NCBI GenBank assembly: GCA_021372535.1
Contig: JAJFUH010000107.1
Coordinates: forward strand, 5,768 to 69,767
DNA: 64,000 nt
Direction: 5' to 3'
DNA from: a bacterium
Lineage (GTDB): Bacteria > Latescibacterota > Latescibacteria > Latescibacterales > Latescibacteraceae
In this document: positions 1 to 64,000 of the stretch, one piece after another
How the letters are laid out: the number at the start of each line of letters is the position of its first letter
Position numbering within the stretch: position 1 is the stretch's first letter
Notes under the pieces: generated by a model
Databases searched by the model: none
Told to the model about the DNA's origin: nothing
The model's input: the letters and a program-made list of their open reading frames with translations, nothing else
Position numbers and translations under genes: made by a program

Positions 1-1374
1 GATATCTGTACGGCCGTATTTGTATTTGAGCGCTTCTTCGAGCCCGATACCGAAAACGTACGCATACTCATCGGTGATTCTCGGGATGTCGACGAAAATA
101 AGATGACTGTCCGGTGGGGGATCGGGAGCGATGTCGAGAGTCTGACGAATGATGTTGTCGGCAATAAGTCCCGCTTTCTTCCATGCCTGTATCTGGACAT
201 CCGATCTCCATGCTCCCGCTGTACCCAGCATGAAAATCAGTGCAAGCACGGCTCTGTGCATGAGTGGTGTCCGGACGGCTGCCTGTATGAAAAGACCGGA
301 AAAAAGAGCAAGTCCCACGATCGGTATCAGAGCGTATCTCGCTTCGAGGTGCCTCATGACCTTTTCGAGTGGCATCCATGCATTCGGAGCCGTGGTAGCG
401 AGACCTGCGATAAAAATTGCCGCCGCGATGAAGAAGTACAGGCGGGATATCCGGTTTTTTTCATCGCCCGCGTCATTCCACATGATAACGATCGCAATCA
501 CCATGACCATCACGGATACCACTAAAGTCCATGAGATGACCGATCCGGGCATGCTGTTGAGAAAAGGGAACATGACCGCACAGAAGTAATAAACCGGAAT
601 CTTGAAACTCGGTCCGTACTTTGCGTACAGGTATCCTCCCATGCTGCCGAAAATGCAGTACCGGTATATGGCATATAAACCTGTCATGATTAACAACACA
701 AGGAGACCGGAGAAATAGCGGCCACGCTTTCTTACCCGGATAAGTCCTGCCACTCCTGCAAGCGCGCATGCGATGATAAAAACGATTCCCTGTTCCTTTG
801 AAAGAAGCCCGATCAGCATCATAAAAAGTGCGCCCGCAAGACCTTTACGGCCATAAAGCCCGGCATCCCACCGGAGCCATATCAGGAGTCCGTAAAGCCC
901 GAACGTCACACTCATCACATCAAACCGCGCCGCTATCCACGACACGGAACCCACGGCGAGCGGATGCAGCCCGTAAACTAAACATGCGGTAAACGCGGGA
1001 AGCCCCCCTGTCGCATCTTTCCCGGCGGCAACCGTCCCTGTTTTCATAAACCGGACGAGTGCCCAGATGAGATATACATTGATCACGTGAAAGGCAACGT
1101 TGGTCAGGTGTGGACCCCATGCGGTTCCGGACCAGAGCATATTGTCGAGCCAGAACGAGAACATGGGAACCGGTCGCAGCCAAAGGGATTGCCATTCCGG
1201 CGGAATTATCGATTTGAAAAGATATGCAAGCGTCTGGGCAAACGTATGAGGATAGACAAACACCCAGTCGTCCGCGACCGGAAGATTCCCGAACTCCGCG
1301 CTGTGAAGGAGTCCTGTGGCAATCATCGCTCCTGCCAGCGCGATTCTGTCTCGCTGTCGGGGGTTCAGTTTCAT
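1..1374 (-). CDS. Polytopic integral membrane protein. Its C-terminus runs off the window start. It is possibly a GT39/ArnT-like glycosyltransferase or a related polyprenyl-dependent membrane enzyme.
   Basis: I translated the reverse strand by hand. It gives a continuous ORF of more than 450 aa from the ATG at 1374..1372 (MKLNPRQRDRIALAGAMIATGLL...) down to position 1, with more than 10 hydrophobic helices. It is absent from the ORF track because it touches the window edge. The family assignment rests only on topology and size. Confidence 0.6.
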   Translation of the reverse strand, partial: MKLNPRQRDRIALAGAMIATGLLHSAEFGNLPVADDWVFVYPHTFAQTLAYLFKSIIPPEWQSLWLRPVPMFSFWLDNMLWSGTAWGPHLTNVAFHVINVYLIWALVRFMKTGTVAAGKDATGGLPAFTACLVYGLHPLAVGSVSWIAARFDVMSVTFGLYGLLIWLRWDAGLYGRKGLAGALFMMLIGLLSKEQGIVFIIACALAGVAGLIRVRKRGRYFSGLLVLLIMTGLYAIYRYCIFGSMGGYLYAKYGPSFKIPVYYFCAVMFPFLNSMPGSVISWTLVVSVMVMVIAIVIMWNDAGDEKNRISRLYFFIAAAIFIAGLATTAPNAWMPLEKVMRHLEARYALIPIVGLALFSGLFIQAAVRTPLMHRAVLALIFMLGTAGAWRSDVQIQAWKKAGLIADNIIRQTLDIAPDPPPDSHLIFVDIPRITDEYAYVFGIGLEEALKYKYGRTDI

Positions 1375-1422
1375 GATACTGATGATGTTGCTGCTGACGT
1401 TTTGAGGTGGTCGGTTCTCTTT

Positions 1423-2325
1423 TCACACATAGGTGAGCCATTTCTCGAATTCGGGAACTGATCCCCGGATGATCTCACGGTAGAGTGTACGAAGCCTGAT
1501 GGTGATCTTTCCCGCTTTTCCGCCGCCGATAATATTGTCATCAACCTGTATAATCGGAGTGATTTCTTTTCCCGAGCTGCAGAGAATGACCTCATCCGCT
1601 TTTTTCAGCCTGTCGGCATCGAATTTTTCCTGAATGATGGGAATATCGAGGTTTTCAGAGATTCTGAGTATAGTATCACGGGTAATACCAAGAAGAATGG
1701 TGTCTTCAGGAGCAGTGACAAGGGAGCCGTCCTCCACGATGAATATATTCGAGGTGGTCCCTTCCGCAACGAAACCCTCGCGGTCGAGCAGGAGGGCATC
1801 ATCGTAGCCGGCCTGCCTGGCCTCCGATTTTGCGATCATGGGATTGACATAATTACCCGAGACTTTTGCTTTAACCGGCATGCAGGAAGCATCTATTTTC
1901 CGTAAACGGCCGATAGTCACTTTCAGAGAGTCCGGAGGATCGTGGGCCTCGCCCAGACCGATTGCCACGGTCACGGAGGAATCACCGGGATACACATCCA
2001 TGACCGGATCGGCATAAAACGCCAGCGGTCTGATCGTGCAGGTTTTCTCTCCGCTGTGACGCACCGTATCGATCACCGCCTGCTGCAGTTCGCCGAGGCT
2101 GTAACCGAGCGGAATACCGATGATCCGGGCTGAATTTTCAAAGCGGTTCATATGTTCGACGAGCCTGAATATCGCTCCTCTGCCATTCACCGCCTCATTG
2201 CAGTCGATGCTTTCGAAGAGTACGGAGCCGCGCTGGAGACCATGACAGAAAGGATGCACACAGGCTCTGTCCCATTCGACAAACCTGCCATTCATCCAGA
2301 CATCGGGATTCTTTGTCTCATTCAT
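1423..2325 (-). CDS. ilvE: Branched-chain amino acid aminotransferase (PLP fold type IV)
   Basis: The 300-aa ORF has the typical IlvE length and conserved fold-type IV aminotransferase blocks (GxxxxL...NIFIVEDG...TAP...LLGITR). Confidence 0.85.
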   Translation of the reverse strand: MNETKNPDVWMNGRFVEWDRACVHPFCHGLQRGSVLFESIDCNEAVNGRGAIFRLVEHMNRFENSARIIGIPLGYSLGELQQAVIDTVRHSGEKTCTIRPLAFYADPVMDVYPGDSSVTVAIGLGEAHDPPDSLKVTIGRLRKIDASCMPVKAKVSGNYVNPMIAKSEARQAGYDDALLLDREGFVAEGTTSNIFIVEDGSLVTAPEDTILLGITRDTILRISENLDIPIIQEKFDADRLKKADEVILCSSGKEITPIIQVDDNIIGGGKAGKITIRLRTLYREIIRGSVPEFEKWLTYV

Positions 2326-2568
2326 GTCCTGTATATCCTGAAATAAGTTTACACCGTGTTAGCAGTTAAAGGTGCTGTATTTTTATAATACATGACAAAA
2401 TAGCATATTCTTTATTCGACCGCAAGTATCCACTCGCCCGGAAAGTGTTTTTTCGAGACCGGTTGCTTTATGACAGTACTTGTACCATATTACAAACAAT
2501 AATTAACCGAATGAGAGCCCATTTCTGTAATAATGGTGTTCGTGATGATTACCCTTGTCTGGTAACGG

Positions 2569-4137
2569 GTGTACGAAGTGCTGACCTATGCCGAGATTCA
2601 TTATCGACCGCGATTTGTTCCGAGCCTGATTTTCAGAAAATGGCCGGAGATACTGTGCGATGCACCGGCCCGTATCGACCGTGGCCGCCCTGTTCCGGTA
2701 TTCATCATTATCAGGGATGCCCACAAATACCCTGTCCGTATCGAAATGGTGACCGTCCATCTGGTTTATGAGAGCGGTATGGAACGTGTCGCCCAATTCC
2801 CCTATGGCGGTATCACGGTCAATGAACAGATATGGTGGGACTCTATTAACATCATGCCCGAATACCAGGGGAATGTCAGTATTTCCGTAACTGTTCATGC
2901 CGTACGGGGTAAAAGCCATTCCTATGTGAATGTCGATAATTACAGCGGCACCACACACAGCCCGCTGACCGTGTATGTATCGCCGTATCCGCTGCCGGGC
3001 GATACCGGCTGGTTTCATGGCGATATTCACTGTCACACCTTTTATACCGCCGATCAGGTGGAATTCGGGGCGCCGCTCGAAGTGATGGCATTCGCCGCAT
3101 ACTGCATGGGACTTCACTGGTTGGCCGCAACCGACCATTCATATGATCTCGATGACCGGTATGATGATTATGCAACCGAAGACCCCGATTTGATTAAATG
3201 GCAGTTGATGAAAAAGCAGACACAGCTTCTTTCGCCCACCTTGACGGTGATTCCCGGCGAGGAAGTCACCTGCCGGACATATGCGGGGCTGAACTGCCAT
3301 ATGCTGGCGCTTGTTTCCGAGCGGTTCATCCGGGGATCGGGTGACAGTGGGGAACGCGGGCTCCATAATGAGACGGAACTGGCGGTTTCGGAAGCTGTCC
3401 GGGAGTGCAGCGAATGGAACGGGATCGCATGCGCCGCCCATCCCCTGGAACATAACTCTCTCCTCGAGCGTCTTATACTCTCGCGGGGTGTGTGGACACA
3501 GTCCGATCTTGAACTGCCCGGTCTGACAGCGCTCCAGATTCATAACGGTATCCGTGACAAGGGTTTTTATGAGGGCATGAAAGCTTGGATCAGGCTTCTG
3601 CTCATGGGCAGGAAAGTGTATGCCTTCGGCGGAAGCGATGCCCATGGCGATATGAACCGGCGGCGCCGTACGACTCTGCCTCTTTGTGCGGTCGGTGAGG
3701 ACGGCTTTCATACTTTTGGTGCGGTGCGAACCGTTCTGTATGCCCCCTCGAGCCAGCAGGATCATATTATCGAAGCCCTCCGTAACGGCAGGGCACAGGT
3801 TACCGAGGGTCCCTTTATCCATCTTACCGTTTCATCCGGCGGTACCGTTGCCGGTATCGGCGATTGTTTTTCCGGGTCGGAGGGAATGATACAGGCAGTT
3901 TTCAGGTCTTCTCCCGAATTCGGGTATTTGAAATCGGGATGTCTGATGGCAGGAACTGTTGGCGAATCCTGCGAACGAATACTGGCTCTTCCCGATTTAT
4001 CCTCACCGGGACTCGATGCCCGGATTGAAAAAAATGAGAGTTTAAAGGGATTCAGGTATATCCGAGCCGAGTGTGAGACAGTATCGGGGAAATACTGCTT
4101 TACCAATCCTGTGTGGATAGAAAATAGCTCAGGATAA
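2569..4137 (+). CDS. PHP-domain (polymerase/histidinol-phosphatase family) metal-dependent phosphoesterase
   Basis: It starts with GTG. The motif GDIHCHTFYT is followed by further His/Asp clusters (AATDHSYD, AHPLEH, GGSDAHG), as in the PHP family. It is transcribed divergently from ilvE. Confidence 0.6.
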   Translation: MYEVLTYAEIHYRPRFVPSLIFRKWPEILCDAPARIDRGRPVPVFIIIRDAHKYPVRIEMVTVHLVYESGMERVAQFPYGGITVNEQIWWDSINIMPEYQGNVSISVTVHAVRGKSHSYVNVDNYSGTTHSPLTVYVSPYPLPGDTGWFHGDIHCHTFYTADQVEFGAPLEVMAFAAYCMGLHWLAATDHSYDLDDRYDDYATEDPDLIKWQLMKKQTQLLSPTLTVIPGEEVTCRTYAGLNCHMLALVSERFIRGSGDSGERGLHNETELAVSEAVRECSEWNGIACAAHPLEHNSLLERLILSRGVWTQSDLELPGLTALQIHNGIRDKGFYEGMKAWIRLLLMGRKVYAFGGSDAHGDMNRRRRTTLPLCAVGEDGFHTFGAVRTVLYAPSSQQDHIIEALRNGRAQVTEGPFIHLTVSSGGTVAGIGDCFSGSEGMIQAVFRSSPEFGYLKSGCLMAGTVGESCERILALPDLSSPGLDARIEKNESLKGFRYIRAECETVSGKYCFTNPVWIENSSG

Positions 4138-4482
4138 CCGCCGGTATCGTGGTGTACTTTTTTTTGCTATCAATTCCGATAAAAAAATATTATAATTGTA
4201 GATTCGATAATTATTTTCGGGATTTATCACGACCTGTTCATAAAACTTTAATGAAACGCGGATTTCCAAGGGTCTGACGGATTTCCGCGGATATATTTTT
4301 GTGTCTTTGTGGTTTTCTCATGAATAATCCTCATGACCATACATGAACATAACAAAGGATGAAAAAGTATTTACAGATAAATCCGGGTAACAACATTATT
4401 ATCGGCATTGCCATGTCAGTGAATATCGTGATGAGTTTACGATAACAGGTGATGTCTTGGTTTTTTCCGGTCGGGAGGTATT

Positions 4483-6327
4483 ATGGGTTTTTCAGCCGGA
4501 ATAAAGGGGAGGAAACGAGTGACTGCTCAAAAAAGTCTGTTATGCTGGGTAATTGTACTTCTGGGAATGTTTATGCTTTCGTGTTCGGAGGTTAAACCAC
4601 CGGTGAAAATTACCCAGTATACCGATCCGTCCAATATTGCAGGGCTTGCCGTTGATGGTAATATGGTTTATTGCGCTACTAAAGGCGGTCTTGTCAAATG
4701 GGATAAATCCGCGGGTGAATATACCCTTTTAACAACCGCCGATGGTCTGCCATCCAATATTCTTTCCGATGTGATAATCGACAAAGGGAAGAAGCTGTGG
4801 GTCAGCTCTATCCAGGGAGTTGGTGTATTTGACGGAAAAACATGGAAATGCTATGGAACATCGGAAGGACTTCCTTCCGGCGAAGTCAATGCCTTGAGCC
4901 TCGATAATAAAGGCGGAATATGGGCAGCAACGACAAAAGGCATGGCGAGCTTTGAGCGGGGACGTTTCAGGGTCTTCAAAGACAATGAAGGCCCTGTGGG
5001 GCTCGATATCCAGTGTATTTTCTTCGATAAAGGCGGCAACATCTGGGTCGGCACCGCTGAAAAAGGTGTATACACGAAAACCGACAAGGGCTGGCGCAGA
5101 ACCGGCTCGAAAAATGGCCTCACAACCGATGCGGCAAGCACCATCGCTCAGTCATGGGACAACAGTATCTGGGCTGCATCATGGGCCGGGATGTGTCGGT
5201 GGGACGGTTTTGGCTGGCAGGGCTTCAAGCCCATGTTGTGGCTCGGCACGTTCAAAGCCCGTAAACTTCAGGGTACACAGGAACGTTTATGGTATTTTAC
5301 GGCCAATGGGATTCATGCGGCCAAAGGAAGTGAGTGGCTGCATTATAACGAGGCGGACGGCCTGATTTCCAATGATGTTCTGAGCGGGATTGCGGTAACG
5401 GATGATCTGGTTTATGCCGGTACTTCATATGGCATGAGTGTCATCGAGAATTCTGCCATCGAAAATTATGTAATCCCGAATACCCCGTTCGGATATAACT
5501 GTATTTCTGTTACGGCCGATGACAAAGGTAGAATCTGGCTCGGAACATGGGAAACCGGTCTGAATGTCTATAATTCCGGTTCCTGGAGTCAGATAATGGG
5601 TGATAAACCCGAAACGCTGGCATCTGTACGGAGTATTATATTCGGCCCGGATGGCTCCATGGTGTTCAATACGACAAACGGCGTGGTTTTCAAGGATAAA
5701 CAGGGATGGAACATCCAGACCCGCAACGAGGGTCTGGCGGGTGATGATATACGGTGCGGGATTTATGATTCCGAGGGCAGATACTGGTGTGGAACATCGA
5801 CCGGCATAAGCTGTTTATCGCATGGAAACTGGGATCGGTATCGTGCCATTCACGGTCTGCCGTCCGAGGATATCTGGTCGTGCGCTCTAGATACGGAGGG
5901 TACGATCTGGTTCGGCACCACTGCCGGCATTGTCTCGCTCAAGGATAATGTGATAACCGACAGAACCCCGGAGATCGGTATGGATAGGCCTGATGTACGG
6001 TCGATTGCGGTGATAGGGGACACGGTTTATTTCGGTACGGAGAGCGGGAAAATCGTTACATACTCTAAGGGAATATGGGATGTGTACGGTAACAGGTTTT
6101 TGAATACCGATAAGGGCATTTACTCCATTGCTTCGGATCCTTCCGGCAGGTTATGGCTCGGTACCAACGGTGATGGTGTCATACGCATCGAAAACGATAA
6201 GGCATACAAATACACTCGTGAAGATGGCCTGCCGTCCAATTATGTCCGGTCGGTGATCTTTTCGGACGGCATTCTCTGGACAGCATGTCTCGGTGGAGCC
6301 GGAACAATCGAGCCGGTTGCACATTGA
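4483..6327 (+). CDS. Lipoprotein with two-component-regulator propeller (Reg_prop) beta-propeller repeats. It has no kinase or output domain.
   Basis: The signal peptide ends in the lipobox-like LSCS. Repeated G..W.GT..G.. modules are typical of Reg_prop/Y_Y_Y propellers. The true start may be an internal Met (MFMLSC...). Confidence 0.65.
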   Translation: MGFSAGIKGRKRVTAQKSLLCWVIVLLGMFMLSCSEVKPPVKITQYTDPSNIAGLAVDGNMVYCATKGGLVKWDKSAGEYTLLTTADGLPSNILSDVIIDKGKKLWVSSIQGVGVFDGKTWKCYGTSEGLPSGEVNALSLDNKGGIWAATTKGMASFERGRFRVFKDNEGPVGLDIQCIFFDKGGNIWVGTAEKGVYTKTDKGWRRTGSKNGLTTDAASTIAQSWDNSIWAASWAGMCRWDGFGWQGFKPMLWLGTFKARKLQGTQERLWYFTANGIHAAKGSEWLHYNEADGLISNDVLSGIAVTDDLVYAGTSYGMSVIENSAIENYVIPNTPFGYNCISVTADDKGRIWLGTWETGLNVYNSGSWSQIMGDKPETLASVRSIIFGPDGSMVFNTTNGVVFKDKQGWNIQTRNEGLAGDDIRCGIYDSEGRYWCGTSTGISCLSHGNWDRYRAIHGLPSEDIWSCALDTEGTIWFGTTAGIVSLKDNVITDRTPEIGMDRPDVRSIAVIGDTVYFGTESGKIVTYSKGIWDVYGNRFLNTDKGIYSIASDPSGRLWLGTNGDGVIRIENDKAYKYTREDGLPSNYVRSVIFSDGILWTACLGGAGTIEPVAH

Positions 6328-6367
6328 TGAAAAAACAGAAATTTACCGGGAGTACTGATAGAAATAC

Positions 6368-6397
6368 TTGACTTCGGTAAGATGATTTAATTATTTT
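6368..6397 (+). promoter_or_regulatory. Candidate sigma70-like promoter for tRNA-Gln (TTGACT-18-TATTTT)
   Basis: A -35/-10-like pair lies about 20 nt upstream of the tRNA 5' end. This rests on pattern only. Confidence 0.3.
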
Positions 6398-6419
6398 ACC
6401 CGCGATTAAAATTGAAGGT

Positions 6420-6493
6420 TGCCCCGTCGTCCAATGGCAAGACAGCTGACTCTGGATCAGCCTATCGAGGTTCAAATCCTTGCGGGGCAGCCA
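6420..6493 (+). tRNA. tRNA-Gln (anticodon CUG)
   Basis: I folded it by hand. The acceptor stem is TGCCCCG/CGGGGCA, with the U1:A72 pair typical of bacterial tRNA-Gln. The anticodon stem is GCTGA/TCAGC with loop CTCTGGA, giving anticodon CUG. The T-arm is GAGGTTCAAATCCTT (GAGG/CCTT). G73 and CCA are encoded. Confidence 0.85.
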
Positions 6494-6514
6494 TAATAAA
6501 ACGAGTATTACCAG

Positions 6515-6551
6515 CCACTTACAGGATATTATGTGAGTGGTTTTTTGTTTT
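6515..6551 (+). terminator. Rho-independent terminator downstream of tRNA-Gln
   Basis: The hairpin CCACTTACA...TGTGAGTGG is followed by TTTTTTGTTTTT. Confidence 0.6.
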
Positions 6552-6937
6552 TATATGCGTCTGGTACTACTTATAATACTACTCGGAAATAGGGGTATTT
6601 GTCAATTCTGAAGCTCGTTACATAGGTTACCCAGGATGATCGTTTACGGAAAGGACGTCAACGGACGTTCGTGTGACGTTTGACTGATATATCGATGGTT
6701 CACTTTGACCTTTTTTCACAATAATTTATTATTAATGAATTTATCTAAAATATCAAATGCCAACTTACTACACAAAATACCTATAATAAAGAAAAACTGA
6801 ATTTATTTCAACATAATCCGCAGGATATCGATTTTGTGATGAAACAATGCAAAAACTTTAAGTAATAAGCGAATAAGATGGGATTTTATAACATTGAAGA
6901 AATGACTATAAGGTATTGATTCTATAAGCTGTTTATC

Positions 6938-7010
6938 AATTGATCAATTTTGAGCAGATTTTCCTTGACTTTTAGCAATCAAGAAAGTAATATACACTCA
7001 ATTGATCAAA
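6938..7010 (+). promoter_or_regulatory. Candidate autoregulated promoter/operator of the BlaI-like repressor
   Basis: Palindromic AATTGATCAATT (6938–6949) and AATTGATCAA (7000–7009) boxes flank a TTGACT-17-TAATAT promoter (6965–6993). A TGATCA half-site lies at 7013–7018. Confidence 0.4.
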
Positions 7011-7039
7011 TATGATCAGTTCATTCGGAGAAAATAATT

Positions 7040-7435
7040 ATGAATAATAAAAACTTTCAACATTTTACAAAAGTAGAAATGGAATTCATGCAGATACTGT
7101 GGGATCACGGCGAACAATCACCTGAGGATATCAGGAGAATCTTAAAAGAGAATGGACGTGTACTGACTAACGGAGGAACAAGGAGAATTCTTTCAATTCT
7201 TTGCCGTAAAGGCCACATAACCCGAAGGAAAGAAGGAAGAAGTTACGTTTATAATCCAAACGTAAAGAAACAACAGGCATTCAAAGATATTCTTATTGAT
7301 CTCAGAAAACGGGTATTTGGTGATTCCGGTATAATAATGATTGCTGCGTTTCTTGACAGTTTCCATGCAAGTGATGATGAATTCAAAGAAATAAAACGTC
7401 TACTTGAGAATTATAAGAAGGATCGGGACAAGTGA
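7040..7435 (+). CDS. BlaI/MecI/CopY-family winged-helix transcriptional repressor
   Basis: The 131-aa protein has the penicillinase-repressor architecture. Its stop overlaps the start of a downstream M56-peptidase sensor, which is the canonical blaI–blaR1 pairing. The gene order is reversed relative to staphylococcal bla. Confidence 0.75.
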   Translation: MNNKNFQHFTKVEMEFMQILWDHGEQSPEDIRRILKENGRVLTNGGTRRILSILCRKGHITRRKEGRSYVYNPNVKKQQAFKDILIDLRKRVFGDSGIIMIAAFLDSFHASDDEFKEIKRLLENYKKDRDK

Positions 7436-10311
7436 CTTTATTTGAGATAGTGAATACTTTTAACAGGCTTGGTTTTTTAATATTCCGATATCTGGTGTCG
7501 TTTTTTTGGCAGTCTACTCTGTTTTTTGGAGCCGTACTTCTTGTTTTTATATTGTTTCGGAGGTTAAGCTCTTCAATAAAGCAGAGAATACTGTTTGTAT
7601 CTCTGTGCGCGATACCCCTTATTCCTTTAGTTTCGAAAACCGTCATAGATATAGGGGTGCCATATATAAGAATACCCGTGATACCCACATATTTTCCCCA
7701 GTCTGTGGTTTTTGACCGGATTATTCAGCCAACAGTAACTGAAAACCCTCTTGTTATCGGCGAATCAACCCGCCAGATCAATCCTGTTTACAAAAATACC
7801 ACTCTATCGAAATCAAACAGCCTCACATATGGCAGAATTATACTGTCTCACCCATGGATGTTCGTACTGTTAATATATATGGCAGTTCTGATATTGTTTC
7901 TTAAAAGAATAACGGCCAAATGGGTGGCTTTAAGGGCCTTGGCAGATTCCAGTACATATGATCTTGATCCGGAAACCAATCATATAGTACAGGAGGCATC
8001 TTCAAAAATAAAATGCAACCAGTCTTTCAGGGTTGTTGAGAACGAAGACATCGTATCTCCCATGGTTTTTGGCATTATAAAACCTGTTATCGTTATACCA
8101 AAAAGTGAAAAGTGGAATTTCTCAAGGTCTGATATGTATTTGATGTTTCTCCATGAGATTACTCATATAAAGAGAAAGGATCAACTTGTTTTCCTGATTG
8201 TCTCGATAATCAGAGCATTCTTCTTTTTCCATCCAGTCATCTGGATTGTTGCATGGCAACTTTTATTGTTGGCAGAGAAGTCTTGCGATGATTCGGTTCT
8301 CGATATACAGGAAAACCCCATCTCATACGCGTCGTTGTTGATTAAAATCATGGAAAATGCCAGAAATCAATCATTTAGTTTAAATGTCGCAGCAAATCTT
8401 GGTTTCCCGAAAAGTATGTTTTATAAAAGGATTATTTCTCTGCTCCTTGAGCACAAACACCATCAAAGAAAATATTCAATATTTGCAATAACTGCCTTTT
8501 TCGCCCTGCTGATCTCATCATATATCGTCACTGCCGCAATCCCACTGTCAGAATCGTTAAAAACATTGATCAACTCTAACAATTTAATGTCGAGATTTCT
8601 GATTTCGGAAAACATTGGTGTGAGAAATCAAATCCAGTATAATGCAACGGCTTATGCTGTCCCCCTTTATGGAATAACAATTGACGGTCGACTTGAAGAT
8701 TGGCCCCCAAACATGACACGGTATCCGATTCTGAATTATGGCAAAACATATGGCCCTACTGATATTGATTACGAAGATTTGAGTAAAAGCAGTGACCTGA
8801 GCCCACATTTCATGGTTGGCTACAATCCCGATAAAAACCTGCTCTACCTGGCTGTCATCGTTCGAGACGATATCATGTTTTCATTCAGTGAACATGCCAC
8901 CCTTTCGTTATTCGACTATCCCGATGCATGTGAAATCTATCTTTCGGGTAAGAAAAAGAACTCGATAATATCCATGAATGAAACCTTGACTGCAAATGAA
9001 TTGCCTGTTTTACAGTATGTAATGACCGCTTCAGGAATAATCTATAATAAAAATGTACCGAATACCGACATATCGAGGAACCCGATTCTTGTTATGGGTG
9101 ATATTACAAAGACAAAAACGCACGCGGTCAGCTCCAGGACTGGCGATGTCACCGTATATGAGTGGGAACTGGAGGTCTTTGATAAATACCCGGATAACAA
9201 AACACAGCTTATACCGGGTAAAACCATCGGCTTCGATGTTGCCGTTGTCGACAGGGATCATGAAGATGAATTCTCGGCATGGGGATGTTGGGGACCCTCC
9301 GGATATTTGAAAGTTGCAAATACATATCTGATAGGAGATATAGTCCTTTTAAGAGACAACAACAATTTTGGTTCTGTCACCGGCACCGTGGTCAATTCTC
9401 AAACCGGTCAGGGGATTTTCAAACAGATTATCGATGTTTACCGGCAGGGGAAACCAATTACCTGGACCATGAGTGATTCTGATGGAAAGTTTGGGATGCA
9501 GTTACCGGAAGGTCAATATGTCTTGAAACCACGCTATCATGATAAAGGGCATGAAATTGCCTTAACGGTAAAATCCGGCGAGTCGACGACAACGGACGTC
9601 ATGCTGGATATTACGAAAATTCCCGAAAAACTGCTGGAAACCATTAAACTGTATTCAAATCTATCCAGTTATTCCGATGTCACAGAAGTTAACGCTGTTA
9701 TGGGAATCCAGAATACAAAGATTGAATTCGCATTTAAAAATCCAAATTTTATGTATCAGAGTTATACAAGGATTGAAAACGGAGATAAATGTATAATATC
9801 ATGTGATGGAAGTAAAATGAGGGTAAATCGCGAGAATTCAGAAGAGTTCCTGGAAAAGAAAGCTCCCGGCGAACTCAGCGTATTTACAATCAGCTCGCTG
9901 ACAAACCAGCCTAGTGGCGGTTTTGTGCACCAGCTGATGCTATGCAGGGAACCGCTCAAACAACTGAATGAAGATCTCATCAGTGTTCGGTACCTCAGTT
10001 CCGACAGAATCGATGGTGTTGAATCTGACATTTTTGAGATAAACATGCGGGCGGGGACATTCACTACCTCGACTCGCTGGACACCGGATTATACAATCGT
10101 GTACCGTCTCTGGATAGGGAAACGGGATAAGGTAATCCGCAAAGTTGTGACAGAAATGGAGGAACGGCTGGATATTGCAAAAGCATCGGAAGATAATATG
10201 GTAACGAAAGTGAGACACTACTCCGTAACACATCGTCACCGCAAAATCAAACTCAATCCGAAGCTTATGGATACGTTATTCAAAGATAATCACAACCGTG
10301 TGGCAATATAG
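7432..10311 (+). CDS. BlaR1-like M56 peptidase signal transducer with a large C-terminal extracytoplasmic sensor region (CBM9/DOMON-like, carboxypeptidase-regulatory-like and LolA-like modules)
   Basis: N-terminal TM helices are followed by the HExxH motif FLHEITHIKRKD, typical of M56 BlaR1. A further ~650 aa follow. The DDSVEI/EFSAWG-type motifs resemble CBM9-like sugar-binding domains. There is no penicillin-binding domain. Confidence 0.7.
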   Translation: MTLFEIVNTFNRLGFLIFRYLVSFFWQSTLFFGAVLLVFILFRRLSSSIKQRILFVSLCAIPLIPLVSKTVIDIGVPYIRIPVIPTYFPQSVVFDRIIQPTVTENPLVIGESTRQINPVYKNTTLSKSNSLTYGRIILSHPWMFVLLIYMAVLILFLKRITAKWVALRALADSSTYDLDPETNHIVQEASSKIKCNQSFRVVENEDIVSPMVFGIIKPVIVIPKSEKWNFSRSDMYLMFLHEITHIKRKDQLVFLIVSIIRAFFFFHPVIWIVAWQLLLLAEKSCDDSVLDIQENPISYASLLIKIMENARNQSFSLNVAANLGFPKSMFYKRIISLLLEHKHHQRKYSIFAITAFFALLISSYIVTAAIPLSESLKTLINSNNLMSRFLISENIGVRNQIQYNATAYAVPLYGITIDGRLEDWPPNMTRYPILNYGKTYGPTDIDYEDLSKSSDLSPHFMVGYNPDKNLLYLAVIVRDDIMFSFSEHATLSLFDYPDACEIYLSGKKKNSIISMNETLTANELPVLQYVMTASGIIYNKNVPNTDISRNPILVMGDITKTKTHAVSSRTGDVTVYEWELEVFDKYPDNKTQLIPGKTIGFDVAVVDRDHEDEFSAWGCWGPSGYLKVANTYLIGDIVLLRDNNNFGSVTGTVVNSQTGQGIFKQIIDVYRQGKPITWTMSDSDGKFGMQLPEGQYVLKPRYHDKGHEIALTVKSGESTTTDVMLDITKIPEKLLETIKLYSNLSSYSDVTEVNAVMGIQNTKIEFAFKNPNFMYQSYTRIENGDKCIISCDGSKMRVNRENSEEFLEKKAPGELSVFTISSLTNQPSGGFVHQLMLCREPLKQLNEDLISVRYLSSDRIDGVESDIFEINMRAGTFTTSTRWTPDYTIVYRLWIGKRDKVIRKVVTEMEERLDIAKASEDNMVTKVRHYSVTHRHRKIKLNPKLMDTLFKDNHNRVAI

Positions 10312-10873
10312 TCATAAAAAACAAATATATATTGTTTTTTATGTTCTTATGGCAGTCTTGCTGTTTGCATGCAATAATATCATGATTTTATAATTCGGCA
10401 GAAAACAGGCTTCATACATCATTCTCAGGATTCGATGTAACAAATCGCTGTAATGTTTCATCAAAGTGGTGAAATTGTATGTAATCGGTATTAAATACGC
10501 CCCAAAGTGATCAATATTGATCATTTCAAAAGAAACTATTATAAGGATTAAAAAAGTTCCATTCAATCATCTTTAAAGAGGCTTTATCACCTCATGAAAG
10601 AATGGAGAGTCAGCTTGTTCCGTATGAACGTACATAGTGAAAAATCATTCTTTAGCAATCTTGTTGAATTCTGGAGACACGTATTTCGAGATTCAGATTC
10701 GTTGACGGGCGACAATTACTTGGTCAGCAAAGACGAATACGAAGAAATTGAACTGTTGTTTCGCAGCCCCGGTAAAGAACGTACGAGTGGTATAGAGAAT
10801 GAATAACCTGGATTTAAACATTGAAAAGAATTCCGGGCCATAAAATGTATAATGAAAAAAGGAGGTATCTGCC

Positions 10874-11965
10874 GTGAAAAAAAATCTGAAAATGGAATTT
10901 CTGCTCTTATTAGTTATTCTCCTCGTTTTTGCGTGTCTGTCCTTGCCGGTTTCCGGCGAAAATCATGATTATCAGAACGGTGTAAATCCTCAACGTAACG
11001 TACTTGTGGAAGCATTCACGGGTTCATGGTGTAGAAATTGCACAGTAGATATATTGACTGTTGAAAGGTATGTAAGAACGCATAGTAATATCTTTATGCT
11101 GGCGTATCATTTCAATGATCAGATGGCCACAGAAGATATCGAGGTGGTTATTTTCAGATTTACTGACGCATTTCCAGGTTTTGCTGTGGACAGGACTGTT
11201 TATAAAGACCTTAATTCCCTTGTTGCGAGAATGAACAACTGTGCTCAAAAAATTGAGGAGAGGTTATTGATTCCGCCCCGAATGACAATCGATCTGAGTT
11301 ATACGTATTCTCCTGAATCAAGACTGATCGATCTCGATGTCGCTCTTCATACCCTTGAGACAATCGATGCGAATTGTTATCTCCATATCGTTGTTGCTGA
11401 GGACAGCCTTAAATATCCGCAGCAAGGGGGAGCCGATCCATTCTACCACATGCATACCGTGCGCGACTTTATAACGGGAACAGACGGCGAACGGCTTAAC
11501 GATTCTGTACTCGCGGAGGGAACCGATATTCACAGGAATTATGCATACACACTGCAAAGCAAATTCAAACCTGAGAAAATCCGCATCGTTGTATTTGTCA
11601 GCGAAGGAATCGTGGGACCGGTGTGCCAGGCCGAGGAGCTGGTTCTCGTCGAGAACATCGTGACCAGGGTCGATGAATTGACCCCGGATACGTTCCGGGT
11701 GCACGCACCCTATCCTAATCCTTTCAATCCCGTAACAACGATCGAGTTTACTCTTCCCTCGGAATCGCATGTCAGCCTTGTAATGTATGATGTGCTGGGA
11801 AGAGTCGTCGATATTCCCGTTGATCGAACCTTGAGTACCGGGACACACCGGATCGTATGGGACGGCCGCGACAGAAAGGGTATCACGCTTGCTGATGGAC
11901 TGTATCTGTTCCGGCTTACTGCCGGAAATCATATAGCTCATGGGAAAGTGACACTTCTCAGATGA
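10874..11965 (+). CDS. Secreted T9SS cargo protein with an N-terminal CxxC thioredoxin-like (Omp28-related) domain and a C-terminal Por secretion sorting domain
   Basis: It has a signal peptide and the motif EAFTGSWCRNC. The C-terminus (YPNPFNPVTTIEF...GLYLFRLTAG...KVTLLR) matches the T9SS type-A CTD (TIGR04183-like). It is a paralog of 14323..16074 (shared YHMHxVRxxITGTxGERLN). Confidence 0.7.
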   Translation: MKKNLKMEFLLLLVILLVFACLSLPVSGENHDYQNGVNPQRNVLVEAFTGSWCRNCTVDILTVERYVRTHSNIFMLAYHFNDQMATEDIEVVIFRFTDAFPGFAVDRTVYKDLNSLVARMNNCAQKIEERLLIPPRMTIDLSYTYSPESRLIDLDVALHTLETIDANCYLHIVVAEDSLKYPQQGGADPFYHMHTVRDFITGTDGERLNDSVLAEGTDIHRNYAYTLQSKFKPEKIRIVVFVSEGIVGPVCQAEELVLVENIVTRVDELTPDTFRVHAPYPNPFNPVTTIEFTLPSESHVSLVMYDVLGRVVDIPVDRTLSTGTHRIVWDGRDRKGITLADGLYLFRLTAGNHIAHGKVTLLR

Positions 11966-12066
11966 TTGGTAAAAAAAACTTTTCGATTATGGTTTATGAA
12001 TACCATGAGATATTCCGGAATAAATCCATCAATCGGCATAGACAATTTCCACCAAAGGAGAGAGAG

Positions 12067-14238
12067 ATGAGAACTTCAAGGCTGATTTTTATGGCGATCA
12101 TGATTATAACTGTATCACAAGCTCTGGCGCAGGGAACGTGGACGCAATACCCGATAAGAATTGAAAAAATACAAGATATTGTGGTAAAAGACGGCGAATT
12201 ATGGTGTTCTTCGGAACGTAGAGTTTTTACGGTAAATCCATCGACAATGGAGTATAATGAGATTTTTAATGCTGGTTCTGATTATACAGGTGAAATTGAA
12301 AAGAGCACTACAGGTGATGTTTTAGTTGGCCTTGCCACAAAACAGTTCGTGTTTAAAAACGGTACATGGAAAAAAATCCAATATTCAGAACCCAATTCCG
12401 ATATCAGATATCCTGGAGCAGAATACTATGTACCATTTTGTTATGACCCTGACGGGATATGCTGGATGGCGGGCCATGGGATCGGGTTGATTCGTTTTGA
12501 CGGAGAGAAATATTCCAAAGTACCGGATGTTGAGTTTCTCCCGGATGATCGGGTAAAATCAATATTTGCCGGAAGTGATGGCAGAATATGGATCGGTACT
12601 AAAATAGGATTATATTGCTACGACAGAGAATCCGTGGAAAAACTGAGTTATAGCAAGGATAATCCTGAATATCGTGTTAAATGCATAGCGGAGGGATCGG
12701 ATGGTTCAATCTGGATAGGTACTCTGGATGATGGTATATTTAATTACAAAGACGGCTCGTGGAGCCACTATATTCCGGAGAGCAACGGAATTAAATATTT
12801 TGGCACCGGCTCATTACTCGTGGATGATACAGGGAACCTCTGGGCTTCATTAGTTCCTGTGAACTTTGAATGTAATAATCCTAATTCAACGCTTTTTAAG
12901 TTCGACGGTGAAACCTGGTATTCCTACCCCGATCCTGTTACCGCTAAATTAGTGGTGAAGTCATTAACACTCGCTCCTGACGGCACTATATGGGCAGGGA
13001 CGTACAATCAGATTTCTGATAAAGATGCCGGTATACTGCAATTTGACGGCAAAAAGTGGACAAATCACTTCTACAGTGAATTCATACCTCGTAACTTATA
13101 TATATATGGTCTCTTATACCACGATGGTTCATTACTACTGGCAACTGAAAACGAAGGATTATACCAGTATGATGGTACATCGTGGTCACACATCGTAAGC
13201 CCGTTTACCGATGCCAGGTCTGTCGCTGTTTCATCCGATAACAAAATATGGGTAGCAACAAAAGAAAAGCTTTACCGAAATGATGATTCATCATGGAAAC
13301 CTTTTACTTCAAACATGCTGACCGATAATAATATAATAAATCAAATCGCTGTCGGTTCCGATGGAATCGTATGGTGTATGACAAAGAACGGCCTTGTGCG
13401 TTTTGATGGTTCCGTCTGGAAATTGCAGGGTGAGAGCGACGGTATTCCCGATGGGGTCCTTTCAACTATTGCGGCTGATCCTTCCGGCCATATCTGGTTA
13501 GCCTGGTATACTTTTATATCCGATGAATTAATAAGTGGTATTACTGTTTATGATGGTGAAAAATGGACGGAAACGGGAATACCGGATAATTCGAAAGCGT
13601 CCACGGCTATCAATAAAATCATTTTCGGTCCCGAAGGTGAACCCTGGGCCGTCAGCTATAATGAACTTTTCAGATATGACGGTGCAAAATGGGTGAAAGA
13701 ACCGTATGAGTACCGGCAAATAATGGATATCACCTGTGATTCGGAAGGATATCTCTATATAAGAAATGAGATGGGAGTTGACTGTTATAATGGTGAAAGT
13801 AGAATGACCTATATCACTGGCATAGATGTCCCGAATTTGTCCTTTCTGGCAGCAGGTGATAAAGGTATGGTTTTTGGCGTGATGAGAGACGGTGTTTTCG
13901 CGCGGTTCGATCCTTACCGGATTCCAACGGTCGTCGATGAACCATATATAACAACTCCCGGTACATTCCCGATTGTTGGCAATTATCCGAATCCGTTCAA
14001 TATGTCGACAACCGTCTATTTCGAGCTGCCGTCGGAAACGCTGGTCGATCTTGCGATATTCTCAGTTACGGGACAGAAGATACGGACGCTGGTTTCCGAA
14101 CGGAAGAATCCCGGCAGGCATGTAATCGTATGGGACGGTCGCGATGATTTTGGCCGGAACGTATCTTCCGGCATCTATATAAGCCGTCTGCTCGGGGGAG
14201 AACTTACCGCATCATCACGCATGATGTTGTTAAAGTAG
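12067..14238 (+). CDS. Secreted Reg_prop beta-propeller repeat protein with a T9SS C-terminal sorting domain
   Basis: The ORF track gives 11962..14238. The likely start is the Met at 12067 (MRTSRLIFMAIMII..., signal peptide). It has many DG.IW.GT..GL repeats. The CTD is YPNPFNMSTTVYFELP...GIYISRL. Confidence 0.7.
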   Translation: MRTSRLIFMAIMIITVSQALAQGTWTQYPIRIEKIQDIVVKDGELWCSSERRVFTVNPSTMEYNEIFNAGSDYTGEIEKSTTGDVLVGLATKQFVFKNGTWKKIQYSEPNSDIRYPGAEYYVPFCYDPDGICWMAGHGIGLIRFDGEKYSKVPDVEFLPDDRVKSIFAGSDGRIWIGTKIGLYCYDRESVEKLSYSKDNPEYRVKCIAEGSDGSIWIGTLDDGIFNYKDGSWSHYIPESNGIKYFGTGSLLVDDTGNLWASLVPVNFECNNPNSTLFKFDGETWYSYPDPVTAKLVVKSLTLAPDGTIWAGTYNQISDKDAGILQFDGKKWTNHFYSEFIPRNLYIYGLLYHDGSLLLATENEGLYQYDGTSWSHIVSPFTDARSVAVSSDNKIWVATKEKLYRNDDSSWKPFTSNMLTDNNIINQIAVGSDGIVWCMTKNGLVRFDGSVWKLQGESDGIPDGVLSTIAADPSGHIWLAWYTFISDELISGITVYDGEKWTETGIPDNSKASTAINKIIFGPEGEPWAVSYNELFRYDGAKWVKEPYEYRQIMDITCDSEGYLYIRNEMGVDCYNGESRMTYITGIDVPNLSFLAAGDKGMVFGVMRDGVFARFDPYRIPTVVDEPYITTPGTFPIVGNYPNPFNMSTTVYFELPSETLVDLAIFSVTGQKIRTLVSERKNPGRHVIVWDGRDDFGRNVSSGIYISRLLGGELTASSRMMLLK

Positions 14239-14322
14239 ATTGATACGTATGAAATAACAACCGTTCGTCTTTGCAGGATGGACGGTTGTTGATTTTCAGC
14301 CGCGAAGTGACCGTAAAGAGAT

Positions 14323-16074
14323 ATGAACCTTATCGAAAAGGCATCTGTCGTGAAATCAGAGTCGTATACCATGTTTTTCATATATACGCTGGTGTTTTTA
14401 ATAGCTTTGTTTCATGCCGGGACAGCGGTTTCGGGCGATAACTACGAACCGAATGATTCGAGAGAAACGGCATACGAAATATCTTTTTCCGATGGTGTAT
14501 GGAAATCCGAAACGGCAACGATCGACACCCGGGAAGATGCCGACTGGTATTCGTTTTACGGGGAAAGCGATAGTTTCATTTCTATTTCATCCGATCCCAT
14601 TACAAAGTTCGACATTGCTTTTTCTCTCTATTACGGCGATTCAAGACTCACCTGCGCCGACAATTATTTCAGCGGTATGGCTGAAAAAATCGTAAAATAT
14701 CCGCTTGGTAAGGACGGGATATACTATATATGTGTCGGAACTCCCGAATCGACAAAAAAGAGAACCACTACCGATACGGATTCGTTCGGCTCGTATTCAC
14801 TCGAAATAACACTGTATAAAAGTCATACCATTTCCGGAAAAGTAACTGATTCACAAACGGGAAACGCGATATCGTCGGCACGGATCACTGTCGAACATGA
14901 TACCTCATATACAGCCGAGACAGATGTCGATGGAATGTTTGAAGTTATCCTGAAAGGAGCCCTCTCAGGCGAACCATTTGCCATACAGGTTCAAAAAACC
15001 GGCTATATTGCCGAGATTGCCAAAGGGATTGTATCAAATGCAAAGGAAACTGCCGTATCGATAGAACTCGCCCCACTTCCGGACAATTCCCGCAATGTCC
15101 TCCTTGAAGAATTCACCGCAACCTGGTGCACGTGGTGCCCGTATGCTACCGATATACTTGAAGAGATAATCCGCAGCCAGGGCAATGTTATCTCCATTGC
15201 GTACCACATTGAAGATGAAATGAGCACACCCGAAGGAGATCAGCTTGACGATATGTTAAGTCCGGCGCTTCCTCAGGCATTGATCGACAGGACACAATTC
15301 ACTGGAAGCAGTTCCATCCTGGTCAATCGTCAGGAATGGACAAAGCGATGCATCGAACGCTCACAGGTGCCGGCTCCTCTTTCGATCCATATTTCATGCG
15401 ATTATACAGGCTCGTCACGAAATGCTGATGTGACCGTTGACATGCTTTCCCTTTCCGATATGAAGGGAGCGTACAGGATCAATGTGGTTGTCTGCGAAGA
15501 CAGCCTTGATTATGAGCAGCATATCACCGGAAAAGACTATAAAACGATTTCTCCTTACTACCATATGCATGTCGTTCGCCGGATGATTACGGGAACATAT
15601 GGCGAACGGTTAAATACCGATCCGATTCAGGCGCAGACAAATATCCGGAAATACTATTCGTTCACGCTCGATGATTCGATTAATGAAAACTACGCTCGTC
15701 TTGTGGTATTCGTCAATGAAGATTTAAAAAACGGCCTGGGACCAGTGCAGCAGGCTGCACAGTGTACTATTATGGAAGACACGATAACGGAAGTCGAAAT
15801 CGACGAGCGAATCGCCTTTCAGATTCATCCGGCATTCCCGAATCCATTCAATACTACAACGATGATTCCATTCACTCTGACACAGGATAAACACATAGTG
15901 CTGACTGTTTATAACATTGTTGGAGAAAAAGTAACGACACTGACCGACCGTATCTGGCCACCGGGTAAGCATTCCATAATTTGGGATGCTCATGGATTTT
16001 CCAGCGGAATATATTTTTACCGGCTACAGGCGGGTGCGTCGATAGGCACGGGGAAAATGCTGCTGATCAAGTGA
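14323..16074 (+). CDS. Secreted multidomain T9SS cargo protein with PPC-like, carboxypeptidase-regulatory-like and CxxC thioredoxin-like (Omp28-related) domains plus the T9SS CTD
   Basis: It has the EPNDSRETAYEI PPC-type motif, a CxxC motif (EEFTATWCTWCPYA), and the CTD FPNPFNTTTMIPFTL...GIYFYRLQAG. The start may be the Met at 14371. Confidence 0.65.
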   Translation: MNLIEKASVVKSESYTMFFIYTLVFLIALFHAGTAVSGDNYEPNDSRETAYEISFSDGVWKSETATIDTREDADWYSFYGESDSFISISSDPITKFDIAFSLYYGDSRLTCADNYFSGMAEKIVKYPLGKDGIYYICVGTPESTKKRTTTDTDSFGSYSLEITLYKSHTISGKVTDSQTGNAISSARITVEHDTSYTAETDVDGMFEVILKGALSGEPFAIQVQKTGYIAEIAKGIVSNAKETAVSIELAPLPDNSRNVLLEEFTATWCTWCPYATDILEEIIRSQGNVISIAYHIEDEMSTPEGDQLDDMLSPALPQALIDRTQFTGSSSILVNRQEWTKRCIERSQVPAPLSIHISCDYTGSSRNADVTVDMLSLSDMKGAYRINVVVCEDSLDYEQHITGKDYKTISPYYHMHVVRRMITGTYGERLNTDPIQAQTNIRKYYSFTLDDSINENYARLVVFVNEDLKNGLGPVQQAAQCTIMEDTITEVEIDERIAFQIHPAFPNPFNTTTMIPFTLTQDKHIVLTVYNIVGEKVTTLTDRIWPPGKHSIIWDAHGFSSGIYFYRLQAGASIGTGKMLLIK

Positions 16075-16089
16075 AAGCATGGAGAAACA

Positions 16090-16611
16090 GTGATGAACAA
16101 GTATAAATCGTTTGCAACGGTATTCGTTATCTCGTTTTGTTTTTTTGTTCTGCCATATTCTCGATCGTATGCCCGGTCACCTGTCATACCTTTCTCATTC
16201 AAAACGTTGACAAACGAAATCATGCCTGTTGATTCCCTTCTTCAGAAAGGACCGGTACTGATAACATTCTGGGCAATGTGGTGCAAACCGTGCAAGGAAG
16301 AACTGCATGCGCTCAGCAAGGTACATTCCGAGTATCCTTTTGATTCCATTACGATAGTATCCGTGACAATCGATACTCCGCGAAGCATAGACCGTGTCAA
16401 ATCCTATGTTAAAACTCACAATTTCCCTTTTATATGCAGTACCGATCCCGGTAAAGAAATACTGAGAATCTTCAACGTTTCAGGGATTCCCTTTACGGTG
16501 ATTCTCAATAAAAAGCGGGAAGTGATCATGATGCATTCCGGATATGTCCCCGGTGATCTGGACGAATATGGAAAAAAAATCGAAAGCTGTCTGAAAACAG
16601 GAAAAGAATGA
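16090..16611 (+). CDS. TlpA/ResA-like periplasmic thiol:disulfide oxidoreductase (thioredoxin fold)
   Basis: It has a signal peptide and the WAMWCKPC active-site motif, with the size of TlpA-like thioredoxins. Its stop overlaps the start of the next gene. Confidence 0.75.
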   Translation: MMNKYKSFATVFVISFCFFVLPYSRSYARSPVIPFSFKTLTNEIMPVDSLLQKGPVLITFWAMWCKPCKEELHALSKVHSEYPFDSITIVSVTIDTPRSIDRVKSYVKTHNFPFICSTDPGKEILRIFNVSGIPFTVILNKKREVIMMHSGYVPGDLDEYGKKIESCLKTGKE

Positions 16612-18215
16612 ACAATATCGAGAAATACATAATAACGCTTCTTCTTTTTACAATCATACCGGTTCGTGCGTTCGCTTCACTGCCTTCCGTATCCGTCTCG
16701 AACTATTTCCGCTACGGTTTTGGCAACGAGATCATGAATTATAGAAATGAGGACAAGAAATATCTTGAAGAAAAAATCGCTGTTAATATTCACTGGAACC
16801 GTTTTCTGCTCGGCGGACGATATGATTATGACAATCCACCGGAATTTGGTTTTGAACATAGAAAACTGAGAAAATGGTATCTTGAATACAGGAAGGGACA
16901 ATGGAAACTCAGGGGAGGCACGTTCGCGGCCCTTTTTTCAAGGGGTCTGGTTTTAAACGCATACGAAGAGGAAATGATCGGTCATGACAGCGAAATTACC
17001 GGCGTAAACGCGCTGTATGAAAACGAACGCACAACGGTAAATATACTTGCCGGAAGCATGGATTATGAGATGATTCCGGATTTCAGGGATATCGTAACCT
17101 ATAACCTGCGCGGCGGTTCGATACGGAAAAAACTCATCGATTGGTACGCTGTCGGAGGCAGTTTCATACGGAGCGACCTGACCCAGAAAATCGGATATTA
17201 TAAGGTTAAGGACAAATTTTACGTAAATACAGCGGAGTTATGGTCGGAGATTGAAACAGACAATTTCAAGTTGTATGGCGGTATGGCATCAAACTCCCAT
17301 GAAAACAGAGGTCTTTTCACAGAGGGTGAAAACAGCGTATATGTTTCGCTCAACATGAATCTGCCCTCCACAAATGTCAACATTGAGTTCAAAAACTATA
17401 AATTCGGATTGACAACTCCTGAATATTGGGATTACACCCTGTATCGTCACCGGATGCTCGCATTTCAGAATCCTCCCACAGTAGTAAGAGAACACAGCTG
17501 GGTGCTGCTTTCACGACGCACACACAGTGTCAGTTTCAATGATGAGGTCGGTATGCAGTTCGACCTCTATCACAGACTATACCCTGAAACTACGCTCAAC
17601 CTTAACGGATCCGTTGCCGGAAAGCATTACCGGTATGATATGAATGAGTTCGGGGATTTTTCACGCAGAAAAAAGAATTTATCGTGGATACCGTCGCTCG
17701 ATCCCGAATATTCTCCGTTCTGGCAGGTATATGGTGAAGTTGAACACTACTTCCCGAATGGCAGTTCCATTACTGGTGGATTAGCCTATACGTTTGAGAG
17801 GATTTACAACTACTATATACCGGATGTCAGGGAGGAAAACAGGTCGTGTATCATACCCGTCCGGTTTATCTTTCAGCTGCCCGACTTGTATTCGTTACAG
17901 GGCACGGTAGAATATCAGAAATTTAAGGAAACCCTTCACGGCGACCAGTATTTTACCAACAGTTACTTTTCGTTTGGGATAGGCAAATCGCCTTACCTGA
18001 CAGCGGCAGTCGATGCTGAATATGTCACGAAAGGGTACGAGTATGATGATAAAACGCTGTGGTTGATTGGTACAATTCGTTATTGTTTCCGTTCGAGCCA
18101 GATTTTTGAAATAGGATATGGCGAGACACGAGGTGGACTTGTCTGCACGAACGGACGGTGCCGTTATGTTCCGGAATACAAGGGTTGGCGCTTTTCCGCC
18201 GAGATTCACTTCTGA
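16608..18215 (+). CDS. Putative outer-membrane beta-barrel protein of unknown function
   Basis: It has a signal peptide, alternating amphipathic segments rich in Y/G/F, and a C-terminal Phe (…AEIHF), as is typical of OMP barrels. It is the last gene of the T9SS-cargo/thioredoxin operon. Confidence 0.5.
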   Translation: MNNIEKYIITLLLFTIIPVRAFASLPSVSVSNYFRYGFGNEIMNYRNEDKKYLEEKIAVNIHWNRFLLGGRYDYDNPPEFGFEHRKLRKWYLEYRKGQWKLRGGTFAALFSRGLVLNAYEEEMIGHDSEITGVNALYENERTTVNILAGSMDYEMIPDFRDIVTYNLRGGSIRKKLIDWYAVGGSFIRSDLTQKIGYYKVKDKFYVNTAELWSEIETDNFKLYGGMASNSHENRGLFTEGENSVYVSLNMNLPSTNVNIEFKNYKFGLTTPEYWDYTLYRHRMLAFQNPPTVVREHSWVLLSRRTHSVSFNDEVGMQFDLYHRLYPETTLNLNGSVAGKHYRYDMNEFGDFSRRKKNLSWIPSLDPEYSPFWQVYGEVEHYFPNGSSITGGLAYTFERIYNYYIPDVREENRSCIIPVRFIFQLPDLYSLQGTVEYQKFKETLHGDQYFTNSYFSFGIGKSPYLTAAVDAEYVTKGYEYDDKTLWLIGTIRYCFRSSQIFEIGYGETRGGLVCTNGRCRYVPEYKGWRFSAEIHF

Positions 18216-18270
18216 ACCGAAATGAATTCGAATAAGAGAATAAATAGTTATCTTTATTATTGTGTCAGTT

Positions 18271-18405
18271 TGTGTTAGAAATGGTAGAATATAAAGGCAA
18301 TGGTGTGAATAGTAAACTTAGATATAATTTTTATAAGTGCAGAGGCCATGTAGCATTAGATTGTTTATTAATGATTTACGATTATTTATTGAATCCCCTT
18401 AAAAT
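18271..18405 (+). repeat. Conserved AT-rich island-end sequence, copy A. It is homologous to 59012..59167.
   Basis: I aligned it by hand to the segment preceding the partial tRNA-Ala. The identity is about 75–80% (by eye) over roughly 135–150 bp (tgtgtcagtttgtgttagaaatggt...ataagtgcagaggccatgtagcattag... versus gtgtgccagtttgtgccagaaatggtg...ataaatgcagaggccatgacgtattag...). Confidence 0.8.
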
Positions 18406-18406
18406 G

Positions 18407-18453
18407 TGACTCTGGATCAGCCTATCGAGGTTCAAATCCTTGCGGGGCAGCCA
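18407..18453 (+). repeat. Direct repeat of the tRNA-Gln 3' half (from the anticodon stem to CCA). It is a candidate attR.
   Basis: Its 47 nt are identical to 6447..6493. The downstream ~60 bp, including a terminator hairpin, are about 85% identical to the sequence downstream of the intact tRNA-Gln. Confidence 0.9.
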
Positions 18454-18474
18454 TAATAAAACAAATATTATCTG

Positions 18475-18507
18475 CCGCTTGCAGGGTGTTTTGCAAGTGG
18501 TTTTTTT
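18475..18507 (+). terminator. Rho-independent terminator (a repeat-associated copy)
   Basis: The hairpin CCGCTTGCA...TGCAAGTGG is followed by TTTTTTT. It is homologous to the terminator at 6515..6551. Confidence 0.6.
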
Positions 18508-18945
18508 ATACTATTCCTTATTTCTTTTTATTAATTTCAGTAGTACTATCTGATTGTACATTAATTAGTAGAATCAAAAAGAATAAAAGCATACATCTGG
18601 CCTGAACTGTTTATACCTTTTTAGGTCCTTAAAGTCCGCTGCATTTGTATCTCTGTGTTCCCCGAAAAGATTCCCTTCATGAATCTGATAGAATGTCCTT
18701 CATAATCTCATGGTAGATATCTGTTTATCTTTTTTGCTGCCGCCGGAACATCCCATTTAAATTTTTTATTTTTTCCTCAATATTTTAAACGATAAATAAT
18801 AAAAATGCTTGACAATATATATTAAAGTGGTAGATTTGTTACCAATGTGGTGATGTAGCTACTTATATGGTATTCAACTAATAAAATTTGTAGAATTTCT
18901 GATATTAATAAATTAAATTCAACATTTATAAGGAGTTGAAAAGAT

Positions 18946-19620
18946 ATGAATTCATGTGTGCGAGTTTTTTTATTTCTGACCATCATGTGTAGTGTATTGA
19001 TTGTATCTGTCCATGCAGATGATCAACCTATTATAAATTTACAAGAAGGTAGAAATGAGATTTCCTTTTCAATCAAGAACGGATGGGATTATGATCTCAG
19101 TGGCCTTAAATTGGAGGTTAATGAGGAAAAGATTCCTTCATGGCTGAAGATAACAGTGTTGAAAAATGAAATAAATATTCCGCAGAAAATGAGTGGGAAT
19201 ATAACATTGAACTTCAACATCAGTCATGCTCCGGATGGTTCCATAGCTGAGATTCCTTTTATTATAGTCGATAGTAATAATAACCAATGGAGTTATTACC
19301 TTAAAATTGGTGTAAGTTCAAATGAAAATTCAGCGCCTCACCCCATAGATATTCTCTATGGTAACTTTCCCAATCCATTTAATCCATCTACGACTATCAC
19401 GTATTCGCTTGCAGAAACAAGATTGACGAAGCTTGTAATCTATAATTCACTCGGCCAAAAAGTTAAAACGTTACTTAATGAATCACAGGAAGCAGGAATA
19501 CATACCATTCAATGGGACGGACGGAATGAGTTCGGGCAGAAAGTTTCGAGCGGTATCTACCTCTATCAATTAATATCGGGTTCATTTATTGAAAGCAATC
19601 GCATGATTCTATTGGAATAA
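18946..19620 (+). CDS. Small secreted protein with a T9SS C-terminal sorting domain
   Basis: It has a signal peptide and the CTD FPNPFNPSTTITYSL...GIYLYQLISG...MILLE. Confidence 0.65.
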   Translation: MNSCVRVFLFLTIMCSVLIVSVHADDQPIINLQEGRNEISFSIKNGWDYDLSGLKLEVNEEKIPSWLKITVLKNEINIPQKMSGNITLNFNISHAPDGSIAEIPFIIVDSNNNQWSYYLKIGVSSNENSAPHPIDILYGNFPNPFNPSTTITYSLAETRLTKLVIYNSLGQKVKTLLNESQEAGIHTIQWDGRNEFGQKVSSGIYLYQLISGSFIESNRMILLE

Positions 19621-19636
19621 CAATAAGAGGGAGAAC

Positions 19637-21109
19637 ATGAAAAAGATTATAGGTTTTATGTGTCTGGCATGTATTTGTTTTATGCCCCGAGCCGGGTATG
19701 GTATAGATTTTTATAATACCGTATTTGTTGATGGCAAGGCTTCGATTAACGTGGATGGGGATTTATCCGACTGGGATGTTGTGAGTTTGCAACTGATACC
19801 GTTAGGCTATTATGAAAACTTGTCACAATCCCTTCCTCTGCCACAAAAAGATGATCTTTCGGCTTCTTTTAAATGCTTTGCAGATGAAGATTATGTATAT
19901 GTTGGAGTAATTGTTAATGATGATAAAGTATTTCTTGGTAATCACCCGTTTGGTGAAGGTTGGAATGATGACTCAGTAGAAATCTGTTTTGACAGTGATT
20001 TGAGCAATGTTTCAAAACCATATTTTGATAATAATGACGGACAGGTTCGGGTTATTGGCAATTATGATGGAAGTTCATACCTGGAAGGCGTTGTACCATA
20101 TCTTTACATTTCACAGCTGCCATACTATTGGGAAGCCCGAGGTATTCGAGGGGGCTTTAAACTCAACGACAGGGGCTATTCAGTTGAAGTGGCAATTCCA
20201 CTTGAAGTTCTGGAGTTGAACAAGATTACGCCACAACGTGGTCTCGGGGTAAATATCAGAGTGCTTGAAGATGATCATGAAGAAAACAATGATGAGAATG
20301 AGGGTGTTCTTTCATGGTCTTTTGATCCTGACAAAACGAGCTGGTGGAAGACAGATCGCTACAACAGAGTTGTTTTTGTTAAGGCTGTGACTTTGCCCGG
20401 TGTTGTACAGGAAAAATCACAAGCTTCAGTAAAAGGTATTAAAAATAATGCGTGGGAAGTCGAGTTAGGACTCAATGCCCCCGATAAGATAGGTTTTAAC
20501 AACATTCTGATATCCGCCTTTTCGGACATCGCAAACAGCAACTGGAAAATGGCTGAAGAAAAACTCAAACCCTTGCAAGACAGGCTATGGGCACAACTTA
20601 TAGTGGGTGTAGTTCAGTTTCATGATGAAAGGTATGCGGAAGCTATTACTCAGTTGAATGATTTTGCAAAGAAGTGTCCTGATGATTATGCAGCGACATG
20701 GGCATATGATTTTTCATACAATTTTGCGAGAGAATTGATGTTGTCGAAAGAACTGTTTGAACGTTTTCAAAAAAGGGAAAATGGCAAAGGAGCCCTCATA
20801 CTCCATGAATATTTAAAACAAAATCCGGGCGATCCAAAATCGTGTGAGCTTCTTTCATTTGCATTGAGCAAAACAAAGGGAAGTGATGTTGACTTCATAG
20901 CGATTCAAAAGGTCATTAGCGAGCCGGTCAACCAGGAAATCACTAAACAAGCTCAGATAGCTCTTGCCCGTTACTATTTTATAAATAACAAATTTGACAA
21001 TGCTCAGGCTATTTGTACAAATTTACTGAGCTCTGAGCTCAATTCGACGGAAGCGCTGAATACAAAAATGATTCTCCTTTCGATCGAGAGAAAATTAAGC
21101 CAAAAATAG
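19637..21109 (+). CDS. Secreted protein with an N-terminal CBM9/DOMON-like sugar-binding domain and a C-terminal helical (TPR-like) region
   Basis: It has a signal peptide. The DGDLSDWD...DDSVEICFD motifs resemble family-9 carbohydrate-binding modules. Confidence 0.45.
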   Translation: MKKIIGFMCLACICFMPRAGYGIDFYNTVFVDGKASINVDGDLSDWDVVSLQLIPLGYYENLSQSLPLPQKDDLSASFKCFADEDYVYVGVIVNDDKVFLGNHPFGEGWNDDSVEICFDSDLSNVSKPYFDNNDGQVRVIGNYDGSSYLEGVVPYLYISQLPYYWEARGIRGGFKLNDRGYSVEVAIPLEVLELNKITPQRGLGVNIRVLEDDHEENNDENEGVLSWSFDPDKTSWWKTDRYNRVVFVKAVTLPGVVQEKSQASVKGIKNNAWEVELGLNAPDKIGFNNILISAFSDIANSNWKMAEEKLKPLQDRLWAQLIVGVVQFHDERYAEAITQLNDFAKKCPDDYAATWAYDFSYNFARELMLSKELFERFQKRENGKGALILHEYLKQNPGDPKSCELLSFALSKTKGSDVDFIAIQKVISEPVNQEITKQAQIALARYYFINNKFDNAQAICTNLLSSELNSTEALNTKMILLSIERKLSQK

Positions 21110-21151
21110 CTGGAATAAATTTAATTTTCGAAAACATAAAGGATTTCACCT

Positions 21152-22561
21152 TTGCAGGTATTTAATTTTATAAGAATATTATGGTTTATTATTGTCCTGA
21201 TGGCAGTTGACGCGTATGCTGCTGATAAAGTAGTTGATCCGCTCTGCGGGCCGAAAAGTCTCCTGAAAATCTGTGAAATGAAAAATATTACGAGCGATCT
21301 CAAGAAAATCTGTGATTTATCAAGCTACAATGAAAATTCAGGAACAACAATGCTCGGACTTTATAACGCTGCATGTAAATTAGGACTTCCTGTCGTACCG
21401 GTACGCATTAATATTGAAGAGCTTTCGAATATTAATGAGCCATCAATTGCTTTTGTGGACGGGAACCATTTTCTTGTTCTTCATGCACTCAAAGGGAACA
21501 AGGTATTAATTCAGAATCCTCCGGCCCCGGCATATATGCAATCAAAAGAAGTTTTTAAATCTCGATGGAATGGAGAAGTTCTCGTTTTTTCGGATAAACT
21601 GAAGAAGCAGATGAAATCCCAGTTGAAATCATTGTCAGTGCCTCTCAAAGAACCATGTGTAAAATTTTCCCAAACAAGCCATAATTTTAGTACGGTGAAC
21701 GAAGGTGAGAAACTTTCGAATATTTTTTCTTTTACAAATATCGGTTCTGAACCTTTGGAAGTGTATGCCCGTTCAACGTGTACATGTGCTGTTGCTGTTA
21801 CATCGAAAAATAGAATTCTTTCGGGCGACAAGGGGGAAATTAAAGTAGAGTTTGACACAAACGGTAAAAAAGGACAGGTAAAGCAAACAGTATTTGTAAA
21901 AACCAACGATCCTAATAACAAGTATGTTACTTTAACAATTTCAGCTGATGTTAAGCAAAGTATAAAAGTTGTGCCTGACAGAATTCTGGTTGAGGAAATG
22001 ACAGTTGGCGAGGTTATCGAACGTGAAATCCAGATAATAGATTCAGGTAATGGTACCTTAAAGGTAATGAGTGTAGATACACCCGAAGGTGTCAGGGTAA
22101 AGAATCTTCCTGAAGAAAATATGAGTACAAAAACAATTCCGATGCAGTTGATAATTGAAAGTGGTAAAGTTCTTGGTGATTTTGAGAAAAAAATCATAAT
22201 TCATACAAATGATTCAAAACGGTCTATAATTACCGTTCCCGTTACAGGTAAAGTAATCGGGAATGTTAAAGCATTTCCTGCTGCTTTTTATTTTGGAGAG
22301 ATAAAACCGGATACAACAATTATTAAAGAGATAACATTATCATCAGATAAGCATGCTATTAAACAACTTTCAGCAAAATCGAAATCTTCGTTTGTGAAAA
22401 TTGAAGTTGTATCAATTGATGGGGGGCATAAGTATCAGTTAAAAGCCGTTTTAACCTCCCCGCACAAAGAGTCTTTGATTCGAGATACAATAGCTGTTTA
22501 TCTGACAGATAAAGACGATCCGGTTTTGGAAATTCCTTTATATGCCTTGGTTACTAAATAA
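21152..22561 (+). CDS. Secreted peptidase C39-like domain protein followed by DUF1573-like beta-sandwich repeats
   Basis: It starts with TTG and has a signal peptide. It carries the PLCGPKSL...NAACKLG Cys motif and a downstream GNHFLVLH His motif, as in C39 bacteriocin-processing peptidases. There is no ABC transporter domain. The C-terminal two-thirds resemble DUF1573 repeats. Confidence 0.55.
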   Translation: MQVFNFIRILWFIIVLMAVDAYAADKVVDPLCGPKSLLKICEMKNITSDLKKICDLSSYNENSGTTMLGLYNAACKLGLPVVPVRINIEELSNINEPSIAFVDGNHFLVLHALKGNKVLIQNPPAPAYMQSKEVFKSRWNGEVLVFSDKLKKQMKSQLKSLSVPLKEPCVKFSQTSHNFSTVNEGEKLSNIFSFTNIGSEPLEVYARSTCTCAVAVTSKNRILSGDKGEIKVEFDTNGKKGQVKQTVFVKTNDPNNKYVTLTISADVKQSIKVVPDRILVEEMTVGEVIEREIQIIDSGNGTLKVMSVDTPEGVRVKNLPEENMSTKTIPMQLIIESGKVLGDFEKKIIIHTNDSKRSIITVPVTGKVIGNVKAFPAAFYFGEIKPDTTIIKEITLSSDKHAIKQLSAKSKSSFVKIEVVSIDGGHKYQLKAVLTSPHKESLIRDTIAVYLTDKDDPVLEIPLYALVTK

Positions 22562-22578
22562 TTTGGAATGATATATTC

Positions 22579-22740
22579 ATGGTACAGATGAATAATGATT
22601 TTTTCCCGCTAAACTTCGAAGATCGATCATTTGAAACGCAAAACCTTAGAAATAGAGTTATGGAAATTGTTAAAGATCTTTCTGAAGAAGATTTATACTA
22701 TCTTATGGAAATACTTAAACTTACAATAAGAACTGAATAA
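22579..22740 (+). CDS. Possible small acidic protein (53 aa) lying between the C39-like gene and blaI-2
   Basis: It is an ATG-initiated ORF, MVQMNNDFFPLNFEDRSFETQNLRNRVMEIVKDLSEEDLYYLMEILKLTIRTE. It falls below the ORF-track threshold and I see no homology. Confidence 0.2.
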   Translation: MVQMNNDFFPLNFEDRSFETQNLRNRVMEIVKDLSEEDLYYLMEILKLTIRTE

Positions 22741-22834
22741 GTTTGAAAGTTGGATTGTAAGCGGATGCATAATAGTGTTAATTTAATATGGTATTTTGTA
22801 TAATATAACTTAAAACATAAATATAGGAGCAATC

Positions 22835-23215
22835 ATGAAAGTAGGTGTCGGTTTACTTGGCGAACTTGAATGGGCAGTTATGAAAACGTGTTGGGATAAA
22901 GGCAAAACAACCGCGCGAATAATCTTCGAGGAAATAAAAAAAACAAGAAATATACAATACCAAACGATAAAGACAACCCTCGACAGATTAGTCCAAAAAG
23001 GGTATCTCGTACGAGAGAAGTTTGGTCCTATTTGGCTTTATTCTTCCACGGTTACTGAAACGACATTGACATCAAAAGCAATTGAAAGCTTTGCTCAGAC
23101 TGTTTTTGGTAATGCTATTGCGCCGGTTTTTATTCACCTTTTAAAGAAAAAAAAGTATACCCATGAAATCGAAGAACTGAAAAAGATTATCAATGAAATT
23201 GAAGAGGAGGACTGA
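22835..23215 (+). CDS. BlaI/MecI/CopY-family transcriptional repressor (second copy)
   Basis: The 126-aa winged-helix protein is followed immediately by an M56 peptidase gene. Confidence 0.7.
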   Translation: MKVGVGLLGELEWAVMKTCWDKGKTTARIIFEEIKKTRNIQYQTIKTTLDRLVQKGYLVREKFGPIWLYSSTVTETTLTSKAIESFAQTVFGNAIAPVFIHLLKKKKYTHEIEELKKIINEIEEED

Positions 23216-23266
23216 GCCATAGAATCAATCATTTCGACAATAGTTTCGGCCAGCCGGATTGTATGG

Positions 23267-24601
23267 ATGTTGAGTTGGCAGGTTTCTGTCCTTATAATGG
23301 CAATCTGGATATTTTCTGTGGTTTTCAGAAAAATTCAGCCAATTTTTCACTATTGGCTATGGAGTATTGTCGTTTTGCGGTTAATTCTTCCATTCAATAT
23401 ATCAATGCCAACTGGTGTCAGCCAATATTTACGCTCCCCCATGGAGATGAAAATCACCGAAATCACCAGAAACAATCGTTTTTCAGAAGTCATAAATAAA
23501 ACTACCATGCCTTTTAAATCATCAATGGTACAAAAAATCGAAAAGCTGGACTTTGATAAAAATAAACCTGTCTCATTGAATGTAAATGACATTGTTGTTT
23601 TCACATGGCTTGGGATAATGCTGCTTCTTGGCTCAGGGACAATTATCTGGACATTGCATGTTCGTAAACTTGTAAAAAGTTTTCCGGTTGTCAGCCGACG
23701 TGATATACGGGAACTCTTTCTGAGAAAATGCAGGGAATTGGGAATAAAGCAGAACTGTGAAATCTATACCATGCACAGCACCATGCCAATGGGACCAACA
23801 GTGACCGGTGTCTTTTATCCTAAAATTCTTCTGCCATATAGAGTCATTGAGGACTGGTCGATTAAAGAGATTGAACCTCTAGTGATTCACGAGCTTGTTC
23901 ATATACAACGTCATGATCTGATCATGAACTGGATTCAAATTGCGGCCCAGATTGTGTATTTCTTTCATCCGCTGGTATGGTTTGCGAACTGGAAGATCCG
24001 TGAAACACGTGAAGAGATATGCGATGACCTCACAATAAGAAGTATTGAAAATAAGCGTAAACGATATTCACAAAGTATTCTCAATGTTATAGAGGGGATA
24101 GTGTATGAACCGATCTGGGGAGTTGTTGATATTGGCTTTTCAGAACGGAAGAGTTCTCTGGCGAAAAGAATTATCAGAATCGCGAATAAACGGTATAAAT
24201 TTTATAAACCTCTCGATATCATTACCACCGGAATATTGATAATCGTTTCATTGATCAGCATATCGTTGTCATGTGATTATTCGCCTAGGAAAATTATTGG
24301 TAATGAAGTCTATAATGAAGAACAAAGCACAGTTATAGATATTGCTTTAGAGAATTCGAATACTATCGCAATAAAAATTGATTCCAGTGGTGAGTATGAA
24401 GTTGATGGGATCAGAGTGGCTCCTGAAAATCTGGAGGGATTTTTAAAGAAACTCTCGGAGGAAAGCGGCAAAAAAAATATCACAATATTTCCTGATCCGA
24501 AATCTTCTCAAGTACTTTTTATCAATGCAGTAAATGTTTCACAAAATATCGTTGGAATGAAAAAAATAAAAATTAAAAAAACTGATTTTCAAAAGGAGTG
24601 A
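23267..24601 (+). CDS. BlaR1-like M56 peptidase signal transducer with a C-terminal ExbD/TolR-like periplasmic domain
   Basis: It has TM helices and the HExxH motif VIHELVHIQRHD. The C-terminal ~100 aa (VIDIALENSNTIAIKIDSSGEYEVDG...ITIFPDPKSSQVLFINAVNV) resemble ExbD/TolR. Confidence 0.65.
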   Translation: MLSWQVSVLIMAIWIFSVVFRKIQPIFHYWLWSIVVLRLILPFNISMPTGVSQYLRSPMEMKITEITRNNRFSEVINKTTMPFKSSMVQKIEKLDFDKNKPVSLNVNDIVVFTWLGIMLLLGSGTIIWTLHVRKLVKSFPVVSRRDIRELFLRKCRELGIKQNCEIYTMHSTMPMGPTVTGVFYPKILLPYRVIEDWSIKEIEPLVIHELVHIQRHDLIMNWIQIAAQIVYFFHPLVWFANWKIRETREEICDDLTIRSIENKRKRYSQSILNVIEGIVYEPIWGVVDIGFSERKSSLAKRIIRIANKRYKFYKPLDIITTGILIIVSLISISLSCDYSPRKIIGNEVYNEEQSTVIDIALENSNTIAIKIDSSGEYEVDGIRVAPENLEGFLKKLSEESGKKNITIFPDPKSSQVLFINAVNVSQNIVGMKKIKIKKTDFQKE

Positions 24602-24604
24602 ACT

Positions 24605-24958
24605 ATGAGGGTATCAAAACTAATACTTTTGCCTTTAATTTTTCTTTTCATGACATTATTATCCGAAAATAACATTGTTTATTTGTCGAAGGGAAATGCA
24701 AACTATCAAAAAGAGTTTTCATATATTGAAAACACTTTGAATACAGAGAATATACAAGTGATCTCCATGGAAGATATGTCCATGACTATTGGAGGTTGCA
24801 GTGGTGGTACATGCAGCAATAATTCACATTCATGTCCATCAGGATGCACACATTATGATGCCGATAAATGTAGCGGAATCATTGGAAGCTGCGTAAATGA
24901 TTGTTGGTCAATTCTATGCAGCTGCCCAGGTTACTATACAATGGATAATGGATGTTAA
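24605..24958 (+). CDS. Small secreted Cys-rich protein (117 aa) with an internal double-glycine-leader-like motif
   Basis: The ATG lies 4 nt after the blaR1-2 stop. It has an N-terminal signal/TM segment. The motif ISMEDMSMTIGG matches the LSxxELxxIxGG pattern. It is followed by a 53-aa core with 11 Cys and abundant Ser/Thr. Confidence 0.5.
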   Translation: MRVSKLILLPLIFLFMTLLSENNIVYLSKGNANYQKEFSYIENTLNTENIQVISMEDMSMTIGGCSGGTCSNNSHSCPSGCTHYDADKCSGIIGSCVNDCWSILCSCPGYYTMDNGC

Positions 24959-24993
24959 TAATTATATTAATAAATTACAGGAGGTTATATTCT

Positions 24994-25959
24994 ATGACAA
25001 TATATATAAGACGAGTATTTTTACCTTTAATATTTTTGTTATGCGGTTTTAATCCTGTTTTCGCTCAAGAGTCTTTGGAATTGAAGGCAATAATCGATGG
25101 AGCTGATATTGGCGATATGATGATTACGAGTGGAAACGGGAATCTTGTATATGAATATACCCGTGTGGATTCAATGAGCTCAAGAGCCCTTGAACTTGAC
25201 CAGGAGCATATTGCTTCGGCAGATACGGATACTAAAACAATTATTCGCAATTACGAAAAATTAAACATTACATTTTCTTTCAGCGGTTCAAAAGTGCGAT
25301 GCAATGAAAGCTCATATAATCGTCTGCCCAACGGAAAATGGTACCCTCAGGACTGGCAGTGGGCATATAATGGCGAGAAACTTGACCTTCTCCGTCTTGA
25401 CGGATTAGATGAGAATGGGCTTATAGTTCCCAGAGGTTCTGTAAGAACCGAATATGTATCACGACTTAACAGGTTTGACCCAAGATACAACGGTATGAAA
25501 ATAATGGGTACATCGGTAGGTACTTTCCTCAGGGGATCAATAGGTGACAAGAATGTTGAAAATATAAAACTGATGCCAGAAGAAACCATTGACAGTATCC
25601 CTTGTAAAGTTGTTCGTGGCTATGTCCCAAACACAACAGAAACAATTACAGTCTGGCTTGCTCCCGGTATCATGAATCACCCCAAACGTATCGAATATCT
25701 TTCCGGTGATGAATTAACTGTTGTCAACAATAATTTCAAAGAGTTCAAGGGAGGCATCTGGTTCCCGGAGTCTGTTGCGAAAGAATTGTTCTATCGTGGT
25801 CCTGCCGGCAAATGGATTCTCTATGTAAAAGAAAAAATCACGATTCAGAATGATTTTGATATCAATATTGATTTGCCCGCCTCTCTTTTTGAAATACAAT
25901 TCCCGGCCGGTCTCTGGGTATACGATTACCGTCTTGGTGAAAAGATTGAAAGTAAATAA
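24994..25959 (+). CDS. Secreted protein of unknown function, possibly with a LolA-like/DUF4292-like fold
   Basis: There is an AGGAGG RBS at 24978–24983, 10 nt before the ATG, and a signal peptide. The ORF track extends it to 24952. The fold is suggested only weakly. Confidence 0.4.
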   Translation: MTIYIRRVFLPLIFLLCGFNPVFAQESLELKAIIDGADIGDMMITSGNGNLVYEYTRVDSMSSRALELDQEHIASADTDTKTIIRNYEKLNITFSFSGSKVRCNESSYNRLPNGKWYPQDWQWAYNGEKLDLLRLDGLDENGLIVPRGSVRTEYVSRLNRFDPRYNGMKIMGTSVGTFLRGSIGDKNVENIKLMPEETIDSIPCKVVRGYVPNTTETITVWLAPGIMNHPKRIEYLSGDELTVVNNNFKEFKGGIWFPESVAKELFYRGPAGKWILYVKEKITIQNDFDINIDLPASLFEIQFPAGLWVYDYRLGEKIESK

Positions 25960-25969
25960 ATTCTTAAAT

Positions 25970-26716
25970 ATGGGTAATATTATGTGTAATCTGATGATTG
26001 AAAAAAAAATTGATGAGAAAAATTATCTTATTAATAAGATAAATTCAAATAATATTCTGTCACAAGGTATTGTCCATGACCTGAATAATGTTTTAACAAT
26101 GCTGCAGGGTAATCTTACCCTGGCAAAAATGGAGATAAACAGGAGTGATAAAGCTATTGAAATACTGAACAATGCTCAGCAAGTATGTGAACGATCAAAA
26201 GGTCTTATACGTCAATTGTCGGTTTTATATGATGATAACTCGAACAAAAAAGTGAAATTATCTGTTTCTGAAATAATCAGATATACTGCAAAATTTTGTG
26301 TTATGAGCACCAAAATATATTGTGAGTTTTCATTACCCAAAAACTTATGGTTCATTAATGCCAATGAAGGACAAATTAATCAGGTTTTTACAAATTTAAT
26401 TCTCAATTCAATCCAGGCGATGCCGAAAAGCGGAGTTATTAAGATTAAAGCTAAAAATACTATTGTTGATAATAATAACGATATACCGCTTAACGGTAAC
26501 TTTGTGAAAGTTACCGTTAAAGATAATGGGTATGGTATATCTGAAGATATTCTGCCAAAAATCTTTGATCCGTACTATACCACAAAGAAAAATGGTAAAG
26601 GATTGGGGCTGTCGATAGTTAATTTCATTATTCAAAAACATAATGGCTATATCAGCGTAGACTCGAAAGTTGGTGAAGGTACGTCGTTTGATGTATATTT
26701 ACCGGCAATTATTTAA
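25970..26716 (+). CDS. Cytoplasmic orphan histidine kinase (HisKA + HATPase_c only)
   Basis: It has an H-box (IVHDLNNVLTMLQGN) and N/G1/G2 boxes (NLILNSIQAM, VKDNGYGI, GKGLGLSIV). The start is placed at the internal Met at 25970, because the longer ORF overlaps the upstream gene. Confidence 0.65.
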   Translation: MGNIMCNLMIEKKIDEKNYLINKINSNNILSQGIVHDLNNVLTMLQGNLTLAKMEINRSDKAIEILNNAQQVCERSKGLIRQLSVLYDDNSNKKVKLSVSEIIRYTAKFCVMSTKIYCEFSLPKNLWFINANEGQINQVFTNLILNSIQAMPKSGVIKIKAKNTIVDNNNDIPLNGNFVKVTVKDNGYGISEDILPKIFDPYYTTKKNGKGLGLSIVNFIIQKHNGYISVDSKVGEGTSFDVYLPAII

Positions 26717-27053
26717 GGGTAACGCTTTTCAAGGATGTTTACGCTATAAATCAAAATTTCTTTTCGAAAACTTATTTATGAATAGTAGTATCTTGTTATG
26801 CTGTAATAATAAAGAACAAAAAATCTTGTATATAGGACTTAACAGGCGTTATAATTTTATCCCTTTTCTTTACCCTGACTCACCCCTCGATTCCCTCTAT
26901 ATGACATAGTAACTCTTGACCAAAGAGAGAGGAGAAGCGCCCGATAAAATATTTTTATCAAGGTATTATGCGCGAAGTGAGTTTCCACGGTTAACGTCGG
27001 AAATTATTATATTCTTCTGCTAATAAATGATGCGCACTACTTTTTCCCCCCTC

Positions 27054-28523
27054 TTACTTCAGTTCGAGGAACGTTACATCCTTGTCCAGGAAATACCGCG
27101 GCAGGCGCAGGTCGCCGATGTTGCAGCGCCGGACCTCCCACCACACGTCCTTTTCATCGGGATATCCATACCCGTGCTGGTCAAACACGATGGGTCTGCC
27201 CTCGTACTCGCCGATGTAGAGCTGGCAGTGTCCCCCGCAGCTCTGGATAGTGACGAACGGTTCCCTTTCCATGACATTTTTGTAATACACATCCTTTCCC
27301 ATGGAGGGATGGAGCACCGTGGTGACGTTACTATTGAAAAAGGTGAACAGCGAGCCGTGATAGGGCAGATCGAATCCGAAACACGCGAAGATATCGCGGT
27401 AGATCGTCTCGTGCTGACGGCCGAACCAGGCGCCGCTCCAGTCATAGGGGGTGCCGAGGAGCTTGAATGCCGTGAGGACGATGTTACGGCGCGTGTAGGG
27501 GAGATATCCCGCGTGGACGTCGTCGTTCCGGGCAACCCAAGCCGTTTCGGTGGCGAACTGCCCGTTCATCCTCCGGACGGGCACTTTAATCTGACGGGGG
27601 TTCGCTTTCGATGCGAGAGGGAGCCGTGTCCCCAGCCCGAACCACCCCGAGGCGCAGGTGCAGCTCTCATCGGTATAGAACTGCACGCGGTCGTTGGTTG
27701 CCACGAGAAAATCCGGAGCGTTGACGAAATCTCCGATCTCTTTCGCTGTGCCGAACGCCACATCCTCGCACCTGACCCATCCGTACCCGACCTCGCACAG
27801 CACGAACATGTACTCCCCTGACCGTGAGAAATGGAGCACCTGTACGGGAATCCCGATTTTCATCACGCCGATGTTCCACAAATCCCAGCGGGTTTTTCTC
27901 GACTGCGTCAACCCGAGCTGCTGGGGGAAAAACGAGGGAACATTACGCAGGCGCGCGGGACGGACAGCGATGCCGTCACGGACAGTCACTGTCTTACCCA
28001 CTCGGTCGAGCGCCATCTCGTTTTCAAAGGCGTCGATTTCCTTCACGGAGTAGGTAATCGCGAGCGCGTTGCCGTAGTCCTGTTTATGGAGGTAGGCTAT
28101 CTCGGCTTTTATCCTGTCCCTGACCGTATCGGCCGCAGCCGCGGCAGGCATGGTTTTGAGGTCGGGTACCCTCATTGCCCAGCCGGGCCACCACTGAACG
28201 AGAAACGGTTTCCGTTCCTCGGGGACATCCTTCAATGGATCGGGGGCGCTGATCCACCGCCTGTAGGCTTCGTTCATCCGGCTGATAGCGACCGGGGTGA
28301 GAATGATTTCGTCGGGATTTTTCATCCGCGCAATCCAGAAGCCGGGATCGAGCAGTTCGGCAGGAATCCATGGCAGGGGTTCAGGCGCCCTGATATAGAG
28401 GACATCGTCCGGCTCGGGAAGGACATCGTGTGTCACGGGATCGATTTTTTCGGATAAAACTCCCGTGGAAAACAGGAAAAACAGAGCGGCAAAAAACAAG
28501 ACAATCGAAACAGGATATTTCAT
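27054..28523 (-). CDS. Secreted SH3-like plus NlpC/P60-like (C40-family-like) domain protein. The function is uncertain.
   Basis: It has a signal peptide. The block LLGTPYDWSGAWFG resembles the NlpC/P60 GTPYVWGG block. The catalytic residues are not confirmed. Confidence 0.4.
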   Translation of the reverse strand: MKYPVSIVLFFAALFFLFSTGVLSEKIDPVTHDVLPEPDDVLYIRAPEPLPWIPAELLDPGFWIARMKNPDEIILTPVAISRMNEAYRRWISAPDPLKDVPEERKPFLVQWWPGWAMRVPDLKTMPAAAAADTVRDRIKAEIAYLHKQDYGNALAITYSVKEIDAFENEMALDRVGKTVTVRDGIAVRPARLRNVPSFFPQQLGLTQSRKTRWDLWNIGVMKIGIPVQVLHFSRSGEYMFVLCEVGYGWVRCEDVAFGTAKEIGDFVNAPDFLVATNDRVQFYTDESCTCASGWFGLGTRLPLASKANPRQIKVPVRRMNGQFATETAWVARNDDVHAGYLPYTRRNIVLTAFKLLGTPYDWSGAWFGRQHETIYRDIFACFGFDLPYHGSLFTFFNSNVTTVLHPSMGKDVYYKNVMEREPFVTIQSCGGHCQLYIGEYEGRPIVFDQHGYGYPDEKDVWWEVRRCNIGDLRLPRYFLDKDVTFLELK

Positions 28524-28788
28524 GATGCACCTCCCGGAGATGTAATGCTATTACATGAGATTTACACAGATTTCAATCGTTTATAAAATAGCTGAATACT
28601 CAATCACAATAATATTTTGTATCGTATTTCATTGTGCTTCTTTCCGGAAAAAGATGCCAAAACGAGTTCGGCATGACCGTCACCCTGAACTTGTTTCAGA
28701 GTCATATTCCGTATACCATATGCAATTACGGAAGCGCCATGTATATCCGGCCGCATATGAACCCGGTATAAGAACTGCACTCTATATG

Positions 28789-29406
28789 TTACCGAGGCTC
28801 ACGGATCATTGCCCAGAAGGGCGGCACACCATCGGGTATGAACACCTTTTCTGATACGGTGAAGCCATGCTTTTCGTAAAAACGGACGGATCGCTCGGTC
28901 AGGGTTTCGAGATAGCATGGCTGGCCGGCCGCATCGGCGCGTTCCAGCACAGGCTCGATCAGCCGTCCGCCGATTCCTCTGCCCTGACACGCCGGTTCCA
29001 CCGCAAGCTCGATGAGGTACCAGTGGTCACCCGTCACCGACTCCGCATGTTTCCTGACCGCGTACTTCATGAATTCGTTGAACCGGCCGAACGCTTTCCT
29101 GCCCATACGCATGACTTTCAGGAACACGCCGGTTCTCACCATACCCCACAGTTTCATATCCGGGTGCTCGGGAACGAGCCAGACAGCCACACCATCGGTT
29201 TCCGTCGTCGTATACACCTCTCCGAAGGCAAGGCTGTACTGAAAGCCTATATCGAAAAAGTGTATGATCTTCCGCGCCCGTTCGTTTTCGTCGGGGTATA
29301 TATACCGGCTGAGCGGGTCATCCCATAGTGCCCGGACGATTATGTCGAGCGCCTGTATTTTCTGCGCATGTTCGAGGCGGATCACCCGGCTGTCACCATC
29401 AGTCAT
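28789..29406 (-). CDS. GNAT-family N-acetyltransferase
   Basis: It has the acetyl-CoA binding motif QGRGIGGRLIE and the size of a GNAT. Confidence 0.7.
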   Translation of the reverse strand: MTDGDSRVIRLEHAQKIQALDIIVRALWDDPLSRYIYPDENERARKIIHFFDIGFQYSLAFGEVYTTTETDGVAVWLVPEHPDMKLWGMVRTGVFLKVMRMGRKAFGRFNEFMKYAVRKHAESVTGDHWYLIELAVEPACQGRGIGGRLIEPVLERADAAGQPCYLETLTERSVRFYEKHGFTVSEKVFIPDGVPPFWAMIREPR

Positions 29407-29475
29407 GGCGCGGTCCTTCTTTGTTCCGTTTACGGCGATGACCGATATCGGGCGTACAGCCGCATCACAGAGTCT

Positions 29476-31020
29476 TTACTTTTTCCCCACAGTGATTCCC
29501 GGCCAGTCATCCGTCCTGAAGGGTGCAATGGGAAGATTATCCCTGTTGTACAGGTTGACCTCGGGATTCCAGCCCCAGGCATACCTGACCGCGACCGGCT
29601 CGGGGACGGCATCACTCCGCACGACAACCTCTTCGCCCTCGATACGGGCTTCAGCCCAGACGAATACACGATCGGTGCCCGCAATGGAGAATCCCTTGGG
29701 CGGTGCGCCGTCTTTTGTGACGAGTCCTCCGGCAGTAAAGTCGAATCGGAGACGGATTTCGCCGTTCTCGCTGCTCATCGACCGGTAAACCGGGCCGGAG
29801 TAAGCGACATTGTTGTAGTCATAGGCTGCCTTGAGCGCAGACAGGGCGAGCCGTCTGCCCGCCTCCTGCTTGTTACGGTAATGGACATCCTCCTCGCCCA
29901 GATCGATGGTGACCGCCATACCGGTATTCGGGAGGCTCATGGCCATGGATTGCGCCTCACGGAGCTCCGCCGCAGTGCTGTCACCCGGCTTCTCCTCACG
30001 TTTATTCCAGTTGGCGAGCTGCACGACAAGGAAGGGAATATCGCCGCGCCCCCAGCGCTTTCTCCAGTCCTCGATCAGAAGTGTGAGCTGCCTGCGGTAG
30101 AGGAAGGCATTTCCGCAGTCCGATTCTCCCTGATACCATGTCCAGCCTTTGATGGGATACCATGAAAGCGGCGCAATCATGCCGTTGTAGAGCCATGATG
30201 GCGTTCCTCCCATGTTTTTCCATTCCTCCGGCGGCTGCGGTATGGGATTGTACGACCATTTGAGGTGCATCTGGACGAAACAGTATTCAAACCATCCTCC
30301 GAGGCCGTCATAATAGTCCTCCATCGCCCGCGGTTTCTGGTCGAGCACCAGCCGGAACGGTTCAAGGATGGAGCTGACTTCCGGATCAGACTCCAAAGCA
30401 TCGAGGCTCGTCCACTGCCTGATCGCCGTCCCGCCCCATGCGCTCTGGATGAGCCCTATCGGCACATCGAGCCGCTCCGTGAGCTCACGGCAGAAGAAGT
30501 ACCCGACACCGGTTATGTCGCCGACCGTGTGGGGAGTGCATTCCTGCCAGTGTCCCTCGAGGTCCTCCTGCGGGCTGCCTCTGCCTGTCTTTTTGACCTC
30601 GAAAAGACGGAGCTTCGGGTGGGTTCCCGCGGTAATTTCTTTTTCCGCATCGGTGCAGTATTTCACCGGCCATTCCATGTTCGACTGACCGGAACATACC
30701 CACACATCACCGATAAGGATATTGTAGAGCACGATAGTATTAGCGCCCGATATGGTCATTTCAAACGGGCCGCCCGCATTCATCGGTTCGAGCCCGACTC
30801 TCCAGCGCCCGTCGCTCCCGGTGACAGCGAAAGAGCTTTTCCCGTGGAAGCTCACCTTAACACGCTCGCCGGGTTCGGCCCATCCCCATATCGGTATGTT
30901 CGCGCCGCGCTGGAGCACCATGTGGTGGTCTATGAGCGCCGGAAGCCGGACATCGCCCCAAACAGGCCCGGAATTACAGTAGAGAAGAACAATCATTATA
31001 CATAATGATTTTCTATACAT
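29476..31020 (-). CDS. Sialate O-acetylesterase family (SASA/DUF303, SGNH-type carbohydrate esterase)
   Basis: It has a signal peptide, the nucleophile block GDVWVCSGQSNMEW, the downstream AWGGT block, and a C-terminal beta-sandwich, as in 9-O-acetylesterases. Confidence 0.75.
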   Translation of the reverse strand: MYRKSLCIMIVLLYCNSGPVWGDVRLPALIDHHMVLQRGANIPIWGWAEPGERVKVSFHGKSSFAVTGSDGRWRVGLEPMNAGGPFEMTISGANTIVLYNILIGDVWVCSGQSNMEWPVKYCTDAEKEITAGTHPKLRLFEVKKTGRGSPQEDLEGHWQECTPHTVGDITGVGYFFCRELTERLDVPIGLIQSAWGGTAIRQWTSLDALESDPEVSSILEPFRLVLDQKPRAMEDYYDGLGGWFEYCFVQMHLKWSYNPIPQPPEEWKNMGGTPSWLYNGMIAPLSWYPIKGWTWYQGESDCGNAFLYRRQLTLLIEDWRKRWGRGDIPFLVVQLANWNKREEKPGDSTAAELREAQSMAMSLPNTGMAVTIDLGEEDVHYRNKQEAGRRLALSALKAAYDYNNVAYSGPVYRSMSSENGEIRLRFDFTAGGLVTKDGAPPKGFSIAGTDRVFVWAEARIEGEEVVVRSDAVPEPVAVRYAWGWNPEVNLYNRDNLPIAPFRTDDWPGITVGKK

Positions 31021-31098
31021 TGACAGCAGGTTTCCCTTCTTTTTTAGGTATACTCGGTTTTACATATCCGTTCCGTTCAATACTCGCTTGCCTCATTT

Positions 31099-32466
31099 TC
31101 ATGATGCCTGGCTTTCCTTCATCTTCTTGTATTCGATCGGATTATCGACAAATATCAGGAAGTACAGCGCCGTGATGACCATGAGTACCATTGACAGCTT
31201 GAACGCCAATGTAAAGGACATGATGTTGCGCCCGATGAGAGCCCCCACGATCATGGGAACAACCACGGCGAACGGGAATACCGCAAAATTCACAAGCCCG
31301 ATGTAGGACGATTTATCCTGTATGGTGCAACTCAGGAGCGTCATGTTCGAGTACCCGATGTTGTTGCATATCTGGGCGAATCCGGCAAAAACCCATACGG
31401 CATAAAACGCATAGATGTTATGGGCGATAAGGGCGAGCAGCACTCCGATAAACGCCACGACCTGGAAGACAATGAGCGTGTGCTTGGGCCCGAAACGGTC
31501 GGCAATCCAGCCGGCGCTGAAAATATTGGGAGCGACCTTGAGCTCCGAGCCGAAAAGCTTCATGAGCAGGCCCAGCGGATATAGAATCACGAAAATCGGC
31601 CCGAGGCTCGCCAGTATCCAGCCGAGGAAATTCATGGTGACAAACAGACCTGTCTGTGCCTTGTCGATACCGAATTCGCCGGTTGTCATGTAAGTCGAAT
31701 AGAAGGTAAGGGCTATGTAGTGTCCGACGGCTATCCACATGCCGATAAAGAACCGGACGAGATTTTTATCTTCACGGATGATGGTGATGATATGCTTTAT
31801 GTACACCCCGAAATTTTCCATGCGGGGAGCAAGTTCGCCCTCCGGCTCATCGACAAGCCAGACCGCTACCGCCATGGCGATTGAAAAACCGAACGCACAG
31901 GCGAAGAGAATTTCGAACGCCACAGGATATCCGTATTCGAGGATTCGCTTGACAACACCACCGCCGAGGAGACCGCCGATAGAAGCGAGCATGAAATAGA
32001 TACCAAGCCAGCTTCCCAGTTTGTTCTGGGGGATAATCTTGAAAAGAAAAGTGAAAACGAGCGGTGCCGATGCTCCCCATGTGATGGTCGTCCCGGCATA
32101 ACATATAATAAAAAGGACAAGCATGAGTGTGAAGTTTCCACCGCCGGTGAACATGAGCACCATGCAGTAAACAAGCAGAAATAAACCGGAACAGATAAAA
32201 ATAATCCCCATCGCCCACTTTTTAATACGCAGGCGCTCTGAAAAATACGCGGCGGGAACCTGGGTGAGGATGAATCCCAGCCAGAACAGAGCATTCACCA
32301 CACCGTTATAAAACGACGAAGCCTGAAGAAATCCGAGCAGCGCCATCAAGGGACCATAATAGGCGGCAAAGGCTCCCCATACCGGTCCGCCGAATCCGTT
32401 GAGGAAATTGTAGATATTCGCCTTTGCGAAGTTGATCTCGGGACTGACCCGCTTGTGTTCGTTCAT
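31099..32466 (-). CDS. MFS-family transporter (12 TM helices)
   Basis: The 455-aa protein is highly hydrophobic and has the MFS-like organisation. Confidence 0.65.
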   Translation of the reverse strand: MNEHKRVSPEINFAKANIYNFLNGFGGPVWGAFAAYYGPLMALLGFLQASSFYNGVVNALFWLGFILTQVPAAYFSERLRIKKWAMGIIFICSGLFLLVYCMVLMFTGGGNFTLMLVLFIICYAGTTITWGASAPLVFTFLFKIIPQNKLGSWLGIYFMLASIGGLLGGGVVKRILEYGYPVAFEILFACAFGFSIAMAVAVWLVDEPEGELAPRMENFGVYIKHIITIIREDKNLVRFFIGMWIAVGHYIALTFYSTYMTTGEFGIDKAQTGLFVTMNFLGWILASLGPIFVILYPLGLLMKLFGSELKVAPNIFSAGWIADRFGPKHTLIVFQVVAFIGVLLALIAHNIYAFYAVWVFAGFAQICNNIGYSNMTLLSCTIQDKSSYIGLVNFAVFPFAVVVPMIVGALIGRNIMSFTLAFKLSMVLMVITALYFLIFVDNPIEYKKMKESQAS

Positions 32467-32566
32467 CGTTCCCCTCTTCGTTGATGGTGGTTATTGAACC
32501 GGTACTCTATACAGGCAACAGTAAAGAACAGGAAACTATGTTCATCAAGCAGAATGTACAAAAACA

Positions 32567-34675
32567 TTACAATAAATCAACAACATTATCTGGATTAACA
32601 GACGAACGGAACAAAAGATTGCGGTCGCAGCCGATTCCTCCGGCCTGTGCCCGGTACCATGCACTGTCGAATGTCGGTCCCGGATTGAACAGGATGAGCG
32701 GCTTGTTCACGAGCAGAAGCGTCGCAGTCCGAAAATCCCCGACACGCTTGATTGCGCCGTACGGCATGAGCCTGGCCAGCTCGCCGTCATATGCCGGATC
32801 GCTCCCGTTCATGTCGGCCAGAATCTTGTCGGTACCGCCGTGCGTCGCGCATGCGAACATGGCCGGTATACCGCACGATCCGAATCCGAGCACAGTCAGC
32901 CGGTCTTTTTTCCAAGTGTCCTTGCAGTACTGCATGGCAGTGATGATGTCCTGAATGCCGTTGAGGCCGTTGTCACGGTTGTAGGCGGAAGGCCACATGA
33001 ACGTATCCCATGTCTTCAGCGGAATCGCAAGCTGTCCCGATGCATACCCCCTGACACGGGCGATGCGATATCCTTTCGACAGGATATTCGCGATCCACGG
33101 CTGTATCGTGCCGGTGTCGAGCGAGATGAAATCTCCCCATGAATCGGGGCAGATAACGAGGATGGTTCCCGATGCGGTCGTTTTCGCGGATATGATTTCA
33201 CACTCGAAGCAGTCGCCTTTTCCTTTTCTGCCGAGGAAGTGTGTCTGGCTGGTATATGCTCCGATAGTTTTTACATCACCCTTTTGTGCGGTGAGGTCAT
33301 CGGGATCGGGAACAACGGCTGCAAGGACATCGCCGAGTTTTCGGTGAAATGTGATGCGAAATTCATTGTACTGGTCGGCGGAGTGCGGGAGAAGCGCGGA
33401 GAACGTCTGTTCCGAAGATGTTTTCCAGTTTTTGATGACATCCCATCCCGACACGGCGTTTTCTGGCAGAACTCTGTCAGGGAACACCCGCAGGTCGCCA
33501 AGCGCCTTCAGCTCGGGCGAGACCGGAGCCGGATTCTTTATGGCGGGGAACTGGCTCTTGAGGTGCATACAGAACCAGTCATATACGGCAGCCCGCGTCT
33601 CGGCGTTGTAATTATGGCCCGCGCTGATGTGAACGTTTTTGATCTTGTCATTGGCCCCGTAAAACGCGTAGTACTTCTGTATCATCGGGTATTCACGGGT
33701 CGGGGTGCTGTTTGTCCAGGGGTCCTCGGTCGCCGACATGAGGAGCAGCGGACGTGGCGCAAAAGCCGCTGCCATCTCCACGGTCGAAGTATCGAGCCAC
33801 AGGCCCGGTATATTCTCGCACAGGCATCCCGGATGTTTTTTCGCTCCGATGATGTTCACCGGCGCCGCGACCTTGACACGGTCATCGGCAATCATGAGAA
33901 ACAGAGTCTGCGTCGCTCCGCCCGATGCGCCGGTCACTCCGATTCTCGAAGGATCGACATCGGGGAGACTGCAAAGGAAATCCACTGCGCGGATGCCGTT
34001 CCAGAGCTGAACTCCGCCGAGGTTGAATCCGTACAGGTCCGCCCCGGAGAAACTGAAATCGGGCCGCATTTCGCGGGATTCATACGGCAGGGGCTCGTCA
34101 GCCTTGAGCTGTGCGCGGCTCTTGAACGGGTCATGGGGAAGCTGGAACGAATCGTTGTATCCTACCATGTCGATGCTGAACACCACGAATCCCATACGGG
34201 CGAAGTCGATACACCGACCCGGTATGGAGCCGGCTTCCGAGTTCTGGAGCCGCCCATACTGCCAGTGCCCGTGGGGGCAGACAACTGCCGGATAGGGCGG
34301 TTTCCCTTTTGCGGGACGGTACAGGTTCCCCGTGGCAAAAAACCCCGGCAGACTCTCGAAATACACCTTAGCAACCGTGAAGCCGTCGCCCTTCTTCTCA
34401 TCGAAGATGCGCGCATTCAGCGGTGTCCGCTCGGGTTCCGGCCAGAGGCCCGCCCGCAGGAGAAGCAGGTCGCGGATTTCCGCTCTCCGCTTTTCCCACT
34501 CGGCGCGGTTCTTCACATCCGCCATCCGTATCTCGAAATGGTCTGCATCCCGGAGCGTTTTGTCACGGGTATCGGTATTTGGTGCCTGTGAATATACCGG
34601 TATAACGTTAAAAGTGACTTGAAGCACGAGAAATACAATAATCATCGTTTTTAAAGCATGAGCACGGCGATTCAT
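32567..34675 (-). CDS. Secreted alpha/beta-hydrolase-fold esterase of the acetyl-xylan-esterase / dienelactone-hydrolase-like type
   Basis: It has a signal peptide and the nucleophile elbow GVTGASGG (GxSxG), and it is 702 aa long. Confidence 0.55.
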   Translation of the reverse strand: MNRRAHALKTMIIVFLVLQVTFNVIPVYSQAPNTDTRDKTLRDADHFEIRMADVKNRAEWEKRRAEIRDLLLLRAGLWPEPERTPLNARIFDEKKGDGFTVAKVYFESLPGFFATGNLYRPAKGKPPYPAVVCPHGHWQYGRLQNSEAGSIPGRCIDFARMGFVVFSIDMVGYNDSFQLPHDPFKSRAQLKADEPLPYESREMRPDFSFSGADLYGFNLGGVQLWNGIRAVDFLCSLPDVDPSRIGVTGASGGATQTLFLMIADDRVKVAAPVNIIGAKKHPGCLCENIPGLWLDTSTVEMAAAFAPRPLLLMSATEDPWTNSTPTREYPMIQKYYAFYGANDKIKNVHISAGHNYNAETRAAVYDWFCMHLKSQFPAIKNPAPVSPELKALGDLRVFPDRVLPENAVSGWDVIKNWKTSSEQTFSALLPHSADQYNEFRITFHRKLGDVLAAVVPDPDDLTAQKGDVKTIGAYTSQTHFLGRKGKGDCFECEIISAKTTASGTILVICPDSWGDFISLDTGTIQPWIANILSKGYRIARVRGYASGQLAIPLKTWDTFMWPSAYNRDNGLNGIQDIITAMQYCKDTWKKDRLTVLGFGSCGIPAMFACATHGGTDKILADMNGSDPAYDGELARLMPYGAIKRVGDFRTATLLLVNKPLILFNPGPTFDSAWYRAQAGGIGCDRNLLFRSSVNPDNVVDLL

Positions 34676-34691
34676 CTCACTACCTCCCGTA

Positions 34692-35414
34692 TCACAGATT
34701 CCCGTATTTCCGGTACATATCGTCCACCGACATTCCGCTCTCTATCTCCTTGCGCTGTGCTATTTCCTTGTCGAGTATCTCCTCGCAGCGGAGCATGACC
34801 TCGTCCGTCACTTCCTTCGGTATCACCTGTACACCGTCCGTATCGCCGAAAAGGAAATCACCCGGATATACCTTCACCGAATGCTTGAGATGGCCGGGCA
34901 TGTAAATGATTTCGTTTATTTCGTTGACAATCCAGCCCGTACGGGCGTTTGCGGTAGTTCCCATGGTGAATATTGGAAAGTCGTTCATCTGGAGGATGAT
35001 GCGGGTATCGCGGGCGTTTCCCGCCAGAACAATCCCGGTCGCGCCCTTGTTCTGTGCGAGGTGACAGCTCATCTCTCCCCACTGGGCGCAGAGGGAATTG
35101 GGGCCGGTGTCGATGCAGATGACACAGCCGGGAGTGACCGCCTCCATGACCAGCCGCTGCCTCGGCCCGCCGCCCCAGCCACGGTTTCCACGCTCGCGGA
35201 TAACCTCTTCGTCCTCGGCATGGGAATGCATCTTCACCGTGAGCGCATGACCGGCAAGCACCATGTCGGTGCGAAGCGGATGAATCGCGGGCGAAAGCAT
35301 GGTCTCGCGGATTCCGAGCGCCCAGAGCGCATCGAATACGAGTCCGCCATAAAACCGCTTGTAGCGTCTCACTCGCTCCAAGGGGTCAATATCGAGGTGT
35401 CGGTACTGTGTCAT
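34692..35414 (-). CDS. RraA-family protein (4-hydroxy-4-methyl-2-oxoglutarate aldolase / RNase E regulator-like fold)
   Basis: The 240-aa protein has RraA-like blocks (GDFLFGDTDGVQVIP; ...GIVLAGNARD...). Confidence 0.6.
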   Translation of the reverse strand: MTQYRHLDIDPLERVRRYKRFYGGLVFDALWALGIRETMLSPAIHPLRTDMVLAGHALTVKMHSHAEDEEVIRERGNRGWGGGPRQRLVMEAVTPGCVICIDTGPNSLCAQWGEMSCHLAQNKGATGIVLAGNARDTRIILQMNDFPIFTMGTTANARTGWIVNEINEIIYMPGHLKHSVKVYPGDFLFGDTDGVQVIPKEVTDEVMLRCEEILDKEIAQRKEIESGMSVDDMYRKYGNL

Positions 35415-35524
35415 GATTATTCCCTCCGGAAGGCATATATGAAATTGAGTTTCGATGCCGTATTCACATCATGGCGGTACATTTACATGACATCGATAGA
35501 AAAATCCTCATATATACGACAGGC

Positions 35525-36346
35525 TTATTGCGGTTCATGCCAGCGCGCCAGAAACAGGAACAACGCAAGCCGGTCCGATGTATTGATGGTTGCATGAGGA
35601 GTCTGCCCGTCCGGCGGGGTCATGAACGCCGTTCCCGCCGGCTGATGAAAGAGCCGTATACCGAGCTGCAGGTACGCGTCGCCGGAAACCAGGAACCAGA
35701 TTTCCTCAGTACCCTCAACGTGCGGATGCGGTTCGGCAATATTCATACCGTCCACTCCGACCAGCGCGAAACCCTCTTCCTGATAGAGCCCGTCGCTCCG
35801 GCCGATACTGCCGTAACCGACATGGTTCCAGTGCGCGCCGGGAGAAGCGTTTCCTTCAAGCAGGTTGCGGACGAGGATGTCGGTGCGGGCCTTGAAATTC
35901 TTCGGAACCGGTTCGGCTGCAATCACCATGAGGAGCGGCTCCTCGGTCTCGTTGGTGATGACGTGTTCAAGCGATGGTGGAATGAGAATCGCATCACCCT
36001 GTCTCAGGGGTAACTTTTTCCCTCCCCCTTCGATCCGTCCTTTTCCGGACATGATGTAAATCATCTCGTTTTCACCGTCATGCTTGACCGGCTTCGTTGA
36101 AACCATGCCGTTCAGCTCCCCGCGCGACAACCGTGAGAGATATTTCAGCACAGCACCCTGGGCGGGAGGATTCAGGGGGTCTCCCGGAGTGAGAATTGCG
36201 CGTTCCACGATGTTTCCGTGCGATGAGGTGGTAGGTGATGTCTCCCAGCTTTTTATCCAGCGGGACAGGTCACGTTCGGGTGGGGCGGCAAGCGAAGTAA
36301 AAGCGGCGAACAGGAACAGGACACATGCTAACGATAAGGACTTCAT
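35525..36346 (-). CDS. Secreted bicupin-domain protein
   Basis: It has a signal peptide and two cupin motifs (G..H.H...E.IYIMSG; EIWFLVSGDA). Confidence 0.55.
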   Translation of the reverse strand: MKSLSLACVLFLFAAFTSLAAPPERDLSRWIKSWETSPTTSSHGNIVERAILTPGDPLNPPAQGAVLKYLSRLSRGELNGMVSTKPVKHDGENEMIYIMSGKGRIEGGGKKLPLRQGDAILIPPSLEHVITNETEEPLLMVIAAEPVPKNFKARTDILVRNLLEGNASPGAHWNHVGYGSIGRSDGLYQEEGFALVGVDGMNIAEPHPHVEGTEEIWFLVSGDAYLQLGIRLFHQPAGTAFMTPPDGQTPHATINTSDRLALFLFLARWHEPQ

Positions 36347-36606
36347 AAGAACCTCCCCGATTGTTGATCAAACATGTGGCAAAAAGAGATGAACTCGTGT
36401 ACAAGAGGAAATGCATTGTTGTCTATAATAGCCAAAAAATGAGTTACATGGCAAGTTGTATTCCATATTCTTGACAAAGTGGTTACAGGCGTATATTTTC
36501 AGAATTACCCATGAAAGGGTAATTGTTAGAGTACGTATATAGTAGATGTATTCTTAATATTTTGATATTTCATAATTTATTACGGGTCAATGAAAGGAGT
36601 ATCACC

Positions 36607-37929
36607 ATGAATTTCAGTCAACAATCCCGCCGGTCGTTTTTAAAATCCGCATCGGTTGTGACCGCAGCCGCAGCGTTCGGAAGCTTTATCCCCTCGACAG
36701 CGCTCGGCGCCAACGACCGTGTCCGGTTCGGCGTTATCGGAAACGGCGGCATGGGAAGAGGCCATCTGACCAACCTGACGAAGAACAGCGCCGACTGGAA
36801 CATCGAGGTACCCGCGGTGTGCGATGTGTATCGCCGGAGGCTCGTTATGGCGCAGAAAATCTGCGAGGACAAGGGTTACAAGGCGGAAGGATATCTCGAT
36901 TACCGCAAAGTGCTCGAGCGGAAGGACATCGACGCCGTTCTCATCGCGACACCCGACCACTGGCATTCGAAGATAGCGATAGACGCTATGGATGCGGGAA
37001 AGCATGTCTATGTGGAAAAACCCATGACCCTGACAGCCGAACAGGCCATCGAGGTCCGCAACGCGGTGAAAAAATACAACAAGGTACTCCAGGTGGGACC
37101 GCAATATACCTCCCAGGACCAGTTCTGGAGCGCGCAGAAGGCGATACGTGAAAACCGCCTCGGTAAGGTTACCTGGGCGCACGGCAGTTTCAACCGAAAC
37201 ATCCGCGGCTGCGGATTCAACACCTGGTTCAAGATCGACGAGACCGCGGGGCCCAAAATGGAAGGCGAGGATTTCGTCGACTGGGATATGTGGCTTGGCT
37301 GGCAGTGGGGGCTTGCTCCGAGAATTCCCTGGAATCCGGAGCACTTCTTCCGTTTCCGCAAATATTTCCAGTATAACGGCGGTGTGGCGACCGACCTTCT
37401 CTACCATGTTCTCGCGCCGCTGCTTCTCGCCATCGCGGGCGAAAACGGCGAATATCCCCGCCGTGTCAACGCGAACGGCGGCCTTTACATCGAAAAGGAC
37501 GGCAGGGATATACCCGATGTATTCATGATGGCGGTGGATTACCCGAGCGAGTTCACCGTATACCTCGAAAGCGTGCTCACCAATGACACCTCGCTCCCGA
37601 CCAAAATCTACGGGCGGTACGGCACCATGGAAGTTCCCATCGCGGCGCAGGGTAACGATGTCATGACCGGCAACGGGGATTTCGTCAAGGAATTCAGGGA
37701 CATGAACAACGGCTACGACAAGGTGGAGCTCCACGCCGAGAACACCGGCGGCAACCACGAGGCGATGGAGAAGAACTTCATCGATGTCATCCGTCAGGGC
37801 GGAAAGCTCTTCTGCAATGTCGATCTCGGCTGCGCCACCATGGTGGCCATCAAGATGGGCGTCGAATCCTACCGTCAGAGCAAAACCATGGTGTGGGACG
37901 CGAAGAACGAGAAGGTAGTGGTGTCGTAG
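36607..37929 (+). CDS. TAT-secreted Gfo/Idh/MocA-family NAD-binding oxidoreductase (GH109-like)
   Basis: It has the twin-arginine motif SRRSFLK, the Rossmann motif GVIGNGGMG, and the EKP motif. The ORF track start at 36523 lies in frame upstream. Confidence 0.75.
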   Translation: MNFSQQSRRSFLKSASVVTAAAAFGSFIPSTALGANDRVRFGVIGNGGMGRGHLTNLTKNSADWNIEVPAVCDVYRRRLVMAQKICEDKGYKAEGYLDYRKVLERKDIDAVLIATPDHWHSKIAIDAMDAGKHVYVEKPMTLTAEQAIEVRNAVKKYNKVLQVGPQYTSQDQFWSAQKAIRENRLGKVTWAHGSFNRNIRGCGFNTWFKIDETAGPKMEGEDFVDWDMWLGWQWGLAPRIPWNPEHFFRFRKYFQYNGGVATDLLYHVLAPLLLAIAGENGEYPRRVNANGGLYIEKDGRDIPDVFMMAVDYPSEFTVYLESVLTNDTSLPTKIYGRYGTMEVPIAAQGNDVMTGNGDFVKEFRDMNNGYDKVELHAENTGGNHEAMEKNFIDVIRQGGKLFCNVDLGCATMVAIKMGVESYRQSKTMVWDAKNEKVVVS

Positions 37930-38259
37930 GTGAAAATTATTGACATTACACAATCTACAGTTTCAATAAATCAATCGTTGTATCCGGGGAAGGGCTTTAT
38001 TTATTATATGTGATGAAACACGAAGCCCTTCTCTCGACGGTGTTATGAACAGAATGGTACCCGTAAAGCCTCTCAGGATATTGTTCTGAGAATGAGTCCG
38101 CACTTGACTTTTCCATTCGTATTTCCCTATCTTTAAAAGTCCTCAACTATGCACTATGATCGTCGGCTCAAGTGATCAGAATACCAATGTCTGAAATCCA
38201 AGCCTATTGATATTCTCAGCGACATACATGTTATTTTCGATTAACGAAAGGAGCTTTCC

Positions 38260-39558
38260 ATGGAATCGAAAAAACCCTCGCGCCGTACATTCATCAAAAC
38301 CGGGGCCGCCGTAACCGGTGCGTTGTCCCTCGGAGGTATGACACCGTCCACGGTGCTCGGGGCGAACGACCGTGTCACATTCGGCGTTATCGGTGTGGGC
38401 GGCATGGGTTCCGGTCATCTGCGGAGCCTCGTCGACCACGGCGAGGAGAGGAACACCAAGGTGCTTGCGGTATGCGATGTCTACCAGCGCAGGCTCAACA
38501 AGGCAAAGGCTGTGTGCAACGGCGATGCATATCTCGACTATCGCAAACTTCTCGAACGTAAGGACATCGATGCGGTGCTCATCGCCACACCCGATCACTG
38601 GCATTCGAAGATATCGATCGAAGCGCTCGAAGCGGGCAAGCATGTCTATTGCGAAAAACCGATGACACTGACAGCGGAGCAGGCTATCGAAGTCCGTAAC
38701 GCGGTCAGACGGTATAACAAGAAATTCCAGGTCGGTCCCCAGCGCACTTCGGAGGATCAGTACTGGAACGCCCAGAAAGCGATCAAGGATAACAGGGTGG
38801 GTAAAGTGACCTGGGCACAGGGAAGCTATAACCGTAACGTCCGCGGCTGCGCCTTCAATGTTTGGTTCAAGATCGATGAAACCGCAGGCCCCAAAATGCC
38901 CGGCGATGACTACATCGACTGGGATATGTGGCTCGGCTGGCAGTGGGGGCTTGCACCGAAAATCCCCTGGAATCCCGAACATTTCTTCCGGTTCCGCAAG
39001 TACTTCCAGTATAACGGCGGAGTGGCGACCGATCTGCTCTATCATTTCCTTGCACCGCTTCTCCTCGCGATTGTCGGCGAAAACGGCGAGTTTCCCACAC
39101 GGGTCAATGGCGGCGGCGGTCTCTACCTTTTGAAGGACGGCCGTGATATCCCCGATGTATTCCTGATGACTGTCGACTACCCGAGCGAATTCACCGTTCT
39201 TCTGGGAAGCGTGCTCAATAATGATACGCAGATGCCGACCCGTATTTACGGGCAGTACGGCACCATCGAAATGACCGGGAACGCCGATATGAGCGCCAAC
39301 GGTGATTTCAAAAAGGAGTTCAGGGATAAAAACGAGGGATACGATGAGGTTTCGCTCCATTCCGAATCCATTACGAGCGGTTCCCCGACCGACATGGAAG
39401 GCAATCTGATCGATGCCATCCGTAAGGATACTAAATTGTTCTGCAATGTCGATCTCGGCTGCTCCACAATGGTAGCGATCAAGATGGGTGAGGAATCGTA
39501 CCGTCAGAATAAAACCATGCTCTGGGACGCGAAAAACGAAAAGGTCGTAACAGGCTGA
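38260..39558 (+). CDS. TAT-secreted Gfo/Idh/MocA-family oxidoreductase (a tandem paralog)
   Basis: It has SRRTFIK and GVIGVGGMG. It is colinear with the upstream paralog at about 75% identity. Confidence 0.75.
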   Translation: MESKKPSRRTFIKTGAAVTGALSLGGMTPSTVLGANDRVTFGVIGVGGMGSGHLRSLVDHGEERNTKVLAVCDVYQRRLNKAKAVCNGDAYLDYRKLLERKDIDAVLIATPDHWHSKISIEALEAGKHVYCEKPMTLTAEQAIEVRNAVRRYNKKFQVGPQRTSEDQYWNAQKAIKDNRVGKVTWAQGSYNRNVRGCAFNVWFKIDETAGPKMPGDDYIDWDMWLGWQWGLAPKIPWNPEHFFRFRKYFQYNGGVATDLLYHFLAPLLLAIVGENGEFPTRVNGGGGLYLLKDGRDIPDVFLMTVDYPSEFTVLLGSVLNNDTQMPTRIYGQYGTIEMTGNADMSANGDFKKEFRDKNEGYDEVSLHSESITSGSPTDMEGNLIDAIRKDTKLFCNVDLGCSTMVAIKMGEESYRQNKTMLWDAKNEKVVTG

Positions 39559-39626
39559 AACGGAACTGTTTTGTTCTATTGACGCAATTGAGTTTTCAAA
39601 CAGCAGGCGCGTCCGGTAATCACAGA

Positions 39627-39683
39627 AAACCCGGGTCATCGGTTTTGGTTTATTTGTACGAACCGGTAAGCCCGGGTTTTTTT
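39627..39683 (+). terminator. Rho-independent terminator after the Gfo/Idh/MocA pair
   Basis: An extended hairpin AAACCCGGG...CCCGGGTTT with inner CGGTT/AACCG pairing is followed by TTTTTTT. Confidence 0.55.
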
Positions 39684-39973
39684 ATGTGCGCTGAATCTCC
39701 TTGCTTATATAAGCACAGGTTTTTTTCAGGTAAATTTACCTGATAAAATGATAGAACAAATAGCACTGTTTATAGTTCAAGAAATCTTTTGGACAATGTT
39801 AATCATGCTATTGTCAATGAACTGATACATTTTTAACTTATAGAATAAACATATATACACCAATAACTTAAATAAATATTTTTCTGGCTTTTTGGCGGGG
39901 GATGTCATATTATTTTCTATATAAAAAAGTACGGTTTACCATCTCTTAACAAGAAATCTTTAATACAGCTGCC

Positions 39974-42433
39974 ATGAAAAAAAATGGTAAAACAAAACAG
40001 CAGCTCTCAGAGGAAATTGAATATCTGCGGCGCAGAATTATAGAACTCGAAACCGGAAAAATCCACACTGAAAGCACCGGTCAACCGCTTCCGGAAGGCA
40101 GGAAGCTTTCCGGTGACTCCCAGGATGGCGTTCGAACACATCCGGGTGACCATAAAGATATTCATGCCGGAATCACGCTTGATTCTGCCTGTAATGGCAT
40201 CCCCGAAGGCGAAGGGATTTCCGGATTACGGGAAATCATTGCCCGCCCTCAGGAATTCCATAAAAAAAACAGAAATCCTGATACATCACGCGGTATTGAA
40301 TCCCCTCAATATTATTCTCCGTACAGCCTGAATTCAGAGAACGAAGGATTGAAATGGTTTCTCCCTGATGGTGTAGTTACGGAGCGCGATAATAACGGTA
40401 ATCCCGTCCGTGTCAGGGGCATCATGGATATTTCGAAGCTCTCGGAAGCCGAAGAAGTACTCCGTGAGAGCGAGGAACAATACCGGATTTTATTTGAAAC
40501 GTCTCTTGATCCGATCGGTATTACAACACAGGGAACAACCGTACGCGATGTTAATCAGGCATGGCTCGATCTTTTTGGATATACACGGGAAGATGTCAGA
40601 GAGATGAATCTGGGCTGTTTATATCTCCGCGACAAAGACCGTCAGAAATATCTTGATGAAATTGACAGAAATGGGAAAGTCCGTGATTATGAAATCAAAC
40701 TCCTGCGAAAAGACGGCATGGTGCTGGACTGTCTTGTTTCGACGACTTTACGCTCTGCGGCCAATGGAGACGGGAAAATATACCAGACCATAATTCGTGA
40801 TATCACCGAAAGGAAACGGCTCCTCGATCGTCTTTCCGTTCTCAACGACTGCTTTCTGAAATTCGGGACCGATCCTCTTGATAATATAAATCAGCTCGTG
40901 GAGACATGCGGGAGGCTGCTAGGTGCCGAATGCGCTTTTTATCATCGCATTTACGATCGGAATCTGTGTGCATGGAACTCATGGCATACTCCTCCCGAGC
41001 TGGAAAATATCAAAAAACCGCTTGGTCACGTGCTCCATGACGCTATCATGAATTCTGAACGCGGTCTCTTTGTCATCCGGGATGTACCGGAATCGGAATA
41101 TCATTTCGATGACCCTGAGCTGAAGAAGTTCGGGTTTAAAACTTATATTGCCAGGATTCTGAAAATCGGGAATGGCCAGATAGGGGCTCTCTGCGTTTTA
41201 TATAAAAAAGATTATAAGCCCACGAATGATGACGAATGGTTGATGGGAGTCATCGCTTCGGCAATTGTTGCCGAAGAGAAACGAAAACTGGCGGAGGATG
41301 CCCTCCGTAAAAGTGAAGAACGTCTGCGTCAGGTTATCGATCTTGTTCCCCACTATATATTCGCGCGGGACACAAAAGGTAAAATTGTCCTTGCAAACAA
41401 GGCTTTCTCGCAAGTGTTCGGAAAAAGCGTCGAACAGGTGACAGGTTCTCATTATTATAATTTGTCCCCTGATAATAATGGTGGAGAAGAAATGTTCAAA
41501 ACCGACCAGGAAACCATTCGGAGTGGCAAACCGAAATACTATCCCATTCAATCGATTACCTTTCCCGATGGCGCAGTTCATATCCTTCAAACGACAAAAA
41601 TTCCGTTTACTATCGCTGACTCCGGTGAACCGGCAATACTCTTCATTTCAGCGGATATAACAGAACAAAAAAAGGCGGAAGAAGCGCTCCGGACATCAGA
41701 AGCTCACTATCGAGAGCTGATCGAGAGCATTAATGATGTTATTTTTGTCATCGATACAACCGGGATATTAACCTATATAAACATGCTTGTTGAGCCGGTC
41801 TTTGGATATTTGCCTTCCGAGGTAATCGGCCAGCATTATACCCGTTTTTTCCTGAAGGAAGACCTCCAGAAGGCATGCAGGTTTTTCCGGAAAAATCTTC
41901 TCGGCCAGCATGACACTGAAGAATTCAGAATTCTCGATAAATCCGGAAAACCCAGGTATATCCGTGCTTCAGCCAGAATATTGAAAAATAATAAAGGGAC
42001 AATCATAGGATTACGAGGTCTTATGATTGATATCACCGAACGAAAAAAAATTGAAAAGAAAATAAGGAAAAGCGGATATCTGGATTCCAGTATATTTGAT
42101 ATACCGTTAAATCCTTTTACGGTAACCACCCATGAAGGCAAAATATTGGATATAAGCCAGTCATGTCTTGACCTTTTCGGCTATACCCGACAGGAGATAA
42201 TGAACATCGATCTGAAAAAAACATATGTCAATCCCGATGACTCTAAAAAGTTATTGCATATGCTGAAAATGAACGGATATGTGAAGGATTTTCCGGTAAA
42301 TTTCCGTAAAAAAGACGGCTCTGTCATCTCCTGTCTTCTGACCGCAAATATGCTGTATATCAACGGAGACTCGCTCCTGGGATACCTTTCATTTATCCGT
42401 GAAGTCCCCGCCCGGAAATCATTCCTTATATAA
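39974..42433 (+). CDS. Multi-PAS/GAF sensor protein with no recognisable output domain
   Basis: The 819-aa protein has several PAS/PAC modules and a GAF-like segment. There is no HisKA/HATPase, GGDEF, EAL or HTH domain. Confidence 0.6.
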   Translation: MKKNGKTKQQLSEEIEYLRRRIIELETGKIHTESTGQPLPEGRKLSGDSQDGVRTHPGDHKDIHAGITLDSACNGIPEGEGISGLREIIARPQEFHKKNRNPDTSRGIESPQYYSPYSLNSENEGLKWFLPDGVVTERDNNGNPVRVRGIMDISKLSEAEEVLRESEEQYRILFETSLDPIGITTQGTTVRDVNQAWLDLFGYTREDVREMNLGCLYLRDKDRQKYLDEIDRNGKVRDYEIKLLRKDGMVLDCLVSTTLRSAANGDGKIYQTIIRDITERKRLLDRLSVLNDCFLKFGTDPLDNINQLVETCGRLLGAECAFYHRIYDRNLCAWNSWHTPPELENIKKPLGHVLHDAIMNSERGLFVIRDVPESEYHFDDPELKKFGFKTYIARILKIGNGQIGALCVLYKKDYKPTNDDEWLMGVIASAIVAEEKRKLAEDALRKSEERLRQVIDLVPHYIFARDTKGKIVLANKAFSQVFGKSVEQVTGSHYYNLSPDNNGGEEMFKTDQETIRSGKPKYYPIQSITFPDGAVHILQTTKIPFTIADSGEPAILFISADITEQKKAEEALRTSEAHYRELIESINDVIFVIDTTGILTYINMLVEPVFGYLPSEVIGQHYTRFFLKEDLQKACRFFRKNLLGQHDTEEFRILDKSGKPRYIRASARILKNNKGTIIGLRGLMIDITERKKIEKKIRKSGYLDSSIFDIPLNPFTVTTHEGKILDISQSCLDLFGYTRQEIMNIDLKKTYVNPDDSKKLLHMLKMNGYVKDFPVNFRKKDGSVISCLLTANMLYINGDSLLGYLSFIREVPARKSFLI

Positions 42434-42639
42434 TTCCCCCGATAGTCTCTTGTAAAAATAGTATGGCTGAAACCCGATAAAGCATGTAAATAGACCGGCT
42501 GAACGTCTGTGGTTAATCAGGGAGAATCACCGTTTTTCTCAATCGTTAAAACCCGTTTTATTTTCACCGTGATTTGTCATATCTTACATTTCACTTATAA
42601 AGACAACCATTCAGTGTGAGAACATACTTGGAGGTAATT

Positions 42640-45495
42640 ATGTGTAAAAAAAGATCCTGCAGCTCCTTGATACTGTCTTTTACAGCGTTTACAATGCTGC
42701 TTGTTTTTCCATTTACCGCATCACCGGAAAACAGAACGGTTATACGGCATCATGGTTTCGAAGACTTCAGTAAGGGCACTTTCGGAGACAGTGGCGCGAA
42801 TATCTATGTGTCTAAAGCAGGCGGGATTCAACTGATCAACCGATGGGATTTAAACAATGACGGCTTTCTCGATCTGCTCATCAACCAGGATCATAATTCA
42901 TTTGAAACAGTCGATGCATTCATTTATCATGGCACAAAGAACGGCTTCCATTCCCTTTTCCCGTCCGCATGGAAACAACTTCCCGCCTACAAACTTTTCA
43001 CCAAGGTCAACGAAACGAAGCAATACATGGATTTTTTACCGACATTCGGAGGCGGGCCATGCAAAGTCGGGGATTTCAATCATGACGGCTATACTGACAT
43101 CGTGTTTGTCAATATCATCCATAATTATACCTATAACACGTCAGCTTATCTTTACCTGGGCAGCCCGGAAGGTTTTTCCGTTGTACACCGTCAGGAGATT
43201 CCCACGTATTATGCCCAGGATGTTGAAGCTGCCGACCTGAATCGCGACGGATATCCTGATCTCGTTTTTGCCAATTATGGCTATGAATGGGGGAAACAGC
43301 GGGGATACCGTCATCATCTCGAGTCGTACGTTTACTGGGGCAGCCCCGAGCTGTATTCGAAAGATCGCCGTATCTCACTGCCCACGGTGAGTGCAACGAG
43401 CTGCACTGCGGGGGATTTCGACGGCGACGGATGGACCGACCTTGCATTTGCCAATGCCGATCCGCAGCCCGGTGTGTATGTTTATTTGAACAAAAACGGC
43501 AGTTTTTCCGCCGATAATCGTCTGGAAATTCAGGGAGACAGACCTTTGGTGGTCCGTTCCGGAGATGTGAACGCAGACGGCATCGATGATCTTATGGTCT
43601 GTTCGTCCGGAAAGGGGATCGATCTTTATCCCGGGTGTTCCCCGTTCCGCCTGGAAAAAGCTTATACTGTTCCGGCGCAGCGTGTCCGTGATATCAAGGT
43701 GAAGGATGTGAACCGTGACGGGAATGTTGATCTCATCTGTGCAAGCAGCATAACCGTATCGGATACCCTCATGTTCGGGCACAGCGAAAACAGCTATGCG
43801 GTTTCATCTTCCGCCTCTCAGGTCACTCCGACCGTATCCGAGATATTCTGGGGTTCGAAGAAAGGCTTTTCCCCTGACCGGTGCCTCCTGCTGCCCTCGA
43901 ACTATCCACAGGCGGTGGATGTCGCCGATCTCAACGGCGACTCGTACGACGATATTGTTTTTGCCAATTTCGGCTTTGGGAACAATAATGATGTTCCTTC
44001 CTTCATATACTGGGGATCGGAGGATGGTTACGATCCTTCCTGCCGCACTCATATTCAGGGTTTCGGCGCCGATGGAGTGGCATCCGCCGATTTTGACCGT
44101 GACGGTATGACAGATGTTCTTCTCATGAATCAGATCAGCCAGACCAGCCCCGTACCCTCAGTTGTATACTGGGGGAATCCCGCTCATTACTATTCCGAGG
44201 CTGCCTCCACGTTTATCCCCTGTAACGATCCCTATTATTCGAAGGTGGCCGATCTCAACGATGACGGATACGTCGACATCGTATTCGGCGGATTTCTCTC
44301 GATCGCGTGGGGCAGCGCGTCGGGTTTCCGAGAACATACCGATTTTAATTTCCATACGCTCGGTGTGACAGTGCAGGATTTCAACAGGGACGGATTTCTC
44401 GACATCGGAGTCAACGCATACGAGAACGGCGCGAAAGGGTATATTATATGGGGATCACCGCAGGGATACTCTCTCGACAAAAAGACCCTCGTAACGGATA
44501 AAAACACCGCGAATCCCTGGGGCGTAACCACTGCCGATCTCAACAGGGACGGCTGCCTGGATATTGTGTATGCATCGGGAGACAACCCAAAACGTTCTAC
44601 GGAGATCGTATGGGGCACCCCGCAAGGTTATGAAAATACGACATCAACGTTTCTGAATACCAACAGGGTGGAAAGCCCGGCTATTGCCGACCTTGACGGG
44701 AACGGCTGGCTCGATCTGATATTCCCGGGCGGAGTCAATCTCGATACCCTCGATTATCACAGCCCGAGCCTCATATACTGGGGCAGCGCGACAGGGTATT
44801 CCGAAGACCGGAGAAGCGAGCTGGAAGCCTATGCATCGTTCGAAGTCAGCGTTGACGATCTCAACCGTGACGGTTTCCTCGACATCGTTGCCAGCAATTA
44901 TCAGGCGGAATCGACGAGACATGTGCCCATCTATATCTACTGGGGAAATGCTCAACACACCTACGGTAACCAGAACAGGACTGAGCTCCCGGGGCAGTCT
45001 TCGGCCGGTATCGAGCTGCTCGATCTCAATTCCGACGATTTTCCTGATATTATTGTGACCAATCATATTGAGCACGGCGATCACAGCATCGAATCGTATA
45101 TTTACTGGGGAAGTCCCGATGGTTATTCGGTCGGACGCAGAACCTCGCTTCCGACAATCGGTCCCCATTTTCTTAAAAATATCGATAAGGGCAACATATA
45201 TAACCGCAGTCCTTTTTTCGATTATATCTCTCCCCCGATAATCCTTCCCGACAAGGTGAAACGGGTAACGGTGGAGTGGACAGGGGAAACACCCCATAAT
45301 ACGGATATCCGTTTCGAATACCGTAGCGCTGCAGACGAAGCGGGGCTCGCAAAGGCCAAATGGTTGACCGTTACGTCCGGCAAACCCTTTTCTCCGGGAC
45401 GGGGGGCACAGTTCATTCAATACAGGGCAGTATTCATATCGCCTGATGGTGGCAGCAGTCCGGTTCTGAAGGAAGTGGTATTGACATGTGAGTGA
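42640..45495 (+). CDS. Secreted FG-GAP/VCBS-repeat beta-propeller protein
   Basis: There is a GGAGG RBS 6 nt upstream and a signal peptide. The motif D.N.DG..D(L/I)(V/A)(F/V)(A/G)N recurs at least 10 times. Confidence 0.65.
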   Translation: MCKKRSCSSLILSFTAFTMLLVFPFTASPENRTVIRHHGFEDFSKGTFGDSGANIYVSKAGGIQLINRWDLNNDGFLDLLINQDHNSFETVDAFIYHGTKNGFHSLFPSAWKQLPAYKLFTKVNETKQYMDFLPTFGGGPCKVGDFNHDGYTDIVFVNIIHNYTYNTSAYLYLGSPEGFSVVHRQEIPTYYAQDVEAADLNRDGYPDLVFANYGYEWGKQRGYRHHLESYVYWGSPELYSKDRRISLPTVSATSCTAGDFDGDGWTDLAFANADPQPGVYVYLNKNGSFSADNRLEIQGDRPLVVRSGDVNADGIDDLMVCSSGKGIDLYPGCSPFRLEKAYTVPAQRVRDIKVKDVNRDGNVDLICASSITVSDTLMFGHSENSYAVSSSASQVTPTVSEIFWGSKKGFSPDRCLLLPSNYPQAVDVADLNGDSYDDIVFANFGFGNNNDVPSFIYWGSEDGYDPSCRTHIQGFGADGVASADFDRDGMTDVLLMNQISQTSPVPSVVYWGNPAHYYSEAASTFIPCNDPYYSKVADLNDDGYVDIVFGGFLSIAWGSASGFREHTDFNFHTLGVTVQDFNRDGFLDIGVNAYENGAKGYIIWGSPQGYSLDKKTLVTDKNTANPWGVTTADLNRDGCLDIVYASGDNPKRSTEIVWGTPQGYENTTSTFLNTNRVESPAIADLDGNGWLDLIFPGGVNLDTLDYHSPSLIYWGSATGYSEDRRSELEAYASFEVSVDDLNRDGFLDIVASNYQAESTRHVPIYIYWGNAQHTYGNQNRTELPGQSSAGIELLDLNSDDFPDIIVTNHIEHGDHSIESYIYWGSPDGYSVGRRTSLPTIGPHFLKNIDKGNIYNRSPFFDYISPPIILPDKVKRVTVEWTGETPHNTDIRFEYRSAADEAGLAKAKWLTVTSGKPFSPGRGAQFIQYRAVFISPDGGSSPVLKEVVLTCE

Positions 45496-45530
45496 TGTGG
45501 TTTTCGGCGGGTTCGGACAAAGAACGCATC

Positions 45531-45559
45531 TTGACAATGATGAACGAATAATGTATATT
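45531..45559 (+). promoter_or_regulatory. Near-consensus sigma70-like promoter for tRNA-Ala (TTGACA-17-TATATT)
   Basis: The -10 element ends 11 nt before the tRNA 5' end. Confidence 0.45.
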
Positions 45560-45570
45560 TGCAATTCGGT

Positions 45571-45647
45571 GGGGCTATAGCTCAGCTGGGATGAGCGCCT
45601 GACTGGCAGTCAGGAGGTCGTCGGTTCAATCCCGACTAGCTCCACCA
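45571..45647 (+). tRNA. tRNA-Ala (anticodon GGC)
   Basis: I folded it by hand. The acceptor stem GGGGCTA/TAGCTCC has the G3:U70 alanine identity pair. The anticodon stem is CCTGA/TCAGG with loop CTGGCAG, giving anticodon GGC. The T-arm is GTCGGTTCAATCCCGAC. CCA is encoded. Confidence 0.85.
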
Positions 45648-46522
45648 ATATTTTCGATTTGTTTATTTTAAATTGGAGACATATCCCCACGAGGTTCCTT
45701 TTAGTCCGGAATTCCCTATATCAAAATCATAAGCAGTAAAATTTCTTTTCATATTCTTATTTTAAACGATTACTATCCTATTAATAATCTTATGCAAGTA
45801 TTTTCTTCACGTTGATTTGGATGTAGCCCTCCGGTTTTCTCACTGGCAGATAAATGAATTTTTCCTCGAATCAATCCCGTCTGATGCAGTAGAAAGAGAG
45901 AATAAAAACTTCTCATAGAGAAACATATAATGAAAACGAAAGCAGCCATAATAACAATCGGATTTGTCTGGTCAACAACCGTGTATGTCATGCTTTTCGC
46001 ATCAGTTTGAAGTCTGCTGATAACCATCGTCTGAATTTATCCTTTTCCTTCAAATTAATAAGGCGCCTTTAATGGGTGCCTTTTTTGTTGGGGAAAGTGA
46101 TGGCCTGGTAAATGGTAATTACATATAAGGCGAAAAAAGCGTGTATCAAACCGTATGAGAAAAACAGAGGACTTATTATGTGATAAGTATAAAAATATAG
46201 GGGAAGTGGGTGTTTTACCATGATACTATCGTCGAGAAATTCTTTTATTCAAGCTTCCACAAAATAGCAATACACCCTCTAAAAAACTTCACTAACACAC
46301 CGACTGTTCCAGATTACGAACATTGTTCGGATTTCGGAACATTCCGTTGAGCCGATGAATGATATCGAATCGGAATCGACGTTTCTCATTCCGTTATTTA
46401 ATAAAATAAAAATCAATTAACATCAATAATAACAAATAAATGAATTCTGCACAGTTTTTAAAATGTATGAATGGTATTGTTTTTGCTCTTCTCATGGAAT
46501 AAAAAAACGAAAGGAGAATTAC

Positions 46523-48112
46523 ATGAAAAGAGCAGTTATGATTTCTTGTTTTTCGTTTCTGTCTGTACTTGTCTGTACATATTCGGTTCCGGCTCAGACG
46601 TTGAATACTATTCTGGCCAAGCTCCAGACGGTAGAAGAACGTCTCAACGAGCACGAAAAAAACTCCGGAGCTGAAATATCGAAGCAGATCGATAAAGCTC
46701 TTGCAGTCAGACTCGCATCAATCGAGTCTGACCGAAAAAGCGAGCAGGTGCAGGTGAAGTCGAATTTTGCGAAGGTGGACAGCCTTGCCATCAATACCCA
46801 GATCGATTCTACGATAGCCTCTCTCAGGTCTCAAATCGACCTCCTGCAGGAAAGCGTTAAGGAAATGAAAAATACCATAGAAAATCAGGCTGATGACGAG
46901 AGCAAAGCTGTCGCAATGGCACCACAAAATAATCCTCTCATGACGGCTGCAGGCATGATAAACCACGGAGATCAGGCAATTACAACTACCAGTTCTATCG
47001 AATCGGTTACACCAGTAAACAATTCGACAATGGTCGAAATTGATTATACCCGGTCTCCTTTGGAAATCGAGCATGTTTATTCCGGTGAGTATTTTTCCAA
47101 AATTCACGGGGGTATGGAAAAAAAGAACCGGGGAGATTATCGGGGTAACTTTGATCTGACTGTTTCGGCAAGCAGCGAAGCGCTGGGACTTTGGAAAGGT
47201 ACAACATTCAGCGTTGACTTTCAGAACGGCAATGGCAGAGGTATAAGCGAATCGTATGTTGGTGACTACCAGGTTCTCAGTAATATCGATGCGGGTAACT
47301 TTACCCAGATAAGCGAATACACTCTCTGTCATTCTTTTGCCGGTAACCGGTTCATGATAAAACTCGGCAAACAGGATGCGAATGAGGATTTCAATGTCGC
47401 TGACAACGCGGGCGATTTTATCAATTCTTCATTTGGTATCATGCCGAATGTCCCCCTTCCGACTTTCCCCGATCCCGGGCTTGGAATATCGGTATTCTAC
47501 ACTCTTTCTGACAACATACAAATTAAAGCGGGACTCTTCGACGGCCTTAGTCATGGAGGTTCGTGGGGATTTAACACCGCTTTCAGTTCCCACGGGGAAA
47601 GCAGTTCGGTCATGGAATTATCATATGGTTCGAGCCTTCTGCCGTTCTTTAAAAAACGGGGCACATTCAAAATTGGACTCTGGCGTCACGGCGGTCTGTA
47701 TGCACCTGTTGCAGGAACTGGAAGCAAATCGGAGAACCTTGGCGGATATTGTATCTATGAACAGGGGATTTTGGGTTATGCTGAATCTGATCATCACCAT
47801 GTAGATATGTTTTTGCAGTATGGATATGCTGACAGGGAAATAAGCGCCATACCAAATTATGCAGGAATCGGATTCAAAGCAGACGGTCTCATTACGGGAC
47901 GTCCTGATGACAGTATGGGTATCGGAGCAGCATGTGCGCTTGTTAACCCTGAAATGAAAGACATGAAAGGAGAAACAGCATTTGAATACTATTACCAGAC
48001 AACCATAATGGGTAAACTGACATTACAGCCCGATGTACAATATATTATTAATCCCGGAGGTATGTATGACAATGCACTCGTAACCGGTATGCGGGTATAT
48101 ATTAATTTTTAA
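46523..48112 (+). CDS. Outer-membrane porin with an N-terminal coiled-coil segment (OprB-like or phosphate-selective-like; family uncertain)
   Basis: It has an AAGGAG RBS, a signal peptide, a ~100-aa coiled coil and a beta-barrel-like C-terminus ending in ...YINF. The ORF track start is 46463. Confidence 0.5.
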   Translation: MKRAVMISCFSFLSVLVCTYSVPAQTLNTILAKLQTVEERLNEHEKNSGAEISKQIDKALAVRLASIESDRKSEQVQVKSNFAKVDSLAINTQIDSTIASLRSQIDLLQESVKEMKNTIENQADDESKAVAMAPQNNPLMTAAGMINHGDQAITTTSSIESVTPVNNSTMVEIDYTRSPLEIEHVYSGEYFSKIHGGMEKKNRGDYRGNFDLTVSASSEALGLWKGTTFSVDFQNGNGRGISESYVGDYQVLSNIDAGNFTQISEYTLCHSFAGNRFMIKLGKQDANEDFNVADNAGDFINSSFGIMPNVPLPTFPDPGLGISVFYTLSDNIQIKAGLFDGLSHGGSWGFNTAFSSHGESSSVMELSYGSSLLPFFKKRGTFKIGLWRHGGLYAPVAGTGSKSENLGGYCIYEQGILGYAESDHHHVDMFLQYGYADREISAIPNYAGIGFKADGLITGRPDDSMGIGAACALVNPEMKDMKGETAFEYYYQTTIMGKLTLQPDVQYIINPGGMYDNALVTGMRVYINF

Positions 48113-48178
48113 ACAGATGAAGTAACGTTAGCTTCATGTATCATTTAATCACTCACTCTTGGAAAAGGAAATGTCTCG

Positions 48179-49828
48179 ATGTTCACAAACATGAAACTTT
48201 CAGCGAAAATGACCCTGATGGGCGCAGGCATTGTCTTTGCTCTCGGGATACTCGGATTTATCGTGTACCATTCCAATTCGACCATCAAGGCAACAATGGA
48301 AATCAGCGACGAGATGACCAGTGAAAACAATATCGTCCAGGATACCAGAGAAAGCGAACTCCGTATGATCAGCCTTGTGAGAGCGGCGCTTCTTGACAGG
48401 GAAGATGGTGAAATTGAATCAGGAAGAATGAATACTATTACCCAGTCCGTGGAAACGATAAAAAAGAATCTCGCCGAAATAGAAAAATTAGCGGATAATG
48501 ACGTGGAAAAAGTAAATCTTAAAATAGCCAGCGATAATCTCGATCTCCTGACGAAGATAATTCAGGAAGATTTGGTTAAACTTATTGCACTCTACAAAAA
48601 CAAGGATACCGACCTTGCGAAACTTGAACAGCAGGTGCAGGTTCTCGATTCCCAAATTGAGGAATATGGCAATAAAACAGAAGAGAGTCTTGGTAAAATC
48701 GAAGAATACACGTCCGGGGAGATGAATAAGGCCTCCACAGGTCTTGACAATGCGATTGCGACATCCTCCACGCTGGCACTCATCACGTTCGTGCTCTCTG
48801 TCGTCGGCATTATCCTCGTATTCACCCTCTTTGCGCGTGGTATTATTAAATCACTCAACAACGTTATCGAGGGTTTGACGGCGGGAGCAGAACAAGTTGC
48901 ATCAGCATCACGTCAGGTTTCCGCATCAAGCCAGCAGCTTGCCGAGGGCGCCAGCGAACAGGCGTCGAGTCTCGAAGAAACCTCATCGTCCATTGAGGAA
49001 ATAGCCTCCATGGGCCGTCAGAATGCGGAGAATTCCAACCAGGCCAAGACTATGATGAATGAGGCGCGGAAGATAGTTGAGAAGGTGGATAACCAGATAC
49101 GCGGCCTGGTCGAAGCTACTGAAAAGATCGAAAAGTCGAGTGTGGAAACCGGTAAAATCATTAAAACCATTGATGAAATTGCCTTCCAGACTAACCTGCT
49201 GGCGCTTAATGCTGCGGTCGAGGCCGCACGCGCTGGAGAGGCCGGTGCCGGATTCGCAGTTGTTGCTGACGAGGTGAGGAACCTGGCTATGAGAGCCTCA
49301 GAAGCGGCAAAAAACACCTCCGTCCTGATCGAAAACACCATCAACGCTGTCAAGACCGGAAGCGAGCTCACCAGCTCGACCATGGAAGCGTTTAAAGAAA
49401 ACTCAGAGATATCGGAGAAGATAGGGAAACTAGTCGACGAAATCGCAGCCGCTTCAAACGAACAGGCGCAGGGGCTTGTACAGATTAACACGGCTATTTC
49501 ACAGATGGACCAGGTGACGCAAACAACCGCTGCCAATTCCGAGGAATCGGCTTCTGCCAGCGAAGAGCTCACTTCTCAGGCCTCAGAGCTCAATTCCATG
49601 GTCGAGATGCTTGTTGTTATTGTCGGAGGGAGCAACGGTAACGGTAACGGGCGTGGAGCCATTGCACGGGACGATCATCCGAAAAAGCACTCAGCCGTAA
49701 GTACCAAACTGAATACGCATAATCCGGCTCCGCGGGCGTTGCTTAAAACGAAGTTGAAAACCCATGCGAAGGTTGTCAAGGCCAATGATGTAATTCCGTT
49801 GGATGAAGAAGAGTTTGAAGCGTTCTAA
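48179..49828 (+). CDS. Methyl-accepting chemotaxis protein
   Basis: It has two TM helices and a HAMP-like region. The highly conserved MCP signalling-domain core is present ([36 protein letters not shown]). Confidence 0.8.
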
Positions 49829-49866
49829 TAACGGGAGTTAATTCACGTAAGATAACCTGATGCAAT

Positions 49867-49900
49867 GAAGCGGGGGGTACATTGTGCCCCCCGTTATTTA
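49867..49900 (+). terminator. Rho-independent terminator after the MCP gene
   Basis: A GC-rich hairpin CGGGGGGTACA...TGTGCCCCCCG is followed by TTATTT. Confidence 0.5.
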
Positions 49901-50305
49901 GTCGGTTTGAAAGACTAATTAAACCATATACTTTATTCTTTACAGATATTAAATATCATATAATTGGTATTATATAAGAATTTCACTCTATCTGTTGCGC
50001 GGGGATAACTCTGTCAAGTTAAATTCTTCCAATTCCACTCTCACACTGACTCGCTCTAATGTGCAGAATAATAACGAGTCATCGACAAGGCCTTTCGTGA
50101 GTCCCGCTATGAGATCAAACGAAGGGAAATCCACAGGTTGACAATCAGTATTGAAGCTATCAGCATACAAAGTCTTGTACACCTCGGGCGTGTCACCGTA
50201 ATAGTATGCGTTTTAAATAGCAATTGCTTTGGGCGATACTACTATGCAACATTTTCTCAGGCGATTAGTTTAAAGGGATAATATGAGCTTATAGAGGAAT
50301 AAATC

Positions 50306-53300
50306 ATGACTGCAAAAAAACAAGGCAAAGCGAAAAAATTCGAAACTGCGCTCGCTTCCATGTTCACCGACATCACCGATGGCAGGCTGGCCAAAGAAAC
50401 ACTGCGGGAGAGCGTGGAAATCTATCGATCCATTCTCAAAGCCTCTCCCGATGCCATAACGACCACCGATCTTGATGGTCACATCCTCATGGTTTCGCCC
50501 GCGGCATTGACTATGTTCGGTTACGAACGAGAGGATGAGCTGGCAGGGCATTTGGTTACCGATTTTATCTTCCCCGAGGATCGGGATAAAGCATTATCAA
50601 ATATTGCCCTTATGTTACAGGGTATCATGACGGGGCCGGGTGAATACCGTGGATTGCGTGCTGATGGAAGCACCTTTGAAATAGAGGCAAACGGAGAGTT
50701 AATCCGGGGCGCTGACGGGCAACCTACCAACATAATTTTCGTTATCCGTGACATCACCGGCCGTAAACGTGCAGAAAAGGAGTTGCGGAAGAGCGAGGAA
50801 TTGTTTAAGTCGATGGTGCACAATAGTGATGACTTGACGATTCTGACTGACGATAAAGGCATCGTGATCTATCTCAGTCCTCAGTGTGAAAGCATTCTCG
50901 GATACCCGAGCGACAAATTCATTGGGCAAACCATGCCGGACATTATTTATCCTGACGATTTCGCCAAATGTCAACTTGCATGGGAACAAGTTTTCCACCA
51001 CGGGCAAGAACTGCGCGATTTTGAATATCGTATTATTGATGGTAAACAAGAAGTGCGGTGGATTTCTCATTCAGCAAGACTGGTCAAGGTGGATGGCAAG
51101 GTTTTGGGCATGCAGAACACCATCCGCAACATCACCAAACGTAAACAGGGGATGAGAGCGCTCAGGGAAAGTGAGGAGCGGCACCGGACCATACTCCAGA
51201 CGGCCATGGACGGTTTCTGGCTGGTAGACATGCAGGGACGCCTGCTGGAAGTTAATGATGCCTATTGCCGGATGAGCGGCTATAGCGAGCAGGAACTGCT
51301 GGCCATGAGCATTCCCGATCTTGAAGTCACTGAATCGGCCGCCGACACAGCCGCCCACATCCAAAAGATCATAGCACAGGGCGAGGATCGTTTTGAGTCC
51401 CGGCACCGCCGCAAGGACAGGAGCATTTTTACCGTCGAGATAAGCGTCAAGTACCGACCTGTCAAAGGGGGGTTGTTTGCGGGTTTTATGCGCGACATCA
51501 CCGAGCGCAAGCGCTTAGAGGATGTGCTGCGGATGAGCGAGGAGAAATACCGCAGCCTGGTAGACAACTCCAACGAATCCATACTGGTGGCTCAGGACGG
51601 TCTGCTCAAATTTGTCAATAACAGAACTTCAGAGCTGACCGGCTATTCGGAGCAAGAACTAACTGCTATGCCGTTTTCTGAATTCATCCACCCGGATGAT
51701 CGGGACATGGTGGTTGGAAATTACTTAAGTAGAATCAAAGGAGAAGCCCTTCAGCCCAAGTATGAGTTCAGAATTACTACTCGTGATGGTGTTGTCAAAT
51801 GGGTAGAGATCAACGCCGTCATGATTGAGTGGGAAAGTAAACCGGCTACACTGAATTTTATCAGCGATGTCTCCGAACGCAAACGAACCGAGGAGGCGCT
51901 GCGTGAAAGTGAAGATAAATATCGTACCATTGTGGAACAGTCGGTTATGGGGATAGGGATATCGAAAGGAAATCAGATCATATTTGCCAATAAGGCTTTA
52001 TTACGAATGTTAAATTACGATGATCTTGAGGAATTTAAAAAAATACCTTTATTAGACCACGTTGCCCCATCTTCGCGTCAATTAATCACTGAACGGATGA
52101 CGATGATAGCTGAAGGGGAAATCCCTCCACCGGAATATGAATACGATATAATATCTAAGGGAGGGCTGATCAGGACGTTTCTCGCTTCCAACATTCGTTT
52201 ATCATTAGGAAAAGAGTTTTATATTCAATCAACTTTCCAGGACATTACAGAGCGCAAGCGAGCGGAGGAGGCTCGTGAACGTACCCATAATGAAATGGAG
52301 AATCTCCTTAACAATTTAACCGATGCTATTTTTTCGGTGGATGCTGTTAAAAATACAATGATGATTGTTTCACCCGCACACCAGACAGTGTTTGGCTACC
52401 CGCCATCAGAATTTTTTAAAAATCCGCAATTATGGTACGAACAAGTTATCCCGGAAGATAAACCAATCATAGATGCGGGTTATCCGGTTTTATTTGCAGG
52501 TAATAATCTTCAGCATCAGGTCAGGATAGTTCATCCCGATGGGCAAATACGATGGATTGAAGCAAGATTGAGACCGACACTGGATATTGAAGGAAAACTT
52601 GTTCGGGTAGATGGGATTGTTGCCGACATTACCGAGCGCAAACGGATAGAGGAGGCGCTGCGGGCGAGCGAAGAACGCTTCAGAAAAGTCTTTGAAAGGG
52701 CTCACCTGGGCATTGTCATCACCTCGCCATCATTTAAATTTGAGAAAGTTAATCCGGCTTTTTGCCGCTTAATGGGATACTCGGCGGATGAACTCATTTC
52801 CATGACATTCGCAGATATAACACACCCGGATTACCTCAAGAAGGATATGGAGAATGTAAAGAAAGTCGGACGGGGCGAAATACCCTTCTATCAAACCGAG
52901 AAGCGATATATCAAAAAGAACGGCGATGTACTATGGGGTAACCTTATCGTTTCGAGTATCCGCGATGAGCACGGCGCGTTGCAATATTATCTTTCCATGG
53001 TAAATGACATTACCGAACGCAAGATAGCGGAAGAGGCGCTGCGCGAAGTGAATCAACGCTTTGAAGCCCATATATCCAACTCCCCCCTCGCTGTTATCGA
53101 GTTCGACCCCCAATTTCGTGTCGTCAAGTGGTCTGGCGCGGCAGAACGAATATTCGGCTGGAGTCAGGATGAAATCCTCGGCAAAGCAATTACTGAAATG
53201 CCCTGGGTCTTCGAGGAGGACATGGAATCAGTACAACAAGTGTCTGAAGACATGCTTACCGCCCGGCGTCCAAGTAACCTGAACATCAACCGCAATTACA

Positions 53301-56300
53301 CAAAAAACGGATCGATTATTCAATGCGAATGGTATAACTCTGCTATCTATGATGAGCAGGGACAAATGAGATCAATCTTATCACTCGTACTGGACATCAC
53401 CGAACGAAAATGGGCAGAACGTCGTCAATTACTTTCGGCTGAAATCCTGGGGATTCTTAATGAGGATATTGCCTTCTCTGATGCTGTTAAAAATATTCTC
53501 ATCGCAATCAAACAGGAAACGGGATTCGATGCGGTTGGGATTCGCCTTCGAACCGGCGATGACTTTCCGTATTTTGTCCAGAACGGTTTTTCCGAGGATT
53601 TTCTGCGCACGGAGAATACACTCATTGTCCGTGAAAAAGGTGGCGATGTCTGCAGGGATGAAAACGGCAACATTTCCCTCGAATGCACCTGCGGGCTGGT
53701 ACTTTCCGGGAAAACCGATCCGTCAAATCCTCTTTGTACACCGGGGGGAAGTTTCTGGACAAACGATTCGATTCCTCTCTTAGACCTTATGGCCGACCAG
53801 GATCCGAGGCTTCATCCGCGGAACCGCTGCATACATGAAGGCTTCCAGTCCGTTGCGCTGATTCCCATCCGCGTGAAAGAGGAGATTGTTGGTCTGCTGC
53901 AGCTCAATGATCGTAAAAAAGGGCGCTTAACGCTCGACAGGATTCGCTTTTTTGAGGGGATCAGCGAAAGCATTGGCATAGCGATTATGCGCAAACAGTC
54001 TGAAGATGCGCTGCGGGAGAGCGAGGAGCGATTAAGGCTGGCGCAGAAAGCCACCAACGATGTGATATGGGATTGGAATATTGTCAATGATCAACAGATG
54101 TGGAATGAATCGGGTGCTGTCGTTTTCGGCTGGACAGATATAGTAACAGTTCCGCAAACCGCTGCCTGGTGGGTTGAGAAAGTGCATCCAGAAGATCGTC
54201 AGCGAGTCGATGATGGATTTTTCACCGTAATAAATAATCCAACCGAATCCCGCTGGCAAGATGAATACCGGTTTTTAAAGTCCGATGGAAGCTACGCCCA
54301 TGTGGTGGACAGAGGGTATGTTATTCGGGATACTCAAGGCAAGGCTGTCCGCATGATCGGCGCCATGCTTGACATCACCGAGCGGAAGAAAGCTGAAGAG
54401 TTGCTTTTTCTTTCAAAGCAAAAGTTGGAACAACACGTTAAGCAGACACTGTTCGCTGTCATCGAATGGGACATCGATTTCAGAGTCAGAGAATGGAATA
54501 CCGCAGCCCAACAGATTTTCGGTTATACAAAAGAAGAAGCTCTGGGACAGCATGCCAGCTTCATTATTTCCGAATCCGCAAGAGAACATGTGGATGCTGT
54601 ATGGCAGGCACTTCTGGTTCAAAAGGGCGGTCGCAGGTCGATGAACATGAACATCCGAAAAGACAGCCAGATTATTTCCTGCGATTGGTTCAATACTCCT
54701 TTGACGGATACTCAGGGAAAGACTACAGGTGTAATTTCACTCGCCATGGATGTTACCGCAAAAATACAAGCTGAGGATGCGTTGAAAAAGAGTGAGATAC
54801 GATATCATGAACTGTTTAGCAATATAAGCAGCGGAGTTGCTATATATGAAGCGCGAGATAATGGGAACGATTTTATTTTCAAGGACATGAACAAAGCCGG
54901 CGAACGAATAGATAACGACCGGAGGGAAAATGTTTTAGATAAGAGCGTTTTAGAGGTACGGCCGGGGATTAATGAATTTGGGCTGCTCGATGTATTTAAA
55001 CGAGTATGGAAAACCGGTATTCCCGAATATTTACCCGTGAGTCTATACCATGATGAGCGGTTGACAAAATGGTATGAAAATTTTGTCTATAAGCTTCCTA
55101 CCGGTGAAATAGTAGCAGTCTACGATGATGTGACCGAGCGTAAAAAGTCTGAAGATGCGCTGCGGGAGAGCGAGGAGCGCTTTCAGCAGCTGTTCGATCA
55201 TATGGCAGATGGAGTTGCCGTCTATCAGGCGGTGGATGAGGGTCAGGATTTTGTCATTGTGGACATCAACAAAACGGGACAATCCCTCAGCCATGTTCGC
55301 CTGGACGAGGCGGTTGGCCGACGGGTCACCGAGGTCTTTCCGGGAGTGGAGCGGATAGGGCTTCTGGACGTATTCCGTCGCGTCTGGCGAACCGGCAGGC
55401 CAGAGCATCATCCGCTCACGGAGTACAAGGATGGCCGCATCAAGGAGTGGGTGGAGAACTATGTATATAAGCTTCCTTCGGGATTGATCGTCGCGATTTA
55501 TGAAGACACTTCCGAGAAGCATCGGGCGGAGGAGTTACTCAGGGAAAGCGAGGAACGGCTTGATTCGATAGTGCGTACAATCCCTGACATCATTTATCGA
55601 CTCGATTCTGAAGGGAAAATTGTATTTGTAAATAGTGCAGTAGAACAGTACGGTTATACAACTGATGAGTTAATCGGCAGAGATATACTTGATTTTGTAT
55701 GTCCCCGTGATAGGGAAAAGGCTTCATACAGACTTAATGAGAGAAGAACTGGTGACAGGCATACGAAATCTTTCGAGATACGGTTGATGCGTAAGGATCA
55801 GGTCTGTATAGAATTTGATATAAAATCAGATATAGTTTCCAGCATGCCGGTATTTAGTGTTGATGCCGAAGGGATCTATATAGCCCAGGGGACCAAAAAT
55901 CAGGTGTTTTTGGGTACACAGGGAATCGCCCGCGACATCACCGACCGTAAGCATTACGAGGAGGAAAAGGCTAAACTCGAAGCCCAACTCGCCCATGCCC
56001 AGAAGATGGAGTCGATTGGCTTGCTGGCCGGCGGTATCGCCCACGACTTCAACAATATTCTCTCGATCATTCTCGGATTCGCCCAGATCGCAAAAGAGGA
56101 CACTATACCTCCCGGCAGTTCCATCATCGAATCTCTCGATGAAATCGAAAAGGCGGGATTACGGGCAAGCGATCTTGTCAAACAGATACTGGCTTTCAGC
56201 CGGAAATCCCAGACCGAGCGTCAGCCGTTCAAGGTCGGCCTCGTTATCAAGGAATGCATAAAAATGCTCAGGGCTTCCCTGCCTTCTACCATCGATATCA

Positions 56301-57127
56301 AGTACACAGATACATCATCGTCCGATCTGATTCTCGCCGGGCCCGCTCAGATAGAACAGATCGTCATGAATCTCAGTACAAACGCCAGCCATGCAATGCG
56401 CGATAAAGGTGGAGTGTTAAAGGTTACCCTGGAAGACGTTGTCTTCGATACCAATAACATAACATTGTATCCCGGCCTTGTCCCCGGTGAATATTCAAAA
56501 ATCACGTTCTCGGATACCGGATACGGTATGGACCCCCAAATACTGCCCCATGTGTTCGAGCCGTACTTCACAACGAAGAAAAAAGGCGAAGGAACCGGTT
56601 TGGGACTGTCGGTGGTTTATGGAATCGTGAAAAGCCTGGGAGGGAATATCAGCGTATCGAGCACGATTGGCGTCGGAACAACATTCGAGATTCTGATTCC
56701 GAAGTACCTGAAGAAAGAAATTACGACAGAGGAAAAGCCTGCCTTGTTCAAAGGAGGAAGGGAAAGTATACTAGTGGTTGATGATGAATCGCAGATTGTC
56801 GATATTGAAATGAAGATGTTGAAAAATCTCGGGTATTACGTCACCGGATTTACGAAAAGCGAAGATGCGCTCGGTTTCTTCACCGCCAATTCCGGTTCAT
56901 TCGATGTTGTGATCACCGACCAGACGATGCCGATGATGACGGGTGACGAATTAGCCGCAGAGCTGTTAACGATTTGTCCTGATCTTCCAATAATTCTTTG
57001 TACGGGGCACAGCGATCGTATCGATGAAAAATATATCAGTAAAATCGGTATAAAGGCGCTGTTGTTCAAGCCGGTTACCGTCGCCAATCTGGCTAAGACC
57101 ATCAGAAAGGTTCTGGATGATGAATAA
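50306..57127 (+). CDS. Giant (2273 aa) multi-PAS/GAF hybrid sensor histidine kinase with a C-terminal receiver domain
   Basis: At least 12 PAS/PAC modules are separated by conserved ITERK(R/K)AEEALRESEER linkers, and there is a GAF-like segment. The HisKA H-box (GIAHDFNNILSII) is followed by HATPase_c boxes (GTGLGLSVVYGIV) and a C-terminal REC domain (ILVVDDE...DQTMPMMTGDE). Confidence 0.85.
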   Translation: MTAKKQGKAKKFETALASMFTDITDGRLAKETLRESVEIYRSILKASPDAITTTDLDGHILMVSPAALTMFGYEREDELAGHLVTDFIFPEDRDKALSNIALMLQGIMTGPGEYRGLRADGSTFEIEANGELIRGADGQPTNIIFVIRDITGRKRAEKELRKSEELFKSMVHNSDDLTILTDDKGIVIYLSPQCESILGYPSDKFIGQTMPDIIYPDDFAKCQLAWEQVFHHGQELRDFEYRIIDGKQEVRWISHSARLVKVDGKVLGMQNTIRNITKRKQGMRALRESEERHRTILQTAMDGFWLVDMQGRLLEVNDAYCRMSGYSEQELLAMSIPDLEVTESAADTAAHIQKIIAQGEDRFESRHRRKDRSIFTVEISVKYRPVKGGLFAGFMRDITERKRLEDVLRMSEEKYRSLVDNSNESILVAQDGLLKFVNNRTSELTGYSEQELTAMPFSEFIHPDDRDMVVGNYLSRIKGEALQPKYEFRITTRDGVVKWVEINAVMIEWESKPATLNFISDVSERKRTEEALRESEDKYRTIVEQSVMGIGISKGNQIIFANKALLRMLNYDDLEEFKKIPLLDHVAPSSRQLITERMTMIAEGEIPPPEYEYDIISKGGLIRTFLASNIRLSLGKEFYIQSTFQDITERKRAEEARERTHNEMENLLNNLTDAIFSVDAVKNTMMIVSPAHQTVFGYPPSEFFKNPQLWYEQVIPEDKPIIDAGYPVLFAGNNLQHQVRIVHPDGQIRWIEARLRPTLDIEGKLVRVDGIVADITERKRIEEALRASEERFRKVFERAHLGIVITSPSFKFEKVNPAFCRLMGYSADELISMTFADITHPDYLKKDMENVKKVGRGEIPFYQTEKRYIKKNGDVLWGNLIVSSIRDEHGALQYYLSMVNDITERKIAEEALREVNQRFEAHISNSPLAVIEFDPQFRVVKWSGAAERIFGWSQDEILGKAITEMPWVFEEDMESVQQVSEDMLTARRPSNLNINRNYTKNGSIIQCEWYNSAIYDEQGQMRSILSLVLDITERKWAERRQLLSAEILGILNEDIAFSDAVKNILIAIKQETGFDAVGIRLRTGDDFPYFVQNGFSEDFLRTENTLIVREKGGDVCRDENGNISLECTCGLVLSGKTDPSNPLCTPGGSFWTNDSIPLLDLMADQDPRLHPRNRCIHEGFQSVALIPIRVKEEIVGLLQLNDRKKGRLTLDRIRFFEGISESIGIAIMRKQSEDALRESEERLRLAQKATNDVIWDWNIVNDQQMWNESGAVVFGWTDIVTVPQTAAWWVEKVHPEDRQRVDDGFFTVINNPTESRWQDEYRFLKSDGSYAHVVDRGYVIRDTQGKAVRMIGAMLDITERKKAEELLFLSKQKLEQHVKQTLFAVIEWDIDFRVREWNTAAQQIFGYTKEEALGQHASFIISESAREHVDAVWQALLVQKGGRRSMNMNIRKDSQIISCDWFNTPLTDTQGKTTGVISLAMDVTAKIQAEDALKKSEIRYHELFSNISSGVAIYEARDNGNDFIFKDMNKAGERIDNDRRENVLDKSVLEVRPGINEFGLLDVFKRVWKTGIPEYLPVSLYHDERLTKWYENFVYKLPTGEIVAVYDDVTERKKSEDALRESEERFQQLFDHMADGVAVYQAVDEGQDFVIVDINKTGQSLSHVRLDEAVGRRVTEVFPGVERIGLLDVFRRVWRTGRPEHHPLTEYKDGRIKEWVENYVYKLPSGLIVAIYEDTSEKHRAEELLRESEERLDSIVRTIPDIIYRLDSEGKIVFVNSAVEQYGYTTDELIGRDILDFVCPRDREKASYRLNERRTGDRHTKSFEIRLMRKDQVCIEFDIKSDIVSSMPVFSVDAEGIYIAQGTKNQVFLGTQGIARDITDRKHYEEEKAKLEAQLAHAQKMESIGLLAGGIAHDFNNILSIILGFAQIAKEDTIPPGSSIIESLDEIEKAGLRASDLVKQILAFSRKSQTERQPFKVGLVIKECIKMLRASLPSTIDIKYTDTSSSDLILAGPAQIEQIVMNLSTNASHAMRDKGGVLKVTLEDVVFDTNNITLYPGLVPGEYSKITFSDTGYGMDPQILPHVFEPYFTTKKKGEGTGLGLSVVYGIVKSLGGNISVSSTIGVGTTFEILIPKYLKKEITTEEKPALFKGGRESILVVDDESQIVDIEMKMLKNLGYYVTGFTKSEDALGFFTANSGSFDVVITDQTMPMMTGDELAAELLTICPDLPIILCTGHSDRIDEKYISKIGIKALLFKPVTVANLAKTIRKVLDDE

Positions 57128-58529
57128 AGCAGTGAAAAACGATATTCCAAAAGCCGGTATATTGATTATCGACGATGACAAGGCTTTCTGCAAGATGCTG
57201 TCGGTGAAGCTGAAATCGTCAGGGTATGGTACAGTTTCCGTTCAAACTATCGCGGAAGGGCTGCGGACTGTTACAGAAGGTGCGTTCGATGTCGTGTATC
57301 TCGACGTCAATCTTCCCGACGGGAACGGACTCGATCTGCTGCCCCGATTGCGGAGCATCGAATCATCGCCCGAGGTTATCATTATCACGGGAGCGGGAAA
57401 ACCCGATGGCGCGGAGCTGGCCATAAAGTGCGGCGCGTGGGATTATATCCAGAAAGGTTCCACACTGAACTCGATGATACTTCCCCTCATCCGTGCACTC
57501 GATTACAGGAAAGAAAAGAAAAAGTCATCGATTCCAATCTGCCTTGAGCGTTCCCATATTATCGGAGACAGTGAAGCGATCAATGTCAGCCTCGACAGGA
57601 TTGCGAAAGCGGCGAACAGCGATACCAATGTCCTGATAACCGGCGAGACAGGCGTGGGGAAAGAACTCTTCGCTCAGGCCATTCACAAGAACAGCCGTCG
57701 CAGCGAAAATAATTTCGTTGTAGTCGACTGCGCATCGCTTCCTGAAACCCTTATAGAGAGCATCCTTTTCGGACATAAAAAAGGCGCATTCACCGGAGCG
57801 CACGAGAATCAGAGCGGACTTGTCAAACAAGCCGATGGCGGTACTCTGTTTCTCGATGAAATAGGCGAACTTCCCCTCTCTATTCAGAAAAGTTTTCTCA
57901 GAGTCCTTGAAGACCATTCGTTCATGCCGATAGGCAGCAGCAATCATATAATAAGTGACTTCAGGCTTATCGCGGCTACGAACCGGAACCTCGAAGAAAT
58001 GGTAAGGAGCGACATGTTCAGAGAGGATCTGCTTTACCGGATCAGAGCGTTCGTTATTGAAATCCCGCCACTGAGAGAGAGAAAAAGCGATATTATCAAT
58101 ATATGCTTTCACTATACCCGAAAGATTTGTGAACAATCAGGGATCGATATAAAAGGTTTTTCCCCCGAGTTTTTCGAGATTCTCATGTCATACGACTGGC
58201 CGGGCAATGTCCGCGAGCTGGTCCATATGATCGAAACGGCTATCACCGCCGCCCAGACCGAACCGATACTCCATACCTGGCACCTTCCAGTTGCCCTGCG
58301 GGCACAAATCGCCAGCGATTCCATGAAACATTCCGGAAAAACGGTATCACCTGAAACGTCTGTATCCGGGGATTTCCCGCCCATGAGAGAAGTTCTCGAA
58401 TTAACCGAAAAACAGTATATCCAGAATCTTCTTCGATTTACCCGGGGGAACAGGACGGTGGCATGCAGAATATCGGGTCTTTCACGAACCAGCCTTTTTA
58501 TCCGTATGAAGCACCACAATATCACCTGA
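57117..58529 (+). CDS. Sigma54-dependent NtrC-family response regulator (REC + AAA+ sigma54-activation + Fis-type HTH)
   Basis: It has the REC motif (ILIIDDD...DVNLPDGNG), the Walker A motif GETGVGKE, the sigma54-interaction signature ESILFGHKKGAFTGA and a C-terminal HTH. It overlaps the kinase stop by 11 nt. Confidence 0.85.
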   Translation: MMNKAVKNDIPKAGILIIDDDKAFCKMLSVKLKSSGYGTVSVQTIAEGLRTVTEGAFDVVYLDVNLPDGNGLDLLPRLRSIESSPEVIIITGAGKPDGAELAIKCGAWDYIQKGSTLNSMILPLIRALDYRKEKKKSSIPICLERSHIIGDSEAINVSLDRIAKAANSDTNVLITGETGVGKELFAQAIHKNSRRSENNFVVVDCASLPETLIESILFGHKKGAFTGAHENQSGLVKQADGGTLFLDEIGELPLSIQKSFLRVLEDHSFMPIGSSNHIISDFRLIAATNRNLEEMVRSDMFREDLLYRIRAFVIEIPPLRERKSDIINICFHYTRKICEQSGIDIKGFSPEFFEILMSYDWPGNVRELVHMIETAITAAQTEPILHTWHLPVALRAQIASDSMKHSGKTVSPETSVSGDFPPMREVLELTEKQYIQNLLRFTRGNRTVACRISGLSRTSLFIRMKHHNIT

Positions 58530-58927
58530 TCTTCCCGATAACCATCTCTTCATTTTTTTTAAAATACTCCCCGGTATTACGTATTGTGAACAGTGTTCCG
58601 AATACAGAACATGTCCGCCCTCCTGAATACGAACAGACCCAACATCGATATAACTTCTTGTTATACCGTATTTTACTTTGCCAGTTGTATTGATCCGATA
58701 TGGGTTCATTAGCACACATTTTTAAGGACCTTTATGACAGTTTATGTCAGAAATGTTTTGGTAAAAAATCGTTATATATTATTTTATCATAAATTTATGT
58801 TTGTACTGATTTTCAGACTATTTGTTACTATTTTTCGATGAATTGTAGAATTTGTGTAAATAATGGGAATGCATATGGTTACGCTGATTTTATTAAAAAA
58901 GAATAACTTATGAATATTTTAGTGTTT

Positions 58928-58972
58928 CTGCTTGACATACAGGAGGTCACTGGTTCAATTCCAACAGGTAAT
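58928..58972 (+). repeat. Degenerate tRNA 3'-half-like fragment (a decayed additional att copy?)
   Basis: The sequence TTGACATACAGGAGGTCACTGGTTCAATTCCAACAGG resembles the TGAC...AGGAGGTC...GGTTCAAT(C/T)CC... 3' half of tRNA-Ala. Its T-stem complementarity is broken. Confidence 0.35.
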
Positions 58973-59011
58973 AACTCAGGAGTATTAAGAGATTGCGATA
59001 TATTTTAATCT

Positions 59012-59167
59012 CTCTTCGAGTGTGCCAGTTTGTGCCAGAAATGGTGTGAAATAGAAGAAATTGTGGGAATGGTGAACTTTTTAAGGAATTTTTATAAATG
59101 CAGAGGCCATGACGTATTAGGTTTATTATTAGTGATTTGCGATGGTTGCTGAATCATTGCTCAATTG
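59012..59167 (+). repeat. Conserved AT-rich island-end sequence, copy B. It is homologous to 18271..18405.
   Basis: See copy A. It shares the conserved cores cagtttgtg..agaaatggt and ttataa(g/a)tgcagaggccatg. Both copies end ...tg immediately before the tRNA-derived TGACT. Confidence 0.8.
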
Positions 59168-59215
59168 TGACTGGCAGTCAGGAGGTCGCGAGTTCGATCC
59201 TCGCTAGCTCCACCA
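59168..59215 (+). repeat. Direct repeat of the tRNA-Ala 3' half (from the anticodon stem to CCA), with T-arm compensatory differences. It is a candidate attR.
   Basis: TGACTGGCAGTCAGGAGGTCGCGAGTTCGATCCTCGCTAGCTCCACCA compares with intact 45600–45647 TGACTGGCAGTCAGGAGGTCGTCGGTTCAATCCCGACTAGCTCCACCA. It starts at the same anticodon-stem position as the tRNA-Gln repeat. Confidence 0.85.
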
Positions 59216-59821
59216 AATTTCGTTTTTCACGGAAATCGTCTTTTCGCTGTATCTTCTTTTAATCCCCTGCCTCCCGATATTTCTAATAATATTAAAGGAT
59301 TCCTTGAGTTTATAAATAAACTCCCCATCTTTCCAGATCAGGTTCGAAAATACGATCTTTATTATTGCTTCGGTGGTTAAACAGTGACATAAGATTGTGT
59401 CATGTCGAACTTGTTTCGGCATCTATTCCAAATATCAGTATCATTATTTATTCGCCGGAGCAGTAATTTGCGTTTTTCTTCAGCATTCCGGCTCCAATGC
59501 GAGGGGATCAATCTCATTTTCCCGGAATATTTGATATTATGTATCGTGAACCATCCCTTTACATACCGGCATTATGCCTCACCAATTTTCCCGGTGATTT
59601 CCATCCGTGGACTCCTATAAAGGGGGAATATCGAAAGCTTGTTTAAATCAAGGAAGGGAGCGTAGAAAAGGATACGGAGTAGGCAACCGGAAAGCCAACA
59701 AATCTGATTATCTATCTATGGGATGTATAATGGGTATTTCGGTATTCAGGCAACAGCAGATCAAATCATATAAAAAAATAAACACATCCAAAGCTCTTAA
59801 GCCGCACACTTTTTCTGATTC

Positions 59822-60898
59822 TTAACTGTATATCTTCACACCGACCTTTTCGGCAGTTCTTTCAATAAATGCCTTGGCCTCGGGATATTCCTCATCCTTT
59901 CCAAACTCCAGCATGAGTACCCGTGTCCTTTTCATCCGGCTCATCCTCACGAGGTATGTTTCATAATCCTGGACACCCTTGCCTGCGACTATCATATCGA
60001 GGTGAACAAGCATCCCCCGACCCATTACGGTGTCTTTGGCGTGACAGTTGGCAATATTCTCGCCAAGCATGTCAAAACACCGGTTGAGCATCTCGGTGGA
60101 ATGGAAATAGTTCGCGACCGTAAACATGTTCGCGCTGTCGAGCGCAACCTGACAGCGGGGGTCGCCAACATCTTCTATGAGCCGTAAGTGGGCTTCCGGG
60201 CCGTCGAGAGGCGTAGTGACCACAGCCTCCATACCAAGCACCGACTTATAACCGGCGGTGTCTTTCAGTATCTGTTTAACGCCTTCGACGCCGAGTTTCC
60301 ATGTCTCTGCTGTCCAGTTATCCGGATGCATACCCAGCCCGTTGTCTGGATCACGGCTCCCCAGCCCGGCGCAGACAGCGCCTCCACCGCACCGTTCGGC
60401 AGCCTCGACGTTTTCGGTAACATGTCTGATGACTTTTTTTCGTATGGTGCTGTCCGGATGGATCAAGTTATCGGCAGTCATGTGGTCGAAAAAATCGACA
60501 TCGTACTCTTTAAGAGCCGCTTTGAGCTCTGCGATCTCCGAATCTGAAGCGTCGAGCCATTTATTATGGCTGCCCAGATGGTTTGAGACACCGGCCGCGG
60601 TATATCCCTGATCCCGGATGCTCTTGACAGCTTCCGTTATGCTCTTGTCTGTCGGGTACCAGAGGCGTGTGGCTCTCGAGCTGCAGGCAAGACGGATGGG
60701 TGTCGGTCCGGGTTTCAGGTCCCGCACAAGGTTTCTATCCGGTCCGCGGGACCACAGGTTCCCTTCCCATGCTTTACTTCGTGAAAGCGCCGGTCCCTTT
60801 TTCGTATTTTGATTAAAAGCCGGTCCTGCTCCCGCAAATAATCCGGTCGACACCGCTCCAGCCGTCAGAGCCTTACGCCGCGTCATCCCGTGCGTCAT
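59822..60898 (-). CDS. TAT-secreted sugar-phosphate isomerase/epimerase (xylose-isomerase-like TIM barrel)
   Basis: It has the twin-arginine signal MTRRKALTAGAV and the metal-binding His/Asp/Glu pattern of the AP-endonuclease-2/xylose-isomerase-like family. Confidence 0.6.
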   Translation of the reverse strand: MTHGMTRRKALTAGAVSTGLFAGAGPAFNQNTKKGPALSRSKAWEGNLWSRGPDRNLVRDLKPGPTPIRLACSSRATRLWYPTDKSITEAVKSIRDQGYTAAGVSNHLGSHNKWLDASDSEIAELKAALKEYDVDFFDHMTADNLIHPDSTIRKKVIRHVTENVEAAERCGGGAVCAGLGSRDPDNGLGMHPDNWTAETWKLGVEGVKQILKDTAGYKSVLGMEAVVTTPLDGPEAHLRLIEDVGDPRCQVALDSANMFTVANYFHSTEMLNRCFDMLGENIANCHAKDTVMGRGMLVHLDMIVAGKGVQDYETYLVRMSRMKRTRVLMLEFGKDEEYPEAKAFIERTAEKVGVKIYS

Positions 60899-60908
60899 GT
60901 GATTACTC

Positions 60909-61808
60909 CTACTTTTTCTTCTGTTCTTCCCAGAGTTGATGGTAGCTGACCAGCTTTATTCCCTTTTTGAGAATGATGGATTTCACCTCGATACTGCAAA
61001 GAGCATCCAGTTCTGCCGCCCTGTGCTTGCCGACGCCTCCTCCGGGGAATATATCCGGGGGATCTGCATGGATGAGCGCATCATCTTCCGGGGAATCTAT
61101 CGCTATGTGATCGACAATTATATATAAACCCGGTTCTTTGATTGCGTCAAGCTGCTTAACCAGTGTTTGTGTCTTCTCGTTTTCCGGTGTCAAATATATT
61201 CCAGGGATACGCTTTTCTCCAAATCCCATTGAAACAGGAAGATTATATTCACTTGCCAATTTTTCCTTAATTTTCTGGTCAACTCCGCTGTAATGGCTGT
61301 CGAGATACTGTACATTTATTCCTCTTTTGAGTGCCAGCTCGATCTGAGCGCGCAGTTCTGCTTCCATTTCATCAAGTTTAGGATTGTTTGCCGCAAGCGC
61401 TCCAGGGGTCTGGAAAAGAAATCCGTCCTCATCCACCAGGGAAGAAACCTTATCCCACGGAAGCACAGGTCTCCACCGGTATCCCATCCATTCTCCCATG
61501 AGGCAGAGGTGAACCCCTACACACCACCCGGGATTCTTTTTGGCGAGTTCTGCAGCAGCCTCAAACCATGGTGCAGGCACTTGTATTGCACCGCTTGTCA
61601 ATATACCATGGTTAAAAGCCCTCTCAAATGCCACCAGTGAGCCCTGGGTCATGCCCATATCATCTCCTCGAACAATGAGCCGTATTTCCCCTGCAGGTTT
61701 AGTCTGAGTGGCTTTTGCCTGAGAAAATGCATAACCCGGCATCATAATCACCATCATGCACAAAAAAACAAAAACAGCGAGCGCTTTGTCAGTAACTTTT
61801 TTCATCAT
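60909..61808 (-). CDS. YdjC/ChbG-family carbohydrate deacetylase (secreted)
   Basis: It has the motif LIVRGDDMGMTQG (hADDfG) and downstream His blocks. The start is taken at the MMKK Met doublet (61808), which gives a signal peptide. The ORF track extends it to 61907. Confidence 0.6.
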   Translation of the reverse strand: MMKKVTDKALAVFVFLCMMVIMMPGYAFSQAKATQTKPAGEIRLIVRGDDMGMTQGSLVAFERAFNHGILTSGAIQVPAPWFEAAAELAKKNPGWCVGVHLCLMGEWMGYRWRPVLPWDKVSSLVDEDGFLFQTPGALAANNPKLDEMEAELRAQIELALKRGINVQYLDSHYSGVDQKIKEKLASEYNLPVSMGFGEKRIPGIYLTPENEKTQTLVKQLDAIKEPGLYIIVDHIAIDSPEDDALIHADPPDIFPGGGVGKHRAAELDALCSIEVKSIILKKGIKLVSYHQLWEEQKKK

Positions 61809-62709
61809 ACACCCCTTTTTTAAATGGATATTTCGATAAACAGTAGTGCCCGCAAACTGGGTAGAAATTCTTTGCATATAATAACTTCTTTCTATTATAG
61901 ATGTCAATACTTTTATAGTTTAATGTTTTTAATTCAAGCAAATGACGATGTATTCTCCTGATGTAACAATATCTGGATACAGATGACTATAGAGCGTCGG
62001 GCCGAAAATGGCGAGAATATACCGGTCAGGACCTCCTGCACAAAAGTGGCTTTCGACTGGAACAACGATGCTTATTGTGTGAGACTATCTGACGATTCAA
62101 CGGTACTGCTGCATTCACGGGATCGTGGCGCGACTTTTACTGCATGGACGATACTGGGCACAGGCAGTTTCGACATTGAATAGTTTACCGACCACAAGCA
62201 AACGGACGGGCTGCCGTTATGAGCGCGATTCGTGAGTTACAACTGATTTCATTACTCTGTTACAGGTACAGCCCGGTTTCATCGTTTCACGTTTGATCAC
62301 ATTGTCTACAGTTAAACTTCCCGTATCTTTCCTGGTCAGGTGCACAAATATAGAATACAGATTAAGCAGCCAGAAAGCCAACAAATTCTTCAGAAAAATT
62401 ACTCGTATTTGGTTTAATGTATGCAAGACACTGACTCACAATTTCTGCATCTGAAGTCTTAGCAAAATCATAGATTAATTCCAGATTCCTTCTTGAGCCT
62501 GGCAAATTTGAATTATCAGGTAAGAAATCTGTTGCATACAGGATTTTCTCTTCTTGCTTCTTATGCGCGAAGCATCTTTTTAACATTTATGATAATAGAT
62601 TCAGCATGTATTCTTTTTTACGCCGAAGGTTTCCGTATGATGGCCTGTGTCACGGGCGGTATGGTACTTGTTTTCCCGTGAAGACATAGGATATGTAGGT
62701 TCTTTATTA

Positions 62710-63000
62710 TCAGTCATTTTCGATAAAGAAAGCTCTCGATTTGGTGCTGTTTTCTCTGAAATGTTTAATTTTTTCATATTCTTCCGAAAAAAAACATTTT
62801 TTGGCTTCTTCCATTGATTCAAATGCTATGATTATAGACCTTTCTGGCTTGTTGCCAATAAATGGTACTATCTTATTGCTTCGTGCAATATACTCACCAT
62901 TATGTGCGTGAATTATTCTTACAACCTGTTTGATATAATTATCATACATTTCATGATCAAAGATTTCTTCAATAATTACGACAAATACTGTCTTCTTCAT
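62710..63000 (-). CDS. DUF1330-family small protein
   Basis: The 96-aa protein has the N-terminus MKKTVFVV and a length typical of DUF1330. Confidence 0.5.
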   Translation of the reverse strand: MKKTVFVVIIEEIFDHEMYDNYIKQVVRIIHAHNGEYIARSNKIVPFIGNKPERSIIIAFESMEEAKKCFFSEEYEKIKHFRENSTKSRAFFIEND

Positions 63001-63189
63001 TTTTTATGCTCCTTAAAAAAGTGTTGTGATAAACACCATTTACATGTCCTTGACAGCAACAATACAACAAATTTCGTCATGGCGCGTGAAAAAGACACTT
63101 TTTCACCGCCCTCCTAAAATGCTTTATCAATAATAAAGGGAACCTGTAATAATTATTTTTGTGGTGAACGAATTATAAAAGTTGTATTT

Positions 63190-63340
63190 ATTTCTCAAAC
63201 CCCCATTCCTGCCCTTCGGGCATTCTTCCCCCGACCGGGGGCTGGATACCACTGTGGCGCACGACTTCCCTTGCCCCTGAGGGACACGAAACGAAGCGTA
63301 GAGCCGCGAAGCGCAAGGGAATGAGGGAAAGGGGGCTGTA
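63190..63340 (+). other. GC-rich, palindrome-dense noncoding element upstream of the TonB-dependent receptor gene. It is a candidate structured RNA or regulatory element.
   Basis: An approximately 150-nt GC-rich island lies in otherwise AT-rich intergenic DNA. It has paired segments cttcccttgc/gcaagggaa and gcccttcgggc hairpins. There is no ORF. Confidence 0.3.
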
Positions 63341-63835
63341 GTATAAACCAGAATGCCTTGTCAAATACCTTTCTTGATAAATAGAGAAGCCCTTAGTTCT
63401 TTAATAAATAAATATTCTTTTTAAAACAACTGTTTTTGACGCACGCTATTTCAATCCCTGAAAACACTGAATTTTTCAGAGATTCTTTGTTGCCGTTTGG
63501 GAAAGGTTTTTGATGTAGCGGTTTTTCTGCGATATGGTGATAGAATAAAACACGCTCGCTCCAACTTCTGACAAATCGTTACACCGGGCCGATAGTTGTG
63601 TTTACGGTCGCTATACGTACCTGCATGTATTAAAATAATCCGGAACCACATTTAAACCGCCGGACGAGATGCAGGTCTTTTTTTAAATCCCGGTATATTT
63701 ATAAAGAAAAAATCGTTTTTTTATTGACAAGTGAGAATTGGAATAATATTTTCTTTGTTTGTAGCATGATAATTATATTAGTAGCACACAATCATCACAC
63801 TATTATTATTCGTAACACCGAAGGGAGCGGGAAGA

Positions 63836-64000
63836 TGTCGTCCACTGTTTTGCTGGTTTTGGGTACGTTATTGCACACTTCCATCTGTTCTGCACAGACG
63901 GATTCCACAAAGACCTATATTCTTGATGAAATTGTTGTCACTGCAACGAAAACGGAAGCGAAAGCCTCCGACCAGCCGTTCGATGTTGGTGTAGTGACCG
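63836..64000 (+). CDS. TonB-dependent receptor, 5' end. It runs off the window end.
   Basis: The sequence MSSTVLLVLGTLLHTSICSAQTDSTKTYILDEIVVTATKTEAKASDQPFDVGVVT gives a signal peptide followed by a TonB-box/plug-type DEIVVTATK motif. Confidence 0.7.

Follow-up and report, generated by a model that had tools for sequence, protein, structure and literature searches.

A tRNA-Gln-bounded interval without an integrase in a Latescibacterota contig is probably a decayed tyrosine-integrase island, with a sister at tRNA-Ala

In a 64-kb stretch of Latescibacterota DNA (64,000 nucleotides in all, hereafter the window), the interval at positions 6494–18406, which separates an intact tRNA-Gln(CTG) gene from a displaced copy of its 3′ part, is probably the remnant of an element that entered this gene by tyrosine-integrase recombination at the anticodon loop and left a sister at a tRNA-Ala gene. 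Both intervals are best read as CIME-like islands in decay that belong to a single family of tyrosine-integrase elements. A first-pass annotation had taken the paired tRNA-Gln sequences for attL and attR. That view is supported by the integration hotspot found at this gene in relatives, the anticodon start of the fragment, the analogous tRNA-Ala pair, an arm shared by the two intervals and a motif within the arm. Among the options left by the annotation, a decayed element fits best, use in trans is possible, and a non-canonical element is not called for. The tRNA-Gln junctions comprise the following features.

6420..6493, + strand: tRNA-Gln(CTG), putative integration target, attL side (ARAGORN; Rfam tRNA, 54 bits)
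6447..6546, + strand: left repeat copy, a 56-nt exact block (6447–6502) followed by a homeologous terminator region
6513..6552, + strand: intrinsic terminator T1, 3′ of tRNA-Gln (hairpin −15.5 kcal/mol, z = −3.8)
18241..18406, + strand: conserved arm of the element, putative attR P arm (homolog at 59000–59167)
18260..18277, + strand: tandem TTGTGTCAG-N-TTGTGTTA motif, candidate integrase arm-type site
18407..18506, + strand: right repeat copy (putative attR), displaced tRNA-Gln 3′ fragment plus terminator T2

ARAGORN and Rfam agree with the annotation in calling tRNA-Gln(CTG) at 6420–6493. The direct repeat 6447–6546/18407–18506 matches at 89 of 100 nt; the leading 56 nt are identical in the two copies, and the remaining 44 nt match at 33/44, or 75%. 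The exact block consists of the 47-nt tRNA copy already annotated, which begins with the final 3 nt of the 5′ arm of the anticodon stem and ends at CCA, followed by a further 9 nt. The duplicated terminator region, given earlier as about 60 bp at about 85% identity, measured 53 nt at 79% (42/53). The distribution of mismatches (0/56 in the exact block versus 11/44 beyond it; Fisher p = 5e-5) points to a block of identity next to a homeologous arm rather than to evenly spread decay. Exact copies of a 25-nt repeat core number two in the window and none in shuffled sequence; with only these two copies, the pair does not behave as a dispersed tRNA-derived repeat, the explanation that the annotation had named as fatal to its own. 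A further 16-nt match to the tRNA tail (60560–60575, minus strand) lies within coding sequence, does not extend and was set aside as chance. No other RNA family besides tRNA was found by Rfam at E ≤ 1 in 6000–27500, and no third att copy lies near 27 kb. Outside the window, the exact 44-nt tRNA-Gln pattern had no match in genome contigs or metagenome contigs, and a degenerate pattern matched six short metagenome contigs only, none with two copies.

The tRNA-Gln fragment starts 3 nt ahead of the anticodon loop, and the sequence at its start, TGA-CTCTGGA-TCA, is an inverted repeat around the 7-nt loop. Williams (2002; PMC100330, as cited in PMC4383910) is reportedly the reference for tRNA islands with an anticodon-centred attP. 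That class accounts for 2083 of 3919 islands in Islander and is the commonest crossover class there (PMC4383910). At the other end of the repeat, the T2 hairpin (−16.3 kcal/mol) shows compensatory changes relative to T1, and T1 and T2 are the two longest-stemmed terminator-like sites, ranked first and second, in 6200–19200.

Under the favored reading, the attP of the element would have carried a tRNA copy from the anticodon stem to CCA, together with a terminator-like tail. Integration through such an attP would restore a complete tRNA gene on the left and displace the 3′ fragment to the right junction; the integrase family responsible and the direction of crossover are here those that we infer. 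The int/xis module would later have been lost by deletion. What remains are the core repeats and, inside attR, an arm of ~165 nt with tandem TTGTGTCAG-type repeats. The product would now be a CIME-like island incapable of moving itself, open to recombination only by a related integrase in trans, and then only if one-armed att sites suffice. One observation runs against this reading: T1 resembles the terminators of the related tRNA-Gln loci L002, L005 and L037 and is nearer to them than T2 is, and the simplest model of integration predicts the opposite polarity.

The second interval has the same architecture, and its composition is marginally different from that of non-island genes (GC3 0.44–0.55, p = 0.04).

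45571..45647, + strand: tRNA-Ala(GGC), target of the second, analogous interval (ARAGORN)
45648..59167, + strand: second integrase-less interval, 13.5 kb
59168..59216, + strand: displaced tRNA-Ala 3′ fragment, 49 nt (42/49 identical, E = 1.7e-6)

The tRNA-Ala fragment, 13.6 kb downstream of tRNA-Ala(GGC), has the same anticodon-stem start as the tRNA-Gln fragment, and the anticodon stems of Gln-CTG and Ala-GGC are both xCTGA/TCAGx. Relative to its parent tRNA it is 14% diverged, with compensatory changes in the T-stem. Between tRNA and fragment lie genes for an OprB porin, an MCP, a 2273-aa PAS hybrid kinase and a sigma-54 activator. A homologous arm of ~125–165 nt stands directly inside the right-hand repeat of both intervals: on the tRNA-Ala side it forms the final ~147 nt (59021–59167, homologous to 18261–18406), and 18261–18382 matches 59021–59143 at 76.4% over 123 nt (E = 3e-19). 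Both arms carry the TTGTGTCAG-like tandem motif, which has three matches in the window at ≤3 mismatches versus 0.10 expected. Elsewhere, the exact motif was confined to two related loci, L011 and L041, where it lies between tRNA-Gln and the stop codon of the integrase gene. The stretch from 45571 to 59216 would be what is left of a sister element in the family that produced the tRNA-Gln interval. Two other accounts of the arm were tried and rejected. Folded with the fragment as one RNA, it gave a weak and unconvincing consensus from two sequences (271 columns, −17.7 kcal/mol); read as coding sequence, a minus-strand ATG opens ORFs of 24 aa and 9 aa that are not conserved.

This recurrence bears on whether the arrangement could be a chimera, that is, a MAG contig joined through shared tRNA sequence. 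The source is indeed a MAG, which also counts against the favored reading; GC varies strongly along the window, and contigs of relatives often break at tRNA-Gln (L005, L028, L038). A join through shared sequence could not, however, place non-tRNA sequence beside a 5′-truncated tRNA, as at the right junction, and the exact repeat of only 56 nt is below the typical read length. Since the same architecture and a homologous arm also recur at another tRNA 40 kb away, we consider an assembly artifact very improbable.

The order of a Reg_prop gene followed by tRNA-Gln(CTG) is conserved across Latescibacterota: a Reg_prop ortholog precedes the tRNA in L001, L002, L003, L005, L011, L013 and L037, and the tRNA is single-copy in each related locus that carries it. 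The DNA 3′ of the tRNA is different in every related genome. Downstream of it are a PF00589 tyrosine integrase and an HTH_17 excisionase-like gene in L011 and L041, large serine recombinases in L003 and L013, and IS transposases in L037. The tRNA-Gln(CTG) gene behind the conserved propeller-protein gene is therefore an integration hotspot for multiple recombinases. The related loci hold no att duplicates within the ~10 kb examined.

The window itself yielded no recombinase. As annotated, none lies between the repeats; Pfam searches of all large ORFs found none in the 64-kb window, and an HMM search of the interval returned no integrase or excisionase domain. Integrase or excisionase remnants were not detected by tblastn with the L011, L003 and L013 recombinases, nor integrase remnants by Pfam on stop-to-stop segments of the larger noncoding gaps, the largest of which is ~730 bp. 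Pfam identified no typical mobile-element gene in either interval, an absence that weighs against the favored reading. There are no phage structural, replication or packaging genes of the kind that would identify a prophage or phage satellite, and no integrase, relaxase, T4SS or oriT module domains that would identify an ICE or IME. Viral contigs in IMG/VR matched neither the tRNA pattern nor either arm motif and offered integrases of ≤33% identity only.

These results also bear on the idea that the intervals are functional cassettes, mobilizable islands that never encoded an integrase, whose arm recruits a co-resident integrase of the L011/L041 type and whose operons have been moved between tRNA loci. 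Although they lack an integrase, both intervals retain the homologous arm and its tandem motif beside the core, the tRNA-Gln core repeats are still identical at 56/56, and CIMEs and integrase-less ssrA islands mobilizable in cis or in trans are documented (PMC5704250, PMC3146451). The attL side of either interval, however, bears no arm-type motif, an integrase was not seen anywhere in the 64 kb, and the tRNA-Ala fragment has already diverged from its tRNA. The group, moreover, has two members only: the arm has no further copy in the window, in the related loci L001–L040 or in viral contigs. On balance we find this idea improbable, and equally doubtful its extension to a Latescibacterota cassette family that uses the anticodon loops of different tRNAs and is served in trans by a borrowed L011/L041-family tyrosine integrase. 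If such a family were real, ordinary operons for envelope stress, secretion and signaling would have been relocated within and between genomes.

Within the tRNA-Gln interval, Pfam confirmed the BlaI/BlaR1-like pair and the T9SS-cargo/thioredoxin operon that had been annotated as accessory cargo.

6547..7039, no strand: AT-rich noncoding spacer, 30.6% GC
7040..7435, + strand: BlaI-like repressor (PF03965, 4e-21)
7432..10311, + strand: BlaR1-like M56 sensor-protease with a long C-terminal extension (PF05569, 5e-31)
10874..11965, + strand: Omp28-like CxxC protein with T9SS C-terminal sorting domain (PF11551, PF13860, PF18962)
11962..14238, + strand: beta-propeller (Reg_prop) T9SS cargo protein, 57% identity to L034
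14323..16074, + strand: second Omp28-like CxxC T9SS cargo protein, 59% identity to L034
16090..16611, + strand: thioredoxin/AhpC-TSA-like protein, 67% identity to L034
16608..18215, + strand: DUF6029 protein, final cargo gene (PF19494, 1e-28), 71% identity to L034
18507..27000, + strand: adjacent segment B, 35.9% GC, gene GC3 0.30–0.37

Two palindrome-bearing 22-nt repeats in the spacer (6936–6957 and 6998–7019) are possibly BlaI operators. The cargo operon runs Omp28-like, beta-propeller, Omp28-like, thioredoxin, DUF6029, and most of its products have T9SS sorting domains; the second Omp28-like gene is a paralog of the first, as the DNA repeats D2 and D5 also show. The operon is syntenic in L034, where the counterpart of the first Omp28-like product shares 55% aa identity. 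L035 has a related but rearranged cluster ~290 kb from its own tRNA-Gln locus, and L039 and L040 have a smaller thioredoxin-DUF6029 core (with Omp28 in L039) among housekeeping or glycoside-hydrolase genes; the DUF6029 homologs of L035, L039 and L040 stand in core chromosomal contexts. Divergence of the cargo from L034 (55–71% aa) is comparable to that of core genes (61–71% aa), so the cargo looks phylum-native and vertically evolving. Judged by sequence, it reads as a phylum-native gene cluster that is sited elsewhere in relatives, not as alien DNA, which tells against the favored reading. So does the outcome of the search among relatives, which yielded neither an intact relative carrying this cargo nor a close relative whose site is empty; the closest genome shares ~61–63% aa identity in the flanking gene.

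Base composition sets the interval apart from its surroundings less sharply than first described. Its GC content is lower than that upstream, as annotated, at 41.6% (6494–18406) versus 50.1% (1–6419); the earlier figures of about 37% and 55% did not hold. Low GC runs past the right repeat, with 35.9% across 18507–26990, and gives way to 54% only at ~27 kb. The interval genes have a median GC3 of 0.45 compared with 0.60 for non-island genes of the window (Mann–Whitney p = 8e-4), and their GC3 also differs from that of segment B genes. A further point against the favored reading comes from the DNA to the right of attR, whose composition is more atypical than that of the island and in which no distal att copy occurs.

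A different history would trace only the tRNA fragment and the ~165-nt arm to a mobile element and take the 12 kb that the repeats enclose for native chromosome. An element would have entered a second, distal copy of tRNA-Gln, or been brought there by rearrangement, and a deletion would then have removed the regenerated tRNA along with the whole body of the element as far as the arm; tRNA-Ala would have gone through the same steps. Such a history would account for the absence of mobile-element genes from both intervals, for the core contexts and core-like divergence of the cargo operon in relatives and for the marginal composition of the tRNA-Ala interval. It also sits well with the sequence after the tRNA, where T1 and the GGTRCTAY motif downstream of it, common to L002, L030 and L037, resemble the native downstream sequence of these three loci. 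The price is an ancestral duplicate of both tRNA-Gln(CTG) and tRNA-Ala(GGC) and two independent deletions, each with an end just beyond the arm. The ~9.5–10 kb available downstream in L001, L002 and L037 show no second tRNA-Gln, and the GC3 of the genes in the 12 kb is significantly below that of non-island genes. The island rule of an intact tRNA with a 3′ fragment in the same orientation, by comparison, needs no extra assumptions (PMC4383910). This history therefore seems unlikely to us, and we retain the decayed-island reading.

Like Islander islands, the tRNA-Gln interval is of typical size and lies between an intact tRNA gene and a displaced piece of its 3′ part that shares its orientation and replicon; unlike them it contains no integrase gene, which the Islander filter needs (PMC4383910). 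Islander recognizes crossovers in the anticodon loop, the T loop and the T/acceptor junction (PMC4383910), and the tRNA-Gln and tRNA-Ala fragments both begin at the first of these, the anticodon stem-loop. CIMEs derive from ICEs or IMEs and are mobilizable in cis after accretion with an incoming element (PMC5704250). The interval shares with the ICESt1-related CIMEs of Streptococcus thermophilus (PMC5704250) an attL and attR at the 3′ end of the target gene, here with the 56-nt exact core at both ends, and an adjoining atypical segment such as tandem accretion would leave. Integration and transfer genes are absent, as in CIMEs, and would once have been present. It differs in its Latescibacterota host, in its tRNA-Gln anticodon-loop target, in having no known parent ICE or IME with the same cargo and in the arm, which is recognizably conserved on the attR side only; mobilization here would be by analogy.

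The ssrA islands of Dehalococcoides (PMC3146451) likewise occupy a hotspot 3′ of a small RNA gene, are flanked by direct repeats of its 3′ end and carry metabolic or sensory rather than phage-like cargo. Some have a reverse-strand integrase beside attL, and 15 were reported without one and proposed to be CIME-like (PMC3146451). Their recombinase is a CcrB-like serine enzyme, their repeat is 20 bp long and their target is tmRNA, whereas the repeat here is 56–100 nt from the anticodon stem and the linked integrase belongs to the tyrosine recombinases; in L003 and L013, however, tRNA-Gln(CTG) is used by serine recombinases as well. The L011 and L041 elements share the target tRNA and a tandem TTGTGTCAG-N-TTGTGT motif close to the core; in this comparison of the near ends, their motif is on the attL side abutting the integrase gene, whereas that of the window is on the attR side and the integrase is absent.

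The feature is real but ordinary: Firmicutes and Dehalococcoides provide well-documented cases of decayed islands flanked by att sites, and no new principle is involved. A limited literature search found no described mobile elements for Latescibacterota, and the intervals show gene-cluster shuffling in this uncultured phylum, with at least two integrase-less remnants of one element family within 64 kb. tRNA islands of this kind would escape tools that rely on an integrase, such as Islander; the shared arm and tRNA fragment provide a handle for finding them in Latescibacterota MAGs.

Segment B, immediately to the right of the tRNA-Gln repeat, contains no recombinase and no distal att copy; it could represent a variable region or an island of greater age. 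Just beyond it, the SH3_6 gene at 27054–28523 was tried as a conserved right anchor and rejected, since its L002 counterpart is only 27% identical and so not a reliable ortholog. The genes of segment B encode T9SS cargo, CBM9/TPR and C39-DUF1573 proteins, a second BlaI/BlaR1 pair and a histidine kinase, and their composition is even more atypical than that of the 6494–18406 interval.

An intact tRNA-Gln at 6420-6493 followed downstream by an exact 47-nt copy of its 3′ half, the basis of the first-pass annotation, was recovered by ARAGORN, Rfam, and a repeat finder. The tRNA genes and displaced fragments considered here are as follows:

6420-6493, tRNA-Gln(CTG), called by ARAGORN and confirmed by Rfam
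18407-18506, displaced tRNA-Gln 3′ fragment with the DNA that follows it
45571-45647, tRNA-Ala(GGC), called by ARAGORN
59168-59216, displaced tRNA-Ala 3′ fragment, 49 nt, 42/49 identical (86%), E = 1.7e-6

The repeat finder returned a single outstanding direct repeat, 6447-6546 versus 18407-18506, with 89/100 nt matching. Its initial 56 nt are exact and comprise 47 nt of tRNA, beginning with the final three bases of the 5′ arm of the anticodon stem and running through CCA, plus 9 nt beyond; 33 of the last 44 nt match. A 25-nt core of the repeat has exactly two occurrences in the window and none in shuffled sequence. Mismatches are far from uniformly distributed (0/56 versus 11/44; Fisher p = 5e-5): the repeat consists of a block of full identity followed by a homeologous arm and is not an evenly decayed duplication. 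The duplicated stretch after the tRNA, previously put at about 60 nt and 85% identity, measures 53 nt at 79%. Both copies terminate in a strong hairpin and T-run, T1 after the intact tRNA and T2 after the fragment, whose stems are the two longest among terminator-like sites in 6200-19200; T1 and T2 differ by compensatory substitutions. The feature is real, and its original reading as attL (intact tRNA) and attR (fragment) is essentially right.

The same architecture is found at tRNA-Ala(GGC), whose fragment lies 13.6 kb downstream of the gene. The Ala and Gln fragments start at the same point, the TGA of the anticodon stem, followed by the loop. T-stem differences between the Ala fragment and gene are compensatory (GTCGG/CCGAC against GCGAG/CTCGC), and the fragment therefore derives from a different tRNA-Ala allele. 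The 13.5-kb tRNA-Ala interval lacks an integrase; its genes specify a porin, an MCP, and, at 50306-57127, a hybrid histidine kinase of 2273 aa (about ten PAS domains plus one GAF domain), which is followed by a sigma-54 activator. Since the architecture recurs at a second tRNA, and since joining contigs through shared sequence cannot yield a junction of non-tRNA DNA with a truncated tRNA, an assembly chimera is highly improbable.

DNA directly left of the two fragments is homologous (18261-18382 versus 59021-59143, 76.4% over 123 nt, E = 3e-19), and the alignment extends to the core, reaching about 147 nt on the Ala side (59021-59167). DNA following the intact tRNA-Gln on its right is unrelated to that following tRNA-Ala. 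No further copy of this arm was found in the window or in 40 related loci (L001-L040). Each arm contains a tandem repeat with one-helical-turn spacing, TTGTGTCAG-T-TTGTGTTAG at Gln and GTGTGCCAG-T-TTGTGCCAG at Ala. The tandem pattern has three matches in the window, versus 0.10 expected, and all three fall in the Gln and Ala right ends; the arm motif is absent from the attL sides. The exact motif TGTGTCAG-N-TTGTGT is present in only 2 of 41 related loci, L011 and L041, in both cases in the stretch separating tRNA-Gln from the stop codon of a tyrosine integrase. Because the anticodon stems of tRNA-Gln and tRNA-Ala are both xCTGA/TCAGx, a single integrase family could, judging from sequence, use both tRNAs, given an element with a matching loop.

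The Reg_prop protein flanking tRNA-Gln (4483-6327) is 100% identical to an NCBI protein with locus tag LLG96_09750, and its orthologues are Latescibacterota proteins of at most 63% identity. An exact search with the tRNA 3′ half gave no match in genome and metagenome collections, and no close relative of the window's genome was found in the collections searched. The order Reg_prop to tRNA-Gln(CTG) is kept in L001, L002, L003, L005, L011, L013, and L037, and the DNA after the tRNA is different in each genome compared:

L011, tyrosine integrase (PF00589) on the opposite strand, then an HTH_17 excisionase-like gene
L041, arranged as L011, integrase 82% identical
L003, large serine recombinase adjoining tRNA-Gln
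L013, large serine recombinase fragment and HTH proteins
L037, several IS transposases
L001, DUF4238 and RNase_T genes
L002 and L030, ordinary-looking genes

The contigs of L005, L028, and L038 stop at or just past tRNA-Gln. Recombinases and insertion sequences of several kinds thus follow a conserved tRNA, and tRNA-Gln(CTG) is an integration hotspot for multiple recombinase types. In L003, the serine recombinase ORF (6736-8363; Resolvase, Recombinase, and Zn_ribbon_recom domains) runs on the opposite strand and enters the tRNA-Gln gene, its final 20 or so codons as called being the tRNA-Gln reverse complement.

That no recombinase lies between the repeats was borne out by Pfam, tblastn, and gap translations. 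Pfam detected no recombinase, transposase, relaxase, or phage domain in 6494-27000 or in the window's other large ORFs tested; tblastn with a tyrosine integrase, a large serine recombinase, and excisionase-like proteins of related loci was negative; and the longest stop-to-stop segments of the larger noncoding gaps, the largest no more than about 730 bp, contained no Pfam-detectable integrase remnant. A functional cassette family mobilized in trans seems an unlikely explanation for the interval. The best-supported reading is the remnant of a tyrosine-integrase element at tRNA-Gln. A circular element using the L011/L041 integrase family would have recombined with tRNA-Gln at the anticodon loop, its attP comprising a P arm with arm-type sites, the core, an element-borne tRNA 3′ half, and a terminator-like tail. 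Integration would leave an intact tRNA at the left junction and arm, core, and fragment at the right. Later loss of the int/xis module, located beside the tRNA in L011 and L041, and of the arm on that side would produce a remnant resembling a cis-mobilizable element (CIME), immobile by itself. The repeat structure, the crossover position, the shared arm and motif, the lack of recombinases, and the hotspot in relatives are observed; which integrase acted, the former presence of an int module, and the arrival of the 12 kb as cargo are inferred. The island type itself is already known. Apart from lacking the integrase that Islander requires, the interval fits that tool's criteria for a tRNA island (PMC4383910). 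Among described systems it comes closest to the Dehalococcoides ssrA hotspot, at which islands with a reverse-strand recombinase beside attL occur alongside 15 lacking an integration module (PMC3146451). A limited literature search on genomic islands in Latescibacteria yielded only work concerning magnetosome gene clusters of a phototrophic bacterium. New here are the sister remnant at tRNA-Ala, the arm that both islands share, with its integrase-linked repeats, and cargo that appears to be a relocated native operon.

Alternatively, only the arm and fragment would be element derived and the 12 kb native. Of the two terminators, T1 more closely resembles those of L002, L005, and L037, whereas the simplest island model expects T2 to be native. 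A GGTRCTAY motif, usually in two copies 11-12 nt apart, also follows the tRNA-Gln terminator in the window (T1; 6553-6585) and in three distant relatives, L002 (12200-12215), L030 (about 10340-10370, minus strand), and L037 (about 12010-12035); the motif may serve native regulation or belong to the arm of a widespread element. The T1 polarity, the motif-less attL sides, and the lack of a distal att copy in segment B (18507-27000, right of the Gln repeat), where one was sought including at the right end near 27 kb, keep this alternative alive. It presupposes, however, that the tRNA genes were duplicated and that two deletions fell at precise positions, and the GC3 of the Gln interval is significantly low; we consider it improbable, if slightly less so than mobilization in trans. 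For intergenic sequence between genomes whose proteins are only about 50% identical, the tRNA-Gln terminator shows unusual conservation.

GC content, first estimated at about 37% inside versus 55% outside, is 41.6% in the Gln interval versus 50.1% in the left flank. The low-GC tract continues past the right repeat (35.9% in 18507-26990), rising to 54% only at about 27 kb. Per-gene GC3 ranges over 0.32-0.50 in the Gln interval and 0.30-0.37 in segment B; the first eight genes right of 27 kb have 0.65-0.73. Both the Gln interval and segment B are distinct from the window's nonisland genes, as well as from each other. The displaced fragment therefore separates two atypical segments, rather than island from core. 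Segment B, although beyond the repeats, is the window's most compositionally atypical DNA. Besides further T9SS cargo, a CBM9/TPR protein, a C39-DUF1573 protein (C39 peptidase), and a histidine kinase (Pfam), it encodes a second BlaI/BlaR1 pair (Pfam), a Cys-rich ORF of 117 aa (24605-24958), and a secreted protein of 335 aa that Pfam does not match. The loci of the closest relatives, L001, L003, and L034, are about 39-41% GC overall, core genes included; window core genes are 50-57%. The island's low GC is therefore in line with theirs, and such lineages are possible donors.

Pfam confirmed the accessory genes first proposed for the Gln interval, a blaI/blaR1-like pair and a T9SS/thioredoxin operon:

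within 7040-18215, BlaI-like repressor and BlaR1-like M56 sensor
10874-11965, Omp28-like CxxC protein with T9SS sorting domain
14323-16074, Omp28-like CxxC protein with T9SS sorting domain
within 7040-18215, beta-propeller protein with T9SS sorting domain
within 7040-18215, thioredoxin-like protein and DUF6029 protein

The module is native to the phylum. The five-gene cargo operon has full synteny in L034 (55-71% amino acid identity), a locus in which no tRNA gene was found. L034 and L001 derive from one sample, and the core genes of L001 share 61-71% identity with those of the window. The 898-kb L035/L037 contig has a related cluster, including a BlaI/BlaR1 pair, at a distance of about 290 kb from its tRNA-Gln locus. 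L039 and L040 have the thioredoxin-DUF6029 core amid housekeeping or glycoside-hydrolase genes, with an Omp28-like gene joined on in L039. Given this distribution, the cargo is an ordinary Latescibacterota operon, not alien DNA, which in the window's genome has come to stand between att repeats. Across Latescibacterota and Ignavibacteria-like genomes, the Omp28-like, thioredoxin, and DUF6029 genes recur as a conserved module. Both Omp28-like proteins have a WCxxC motif, and their genes share patches about 75% identical in DNA (repeats D2 and D5), so they are in situ paralogues. In the cargo-related cluster of L035, the BlaR1-like gene is separated from two T9SS propeller proteins by a bAvd/23S_rRNA_IVP-like gene (3896-4270), a hint of an accessory gene of a diversity-generating retroelement. 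Just upstream of the window's BlaI-like gene, at 6936-7019, two 22-nt repeats, 86% identical and 62 nt apart, each include the palindrome TCAATTGATCAA and are plausible BlaI operator sites.

Follow-up and report, generated by a model that had tools for sequence, protein, structure and literature searches.

A BlaI/M56-type repressor–protease gene pair with a predicted three-domain CBM9-, CarboxypepD_reg- and LolA-like extracytoplasmic sensor

The region at 7040–10311 of the window (the whole 64,000-nt stretch of DNA analysed) holds a genuine pair of repressor and membrane protease genes, of the type through which staphylococci regulate penicillin resistance. The pair, its putative control sites and the following operon lie between a tRNA-Gln gene and a partial repeat of that gene:

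6420–6493, plus strand: tRNA-Gln (CTG), found with ARAGORN (Rfam tRNA, 54 bits)
6941–6956, no strand: putative operator site A, TGATCAATTTTGAGCA, a 6-4-6 dyad with one mismatch, starting 24 nt before TTGAC
6965–6993, plus strand: sigma-70-like promoter of the blaI–M56 operon, 9/12 matches, with a conserved offset to site A
7003–7018, no strand: putative operator site B, TGATCAAATATGATCA, a perfect dyad, 9 nt past the −10 and 21 nt ahead of the ATG
7040–7435, plus strand: gene for a 131-aa BlaI/MecI/CopY-family winged-helix repressor (PF03965 and BlaI/MecI PDB matches; NCBI MCE5250489.1), with LTNGGTRRILSILCRKG as its recognition-helix region
7432–8550, plus strand: M56 membrane metalloprotease part (PF05569), residues 1–373 of a 959-aa protein
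8638–9366, plus strand: CBM9-fold (DOMON-like) beta-sandwich, residues ~403–645, from the structure model, Foldseek and a family profile
9367–9612, plus strand: CarboxypepD_reg-like (transthyretin/Ig-like) beta domain, residues ~646–727, from the model and orthologues
9613–10308, plus strand: LolA/LprG/RseB-fold domain (DUF2092-like), residues ~728–959, from Foldseek and a weak PF09865 match
10508–10523, no strand: candidate operator site C, TGATCAATATTGATCA, a perfect 16-bp palindrome with matches in related loci
10874–18215, plus strand: candidate target operon, putatively linked to the repressor through site C only
18407–18462, plus strand: exact 56-nt direct repeat of the 3′ part of tRNA-Gln, an att-like right boundary

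Pfam matches bear out the BlaI/BlaR1-like pair recognized in an earlier reading of the sequence alone (hereafter, the sequence-only reading). The ORF at 7040–7435 matches Penicillinase_R (PF03965; E = 4e-21, 75.9 bits, cutoff 22.6) and the 959-aa plus-strand ORF at 7432–10311 matches Peptidase_M56 (PF05569; E = 5e-31); scores for the NCBIfam BlaI and BlaR1 models fall far below their cut-offs. The M56 gene starts with GTG and overlaps the blaI stop by 4 nt, an overlap kept in the related loci L001 and L002. The HEITH motif previously noted in the protease is located at residues 241–245 (nt 8152–8166), followed by a hydrophobic stretch (251–282) and Glu282. Residues 150–361 align to the cryo-EM structures of S. 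aureus BlaR1 (8exs/8exp) with HExxH and the downstream Glu in register, and both elements are invariant across three orthologues. The hydropathy profile is BlaR1-like, with predicted transmembrane segments at ~20–43, 52–70, 139–160 and 350–372, and residues 373–959 lie beyond the final helix. In the repressor, Ala103-Phe104 aligns with the scissile bond Asn101-Phe102 of S. aureus BlaI, and many relatives have Leu in place of the Phe. Its sole Cys is at position 55, inside the recognition-helix region (LSILCRKG).

The arrangement resembles BlaI–BlaR1 and MecI–MecR1 of S. aureus and B. licheniformis in having the repressor gene directly 5′ of an M56 zinc protease gene, in the catalytic motif with its downstream Glu, in the transmembrane pattern and in two putative dyad operators at an autoregulated promoter. 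It differs at the scissile position (Asn-Phe there, Ala-Phe here) and in the operator, a 6-4-6 TGATCA dyad here, whereas those of BlaI–BlaR1 and MecI–MecR1 are TACA/TGTA. It also differs in its predicted outward sensor, which is a rare three-domain module (CBM9, CarboxypepD_reg-like and LolA) replacing the penicillin-binding domain. A penicillin-binding domain is present on only ~6% of M56 proteins, and ~96% of M56 proteins have a BlaI-like gene no more than five genes away (PMC13492132). Closer parallels are the non-canonical BlaIR systems (C. difficile CenIR, M56-TonB_C, M. tuberculosis BlaI/BlaR), in which a transpeptidase-less M56 protein is likewise paired with a BlaI-like repressor and, as presumably here, the signal is not a beta-lactam (PMC13492132). 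However, CenR has a short tail with predicted disorder, whereas the window protein carries ~590 residues in three well-folded domains, an architecture outside the nine abundant M56 architectures of that survey (PMC13492132).

An AlphaFold model of residues ~396–959 (pLDDT 88.6, pTM 0.89) contains three confidently modelled domains. The sequence-only reading had proposed CBM9, carboxypeptidase-regulatory and LolA-like modules here and suggested a domain scan and structure prediction of residues ~330–959; the three-module region is supported. Pfam matches of the window protein itself are below threshold, with CBM9_1 at residues 452–639 and DUF2092/LolA-like at residues 765–906. In Foldseek, the first domain matches 7nwo and 1i82 (TM-score 0.83 on the target, E = 5e-11), and a profile of the CBM9-like family matches 1i82 (TmCBM9-2) at E = 1.3e-8. 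Orthologues of the sensor pass the Pfam CBM9_1 threshold, and the domain has the conserved motifs IDGxLxDWP, DACE, QY, YEW, GFDVxVVDRD and AWGCWGP. The last domain matches LprG, LppX, LolA and RseB (probability 1.0, TM 0.6–0.67 on the target), and PF09865, weak in the window protein, is above threshold in orthologues. For the middle domain, the Pfam search of the window protein listed no CarboxypepD_reg match, but PF13620 matches are present in aligned orthologues and paralogues; since the aligned orthologues match PF13620 and the modelled segment consists only of beta-strands, we consider it CarboxypepD_reg-like.

The LolA-like half-barrel is common to the last domain, the LolA/LprG family and RseB of the sigma-E pathway, which protects the anti-sigma factor RseA. 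RseB and the window domain would both act in proteolysis-based transmembrane signalling, but RseB is a separate protein whereas the LolA-fold domain here belongs to the protease chain itself.

Upstream of the pair, the sequence-only reading had pointed to two palindromes, AATTGATCAATT at 6938–6949 and AATTGATCAA at 7000–7009, on either side of TTGACT-17-TAATAT (−35 at 6965–6970, −10 at 6988–6993). The palindromes are real and do bracket the promoter, but AATTGATCAA(TT) does not hold as the operator, covering only the left half of a 6-4-6 dyad and some flanking bases. Such palindromes could arise by chance in AT-rich DNA or be Dam (GATC) sites with no operator function. In line with this, the bare 8-mer and 10-mer (TTGATCAA, AATTGATCAA) are not enriched in the window (4 versus 2.8 expected, 13 versus 12), and 16-bp dyads with up to two mismatches occur there at the chance rate (6 versus 5.45 expected). 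At one mismatch or fewer, however, TGATCA-N4-TGATCA occurs three times in the window (6941, 7003 and 10508) against 0.44 expected, a count reached in 0 of 100 shuffles, and all three copies sit in the two spacers flanking the gene pair.

Comparison with 21 related BlaI loci (35–62% identical) also argues against chance or Dam methylation. A pair of 6-4-6 dyads 54–62 nt apart, with 11 or more of the 12 arm bases in common, was found in 17 of 22 BlaI upstream regions (the related loci plus the window), each of the 16 related examples having its own half-site; among shuffled upstream regions, 7 of 4,400 attained even 10 of 12 arm bases. In the related regions, the first dyad starts 24 nt (23–25) before TTGAC and the second just past the −10; TTGAC was found in 13 of the 16, and in those 13 the site A start is 23–25 nt ahead of it. 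The site B orthologue in L001, TGATCAATTTTGAACA, is at the identical position. The half-site co-varies with the recognition helix: GGTRR occurs with TGATCA, GAIRR with CGATAA, GS[IV]RK with [CT]GAGAA, GTIRN with TACGAn and PS[VI]RT with GCGAA. With these results, a chance or Dam origin is very improbable. Because 17 of 22 upstream regions share the geometry and the half-site follows the recognition helix, we assign the putative operator as the 6-4-6 dyad TGATCA-N4-TGA(T/G)CA, supported by enrichment, positional conservation and recognition-helix co-variation. The two-dyad geometry around the promoter in related loci upholds the earlier suggestion of an autoregulatory operator at a sigma-70-like promoter, and BlaI-family repressors are described as having a pair of dyads at each target promoter and regulons that are small and autoregulated (PMC8457756).

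The sequence-only reading had also suggested searching for the palindrome upstream of the 10874–18215 operon, and site C was found there, in the 563 nt that separate the M56 gene from that operon. Counterparts lie just past the M56 gene in L001 (3579–3594) and L083 (12704); most relatives have the two autoregulatory dyads and no third site. The genes past the third site vary by locus, with DUF4159 proteins in L083 versus the Omp28/TlpA operon in the window. No convincing promoter could be assigned at site C: on the plus strand, TTGATC-17-TATAAG lacks the final T, and a better consensus match, TTGAAT-17-TATAAT, is on the minus strand (10566–10538). The operon codes for two thioredoxin-fold proteins that resemble Omp28/HBP35 and have WCxxC motifs and sorting domains for type IX secretion; a PorZ-like propeller, likewise bearing a sorting domain; a ResA/TlpA-like thiol-disulfide oxidoreductase; and a DUF6029 protein. 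It is a possible second target of the repressor.

The sensor module recurs on other transmembrane signalling proteins. Homologues of the CBM9-like domain are fused to membrane-tethered ECF sigma factors, to a Ser/Thr kinase and to at least seven further M56 representatives. The sensor-bearing M56 orthologues P0003, L086, P0071 and P0081 end in a TlpA/ResA-like redoxin domain, as do many copies of the module in stand-alone form; the window's redoxin is encoded by a gene of its own, in the neighbouring operon. The shortest M56–CBM9 versions (~730–760 aa) lack both the LolA-like and redoxin modules, so neither is essential for signalling across the whole subfamily. Its recurrence on ECF sigma factors, a Ser/Thr kinase and TlpA-like redoxins suggests that the three-domain module is probably a general extracytoplasmic sensor. 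Alternatively, the C-terminal region might serve in the periplasm as a structural part or as an accessory to an enzyme, for example as a redoxin anchor or substrate-binding arm, with the repressor controlled constitutively or by another input. Many copies without a signalling domain (redoxin-only, Yip1, amidohydrolase, SnoaL and PD40 fusions) are consistent with this, but three mutually unrelated classes of transmembrane signal transducer carry this same domain at their extracytoplasmic end, and the repressor has no CopY-type Cys cluster or other obvious ligand site. We therefore regard a purely accessory role as improbable.

ECF sigma factors with a C-terminal carbohydrate-binding domain have been described (PMC5826349). 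ECF52-type and other membrane-tethered ECF factors likewise present a CBM-like beta-sandwich at the extracytoplasmic end, in a single polypeptide whose release is thought to be proteolytic (PMC5826349), and some ECF factors carry homologues of the window's own CBM9-like domain. However, the effector there is the sigma domain, whereas here a separate repressor would be cleaved by the sensor protein, and ECF52 is described as restricted to Actinobacteria, with a different CBM (smart00776).

The sequence-only reading had proposed glycan sensing, in which the CBM9-like domain would bind the end of a soluble or cell-wall polysaccharide and bring about repressor cleavage. The fold, the profile match to TmCBM9-2 and the Pfam scores of the orthologues are consistent with this idea, as are the NCBI name of one relative ('sugar-binding protein'), the precedent of ECF52 sigma factors with carbohydrate-binding modules (PMC5826349) and the Phe and Tyr that flank the missing-Trp71 position in the M56 clade. 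However, characterized CBM9 modules bind sugar through an aromatic clamp, Trp71/Trp175, and a CBM9 module without both clamp residues bound none of the natural carbohydrates tested (PMC8280721). Here the Trp175-equivalent column has no Trp in 42 of 42 family members (Val in the window protein) and the M56 clade has Asp at the position equivalent to Trp71. Thus, the carbohydrate-binding fold is present as predicted, but its sugar-binding clamp is absent. Compared with the xylanase modules TmCBM9-2 and CkCBM9.3, the fold is alike, but the Trp/Trp or Tyr/Trp clamp is missing and no glycoside hydrolase is attached. In the window, L001, L002 and L086 alike, neither a glycoside hydrolase nor a sugar transporter lies beside the pair; the context is suggestive of envelope thiol-redox proteins and not of glycan utilization. 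On this evidence, we find glycan sensing doubtful.

Envelope-stress or thiol-redox sensing, with a surface thioredoxin-fold/TlpA module as output, can be put forward tentatively. The LolA/RseB-like domain could possibly bind a lipid-linked or hydrophobic molecule, such as a mislocalized lipoprotein or LPS intermediate, or the sensor could possibly report the extracytoplasmic thiol-disulfide state. Consistent with these routes, the C-terminal domain resembles LolA, LprG and the stress sensor RseB; the module is recurrently fused to redoxins, M56 orthologues included; the neighbouring operon, with the same putative operator, encodes three CxxC thioredoxin-fold proteins; and HBP35, a cargo of type IX secretion that has thioredoxin activity, offers a precedent (PMC2907840). 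Cys500 and Cys619 occur together in 18 of 42 family members, but the pair is missing from most sigma-factor-fused versions and so may be merely a structural disulfide. The other links are associations, control of the operon is itself putative, and the LolA-like domain is missing from the shortest M56–CBM9 proteins. We infer that an envelope-derived cue, either a hydrophobic or lipid-linked ligand or one related to thiol redox, is more likely than free polysaccharide.

We think it probable that the locus is a switch of the BlaI/BlaR type in which proteolysis relieves repression, with a sensor for something other than penicillin. In such a switch, the repressor, presumably dimeric, would bind the two 16-bp dyads, by the −35 and after the −10 of its own promoter, and hold the blaI–M56 operon low; the third perfect dyad, ahead of the 10874–18215 operon, would probably also be bound. 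The last transmembrane helix of the polytopic M56 zinc protease would put the three-domain module outside the cytoplasm. A cue at this module would switch on the cytoplasmic protease, which would cleave the repressor and derepress both promoters.

The repeated tRNA-Gln segment (6447–6502) includes 9 nt beyond the tRNA, and its copy at 18407–18462 forms the att-like right edge of a putative ~12-kb island holding the pair and operon. The sequence-only reading had placed two BlaI/BlaR pairs in AT-rich DNA, and a second pair was confirmed at 22835–24601, with a BlaI gene (22835–23215, E = 5e-26) and a gene for a 444-aa M56 protein (23267–24601). Both pairs lie downstream of tRNA-Gln in DNA of low GC (0.416 and 0.36 versus ~0.50–0.52 in the flanks). 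The second belongs to a common short type and has a tail that weakly resembles ExbD/TonB, and the two BlaI proteins of the window are only 19% identical.

The adjacent genes that had been read from sequence as a BlaI-type repressor and a HEITH-bearing M56 sensor protease were confirmed as such:

7040–7435, plus strand: BlaI-family winged-helix repressor, 131 aa (Penicillinase_R PF03965, E 4e-21)
7432–10311, plus strand: Peptidase_M56 protein, 959 aa (E 5e-31; NCBI MCE5250490.1)
8152–8166, plus strand: HEITH motif of the M56 protein (residues 241–245)

The repressor scored above the curated PF03965 threshold (75.9 bits, cutoff 22.6) and could be aligned to the BlaI and MecI structures, and the M56 domain reached 108.5 bits (cutoff 31). 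The genes are co-directional, with the GTG start of the M56 gene overlapping the blaI stop by 4 nt (GTGA), an overlap shared by the related loci L001 and L002. The HExxH motif and downstream Glu of the M56 protein match Staphylococcus aureus BlaR1 cryo-EM sequences (8exs) and are invariant in orthologues. Transmembrane segments predicted from hydropathy only fall at residues ~20–43, 52–70, 139–160 and 350–372, and hydropathy also marked a hydrophobic stretch after HEITH (251–282). Residues 373–959 are predicted to lie beyond the last helix, which would give the protein a BlaR1-like topology: polytopic, with its C-terminal domain outside the cytoplasm.

BlaI/BlaR systems are the textbook antibiotic-resistance switches. 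Whereas BlaI/BlaR1 and MecI/MecR1 have a penicillin-binding domain, the M56 protein had no match to this transpeptidase-like domain (PF00905). The position aligned with the Asn-Phe scissile bond of the dimerization helix also differs, being Ala103-Phe104 in our repressor and Ala or Thr followed by Phe or Leu in its relatives. NCBIfam scores were likewise far under the equivalog cut-offs; the M56 protein scored 98.6 against blaR1_generic (cutoff 400), a match covering residues 35–378 only. CopY-type copper repressors carry a C-terminal CxCxxxxCxC metal site. The repressor sequence has no C-terminal cysteines, so we rejected a CopY-like copper repressor; its score against the CopY model TIGR02698 was 57 bits, with a cutoff of 122. 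Non-canonical BlaIR systems are now recognized as the majority of M56 proteins, most of which have other sensor domains (PMC13492132). The pair belongs with these systems, and among them has a rare, well-structured sensor.

The sequence-only reading had placed a palindromic operator around the repressor promoter. Its palindromes are present (AATTGATCAATT at 6938–6949 and AATTGATCAA at 7000–7009) and two dyads do flank TTGACT-17-TAATAT, but the register was wrong: the window has no excess of the short palindromes TTGATCAA and AATTGATCAA, and we rejected them as the operator in favour of a 16-bp dyad with 6-4-6 geometry, which alone is enriched. The correct register came from orthologous promoters. 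At one mismatch or fewer, TGATCA-N4-TGATCA occurs three times in the window (at 6941, 7003 and 10508) against 0.44 expected, and 0 of 100 shuffles reached three.

We compared the 170 nt upstream of 21 BlaI genes whose products are 35–62% identical to the repressor, mostly from Planctomycetota and Latescibacterota MAGs (loci L001–L003, L006–L016, L018, L019, L022, L023, L083, L091 and L094). With the window included, 17 of 22 regions had a pair of 6-4-6 inverted repeats, 54–62 nt apart, in which at least 11 of the 12 arm bases are shared; among shuffled controls, 7 of 4,400 regions reached even 10 of 12. Of the 16 related loci with a dyad pair, 13 have TTGAC, and in these the first dyad begins 24 nt (23–25) before it; the offset in the window is also 24. 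A single promoter design, with one dyad before TTGAC and the second after the -10, recurs in 16/21 related loci from Planctomycetota, Latescibacterota and unclassified MAGs. In L002, AGATAAAAAATTATCG and CGATAAAGAATTATCG flank TTGACA-17-TATTTT; in L001, TGATCAATTTTGAACA lies between the -10 and the ATG; L003 and L083 carry dyads of the CGATAA type. Half-sites vary by lineage and co-vary with the recognition helix.

Half-sites and the corresponding recognition-helix motifs
TGATCA: GGTRR
CGATAA: GAIRR
CGAGAA or TGAGAA: GS[IV]RK
TACGAn: GTIRN
GCGAA: PS[VI]RT

The canonical BlaI-family operator core is TACA/TGTA. This core is absent from the putative operator, which has TGATCA-N4-TGATCA instead and so differs from that of BlaI/BlaR1 and MecI/MecR1. 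The dyads at 6941 and 7003 are putative operators through which the repressor would be autoregulated at its own promoter, and in the BlaI family a pair of dyads at each promoter is known, as are small regulons under autoregulation (PMC8457756). The fixed two-dyad geometry seen in Planctomycetota and in Latescibacterota-like genomes, together with half-sites that follow the recognition helix, amounts to a specificity code for this branch of BlaI, usable for regulon prediction in uncultured genomes and for orthogonal repressor–operator pairs.

The third dyad lies between the M56 gene and a neighbouring operon:

10508–10523, no strand assigned: third dyad (perfect palindrome of 16 bp), in the 563-nt spacer that separates the M56 gene from the operon
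10594–10806: small unannotated ORF downstream of the third dyad
10874–18215: operon encoding a pair of Omp28/HBP35-like proteins of thioredoxin fold (motifs WCRNC and WCTWC; type IX sorting domains), a PorZ-like propeller that also bears a sorting domain, a ResA/TlpA-like oxidoreductase (motif WCKPC), and a DUF6029 protein

The earlier interpretation is supported in part, its idea of an operator and a regulon that might take in this operon being strengthened in the corrected register: a perfect dyad does precede the operon, but no convincing promoter could be assigned at the dyad, the best nearby consensus match being on the minus strand. In L001, TGATCAATATTGAACA is located 39 nt past the M56 stop codon, and in L083 a CGATAA-type dyad lies between the M56 gene and the next gene; most other relatives have the two promoter dyads only. 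That the repressor controls the operon can reasonably be inferred, though not taken as demonstrated, and we give it an even chance. The third dyad overlaps a mini-ORF of 14 codons, (V/M)INIDH... (10508–10549), with a 6-codon counterpart, MINIEH, in L001 (3578–3598 of that locus); the conserved palindrome probably gives rise to these mini-ORFs incidentally. ORF 10594–10806 had no NCBIfam match. NCBIfam includes an 'Omp28-related selenoprotein' family, which suggests that the CxxC motif of the Omp28-like proteins is redox-active. HBP35 of P. gingivalis, a type IX cargo protein that has thioredoxin activity, provides a precedent (PMC2907840). The type IX sorting domains, like the closest relatives, point to an FCB-group or Latescibacterota-like lineage.

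The extracytoplasmic part of the M56 protein had been described as CBM9-like, carboxypeptidase-regulatory-like and LolA-like modules, and this description holds on the evidence of a structural model, Foldseek searches and orthologue matches. Pfam matches in the protein itself lie at the named places and are sub-threshold only (CBM9_1, 16.6 versus a cutoff of 23.4; DUF2092, 17.1 versus 21.2, rising to 44–53 bits in orthologues). The AlphaFold model of residues 396–959, for which 42 homologues were used, scores as confident (pLDDT 88.6, pTM 0.89). It contains a CBM9 fold, the carbohydrate-binding type of fold on which the earlier description depended: its top PDB matches are the CBM9 modules 7nwo, 7nwn and 1i82 (Foldseek E to 5e-11, TM 0.82–0.83 on target). 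The middle domain is beta-only in the model; PF13620 was not listed as a match for the window protein itself, and aligned orthologues match CarboxypepD_reg in that stretch. The last domain matches LprG, LppX, LolA and RseB (Foldseek probability 1.0, TM ~0.6–0.67 on target), and in the model it adopts a LolA/LprG/RseB-like fold, an unclosed beta-barrel with a helical lid.

A PDB search with the full-length alignment was dominated by the redoxin domain of paralogues, and we used a profile of the trimmed CBM9-like domain instead. This matched TmCBM9-2 (1i82) at E 1.3e-8, by which profile evidence the domain is truly homologous to CBM9. In characterized CBM9 modules the sugar is held by an aromatic clamp (Trp71/Trp175 in TmCBM9-2, Tyr89/Trp191 in CkCBM9.3), and no binding to a natural carbohydrate was seen for a module in which both of these residues are missing (PMC8280721). 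In an ungapped profile alignment, the Trp175 equivalent is Val628 in the window protein, and Trp does not occur in this column in any of the 42 members of the family; at the Trp71 equivalent, Trp occurs in 10/42 members, and the M56 clade has Asp flanked by Phe and Tyr. Neither a glycoside hydrolase nor a sugar transporter was found beside the pair in any locus examined. The missing clamp and this gene context weaken the earlier proposal of glycan sensing, which is possible but unsupported, and 'CBM9-like' should not be read as 'carbohydrate-binding'. Within the domain family, Cys500 (nt 8929–8931) and Cys619 (nt 9286–9288) co-occur in 18/42 members and are mostly Val and Tyr in sigma-factor-fused versions, a pattern that suggests a Cys500–Cys619 disulfide.

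The full-length architecture is rare. In a word-indexed search of 5.8 billion clusters, two relatives of full length were found: P0002 (48% identical) and P0003 (39%). An exhaustive search of 1.84 billion representatives found the module in 834 proteins at E ≤0.001 and in 99 at ≤1e-30, with at least 7 of these representatives being further M56 fusions. M56 fusions come in three grades of increasing length.

Grades of M56 fusion
Grade 1: CBM9 and CarboxypepD_reg after M56, ~730–760 aa (L003, P0064 and others)
Grade 2: grade 1 plus LolA-like, 959–972 aa (window, P0002)
Grade 3: grade 2 plus TlpA/ResA-like redoxin, 1076–1124 aa (P0003, L086, P0071, P0081)

The CBM9-like domain also forms the extracytoplasmic end of membrane-tethered ECF sigma factors (sigma regions 2 and 4 followed by a single transmembrane helix, a Pro-rich linker and the domain itself) and of a Ser/Thr protein kinase. 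Homologues on such sigma or kinase proteins are P0014, P0028, P0044–P0055, P0065 and P0153, and one sigma factor has two copies. It likewise ends many secreted proteins of the redoxin, Yip1, PD40, SnoaL and amidohydrolase types. The best evidence that the domain receives a signal is that transmembrane signal transducers of three unrelated classes carry it, and ECF52 sigma factors with a carbohydrate-binding tail offer a published parallel (PMC5826349). In L086 (6178–12222 of that locus), the genes for a BlaI repressor and a 1077-aa M56-CBM9-CarboxypepD_reg-DUF2092-redoxin protein stand directly upstream of genes for a CopA-like heavy-metal P-type ATPase and a cupin. The upstream repeats there depart from the 6-4-6 geometry, and a strong intrinsic terminator lies between the M56 gene and copA, so a link to copper cannot be claimed for this pair.

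By analogy with the family, the repressor would shut its own promoter and probably the neighbouring promoter as well; the M56 protease, once activated by a cue that reaches the extracytoplasmic module, would cleave the repressor. A more specific reading, which we hold tentatively and consider rather unlikely, is that the CBM9-fold domain is an unrecognized, widely shuffled extracytoplasmic sensor (of M56 proteins, ECF sigma factors and Ser/Thr kinases) that here senses a non-glycan thiol-redox or lipid cue in the envelope and, via cleavage of the BlaI-type repressor, induces a set of type IX-secreted thioredoxin-fold surface proteins encoded on a mobile island. A well-folded three-domain sensor, a readable operator and a candidate regulon make the question of the signal experimentally approachable. 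We regard the significance as moderate; it rests on an operator code for a BlaI clade that is concrete and can be tested, and on a sensor module common to three classes of signalling protein.

The pair and the operon lie downstream of a tRNA gene, and a second pair follows:

6420–6493: tRNA-Gln
22835–23215: BlaI-like gene of the second pair
23267–24601: M56 protein of the second pair (444 aa; weak ExbD/TonB-like tail)

The last 47 nt of the tRNA-Gln plus 9 nt downstream (6447–6502) are repeated exactly at 18407–18462 (56 nt), which places the first pair and operon 10874–18215 in a ~12-kb segment between att-like repeats. A related terminator-like hairpin follows each 56-nt copy, the two differing by paired substitutions. 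Rfam found only the tRNA in 6300–11000, and no integrase domain was found among ORFs of at least 110 aa scanned in 6.5–27 kb. Insertion at the tRNA 3′ end, direct repeats and deviant GC are consistent with a tRNA-associated island.

The second pair proved real and, as had been noted, both pairs sit in low-GC DNA downstream of tRNA-Gln (GC 0.416 and 0.36, versus ~0.50–0.52 in the flanks). It occupies a further low-GC segment, from 18.5 to ~27 kb, without a third copy of the 56-nt repeat. The two repressors are only 19% identical and no TGATCA dyad was found at the second-pair promoter, so there is no sign of cross-regulation. The same segment encodes, upstream of the second pair, a Peptidase_C39 and DUF1573 protein (21152–22561) and a protein with TPR repeats and a strong CBM9_1 match (19637–21109), which we rejected as a close relative of the sensor as its similarity is only distant (E 2e-4). 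ORF 42616–45495, also exactly 959 aa, is unrelated to the M56 protein, the equal length being coincidental. Two-component regulator propeller (Reg_prop) proteins are encoded both just outside the island, before the tRNA (4483–6327), and inside it, there with a type IX sorting domain (11962–14238).

What the first reader, a model, noticed from the sequence alone, without database searches (positions are those of the whole stretch)
10874..18215. Six-gene operon combining T9SS-secreted CxxC thioredoxin-like cargo proteins, a TlpA-like oxidoreductase and an OM barrel: a candidate cell-surface redox module
Genes 10874–18215 are co-directional, with overlaps or gaps of 85 nt or less. Two paralogous T9SS cargo proteins carry a CxxC thioredoxin-like, Omp28-related domain (WCRNC and WCTWCPYA), with shared YHMHxVRxxITGTxGERLN blocks. 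A third T9SS cargo is a Reg_prop propeller. They are followed by a periplasmic TlpA-like thioredoxin (WCKPC) and a predicted OM beta-barrel. T9SS delivery of thioredoxin-fold proteins to the cell surface is not a well-characterised system. The module rides on the tRNA-Gln island.
Basis: partly seen in the sequence, partly recalled or inferred. Interest (0 to 1): 0.6.

Follow-up and report, generated by a model that had tools for sequence, protein, structure and literature searches.

The report
Surface thioredoxin module on tRNA island
A 12-kb mobile island carries five genes for cell-surface thioredoxin-like proteins related to the known HBP35 of Porphyromonas, together with a periplasmic reductase and a large outer-membrane barrel; these three parts sit together in many bacteria but have not, as far as I could find, been described as a unit.

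Summary
The observation largely holds, with one error. 10874-18215 has five co-directional genes, not six.

- **g1 and g3:** paralogues (35% identity) with a CxxC thioredoxin-like half, an Omp28 beta-sandwich and a T9SS type-A sorting domain.
- **g2:** a Reg_prop propeller with a T9SS sorting domain.
- **g4:** a TlpA/ResA-class WCKPC thioredoxin.
- **g5:** a DUF6029 protein, modelled as a 24-stranded outer-membrane barrel.

The claim that T9SS delivery of thioredoxin-fold proteins is uncharacterised is wrong. g1 and g3 belong to the family of P. gingivalis HBP35, a model T9SS cargo with proven CxxC-dependent thioredoxin activity. HBP35 is by far the best structural match (5Y1A, E 1.8e-17).

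What appears undescribed is the partnership:

- A TlpA-like gene lies directly upstream of DUF6029 in 76 of 76 informative genome loci.
- A CxxC Omp28/HBP35-like gene lies directly downstream in 56 of 76. It carries either a T9SS sorting domain or a lipoprotein signal.
- Every barrel keeps a C-x4-C pair, predicted at an extracellular hairpin tip.

The module and a BlaI/BlaR1 pair lie between exact 56-nt direct repeats of the tRNA-Gln 3' half, 11,960 nt apart.

The mechanism is inferred: a periplasm-to-surface thiol-redox module coupled through the barrel.

The parts
6420..6493 (+). tRNA-Gln (CTG), the integration target
   Evidence: ARAGORN; Rfam tRNA, 54 bits.
6447..6546 (+). Left copy of the direct repeat (attL-like): the 3' half of tRNA-Gln plus the downstream terminator hairpin
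   Evidence: The 100-nt repeat is 89% identical and its first 56 nt are exact. Spacing is 11,960 nt. A terminator-like hairpin lies at 6513-6542.
6941..7018 (.). Two copies of the palindrome TGATCA-N4-TGATCA just upstream of blaI; candidate BlaI operators
   Evidence: Only 3 matches occur in the 64-kb window, against 0.44 expected. None of 100 shuffles reached 3.
7040..7435 (+). BlaI-type repressor
   Evidence: Pfam Penicillinase_R, 75.9 bits.
7432..10311 (+). BlaR1-type M56 sensor-protease with a large extracytoplasmic part
   Evidence: Pfam Peptidase_M56, 108.5 bits. BlaI/M56 pairs also flank the homologous modules in L001 and L091.
10508..10523 (.). Third copy of TGATCA-N4-TGATCA, in the 563-nt gap before g1; candidate operator of the module promoter
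10874..11965 (+). g1: HBP35-like T9SS cargo with a signal peptide, a thioredoxin-like half (WCRNC), an Omp28 beta-sandwich and a type-A sorting domain
   Evidence: The public annotation (P0055, 280 aa) starts at M84 and omits the signal peptide and the CxxC.
11962..14238 (+). g2: Reg_prop beta-propeller T9SS cargo; probable true start near 12067
   Evidence: Reg_prop 86.5 bits; TIGR04183 24.5 against 23. Orthologues lie next to the module in L001, L003 and L091.
14323..16074 (+). g3: the larger paralogue, with PPC-like and CarboxypepD_reg domains, a thioredoxin-like half (WCTWC), an Omp28 domain and a sorting domain; probable true start near 14371
16090..16611 (+). g4: periplasmic TlpA/ResA/StoA-class thiol-disulfide oxidoreductase (WCKPC) with a signal peptide
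16608..18215 (+). g5: DUF6029 outer-membrane barrel, overlapping g4 by 4 nt, with an invariant C513-x4-C518
   Evidence: Pfam 100.8 bits. AF2 model pLDDT 88.9, pTM 0.82. Foldseek hits are ushers and TonB-dependent transporters. Cys pair conservation.
18407..18506 (+). Right copy of the direct repeat (attR-like): a tRNA-Gln 3' half without the 5' half, plus a strong terminator hairpin at 18474-18501

Best explanation
This is a mobile, expanded copy of a conserved three-part envelope thiol-redox module of the FCB-group bacteria.

**Shown by sequence or model**
1. g1 and g3 are HBP35-family proteins. Each has a genuine thioredoxin-type CxxC half fused to an Omp28 beta-sandwich, and each carries a T9SS type-A sorting domain that should place it on the cell surface.
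2. g4 is a signal-peptide-bearing TlpA/ResA-class thioredoxin with a CxPC motif, the motif typical of the reductive branch.
3. g5 is a 24-stranded barrel without a plug domain. It has an invariant C-x4-C pair predicted at the tip of its last extracellular hairpin.
4. tlpA and DUF6029 are always adjacent. The CxxC Omp28-like gene is usually the next gene.
5. The whole set, with a BlaI/BlaR1 pair, lies between tRNA-Gln direct repeats.

**Inferred**
- TlpA is kept reduced from the cytoplasm by a CcdA/DsbD-type membrane protein encoded elsewhere.
- The barrel couples the periplasmic reductant to the surface CxxC proteins. It could let reducing power reach the surface, either through its Cys hairpin or by housing TlpA in its lumen. 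Alternatively, it could admit a substrate that the surface proteins have captured and reduced.
- The surface proteins reduce or bind an extracellular ligand, as HBP35 does with insulin disulfides and hemin in vitro.
- The Reg_prop propeller is an accessory surface binding protein.
- BlaR1 senses an envelope or extracellular signal and relieves BlaI repression at the TGATCA-N4-TGATCA sites.
For: **Domains**
- g1 aligns to HBP35 over residues 40-217, with its CxxC on HBP35 C48 and C51.
- Foldseek's top hit is 5Y1A at E 1.8e-17; the next hits are near 1e-8 and cover Ig-like parts only.
- The secondary-structure order is b1-CxxC-a1-b2-a2-Pro-b3-b4-a3.
- The thioredoxin half matches the TlpA profile with CxxC in register.
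- HBP35 is a T9SS surface protein whose thioredoxin activity needs C48 and C51 (PMC2907840, PMC4674972).

**Gene linkage**
- TlpA-DUF6029-Omp28 sets occur in 7 of 10 contigs looked up by exact protein. Of the other three, L092 has a divergent homologue with no Pfam hit and L007 and L088 have none. Gene order and flanks differ between contigs.
- Among 80 genome loci, TlpA lies upstream in 76 of 76 informative cases. In two of these the automatic count missed it because the ORF calls overlapped.
- A CxxC Omp28-like gene lies downstream in 56 of 76 loci. Its CxxC was found by pattern in 52 of 56 and by eye in further ones.
- The barrel C-x4-C is present in 80 of 80 loci and in 114 of 116 full-length 50%-identity representatives.
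- A distant subfamily keeps the triad. There the Omp28-like partner has no Pfam hit on record, yet matches the profile at 98.2% probability with CxxC aligned.

**Two anchoring routes for the partner**
- Partners with a sorting domain have ordinary signal peptides.
- Partners without one carry a lipoprotein Cys followed by E-S-N-D in 33 of 36 full-length cases. None of the 17 with a sorting domain has this motif.
- This resembles the acidic lipoprotein export signal of Bacteroidota (PMC5080379).

**Barrel topology**
There are 24 strands. Turns of 2-5 residues lie on the side of the N and C termini, and the long loops lie opposite.

**Island and regulator**

Against: - No experiment and no complex model links the three proteins physically.
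- About a quarter of the loci (20 of 76) have the TlpA-DUF6029 pair without an adjacent Omp28-like gene. There the pair sits among housekeeping genes. The pair therefore has a role that does not strictly need that partner.
- The barrel Cys pair may simply be a structural disulfide stapling a hairpin.
- No CcdA/DsbD gene lies nearby in any locus inspected.
- The dipeptide inside the CxxC of the Omp28-like proteins varies widely, so the redox potential and direction are unknown.
- Many of the 80 loci are related Ignavibacteria with shared synteny (nuoH, pgi). The counts are therefore not independent events.
- No T9SS machinery gene lies in the window.
- The physiological role of the thioredoxin domain of HBP35 itself is still unknown (PMC2907840).
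Confidence: 0.55

Rival explanations
1. This is a haem (or metal) acquisition module of the HBP35 type. The surface Omp28/HBP35-like proteins capture hemin or a metal through the conserved Cys, His and Asp residues. The DUF6029 barrel is the uptake channel. TlpA acts in the periplasm, for instance by keeping apocytochrome or chaperone thiols reduced, as ResA, CcmG and TlpA do.
For: - HBP35 binds hemin, and its mutant grows poorly without hemin (PMC2907840).
- H, D, E and R residues are invariant near the CxxC and in the sandwich.
- g4's best NCBIfam hits are ResA and StoA.
- In L007 the pair is followed by ccmB and nrfHA. In L006 a multihaem cytochrome follows the triad.
Against: - The barrel has no plug domain or TonB box; its first strand starts 4 residues after the signal peptide.
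- No haem-uptake genes or TonB/ExbBD genes lie nearby.
- R169 of the subfamily is not conserved in HBP35.
- The cytochrome neighbours appear in only 2 loci.
- ResA and TlpA equivalog cut-offs are far from met: 63.7 against 170, and 36 against 230.
Confidence: 0.15
2. DUF6029 is a dedicated translocon or docking barrel for its thioredoxin-fold neighbours. It would form a plug-and-barrel or usher-like complex that exposes the Omp28-like lipoprotein (or TlpA itself) at the surface. The redox chemistry would be incidental to the barrel's role.
For: - The barrel has 24 strands, and its best structural matches are the FimD and PapC usher pores.
- It has no plug domain of its own.
- Most Ignavibacteria partners are lipoproteins with an export-signal-like CESND.
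- tlpA and DUF6029 overlap by 4 nt.
Against: - Partners with a sorting domain already have the T9SS as their export route.
- 20 of 76 loci lack the partner.
- TM-scores to ushers are only about 0.45-0.5, which indicates generic large-barrel similarity.
Confidence: 0.12
3. DUF6029 is a polysaccharide-export porin, as proposed from HHpred similarity to the Wzi barrel. The thioredoxin genes would then be unrelated neighbours.
For: One paper notes HHpred similarity between Wzi-barrel homologues near OPX genes and DUF6029, and suggests a polysaccharide role (PMC9603273).
Against: - None of the loci looked up or scanned has OPX, Wzx, Wzy or ABC polysaccharide genes beside DUF6029.
- The invariant neighbour is TlpA, in 76 of 76 loci.
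- The model has 24 strands rather than Wzi's 18.
Confidence: 0.04
4. There is no integrated function. g1-g3 are ordinary T9SS surface proteins that happen to sit beside a housekeeping TlpA-DUF6029 pair on an island.
For: - The pair exists without the partner in 20 loci.
- Many T9SS cargo genes cluster in these genomes.
Against: The CxxC Omp28-like gene is adjacent in several lineages despite different gene order, different flanks, two different anchoring signals and a divergent subfamily.
Confidence: 0.1

Closest known systems
HBP35 (PG0616/PGN_0659) of Porphyromonas gingivalis, PDB 5Y1A
   Same: - It has an N-terminal thioredoxin-like CxxC domain, a beta-sandwich and a T9SS C-terminal sorting domain.
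- g1's cysteines align with the catalytic C48 and C51.
- It is the top structural match, at E 1.8e-17.
- It is displayed on the surface through the T9SS and has thioredoxin activity in vitro (PMC2907840, PMC4674972).
   Different: - Sequence identity is only about 18%.
- The window subfamily has its own invariant residues, for example R169, which is Leu in HBP35.
- No TlpA/DUF6029 partnership has been reported for HBP35, and I could not inspect its locus.
- g3 has extra PPC-like and CarboxypepD_reg domains.
- Hemin binding was not tested here.
Omp28 lipoprotein family (Pfam PF11551, PDB 2R2C; NCBIfam NF033782, and the NF045500 Omp28-related selenoprotein)
   Same: - The Pfam Omp28 domain is above cut-off in g1 and g3.
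- NF033782 aligns over almost the whole thioredoxin-plus-sandwich region.
- Ignavibacteria partners are lipoproteins like Omp28.
- The existence of a selenoprotein relative fits a redox-active site.
   Different: - g1 and g3 score 63 and 88 bits against a cut-off of 150 for NF033782.
- They score 25 and 23 bits against a cut-off of 200 for NF045500.
- They are anchored by a T9SS sorting domain, not by lipid.
TlpA/ResA/StoA/CcmG extracytoplasmic thiol-disulfide reductases
   Same: - g4 has a signal peptide and a WCxPC motif.
- Its Pfam thioredoxin-family hits are above cut-off.
- Its best solved relatives are StoA, ResA and DsbE-like proteins, at E 1e-12 to 1e-15.
   Different: - It is below every equivalog cut-off.
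- Its fixed partner is an outer-membrane barrel, not cytochrome-maturation or Sco/CoxB genes.
Large outer-membrane barrels: chaperone-usher pores (FimD, PapC), TonB-dependent transporters, LptD-LptE plug-and-barrel
   Same: g5 has a comparable barrel size, at 24 strands. The top Foldseek hits are FimD and PapC pores, followed by BtuB, Cir and OprC.
   Different: - It has no plug domain, no TonB box and no periplasmic usher domains.
- TM-scores are only about 0.45-0.5.
- No PDB sequence relative was found at E up to 1.
tRNA-integrated genomic islands
   Same: - Direct repeats of the tRNA 3' half bound an 11,960-nt segment.
- The segment has lower GC than its left flank.
   Different: - No integrase or other mobility gene lies inside.
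- Low GC continues for a further 8 kb or so beyond the right repeat.

Membership tests
HBP35-type T9SS thioredoxin-like cargo | Thioredoxin-type CxxC at the start of helix 1, aligned with catalytic C48 and C51 of HBP35 | tested here: met
   phmmer alignment, AF2 secondary structure, hhalign to the TlpA family with CxxC in register.
HBP35-type T9SS thioredoxin-like cargo | Overall fold resembles the solved HBP35 structure | tested here: met
   Foldseek against the PDB: 5Y1A is rank 1 at E 1.8e-17, TM 0.55/0.59. The next hit is at 1.5e-8.
HBP35-type T9SS thioredoxin-like cargo | T9SS type-A C-terminal sorting domain | tested here: met
   TIGR04183 scores 28.3 (g1) and 30.5 (g3) against a cut-off of 23.
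HBP35-type T9SS thioredoxin-like cargo | Disulfide-reductase activity and hemin binding | not testable with these tools
   Biochemical properties, reported for HBP35 in PMC2907840.
T9SS substrate | T9SS machinery (PorK/L/M/N, Sov, PorU/V) present in the same genome | tested here: inconclusive
   No such gene lies in the 64-kb window. The rest of the genome was not available. Four proteins with sorting domains in the window imply a T9SS.
Omp28 lipoprotein subfamily (NF033782) | Score above the curated cut-off of 150 bits, plus a lipoprotein signal | tested here: not met
   63.4 and 87.9 bits. g1 and g3 have ordinary signal peptides and a sorting domain.
Omp28-related selenoprotein (NF045500) | Score above 200 bits, with selenocysteine in the redox motif | tested here: not met
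   25.4 and 22.8 bits. Both motifs are Cys-x-x-Cys.
TlpA/ResA-class extracytoplasmic thioredoxin | Thioredoxin fold with WCxxC, exported | tested here: met
   AhpC-TSA 52.4, Thioredoxin_8 43.9 and Redoxin 42.7 bits, all above cut-off. WCKPC motif and N-terminal signal peptide.
ResA or TlpA equivalogs | Curated equivalog or subfamily score | tested here: not met
   ResA 63.7 against 170; TlpA 36 against 230; DsbE 35.7 against 123.
DUF6029 (PF19494) | Pfam gathering score | tested here: met
   100.8 bits against 27, covering profile positions 46-538.
TonB-dependent transporter | N-terminal plug domain and TonB box | tested here: not met
   The first barrel strand starts at residue 27, right after the signal peptide. 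There are no Plug or TonB_dep_Rec Pfam hits.
Polysaccharide-export porin (Wzi-like) | Genomic pairing with OPX, Wzx, Wzy or ABC export genes | tested here: not met
   None was found in the window or in any inspected locus.
tRNA-integrated genomic island | Direct repeat of the tRNA 3' end bounding a compositionally distinct segment | tested here: met
   The exact 56-nt repeat has 0 matches expected by chance. GC is 0.38-0.46 inside and 0.52 on the left.
tRNA-integrated genomic island | Integrase or recombinase gene inside the element | tested here: not met
   All ORFs of 80 aa or more between the repeats are assigned to other families.
BlaI/BlaR1 signal-transduction pair | Penicillinase_R repressor next to a Peptidase_M56 membrane sensor | tested here: met
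   75.9 and 108.5 bits. The blaR1_generic equivalog scores 98.6 against 400 and is not met.

The most novel reading that the evidence does not exclude
TlpA and DUF6029 form an outer-membrane-spanning thiol-disulfide relay. The small reductant enters or docks in the wide plug-less 24-stranded barrel. It passes reducing equivalents to HBP35-like oxidoreductases anchored on the cell surface, either directly or through the barrel's invariant extracellular C-x4-C hairpin. This would be an outer-membrane counterpart of DsbD. It would explain how a cell-surface thioredoxin such as HBP35 can be recycled.
Probability: 0.2. Interest if true: 0.9.

Novelty: new variant of a known kind. Interest (0 to 1): 0.6.

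Why it matters
HBP35 has been used for 15 years as a model T9SS cargo. Its authors state that the physiological role of its surface thioredoxin domain is unknown, and no electron source outside the outer membrane is known.

A conserved genetic partnership between HBP35/Omp28-like CxxC surface proteins, a reductive-type periplasmic thioredoxin and a large cysteine-bearing barrel gives that question a concrete, testable candidate pathway. It also assigns a first functional context to DUF6029, a family of about 1,000 clusters at 50% identity.

The module sits on a small tRNA island with its own BlaI/BlaR1 switch. This suggests it is an inducible, transferable trait.

Tried and rejected
- **Exact look-up of g5 in the contig index:** it found nothing, although an identical protein is in the protein collection (P0001).
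- **Homologue search with the g1 domain alone:** this gave only 2 hits because of the word index. It was solved with an 8-sequence profile.
- **Riboswitch or RNA leader before g1:** no Rfam match.
- **Integrase or further tRNA fragments:** none found. The tRNA-Gln repeat is absent from the related loci, and no tRNA genes were found in the six related loci scanned, L001-L003 and L005-L007.
- **The TGATCA-N4-TGATCA motif:** it is not shared by other loci, so it is specific to this island.
- **Extra conserved neighbours in Ignavibacteria:** these proved to be housekeeping synteny (nuoH, PTS enzyme I, pgi, comEA-like, mnmE, dnaN), not functional partners.
- **Other readings of the barrel:** TonB-dependent transporter, usher and Wzi-type readings were rejected on missing defining parts.
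- **The L088 neighbour with a sorting domain:** it is not an Omp28 homologue.
- **Model coordinates:** these are not returned by the tool, so Cys-His-Asp distances and the exact position of the barrel hairpin could not be measured.

Full report
**1. What is in the sequence**

Region 10874-18215 holds five + strand ORFs of 80 aa or more, not six:

| Gene | Coordinates | Length |
|---|---|---|
| g1 | 10874-11965 | 363 aa |
| g2 | 11962-14238 | 758 aa |
| g3 | 14323-16074 | 583 aa |
| g4 | 16090-16611 | 173 aa |
| g5 | 16608-18215 | 535 aa |

- Junctions by longest ORF are -4, +84, +15 and -4 nt.
- Gene lengths in the 71%-identical locus L001 (726 and 566 aa) and the position of the signal peptides suggest later starts. 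g2 would start near 12067 and g3 near 14371, giving gaps of about 101 and 132 nt.
- No convincing terminator lies in the gaps. The strongest hairpin on this strand, with 12 pairs, is at 18474-18501, after g5.

**2. Domains**

- **g1:** Omp28 (57.2 bits against 34.9), FlgD_ig, and TIGR04183, the T9SS type-A sorting domain (28.3 against 23).
- **g3:** PPC-like and CarboxypepD_reg domains, Omp28 (84.6 bits), and TIGR04183 (30.5).
- **g2:** Reg_prop propeller (86.5 bits) and TIGR04183 (24.5).
- **g4:** AhpC-TSA, Thioredoxin_8 and Redoxin, all above cut-off. Its motif is WCKPC and it has a signal peptide. Its nearest solved relatives are StoA, ResA and DsbE-like proteins.
- **g5:** DUF6029 (100.8 bits against 27).
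- g1 and g3 are paralogues, with 35% identity over 333 aa and E 8e-68.

**3. The CxxC domain is thioredoxin-like and belongs to the HBP35 family**

- phmmer against the PDB aligns g1 residues 40-217 with 5Y1A, P. gingivalis HBP35. g1's CRNC falls on HBP35's C48-G-Y-C51. g3 hits Omp28 (2R2C) and several thioredoxins at its CxxC.
- An AF2 model of mature g1 was built from 81 sequences and has pLDDT 86. Its order of elements is strand 15-22, CxxC at 25-28 opening helix 28-40, strand 45-52, helix 59-68, Pro73, strands 74-77 and 80-81, then helix 88-103. A beta-sandwich follows at 109-229, and the sorting domain at 260-333.
- Pro73 is invariant across the 81 sequences. Glu18 in strand 1 and both cysteines are conserved in at least 90%.
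- From textbook knowledge of thioredoxin, Pro73 and Glu18 correspond to the cis-Pro and the buried acidic residue (Asp26 of E. coli Trx).
- hhalign of the N-terminal half against 80-odd TlpA neighbours gives 88.6% probability and E 2.6e-6, with CxxC in register.
- Foldseek against the PDB puts 5Y1A first at E 1.8e-17. All other hits are near 1e-8 and cover only Ig-like parts.

HBP35 is a classic T9SS cargo. It is glycosylated on the cell surface. It reduces insulin faster than E. coli thioredoxin, and that activity is abolished by C48S/C51S. It binds hemin and is needed for growth without hemin (PMC2907840; reviewed in PMC4674972).

**4. The barrel**

- The AF2 model of g5 has pLDDT 88.9 and pTM 0.82.
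- Reading the DSSP string gives 24 strands. The turns on the side of the N and C termini are 2-5 residues long. The loops on the other side are longer: 23, 48 and 32 residues at 107-129, 265-312 and 339-370. This is the usual outer-membrane protein pattern.
- The protein ends in ...EIHF.
- The family's most conserved motifs, FQNPP and FNDEVG, lie in the 48-residue extracellular loop.
- There is no N-terminal plug domain.
- Foldseek finds only generic large barrels: FimD and PapC ushers, then TonB-dependent transporters, with TM 0.45-0.5. phmmer finds no PDB relative.
- C513 and C518 are invariant in the 50-sequence alignment. They flank the turn between the last two strands. By the topology above, that turn is an extracellular hairpin tip.
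- A C-x4-C is present in 80 of 80 genome loci, and in 114 of 116 full-length 50%-identity representatives.
- The family has 1,053 such representatives at E of 1e-10 or better.
- The only paper that mentions DUF6029 suggests a Wzi-like polysaccharide role from HHpred (PMC9603273). No polysaccharide-export genes were found beside it here.

**5. Conserved neighbourhood**

Exact-protein look-ups of DUF6029 homologues show the following.

| Locus | DUF6029 identity to g5 | Arrangement |
|---|---|---|
| L001 | 71% | Same five genes in the same order, plus a BlaI gene |
| L002 | 46% | TlpA - DUF6029 - Omp28 with sorting domain |
| L003 | 41% | TlpA - DUF6029 - Omp28 with sorting domain - three Reg_prop cargoes - two S8 peptidases with sorting domains |
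| L090 | 42% (Latescibacterota) | TlpA - DUF6029 - Omp28 with sorting domain |
| L091 | 41% | BlaI - BlaR1 - two Reg_prop cargoes - TlpA - DUF6029 - Omp28 with sorting domain - Reg_prop cargo |
| L005 | about 30% (Melioribacteraceae) | The triad |
| L006 | about 30% | The triad, with a lipoprotein Omp28 |
| L007 | about 30% | The pair, followed by ccmB and nrfHA |
| L092 | distant subfamily | TlpA - DUF6029 - a 411-aa protein with no Pfam hit |

- The 411-aa protein in L092 matches the Trx-Omp28 profile at 98.2% probability, with CxxC aligned.
- A profile scan of GTDB species genomes gave 80 loci, mostly Ignavibacteria. I scanned their ORFs with my own HMMs.
- A WCxxC TlpA-like gene lies directly upstream in 76 of 76 loci with enough DNA. 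It is mostly WCEPC, WCTPC, WCSPC, WCVPC or WCKPC.
- A Trx-Omp28 gene lies directly downstream in 56 of 76. Of these, 18 have a sorting domain and 38 do not.
- The 20 loci without the partner sit among housekeeping genes such as RNase G, dnaN and recF.
- Other recurrent neighbours in Ignavibacteria (nuoH, pgi, PTS enzyme I, mnmE) reflect shared ancestry. The raw counts therefore overstate independence.
- The stronger evidence is recurrence across rearranged orders, different flanks and a divergent subfamily.

**6. Two anchoring routes**

- Partners with a sorting domain have ordinary signal peptides.
- Partners without one begin with a lipoprotein signal whose Cys is followed by E-S-N-D in 33 of 36 full-length cases. 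None of the 17 with a sorting domain has this motif.
- This resembles the polar-plus-acidic lipoprotein export signal that sends Bacteroidota lipoproteins to the cell surface, with consensus QKDDE, SDDDD or SDDFE (PMC5080379).
- It is an inference that both routes place the CxxC domain on the cell surface.

**7. Island and regulation**

- The 3' half of tRNA-Gln plus its terminator (6447-6546) is repeated at 18407-18506. The first 56 nt are exact, the 100 nt are 89% identical, and the spacing is 11,960 nt. No match is expected by chance.
- GC falls from 0.52 to 0.38-0.46 inside.
- Between the repeats lie only BlaI (7040-7435), a BlaR1-type M56 sensor (7432-10311) and g1-g5. No integrase is present.
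- Low GC continues to about 27 kb, where there is a second BlaI/BlaR1 pair. This suggests tandem accretion of islands.
- The palindrome TGATCA-N4-TGATCA occurs three times in 64 kb: twice just before blaI and once in the gap before g1. The expected number is 0.44, and none of 100 shuffles reached 3. It is a candidate shared BlaI operator.
- Rfam finds no leader RNA.

**8. Mechanism**

Shown:
- The domain identities.
- The thioredoxin geometry.
- The HBP35 relationship.
- The barrel model.
- The gene linkage.
- The island.

Inferred:
- A reductive-type TlpA, presumably fed by a CcdA/DsbD encoded elsewhere, works with the barrel and with surface CxxC proteins as a periplasm-to-surface thiol-redox module.
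- How the barrel couples them is open. It could relay electrons through its extracellular Cys hairpin. It could house TlpA in a plug-less lumen. It could import a ligand captured by the surface proteins.
- The haem or metal-uptake reading rests on the HBP35 precedent and two cytochrome-linked loci. It lacks TonB features.

**9. Verdict**

- The redox interpretation is supported at the domain level.
- The stated novelty is not, because HBP35 is known.
- The TlpA-DUF6029-Omp28/HBP35-like triad, its invariant barrel cysteines, the dual anchoring and the tRNA island with BlaI/BlaR1 appear undescribed in the searchable literature.
- I class it as a new variant of a known kind, with interest 0.6.

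Noticed in passing
window 6447-6546 and 18407-18506: A direct repeat covers the 3' half of tRNA-Gln plus its terminator. The first 56 nt are exact, and the spacing is 11,960 nt. It bounds an integrase-less island. The two terminator hairpins differ by paired substitutions that keep the stem.
   Followed up: yes
window 6941-6956, 7003-7018, 10508-10523: The palindrome TGATCA-N4-TGATCA is found only at these three places in 64 kb: before blaI and before g1. It is a candidate BlaI operator. It is absent from all related loci.
   Followed up: partly
window 10874-11122 (first 83 codons of g1): The public annotation of this gene (P0055, 280 aa, 'Omp28-related outer membrane protein') starts at M84. 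It therefore omits the signal peptide and the CxxC motif, which are homologous to HBP35.
   Followed up: yes
window 18500-27000: A second low-GC stretch (0.35-0.39) lies beyond the right repeat. It holds a small cargo with a sorting domain (18946-19620) and a CBM9+TPR protein (19637-21109). It also holds a C39 peptidase-DUF1573 protein (21152-22561), a second BlaI/BlaR1 pair (22835-24601) and an HATPase protein. It may be a second island accreted in tandem.
   Followed up: partly
L019-L087 (Ignavibacteria loci), gene downstream of DUF6029: Omp28-like partners without a sorting domain start with a lipoprotein Cys followed by the near-invariant E-S-N-D (33 of 36). This may be the lipoprotein export signal of this lineage.
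   Followed up: partly
window 18144-18161 (g5 residues 513-518) and all DUF6029 homologues: An invariant C-(T/S/A)-(N/S)-G-x-C lies near the C-terminus of every DUF6029 protein examined. It is predicted at the tip of the last extracellular hairpin.
   Followed up: partly
window 4483-6327: A 614-aa Reg_prop propeller protein lies just upstream of tRNA-Gln, outside the island. It is distantly related to g2 (25% identity, E 8e-17).
   Followed up: partly
L003 700-7760: The homologous module in this contig is preceded by TIR, a transposase and a SIR2-HerA pair (defence-type genes). There too it lies in a variable region.
   Followed up: no
L007 9678-13119 and L006 10959-13427: In two Ignavibacteria loci the TlpA-DUF6029 pair or triad is followed by ccmB plus nrfHA, or by a large multihaem cytochrome. 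This is a weak hint of a link to haem or cytochrome c biogenesis.
   Followed up: no
window 50306-57127: A 2,273-aa hybrid histidine kinase has at least eight PAS domains, a GAF domain and a receiver domain. It is followed by a sigma-54 activator (57117-58529).
   Followed up: no

Follow-up and report, generated by a model that had tools for sequence, protein, structure and literature searches.

Heterobivalent tyrosine integrases act on complex attP sites, such as that of lambda, which contains the arm-type sites P1/P2/P'1-3, and those of HP1, P22, and L5. The existence of tDNA islands with an anticodon-centred attP was reportedly described by Williams in 2002. The tDNA-island principle and the class of anticodon-centred attP sites (class A) have been presented by Hudson et al. 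(2015; PMC4383910). There is also a group of elements, named CIMEs, in which the genes for integration and transfer are lost while attL and attR are retained, such as CIME19258, related to ICESt1 of Streptococcus thermophilus, and both the movement of CIMEs by an integrase acting in trans and their tandem accretion have been described (PMC5704250).

The window, i.e., the whole stretch of 64 kb that was analysed, contains two islands, island 1 at a tRNA-Gln gene and island 2 at a tRNA-Ala gene, and a conserved segment of about 150 bp is found at the far end of each one. We consider it likely that this segment is the P arm of a lambda-type attP belonging to tyrosine-integrase elements that insert in the anticodon-loop region of tRNA genes. 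The islands of the window would most likely be att-flanked, integrase-less, CIME-like segments, that is, either fixed relics or DNA that could move only with an integrase provided from elsewhere. The features of island 1 are the following:

6420-6493, + strand: intact tRNA-Gln(CTG), the target gene of island 1 (ARAGORN; 54 bits with the Rfam tRNA model).
6447-6546, + strand: attL copy of the core, with the 3' part of tRNA-Gln, a trailer of 10 nt and a terminator hairpin (direct-repeat family D7).
6513-6620, + strand: putative P' arm of island 1, i.e., the terminator followed by GGTACTAC / ATACTAC repeats and GGAAATAGGGG (homology to L078 1407-1513).
6621-18239, + strand: cargo of island 1 (Pfam; tblastn).
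18240-18406, + strand: arm A, the putative P arm at attR of island 1 (blastn against arm B; nhmmer match at 18261-18402, E=7e-29).
18262-18278, + strand: GTGTCAG-TTT-GTGTTAG, two direct repeats 10 bp apart, candidate arm-type sites of an integrase (pattern search).
18407-18506, + strand: attR core, with the displaced 3' fragment of tRNA-Gln and a terminator-like hairpin at 18474-18501 (repeat of 6447-6546).

The anticodon stem-loop of tRNA-Gln(CTG) is CTGA-CTCTGGA-TCAG. The two copies of the direct repeat (6447-6546 and 18407-18506) are 89% identical over 100 nt, their first 56 nt being fully identical (18407-18462 equals 6447-6502), and the displaced Gln fragment is located about 12 kb from the intact tRNA-Gln, which lies upstream. 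According to Pfam, the cargo encodes a BlaI/BlaR1-like pair, Omp28, type IX secretion proteins, an AhpC-like protein, and a DUF6029 protein. The cargo operon is syntenic with contig L074 (57-71% amino-acid identity), and thus it represents typical DNA of the lineage and not phage or plasmid genes. The arm was also looked for in L074, and it is absent from the 16.7 kb recovered.

The features of island 2, including a third copy of the arm, are the following:

45571-45647, + strand: intact tRNA-Ala(GGC), the target gene of island 2 (ARAGORN; 63 bits with the Rfam tRNA model).
45648-58731, + strand: cargo of island 2 (Pfam; tblastn; blastn with P' arms).
58732-58928, + strand: arm C, a degenerate third copy of the arm, ATGACAG-TTT-ATGTCAG-AAATG (blastn; motif search).
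58929-58977, + strand: decayed tRNA 3' fragment following arm C (family D8, 61% identity to tRNA-Ala).
58998-59167, + strand: arm B, the putative P arm at attR of island 2 (nhmmer match at 59021-59165, E=3e-33).
59168-59216, + strand: attR core of island 2, a 3' fragment of tRNA-Ala(GGC) (86% identical to 45600-45648).

The anticodon stem-loop of tRNA-Ala(GGC) is CTGA-CTGGCAG-TCAG, the stem pairs CTGA...TCAG being common to both target tRNAs, and the Gln and Ala repeats both open at TGACT, 3 nt before the anticodon loop. The displaced Ala fragment is located about 13.5 kb from the intact tRNA-Ala, which is again upstream. Both strands of its T stem are altered (gcgag/ctcgc, compared with gtcgg/ccgac in the resident tRNA-Ala), and these paired changes indicate that the fragment is the 3' half of a tRNA-Ala that is distinct from the resident one yet functional, and not the product of a recent local duplication. 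The cargo comprises about 800 bp of non-coding DNA, an OprB porin, a methyl-accepting chemotaxis protein, a PAS histidine kinase of 2273 aa, and a sigma-54 activator. When a P' arm was sought with blastn at the tRNA-Ala-proximal (attL) end, using P' arms as queries, none was recognisable. Arm C, which the earlier note on this DNA had missed, is located just upstream of arm B; it opens with the same motif as the other arms (CAGTTTATGTCAGAAATG), and it carries about 60 nt extra that resemble the TTTGTGACTAC-type arm of an integrase element in contig L079. The loop of the tRNA fragment that follows arm C, TTGACAT, suggests by eye a Val-GAC origin, and this fragment is homologous to another one located at ~2946-3017 in L079 (75% identity).

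The earlier note had estimated by eye that arms A and B share about 75-80% identity, and formal alignment confirms the similarity. These two segments (18240-18406 and 58998-59167), which are non-coding and lie on the same strand, show 78% mean column identity when aligned with MAFFT and 73% identity over 159 nt in a blastn search of the whole 64-kb window (E=2e-23). Their Smith-Waterman score is 67, while 1000 dinucleotide-preserving shuffles yielded 11.0 +/- 1.7 with a maximum of 20 (z=33), and the top score of arm A against every other 170-nt stretch of the window is 15. Thus, AT-richness is not the explanation of the match, and the doubt raised beforehand, i.e., that the similarity might dissolve under formal alignment, can be set aside. 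The shared cores quoted in that note are present as written, cagtttgtgttagaaatggt in arm A and cagtttgtgccagaaatggt in arm B, in addition to the tgcagaggccatg block. The note had placed the start of the segment at 18271 and its end next to the tRNA-derived repeat; the end holds, since the homology extends up to the base preceding the repeat, but the start has to be moved some 20-30 nt upstream (18240/18252). It had also stated that each arm abuts a tRNA 3' repeat on the same strand, in otherwise unrelated contexts. In agreement with this, the repeat corresponds to Gln-CTG for arm A and to Ala-GGC for arm B, and the arms are the sole DNA that islands 1 and 2 have in common when compared with each other along their whole length by blastn.

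Three occurrences of the 18-nt motif CAGTTTRTGYYAGAAATG were counted in the window, compared with 0 expected (none in 100 shuffles), and the 64 kb contain only three copies of the arm, every one of them abutting a tRNA fragment. This last observation, together with the z value given above and the lack of any other window segment scoring above 15, argues against the possibility that the match between arms A and B is just a chance similarity of AT-rich DNA, or a common intergenic repeat or MITE unconnected with tRNA fragments, a possibility that has the low GC content of the segment (26% in arm A, 35% in arm B), and nothing further, in its favour. In addition, 4/4 further full-length copies found in metagenome contigs abut tRNA fragments, a fifth and partial copy (L077) being cut at the contig end, and no inverted ends were noticed in the arms in a reading by eye. 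We therefore give this explanation practically no weight.

Metagenome contigs were scanned with the pattern TGNCAGTTTRTGYYAGAAATGKT, which corresponds to the block conserved in all three copies of the window. The pattern was found in six contigs, four of which carry true homologues; in the other two (L075 and L080) the match is limited to the first ~50 nt and lies inside a coding ORF, and they were treated as unrelated. In total, six full arms could be aligned, two from the window and four from the metagenomes:

Arm A (window): adjoining fragment Gln-CTG.
Arm B (window): adjoining fragment Ala-GGC.
Arm L076: adjoining fragment Arg-ACG, assigned from the anticodon-loop position in the alignment.
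Arm L078: adjoining fragment Thr-TGT, assigned from the anticodon-loop position in the alignment.
Arm L079a: adjoining fragment Thr-TGT, assigned from the anticodon-loop position in the alignment.
Arm L079c: adjoining fragment Ala-CGC, confirmed by the intact tRNA-Ala(CGC) of L081, which has the same sequence.

An nhmmer profile built from these six arms recovers all of them at E=1e-25 to 7e-34 and, at lower significance, a partial copy in L077 and a weak match to L079b, the remaining hits being short chance matches. All the full arms (6/6) abut a tRNA 3' fragment whose first base lies at the anticodon loop or shortly before it, and contig L079 alone contains at least five att remnants in 7.3 kb. 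A copy search of the kind proposed by the earlier note, carried out on metagenome contigs, has provided further arms that adjoin an Arg fragment, two Thr fragments, and an Ala-CGC fragment. Its proposal that a single element family with a common P arm targets multiple tRNA genes gains support from the six arms with five tRNA cores, from their fixed geometry of 138-139 bp, and from the presence of the motif beside integrase genes.

Searches of other collections yielded no additional arms. The scan of IMG/VR with CAGTTTRTGYYAGAAATG gave 41 matches, all of which turned out to be chance matches on blastn follow-up, and with TATAARTGCAGAGGCCATG no match. The scan of 185,579 species-representative genomes with ATAARTGCAGAGGCCATG, an 18-mer that is not the best-conserved block, gave 32 matches, all by chance, and nothing beyond the tRNA part was found in the phage and plasmid collections searched. 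Three more distant arms, located after the L078 integrase by a Ser fragment, by the 360-aa integrase of L079, and in L082 by a Val fragment, have a similar architecture, but their alignment is too weak to claim homology, with the exception of L079 74-199, which aligns with arm C.

Each full arm opens with two or three direct GTGYCAG repeats (six in L076) spaced exactly 10 bp apart, that is, one helical turn. Next come repeats of the TGGTGTGAAA type, then a GCAGAGGCCAT block, and then an AT-rich TTATTAATGATTTACGA block. The repeat-pair pattern has 2 matches in the window versus 0.2 expected. In arm A, the second repeat is located 138 bp from the anticodon loop, and in arm B, which carries GTGCCAG-TTT-GTGCCAG at 59022-59038, the distance is 139 bp; taking the six full arms together, it is always 138-139 bp (6/6), whichever the tRNA. 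The repeat variants covary within each arm, being CC/CC in B and L079c and TC/TC elsewhere, with TTCATGTGAA twice in L079a, and sites fitted to a single binding protein would be expected to vary in this concerted way.

No reading frame open in all six arms was found, and a coding function of the arm was rejected. The earlier note had also suggested that the segment could encode a small RNA and had proposed a fold analysis. A small or cis-regulatory RNA, possibly transcribed as one unit with the 3' half of the tRNA and stopping at the terminator further downstream, would agree with a segment that is conserved and non-coding, with the terminator-like hairpin that follows fragment A, and with a weak sigma-70-like match at 18262-18290 in arm A. 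Nevertheless, this match is not conserved in arm B, no sigma-70-like match being common to both arms, and the fold analysis of the six arms did not sustain the suggestion, since RNAalifold yielded only -1.65 kcal/mol with 0 compensatory pairs, i.e., no conserved fold. Rfam gave nothing at the gathering threshold, and the best sub-threshold matches (tmRNA, mascRNA) fall on the tRNA-like fragment. Moreover, the conservation resides in phased direct repeats and not in paired regions, so that an RNA function appears very unlikely to us.

Direct repeats phased at 10 bp and followed by an AT-rich stretch, in arms of such low GC content, might also recall the iterons of a replication origin, or the origin of transfer of a mobilisable element. 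Yet an arm placed always at the same 138-139 bp from a tRNA anticodon loop, the recurrence of the motif beyond the core, where it overlaps the 3' ends of integrase genes, and the absence of replication-initiator or relaxase genes in the window and in the related contigs examined are all against this interpretation, to which we concede hardly any probability.

The analysis of all sizeable ORFs of the 64-kb window with Pfam did not identify any integrase, serine recombinase, transposase, relaxase, or replication-initiator gene. A tblastn search with three tyrosine integrases of related contigs did not detect any integrase remnant in the window either, including the stretch of ~800 bp of non-coding DNA that follows tRNA-Ala. 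The earlier note had stated that the element family lacks a cognate integrase in cis, and this is correct for both islands of the window (Pfam, tblastn) but not for the wider group of elements, because L082, L079, and L081 carry integrase genes or fragments.

Beyond arm L079c and its Ala-CGC core, contig L079 carries TTTGTGCCAGTTTGTGCCAG and an inverted CTGGCACA, and these overlap the 3' end of a converging fragment of a tyrosine integrase (2425-2667) with the signature RFHDLRH...LGH...RY. The homologues of this fragment end in the C-terminal tails NWHKL or GTNWH, which are the translation of the repeat motif. The homologues retrieved are all short (79-144 aa), and most of them come from contigs of ~1 kb. 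Contig L082 encodes an HTH_17 excisionase-type protein and a PF00589 integrase, the latter interrupted by nothing more than an assembly gap. After these genes come CTGACAC, TGACACA, and GTGTCAG, and then a tRNA fragment (Val-TAC by eye). Contig L081 carries a truncated integrase gene that converges on the intact tRNA-Ala(CGC), which shares the sequence of the L079c fragment. The truncated integrase genes found beside tRNAs in L079 and L081 demonstrate that elements of this group do decay by deletion.

Contig L079 also contains a complete integrase gene (360 aa) and an excisionase-type gene adjoining a tRNA-Ala(GGC) core, and this core is preceded by an arm with TTTGTGACTAC twice, to which arm C is similar in its second half. 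The 3' half of the intact tRNA-Ala of the window is 96% identical to this core, an observation that fits a regenerated tRNA whose 3' half would derive from the element, the attR fragment being then the host original. The metagenome contigs that link the arm with integrases are short and mosaic, and among the contigs found there is no single one with an integrase, this exact arm, and both att ends.

In contigs L078 and L076, the arm, the tRNA core, the terminator hairpin, and a second segment bearing repeats are contiguous. This second segment bears two copies of either GGTACTAC or TTGCTAC, with a G-rich run behind them, and in L078 it lies directly after the arm and the Thr core. Positions 1407-1513 of L078 share 74% identity over 109 nt (E=1e-14) with positions 6513-6620 of the window, located just after the intact tRNA-Gln. 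Since the P arm, core, and P' arm are contiguous in L078, and the homologue of P' is found at tRNA-Gln, the site is split in the window, with P' by the regenerated tRNA and P 12 kb away. The arm layout of island 1 is the one expected to result from recombination between attP and attB, and is in our opinion the strongest single argument for regarding the segment as an att arm. The derivation of attL and attR from attP is documented for island 1 only, whose two ends are both recognisable, while in island 2 only attR is recognisable. The core identity that characterises an attP is present, because arm A abuts 56 nt identical to tRNA-Gln and arm B abuts an 86% match to tRNA-Ala. Concerning the motif of the P' arm, GTGYCAG appears again in L079c and L082, whereas a different repeat (GGTACTAC) is found in the window, L078, and L076. 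Thus, the subfamily of arm A has a P' arm with GGTACTAC and not GTGYCAG, and the same repeat is found on both arms only in the B/L079c subfamily.

According to the att-arm reading, the free element would carry, in this order, the P arm, the tRNA 3'-half core, the terminator, and the P' arm. Its recombination with a chromosomal tRNA gene would leave the P' arm beside the regenerated tRNA, creating attL, and the P arm beside the displaced tRNA 3' fragment, creating attR at a distance of 12-13.5 kb. The phased GTGYCAG repeats, and probably also the TGGTGTGAAA-type repeats, would be arm-type sites recognised by the N-terminal domain of the integrase, and their fixed distance to the crossover would allow the DNA to fold into an intasome. 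By keeping the arm and exchanging the core (Gln, Ala-GGC, Ala-CGC, Arg, Thr), related elements would have been retargeted to different tRNAs, and the integrase/excisionase module would have been lost from, or never carried by, both islands of the window. We infer the binding of the integrase to the repeats, the position of the crossover, and any present-day mobility.

Among named homologues, the closest to the genes that flank the islands are those of Candidatus Latescibacterota. In two Latescibacterota-like contigs, L083 and L084, the flanking genes are 57-62% identical at the amino acid level, and the upstream synteny is maintained, together with a tRNA-Gln(CTG) in the same place, after the orthologous Reg_prop gene. 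The DNA located downstream of tRNA-Gln is different in all three genomes, which fits an integration hot spot. No arm or tRNA fragment was found within 10 kb downstream of tRNA-Gln in L083 and L084, and a clean empty tRNA-Gln site was not recovered from either contig. In L084, tRNA-Gln is followed by a terminator and one GGTACTACTCAGAAATA motif, suggesting that P'-type sequence is common at this locus. In the window, a block of low GC runs to ~27 kb, past attR of island 1, no arm being found at this GC boundary, and the terminator that follows fragment A is also of the P' type. Accordingly, the DNA downstream of island 1 may include a further, older island belonging to this group.

A different history would be that the arms and tRNA fragments are scars of small elements that accreted separately and were largely deleted, so that the segments of 12 and 13.5 kb would not be single islands and the intervening genes would be partly native DNA or a patchwork, although the segment itself would still be a P arm. 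The region around arm B agrees with this history: arms C and B are placed in tandem with only ~190 bp between their two tRNA fragments, and the composite formed by the Val-like fragment, the arm, and the Ala fragment recurs in L079 with 66% identity over 341 nt. The lack of a P' arm in island 2, the synteny of the island 1 cargo with L074, where no arm was found, the continuation of the low-GC block to ~27 kb, and the P'-type terminator after fragment A can be interpreted in the same sense. On the contrary, island 1 has a P' arm at the intact tRNA and a P arm at the fragment, both homologous to the contiguous site of L078, and the two copies of the Gln repeat, which do not differ in their first 56 nt, speak for one event of fairly recent date. 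As a general account we find separate accretion rather unlikely, but for island 2, with its tandem arms C/B and its missing P' arm, it is plausible.

We have also considered that the islands might be cassettes without integrase, composed of the P arm, the tRNA core, and the P' arm, which would be moved by an integrase encoded elsewhere in the genome or in a helper, in such a way that one arm specificity would serve many tRNA loci (Gln, Ala, Arg, Thr, Val). This appears improbable to us, but if it were true, Latescibacterota-like bacteria would have, at their tRNA genes, a counterpart of integron cassettes or phage satellites.

Returning to att-flanked islands derived from tyrosine-integrase elements, the comparison with the known systems can be summarised as follows. 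Like lambda-type complex attP sites, the arms contain short direct repeats with helical phasing and a fixed distance from the core, and in the B/L079c/L082 subfamily the core has repeats on either side, oriented both ways, one set overlapping the 3' end of the integrase gene. Unlike them, the A/L078/L076 subfamily has a P' arm with a different repeat (GGTACTAC or TTGCTAC). The cognate integrase that accompanies a lambda-type site is absent from the 64-kb window and present in the related contigs L082, L079, and L081. To our knowledge, GTGYCAG is unrelated in sequence to the known arm sites. The islands of the window also resemble Islander-type islands, because they have an intact tRNA and a displaced 3' fragment in the same orientation at their two ends, the anticodon stem-loop is where the fragment begins, and both a new 3' half and a terminator come from the element. 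However, Islander requires an integrase gene inside the candidate, and since neither island of the window has one, its pipeline would discard them, and they are not Islander-type islands in the strict sense.

There is also a similarity with CIMEs, given that the islands are flanked by att sites and have neither integrase nor transfer genes (Pfam, tblastn), and that att remnants have accreted in tandem at one target gene (arms C/B in the window and several in L079). The differences are that the target here is the anticodon-loop region of a tRNA, in an uncultured Latescibacterota-like bacterium, that no parent ICE or IME was identified and no conjugation genes are found in any related contig, and that island 2 has only its attR arm documented. 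In summary, this locus is an ordinary mobile-island scar of a known kind, found here in a poorly studied uncultured phylum, and it does not involve any new principle. The analysis provides exact boundaries and a likely mechanism for two islands of a Latescibacterota-like metagenome-assembled genome, with useful details such as the fixed geometry of 138-139 bp and the combination of one arm with at least five tRNA cores, which illustrates a modular evolution of attachment sites, where the arm is conserved and the tRNA core is exchanged. Integrase-less islands, which are discarded by integrase-dependent tools such as Islander, could be located through the att-arm signature, i.e., phased GTGYCAG repeats at 138-139 bp from the anticodon loop of a tRNA.

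The region downstream of the syntenic tRNA-Gln(CTG) gene is hypervariable; the DNA 3' of this gene is different in each of the three genomes compared, i.e., the window and the Latescibacterota-like contigs L083 and L084. In these two contigs, the downstream segments contain:

L083, 12253-17400: DUF4238 and RNase_T-family genes together with small ORFs, resembling a defence island
L084, 12150-17520: a secreted PQQ/deacetylase protein

In the window, the GC content is 33-41% over positions 18507-27000, i.e., for 8.5 kb past the attR of island 1, and it rises abruptly to 52-58% at ~27 kb, where this low-GC block ends. A P'-type terminator is located directly after the displaced tRNA-Gln 3' core (fragment A), and the block encodes a second BlaI/BlaR1-like pair (22835-23215 and 23267-24601), type IX secretion proteins and a histidine kinase. 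Neither an arm nor a tRNA fragment was found at the 27-kb GC boundary. The block might represent an island that belongs to the same group but is older and has lost its far end.

The intergenic DNA of the window also carries a repeated AT-rich motif (AAATTTNNTTTTCGAAAAC..., and TATTTTAAACGAT), which was located at:

21117-21138
26621-26642
26753-26798
45738-45783
also 18783 and 45762

Its sites include those directly after tRNA-Ala and after fragment A, and it might act as a promoter or terminator element of the host lineage.

Island 2 encodes a hybrid histidine kinase of 2273 aa with about ten PAS domains (50306-57127), and the linker DNA between these domains forms 45-nt and 32-nt repeat families. 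The 45-nt family is also present in a PAS protein gene (39974-42433) located outside island 2, relating the kinase to genes beyond the island. In addition, there are two tandem paralogous GFO/IDH/MocA oxidoreductase genes (36523-37929 and 38260-39558), both with TAT signals, that share 77-79% DNA identity across blocks of 300 nt and 155 nt. The opposite strand of this pair carries long shadow ORFs.

At least five att remnants are clustered within the 7.3-kb metagenome contig L079 (1-7313):

three GTGYCAG arms accompanied by Thr, Val-like and Ala-CGC fragments
an integrase C-terminal fragment
a complete integrase and an excisionase-type gene adjoining an Ala-GGC core, in inverted orientation

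Either the contig marks a hot spot of accretion or its assembly is chimeric. All 15 homologues that the database yielded for the integrase C-terminal fragment (P0055-P0069) are short, at just 79-144 aa. One of them (L081 10001-10435), whose contig spans 38 kb, converges on an intact tRNA-Ala(CGC). Truncated integrase stubs beside tRNAs may be common in this group of elements, but many of the homologues come from ~1-kb contigs.

Contig L076, which carries an arm-family copy, shows a run of 12 G at ~2310-2322 (minus strand) directly after the P'-type repeats, possibly an artefact of assembly at a junction.

In contig L078 (65-1000), a tyrosine-integrase gene is followed at once by two copies of TTCTGGGGCAG, and a same-strand tRNA-Ser(TGA)-like 3' fragment lies ~125 bp past these repeats. 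It is doubtful that this segment is homologous to the arm family; its architecture is analogous to that of the arm, but in L078 the integrase is located on the P side.
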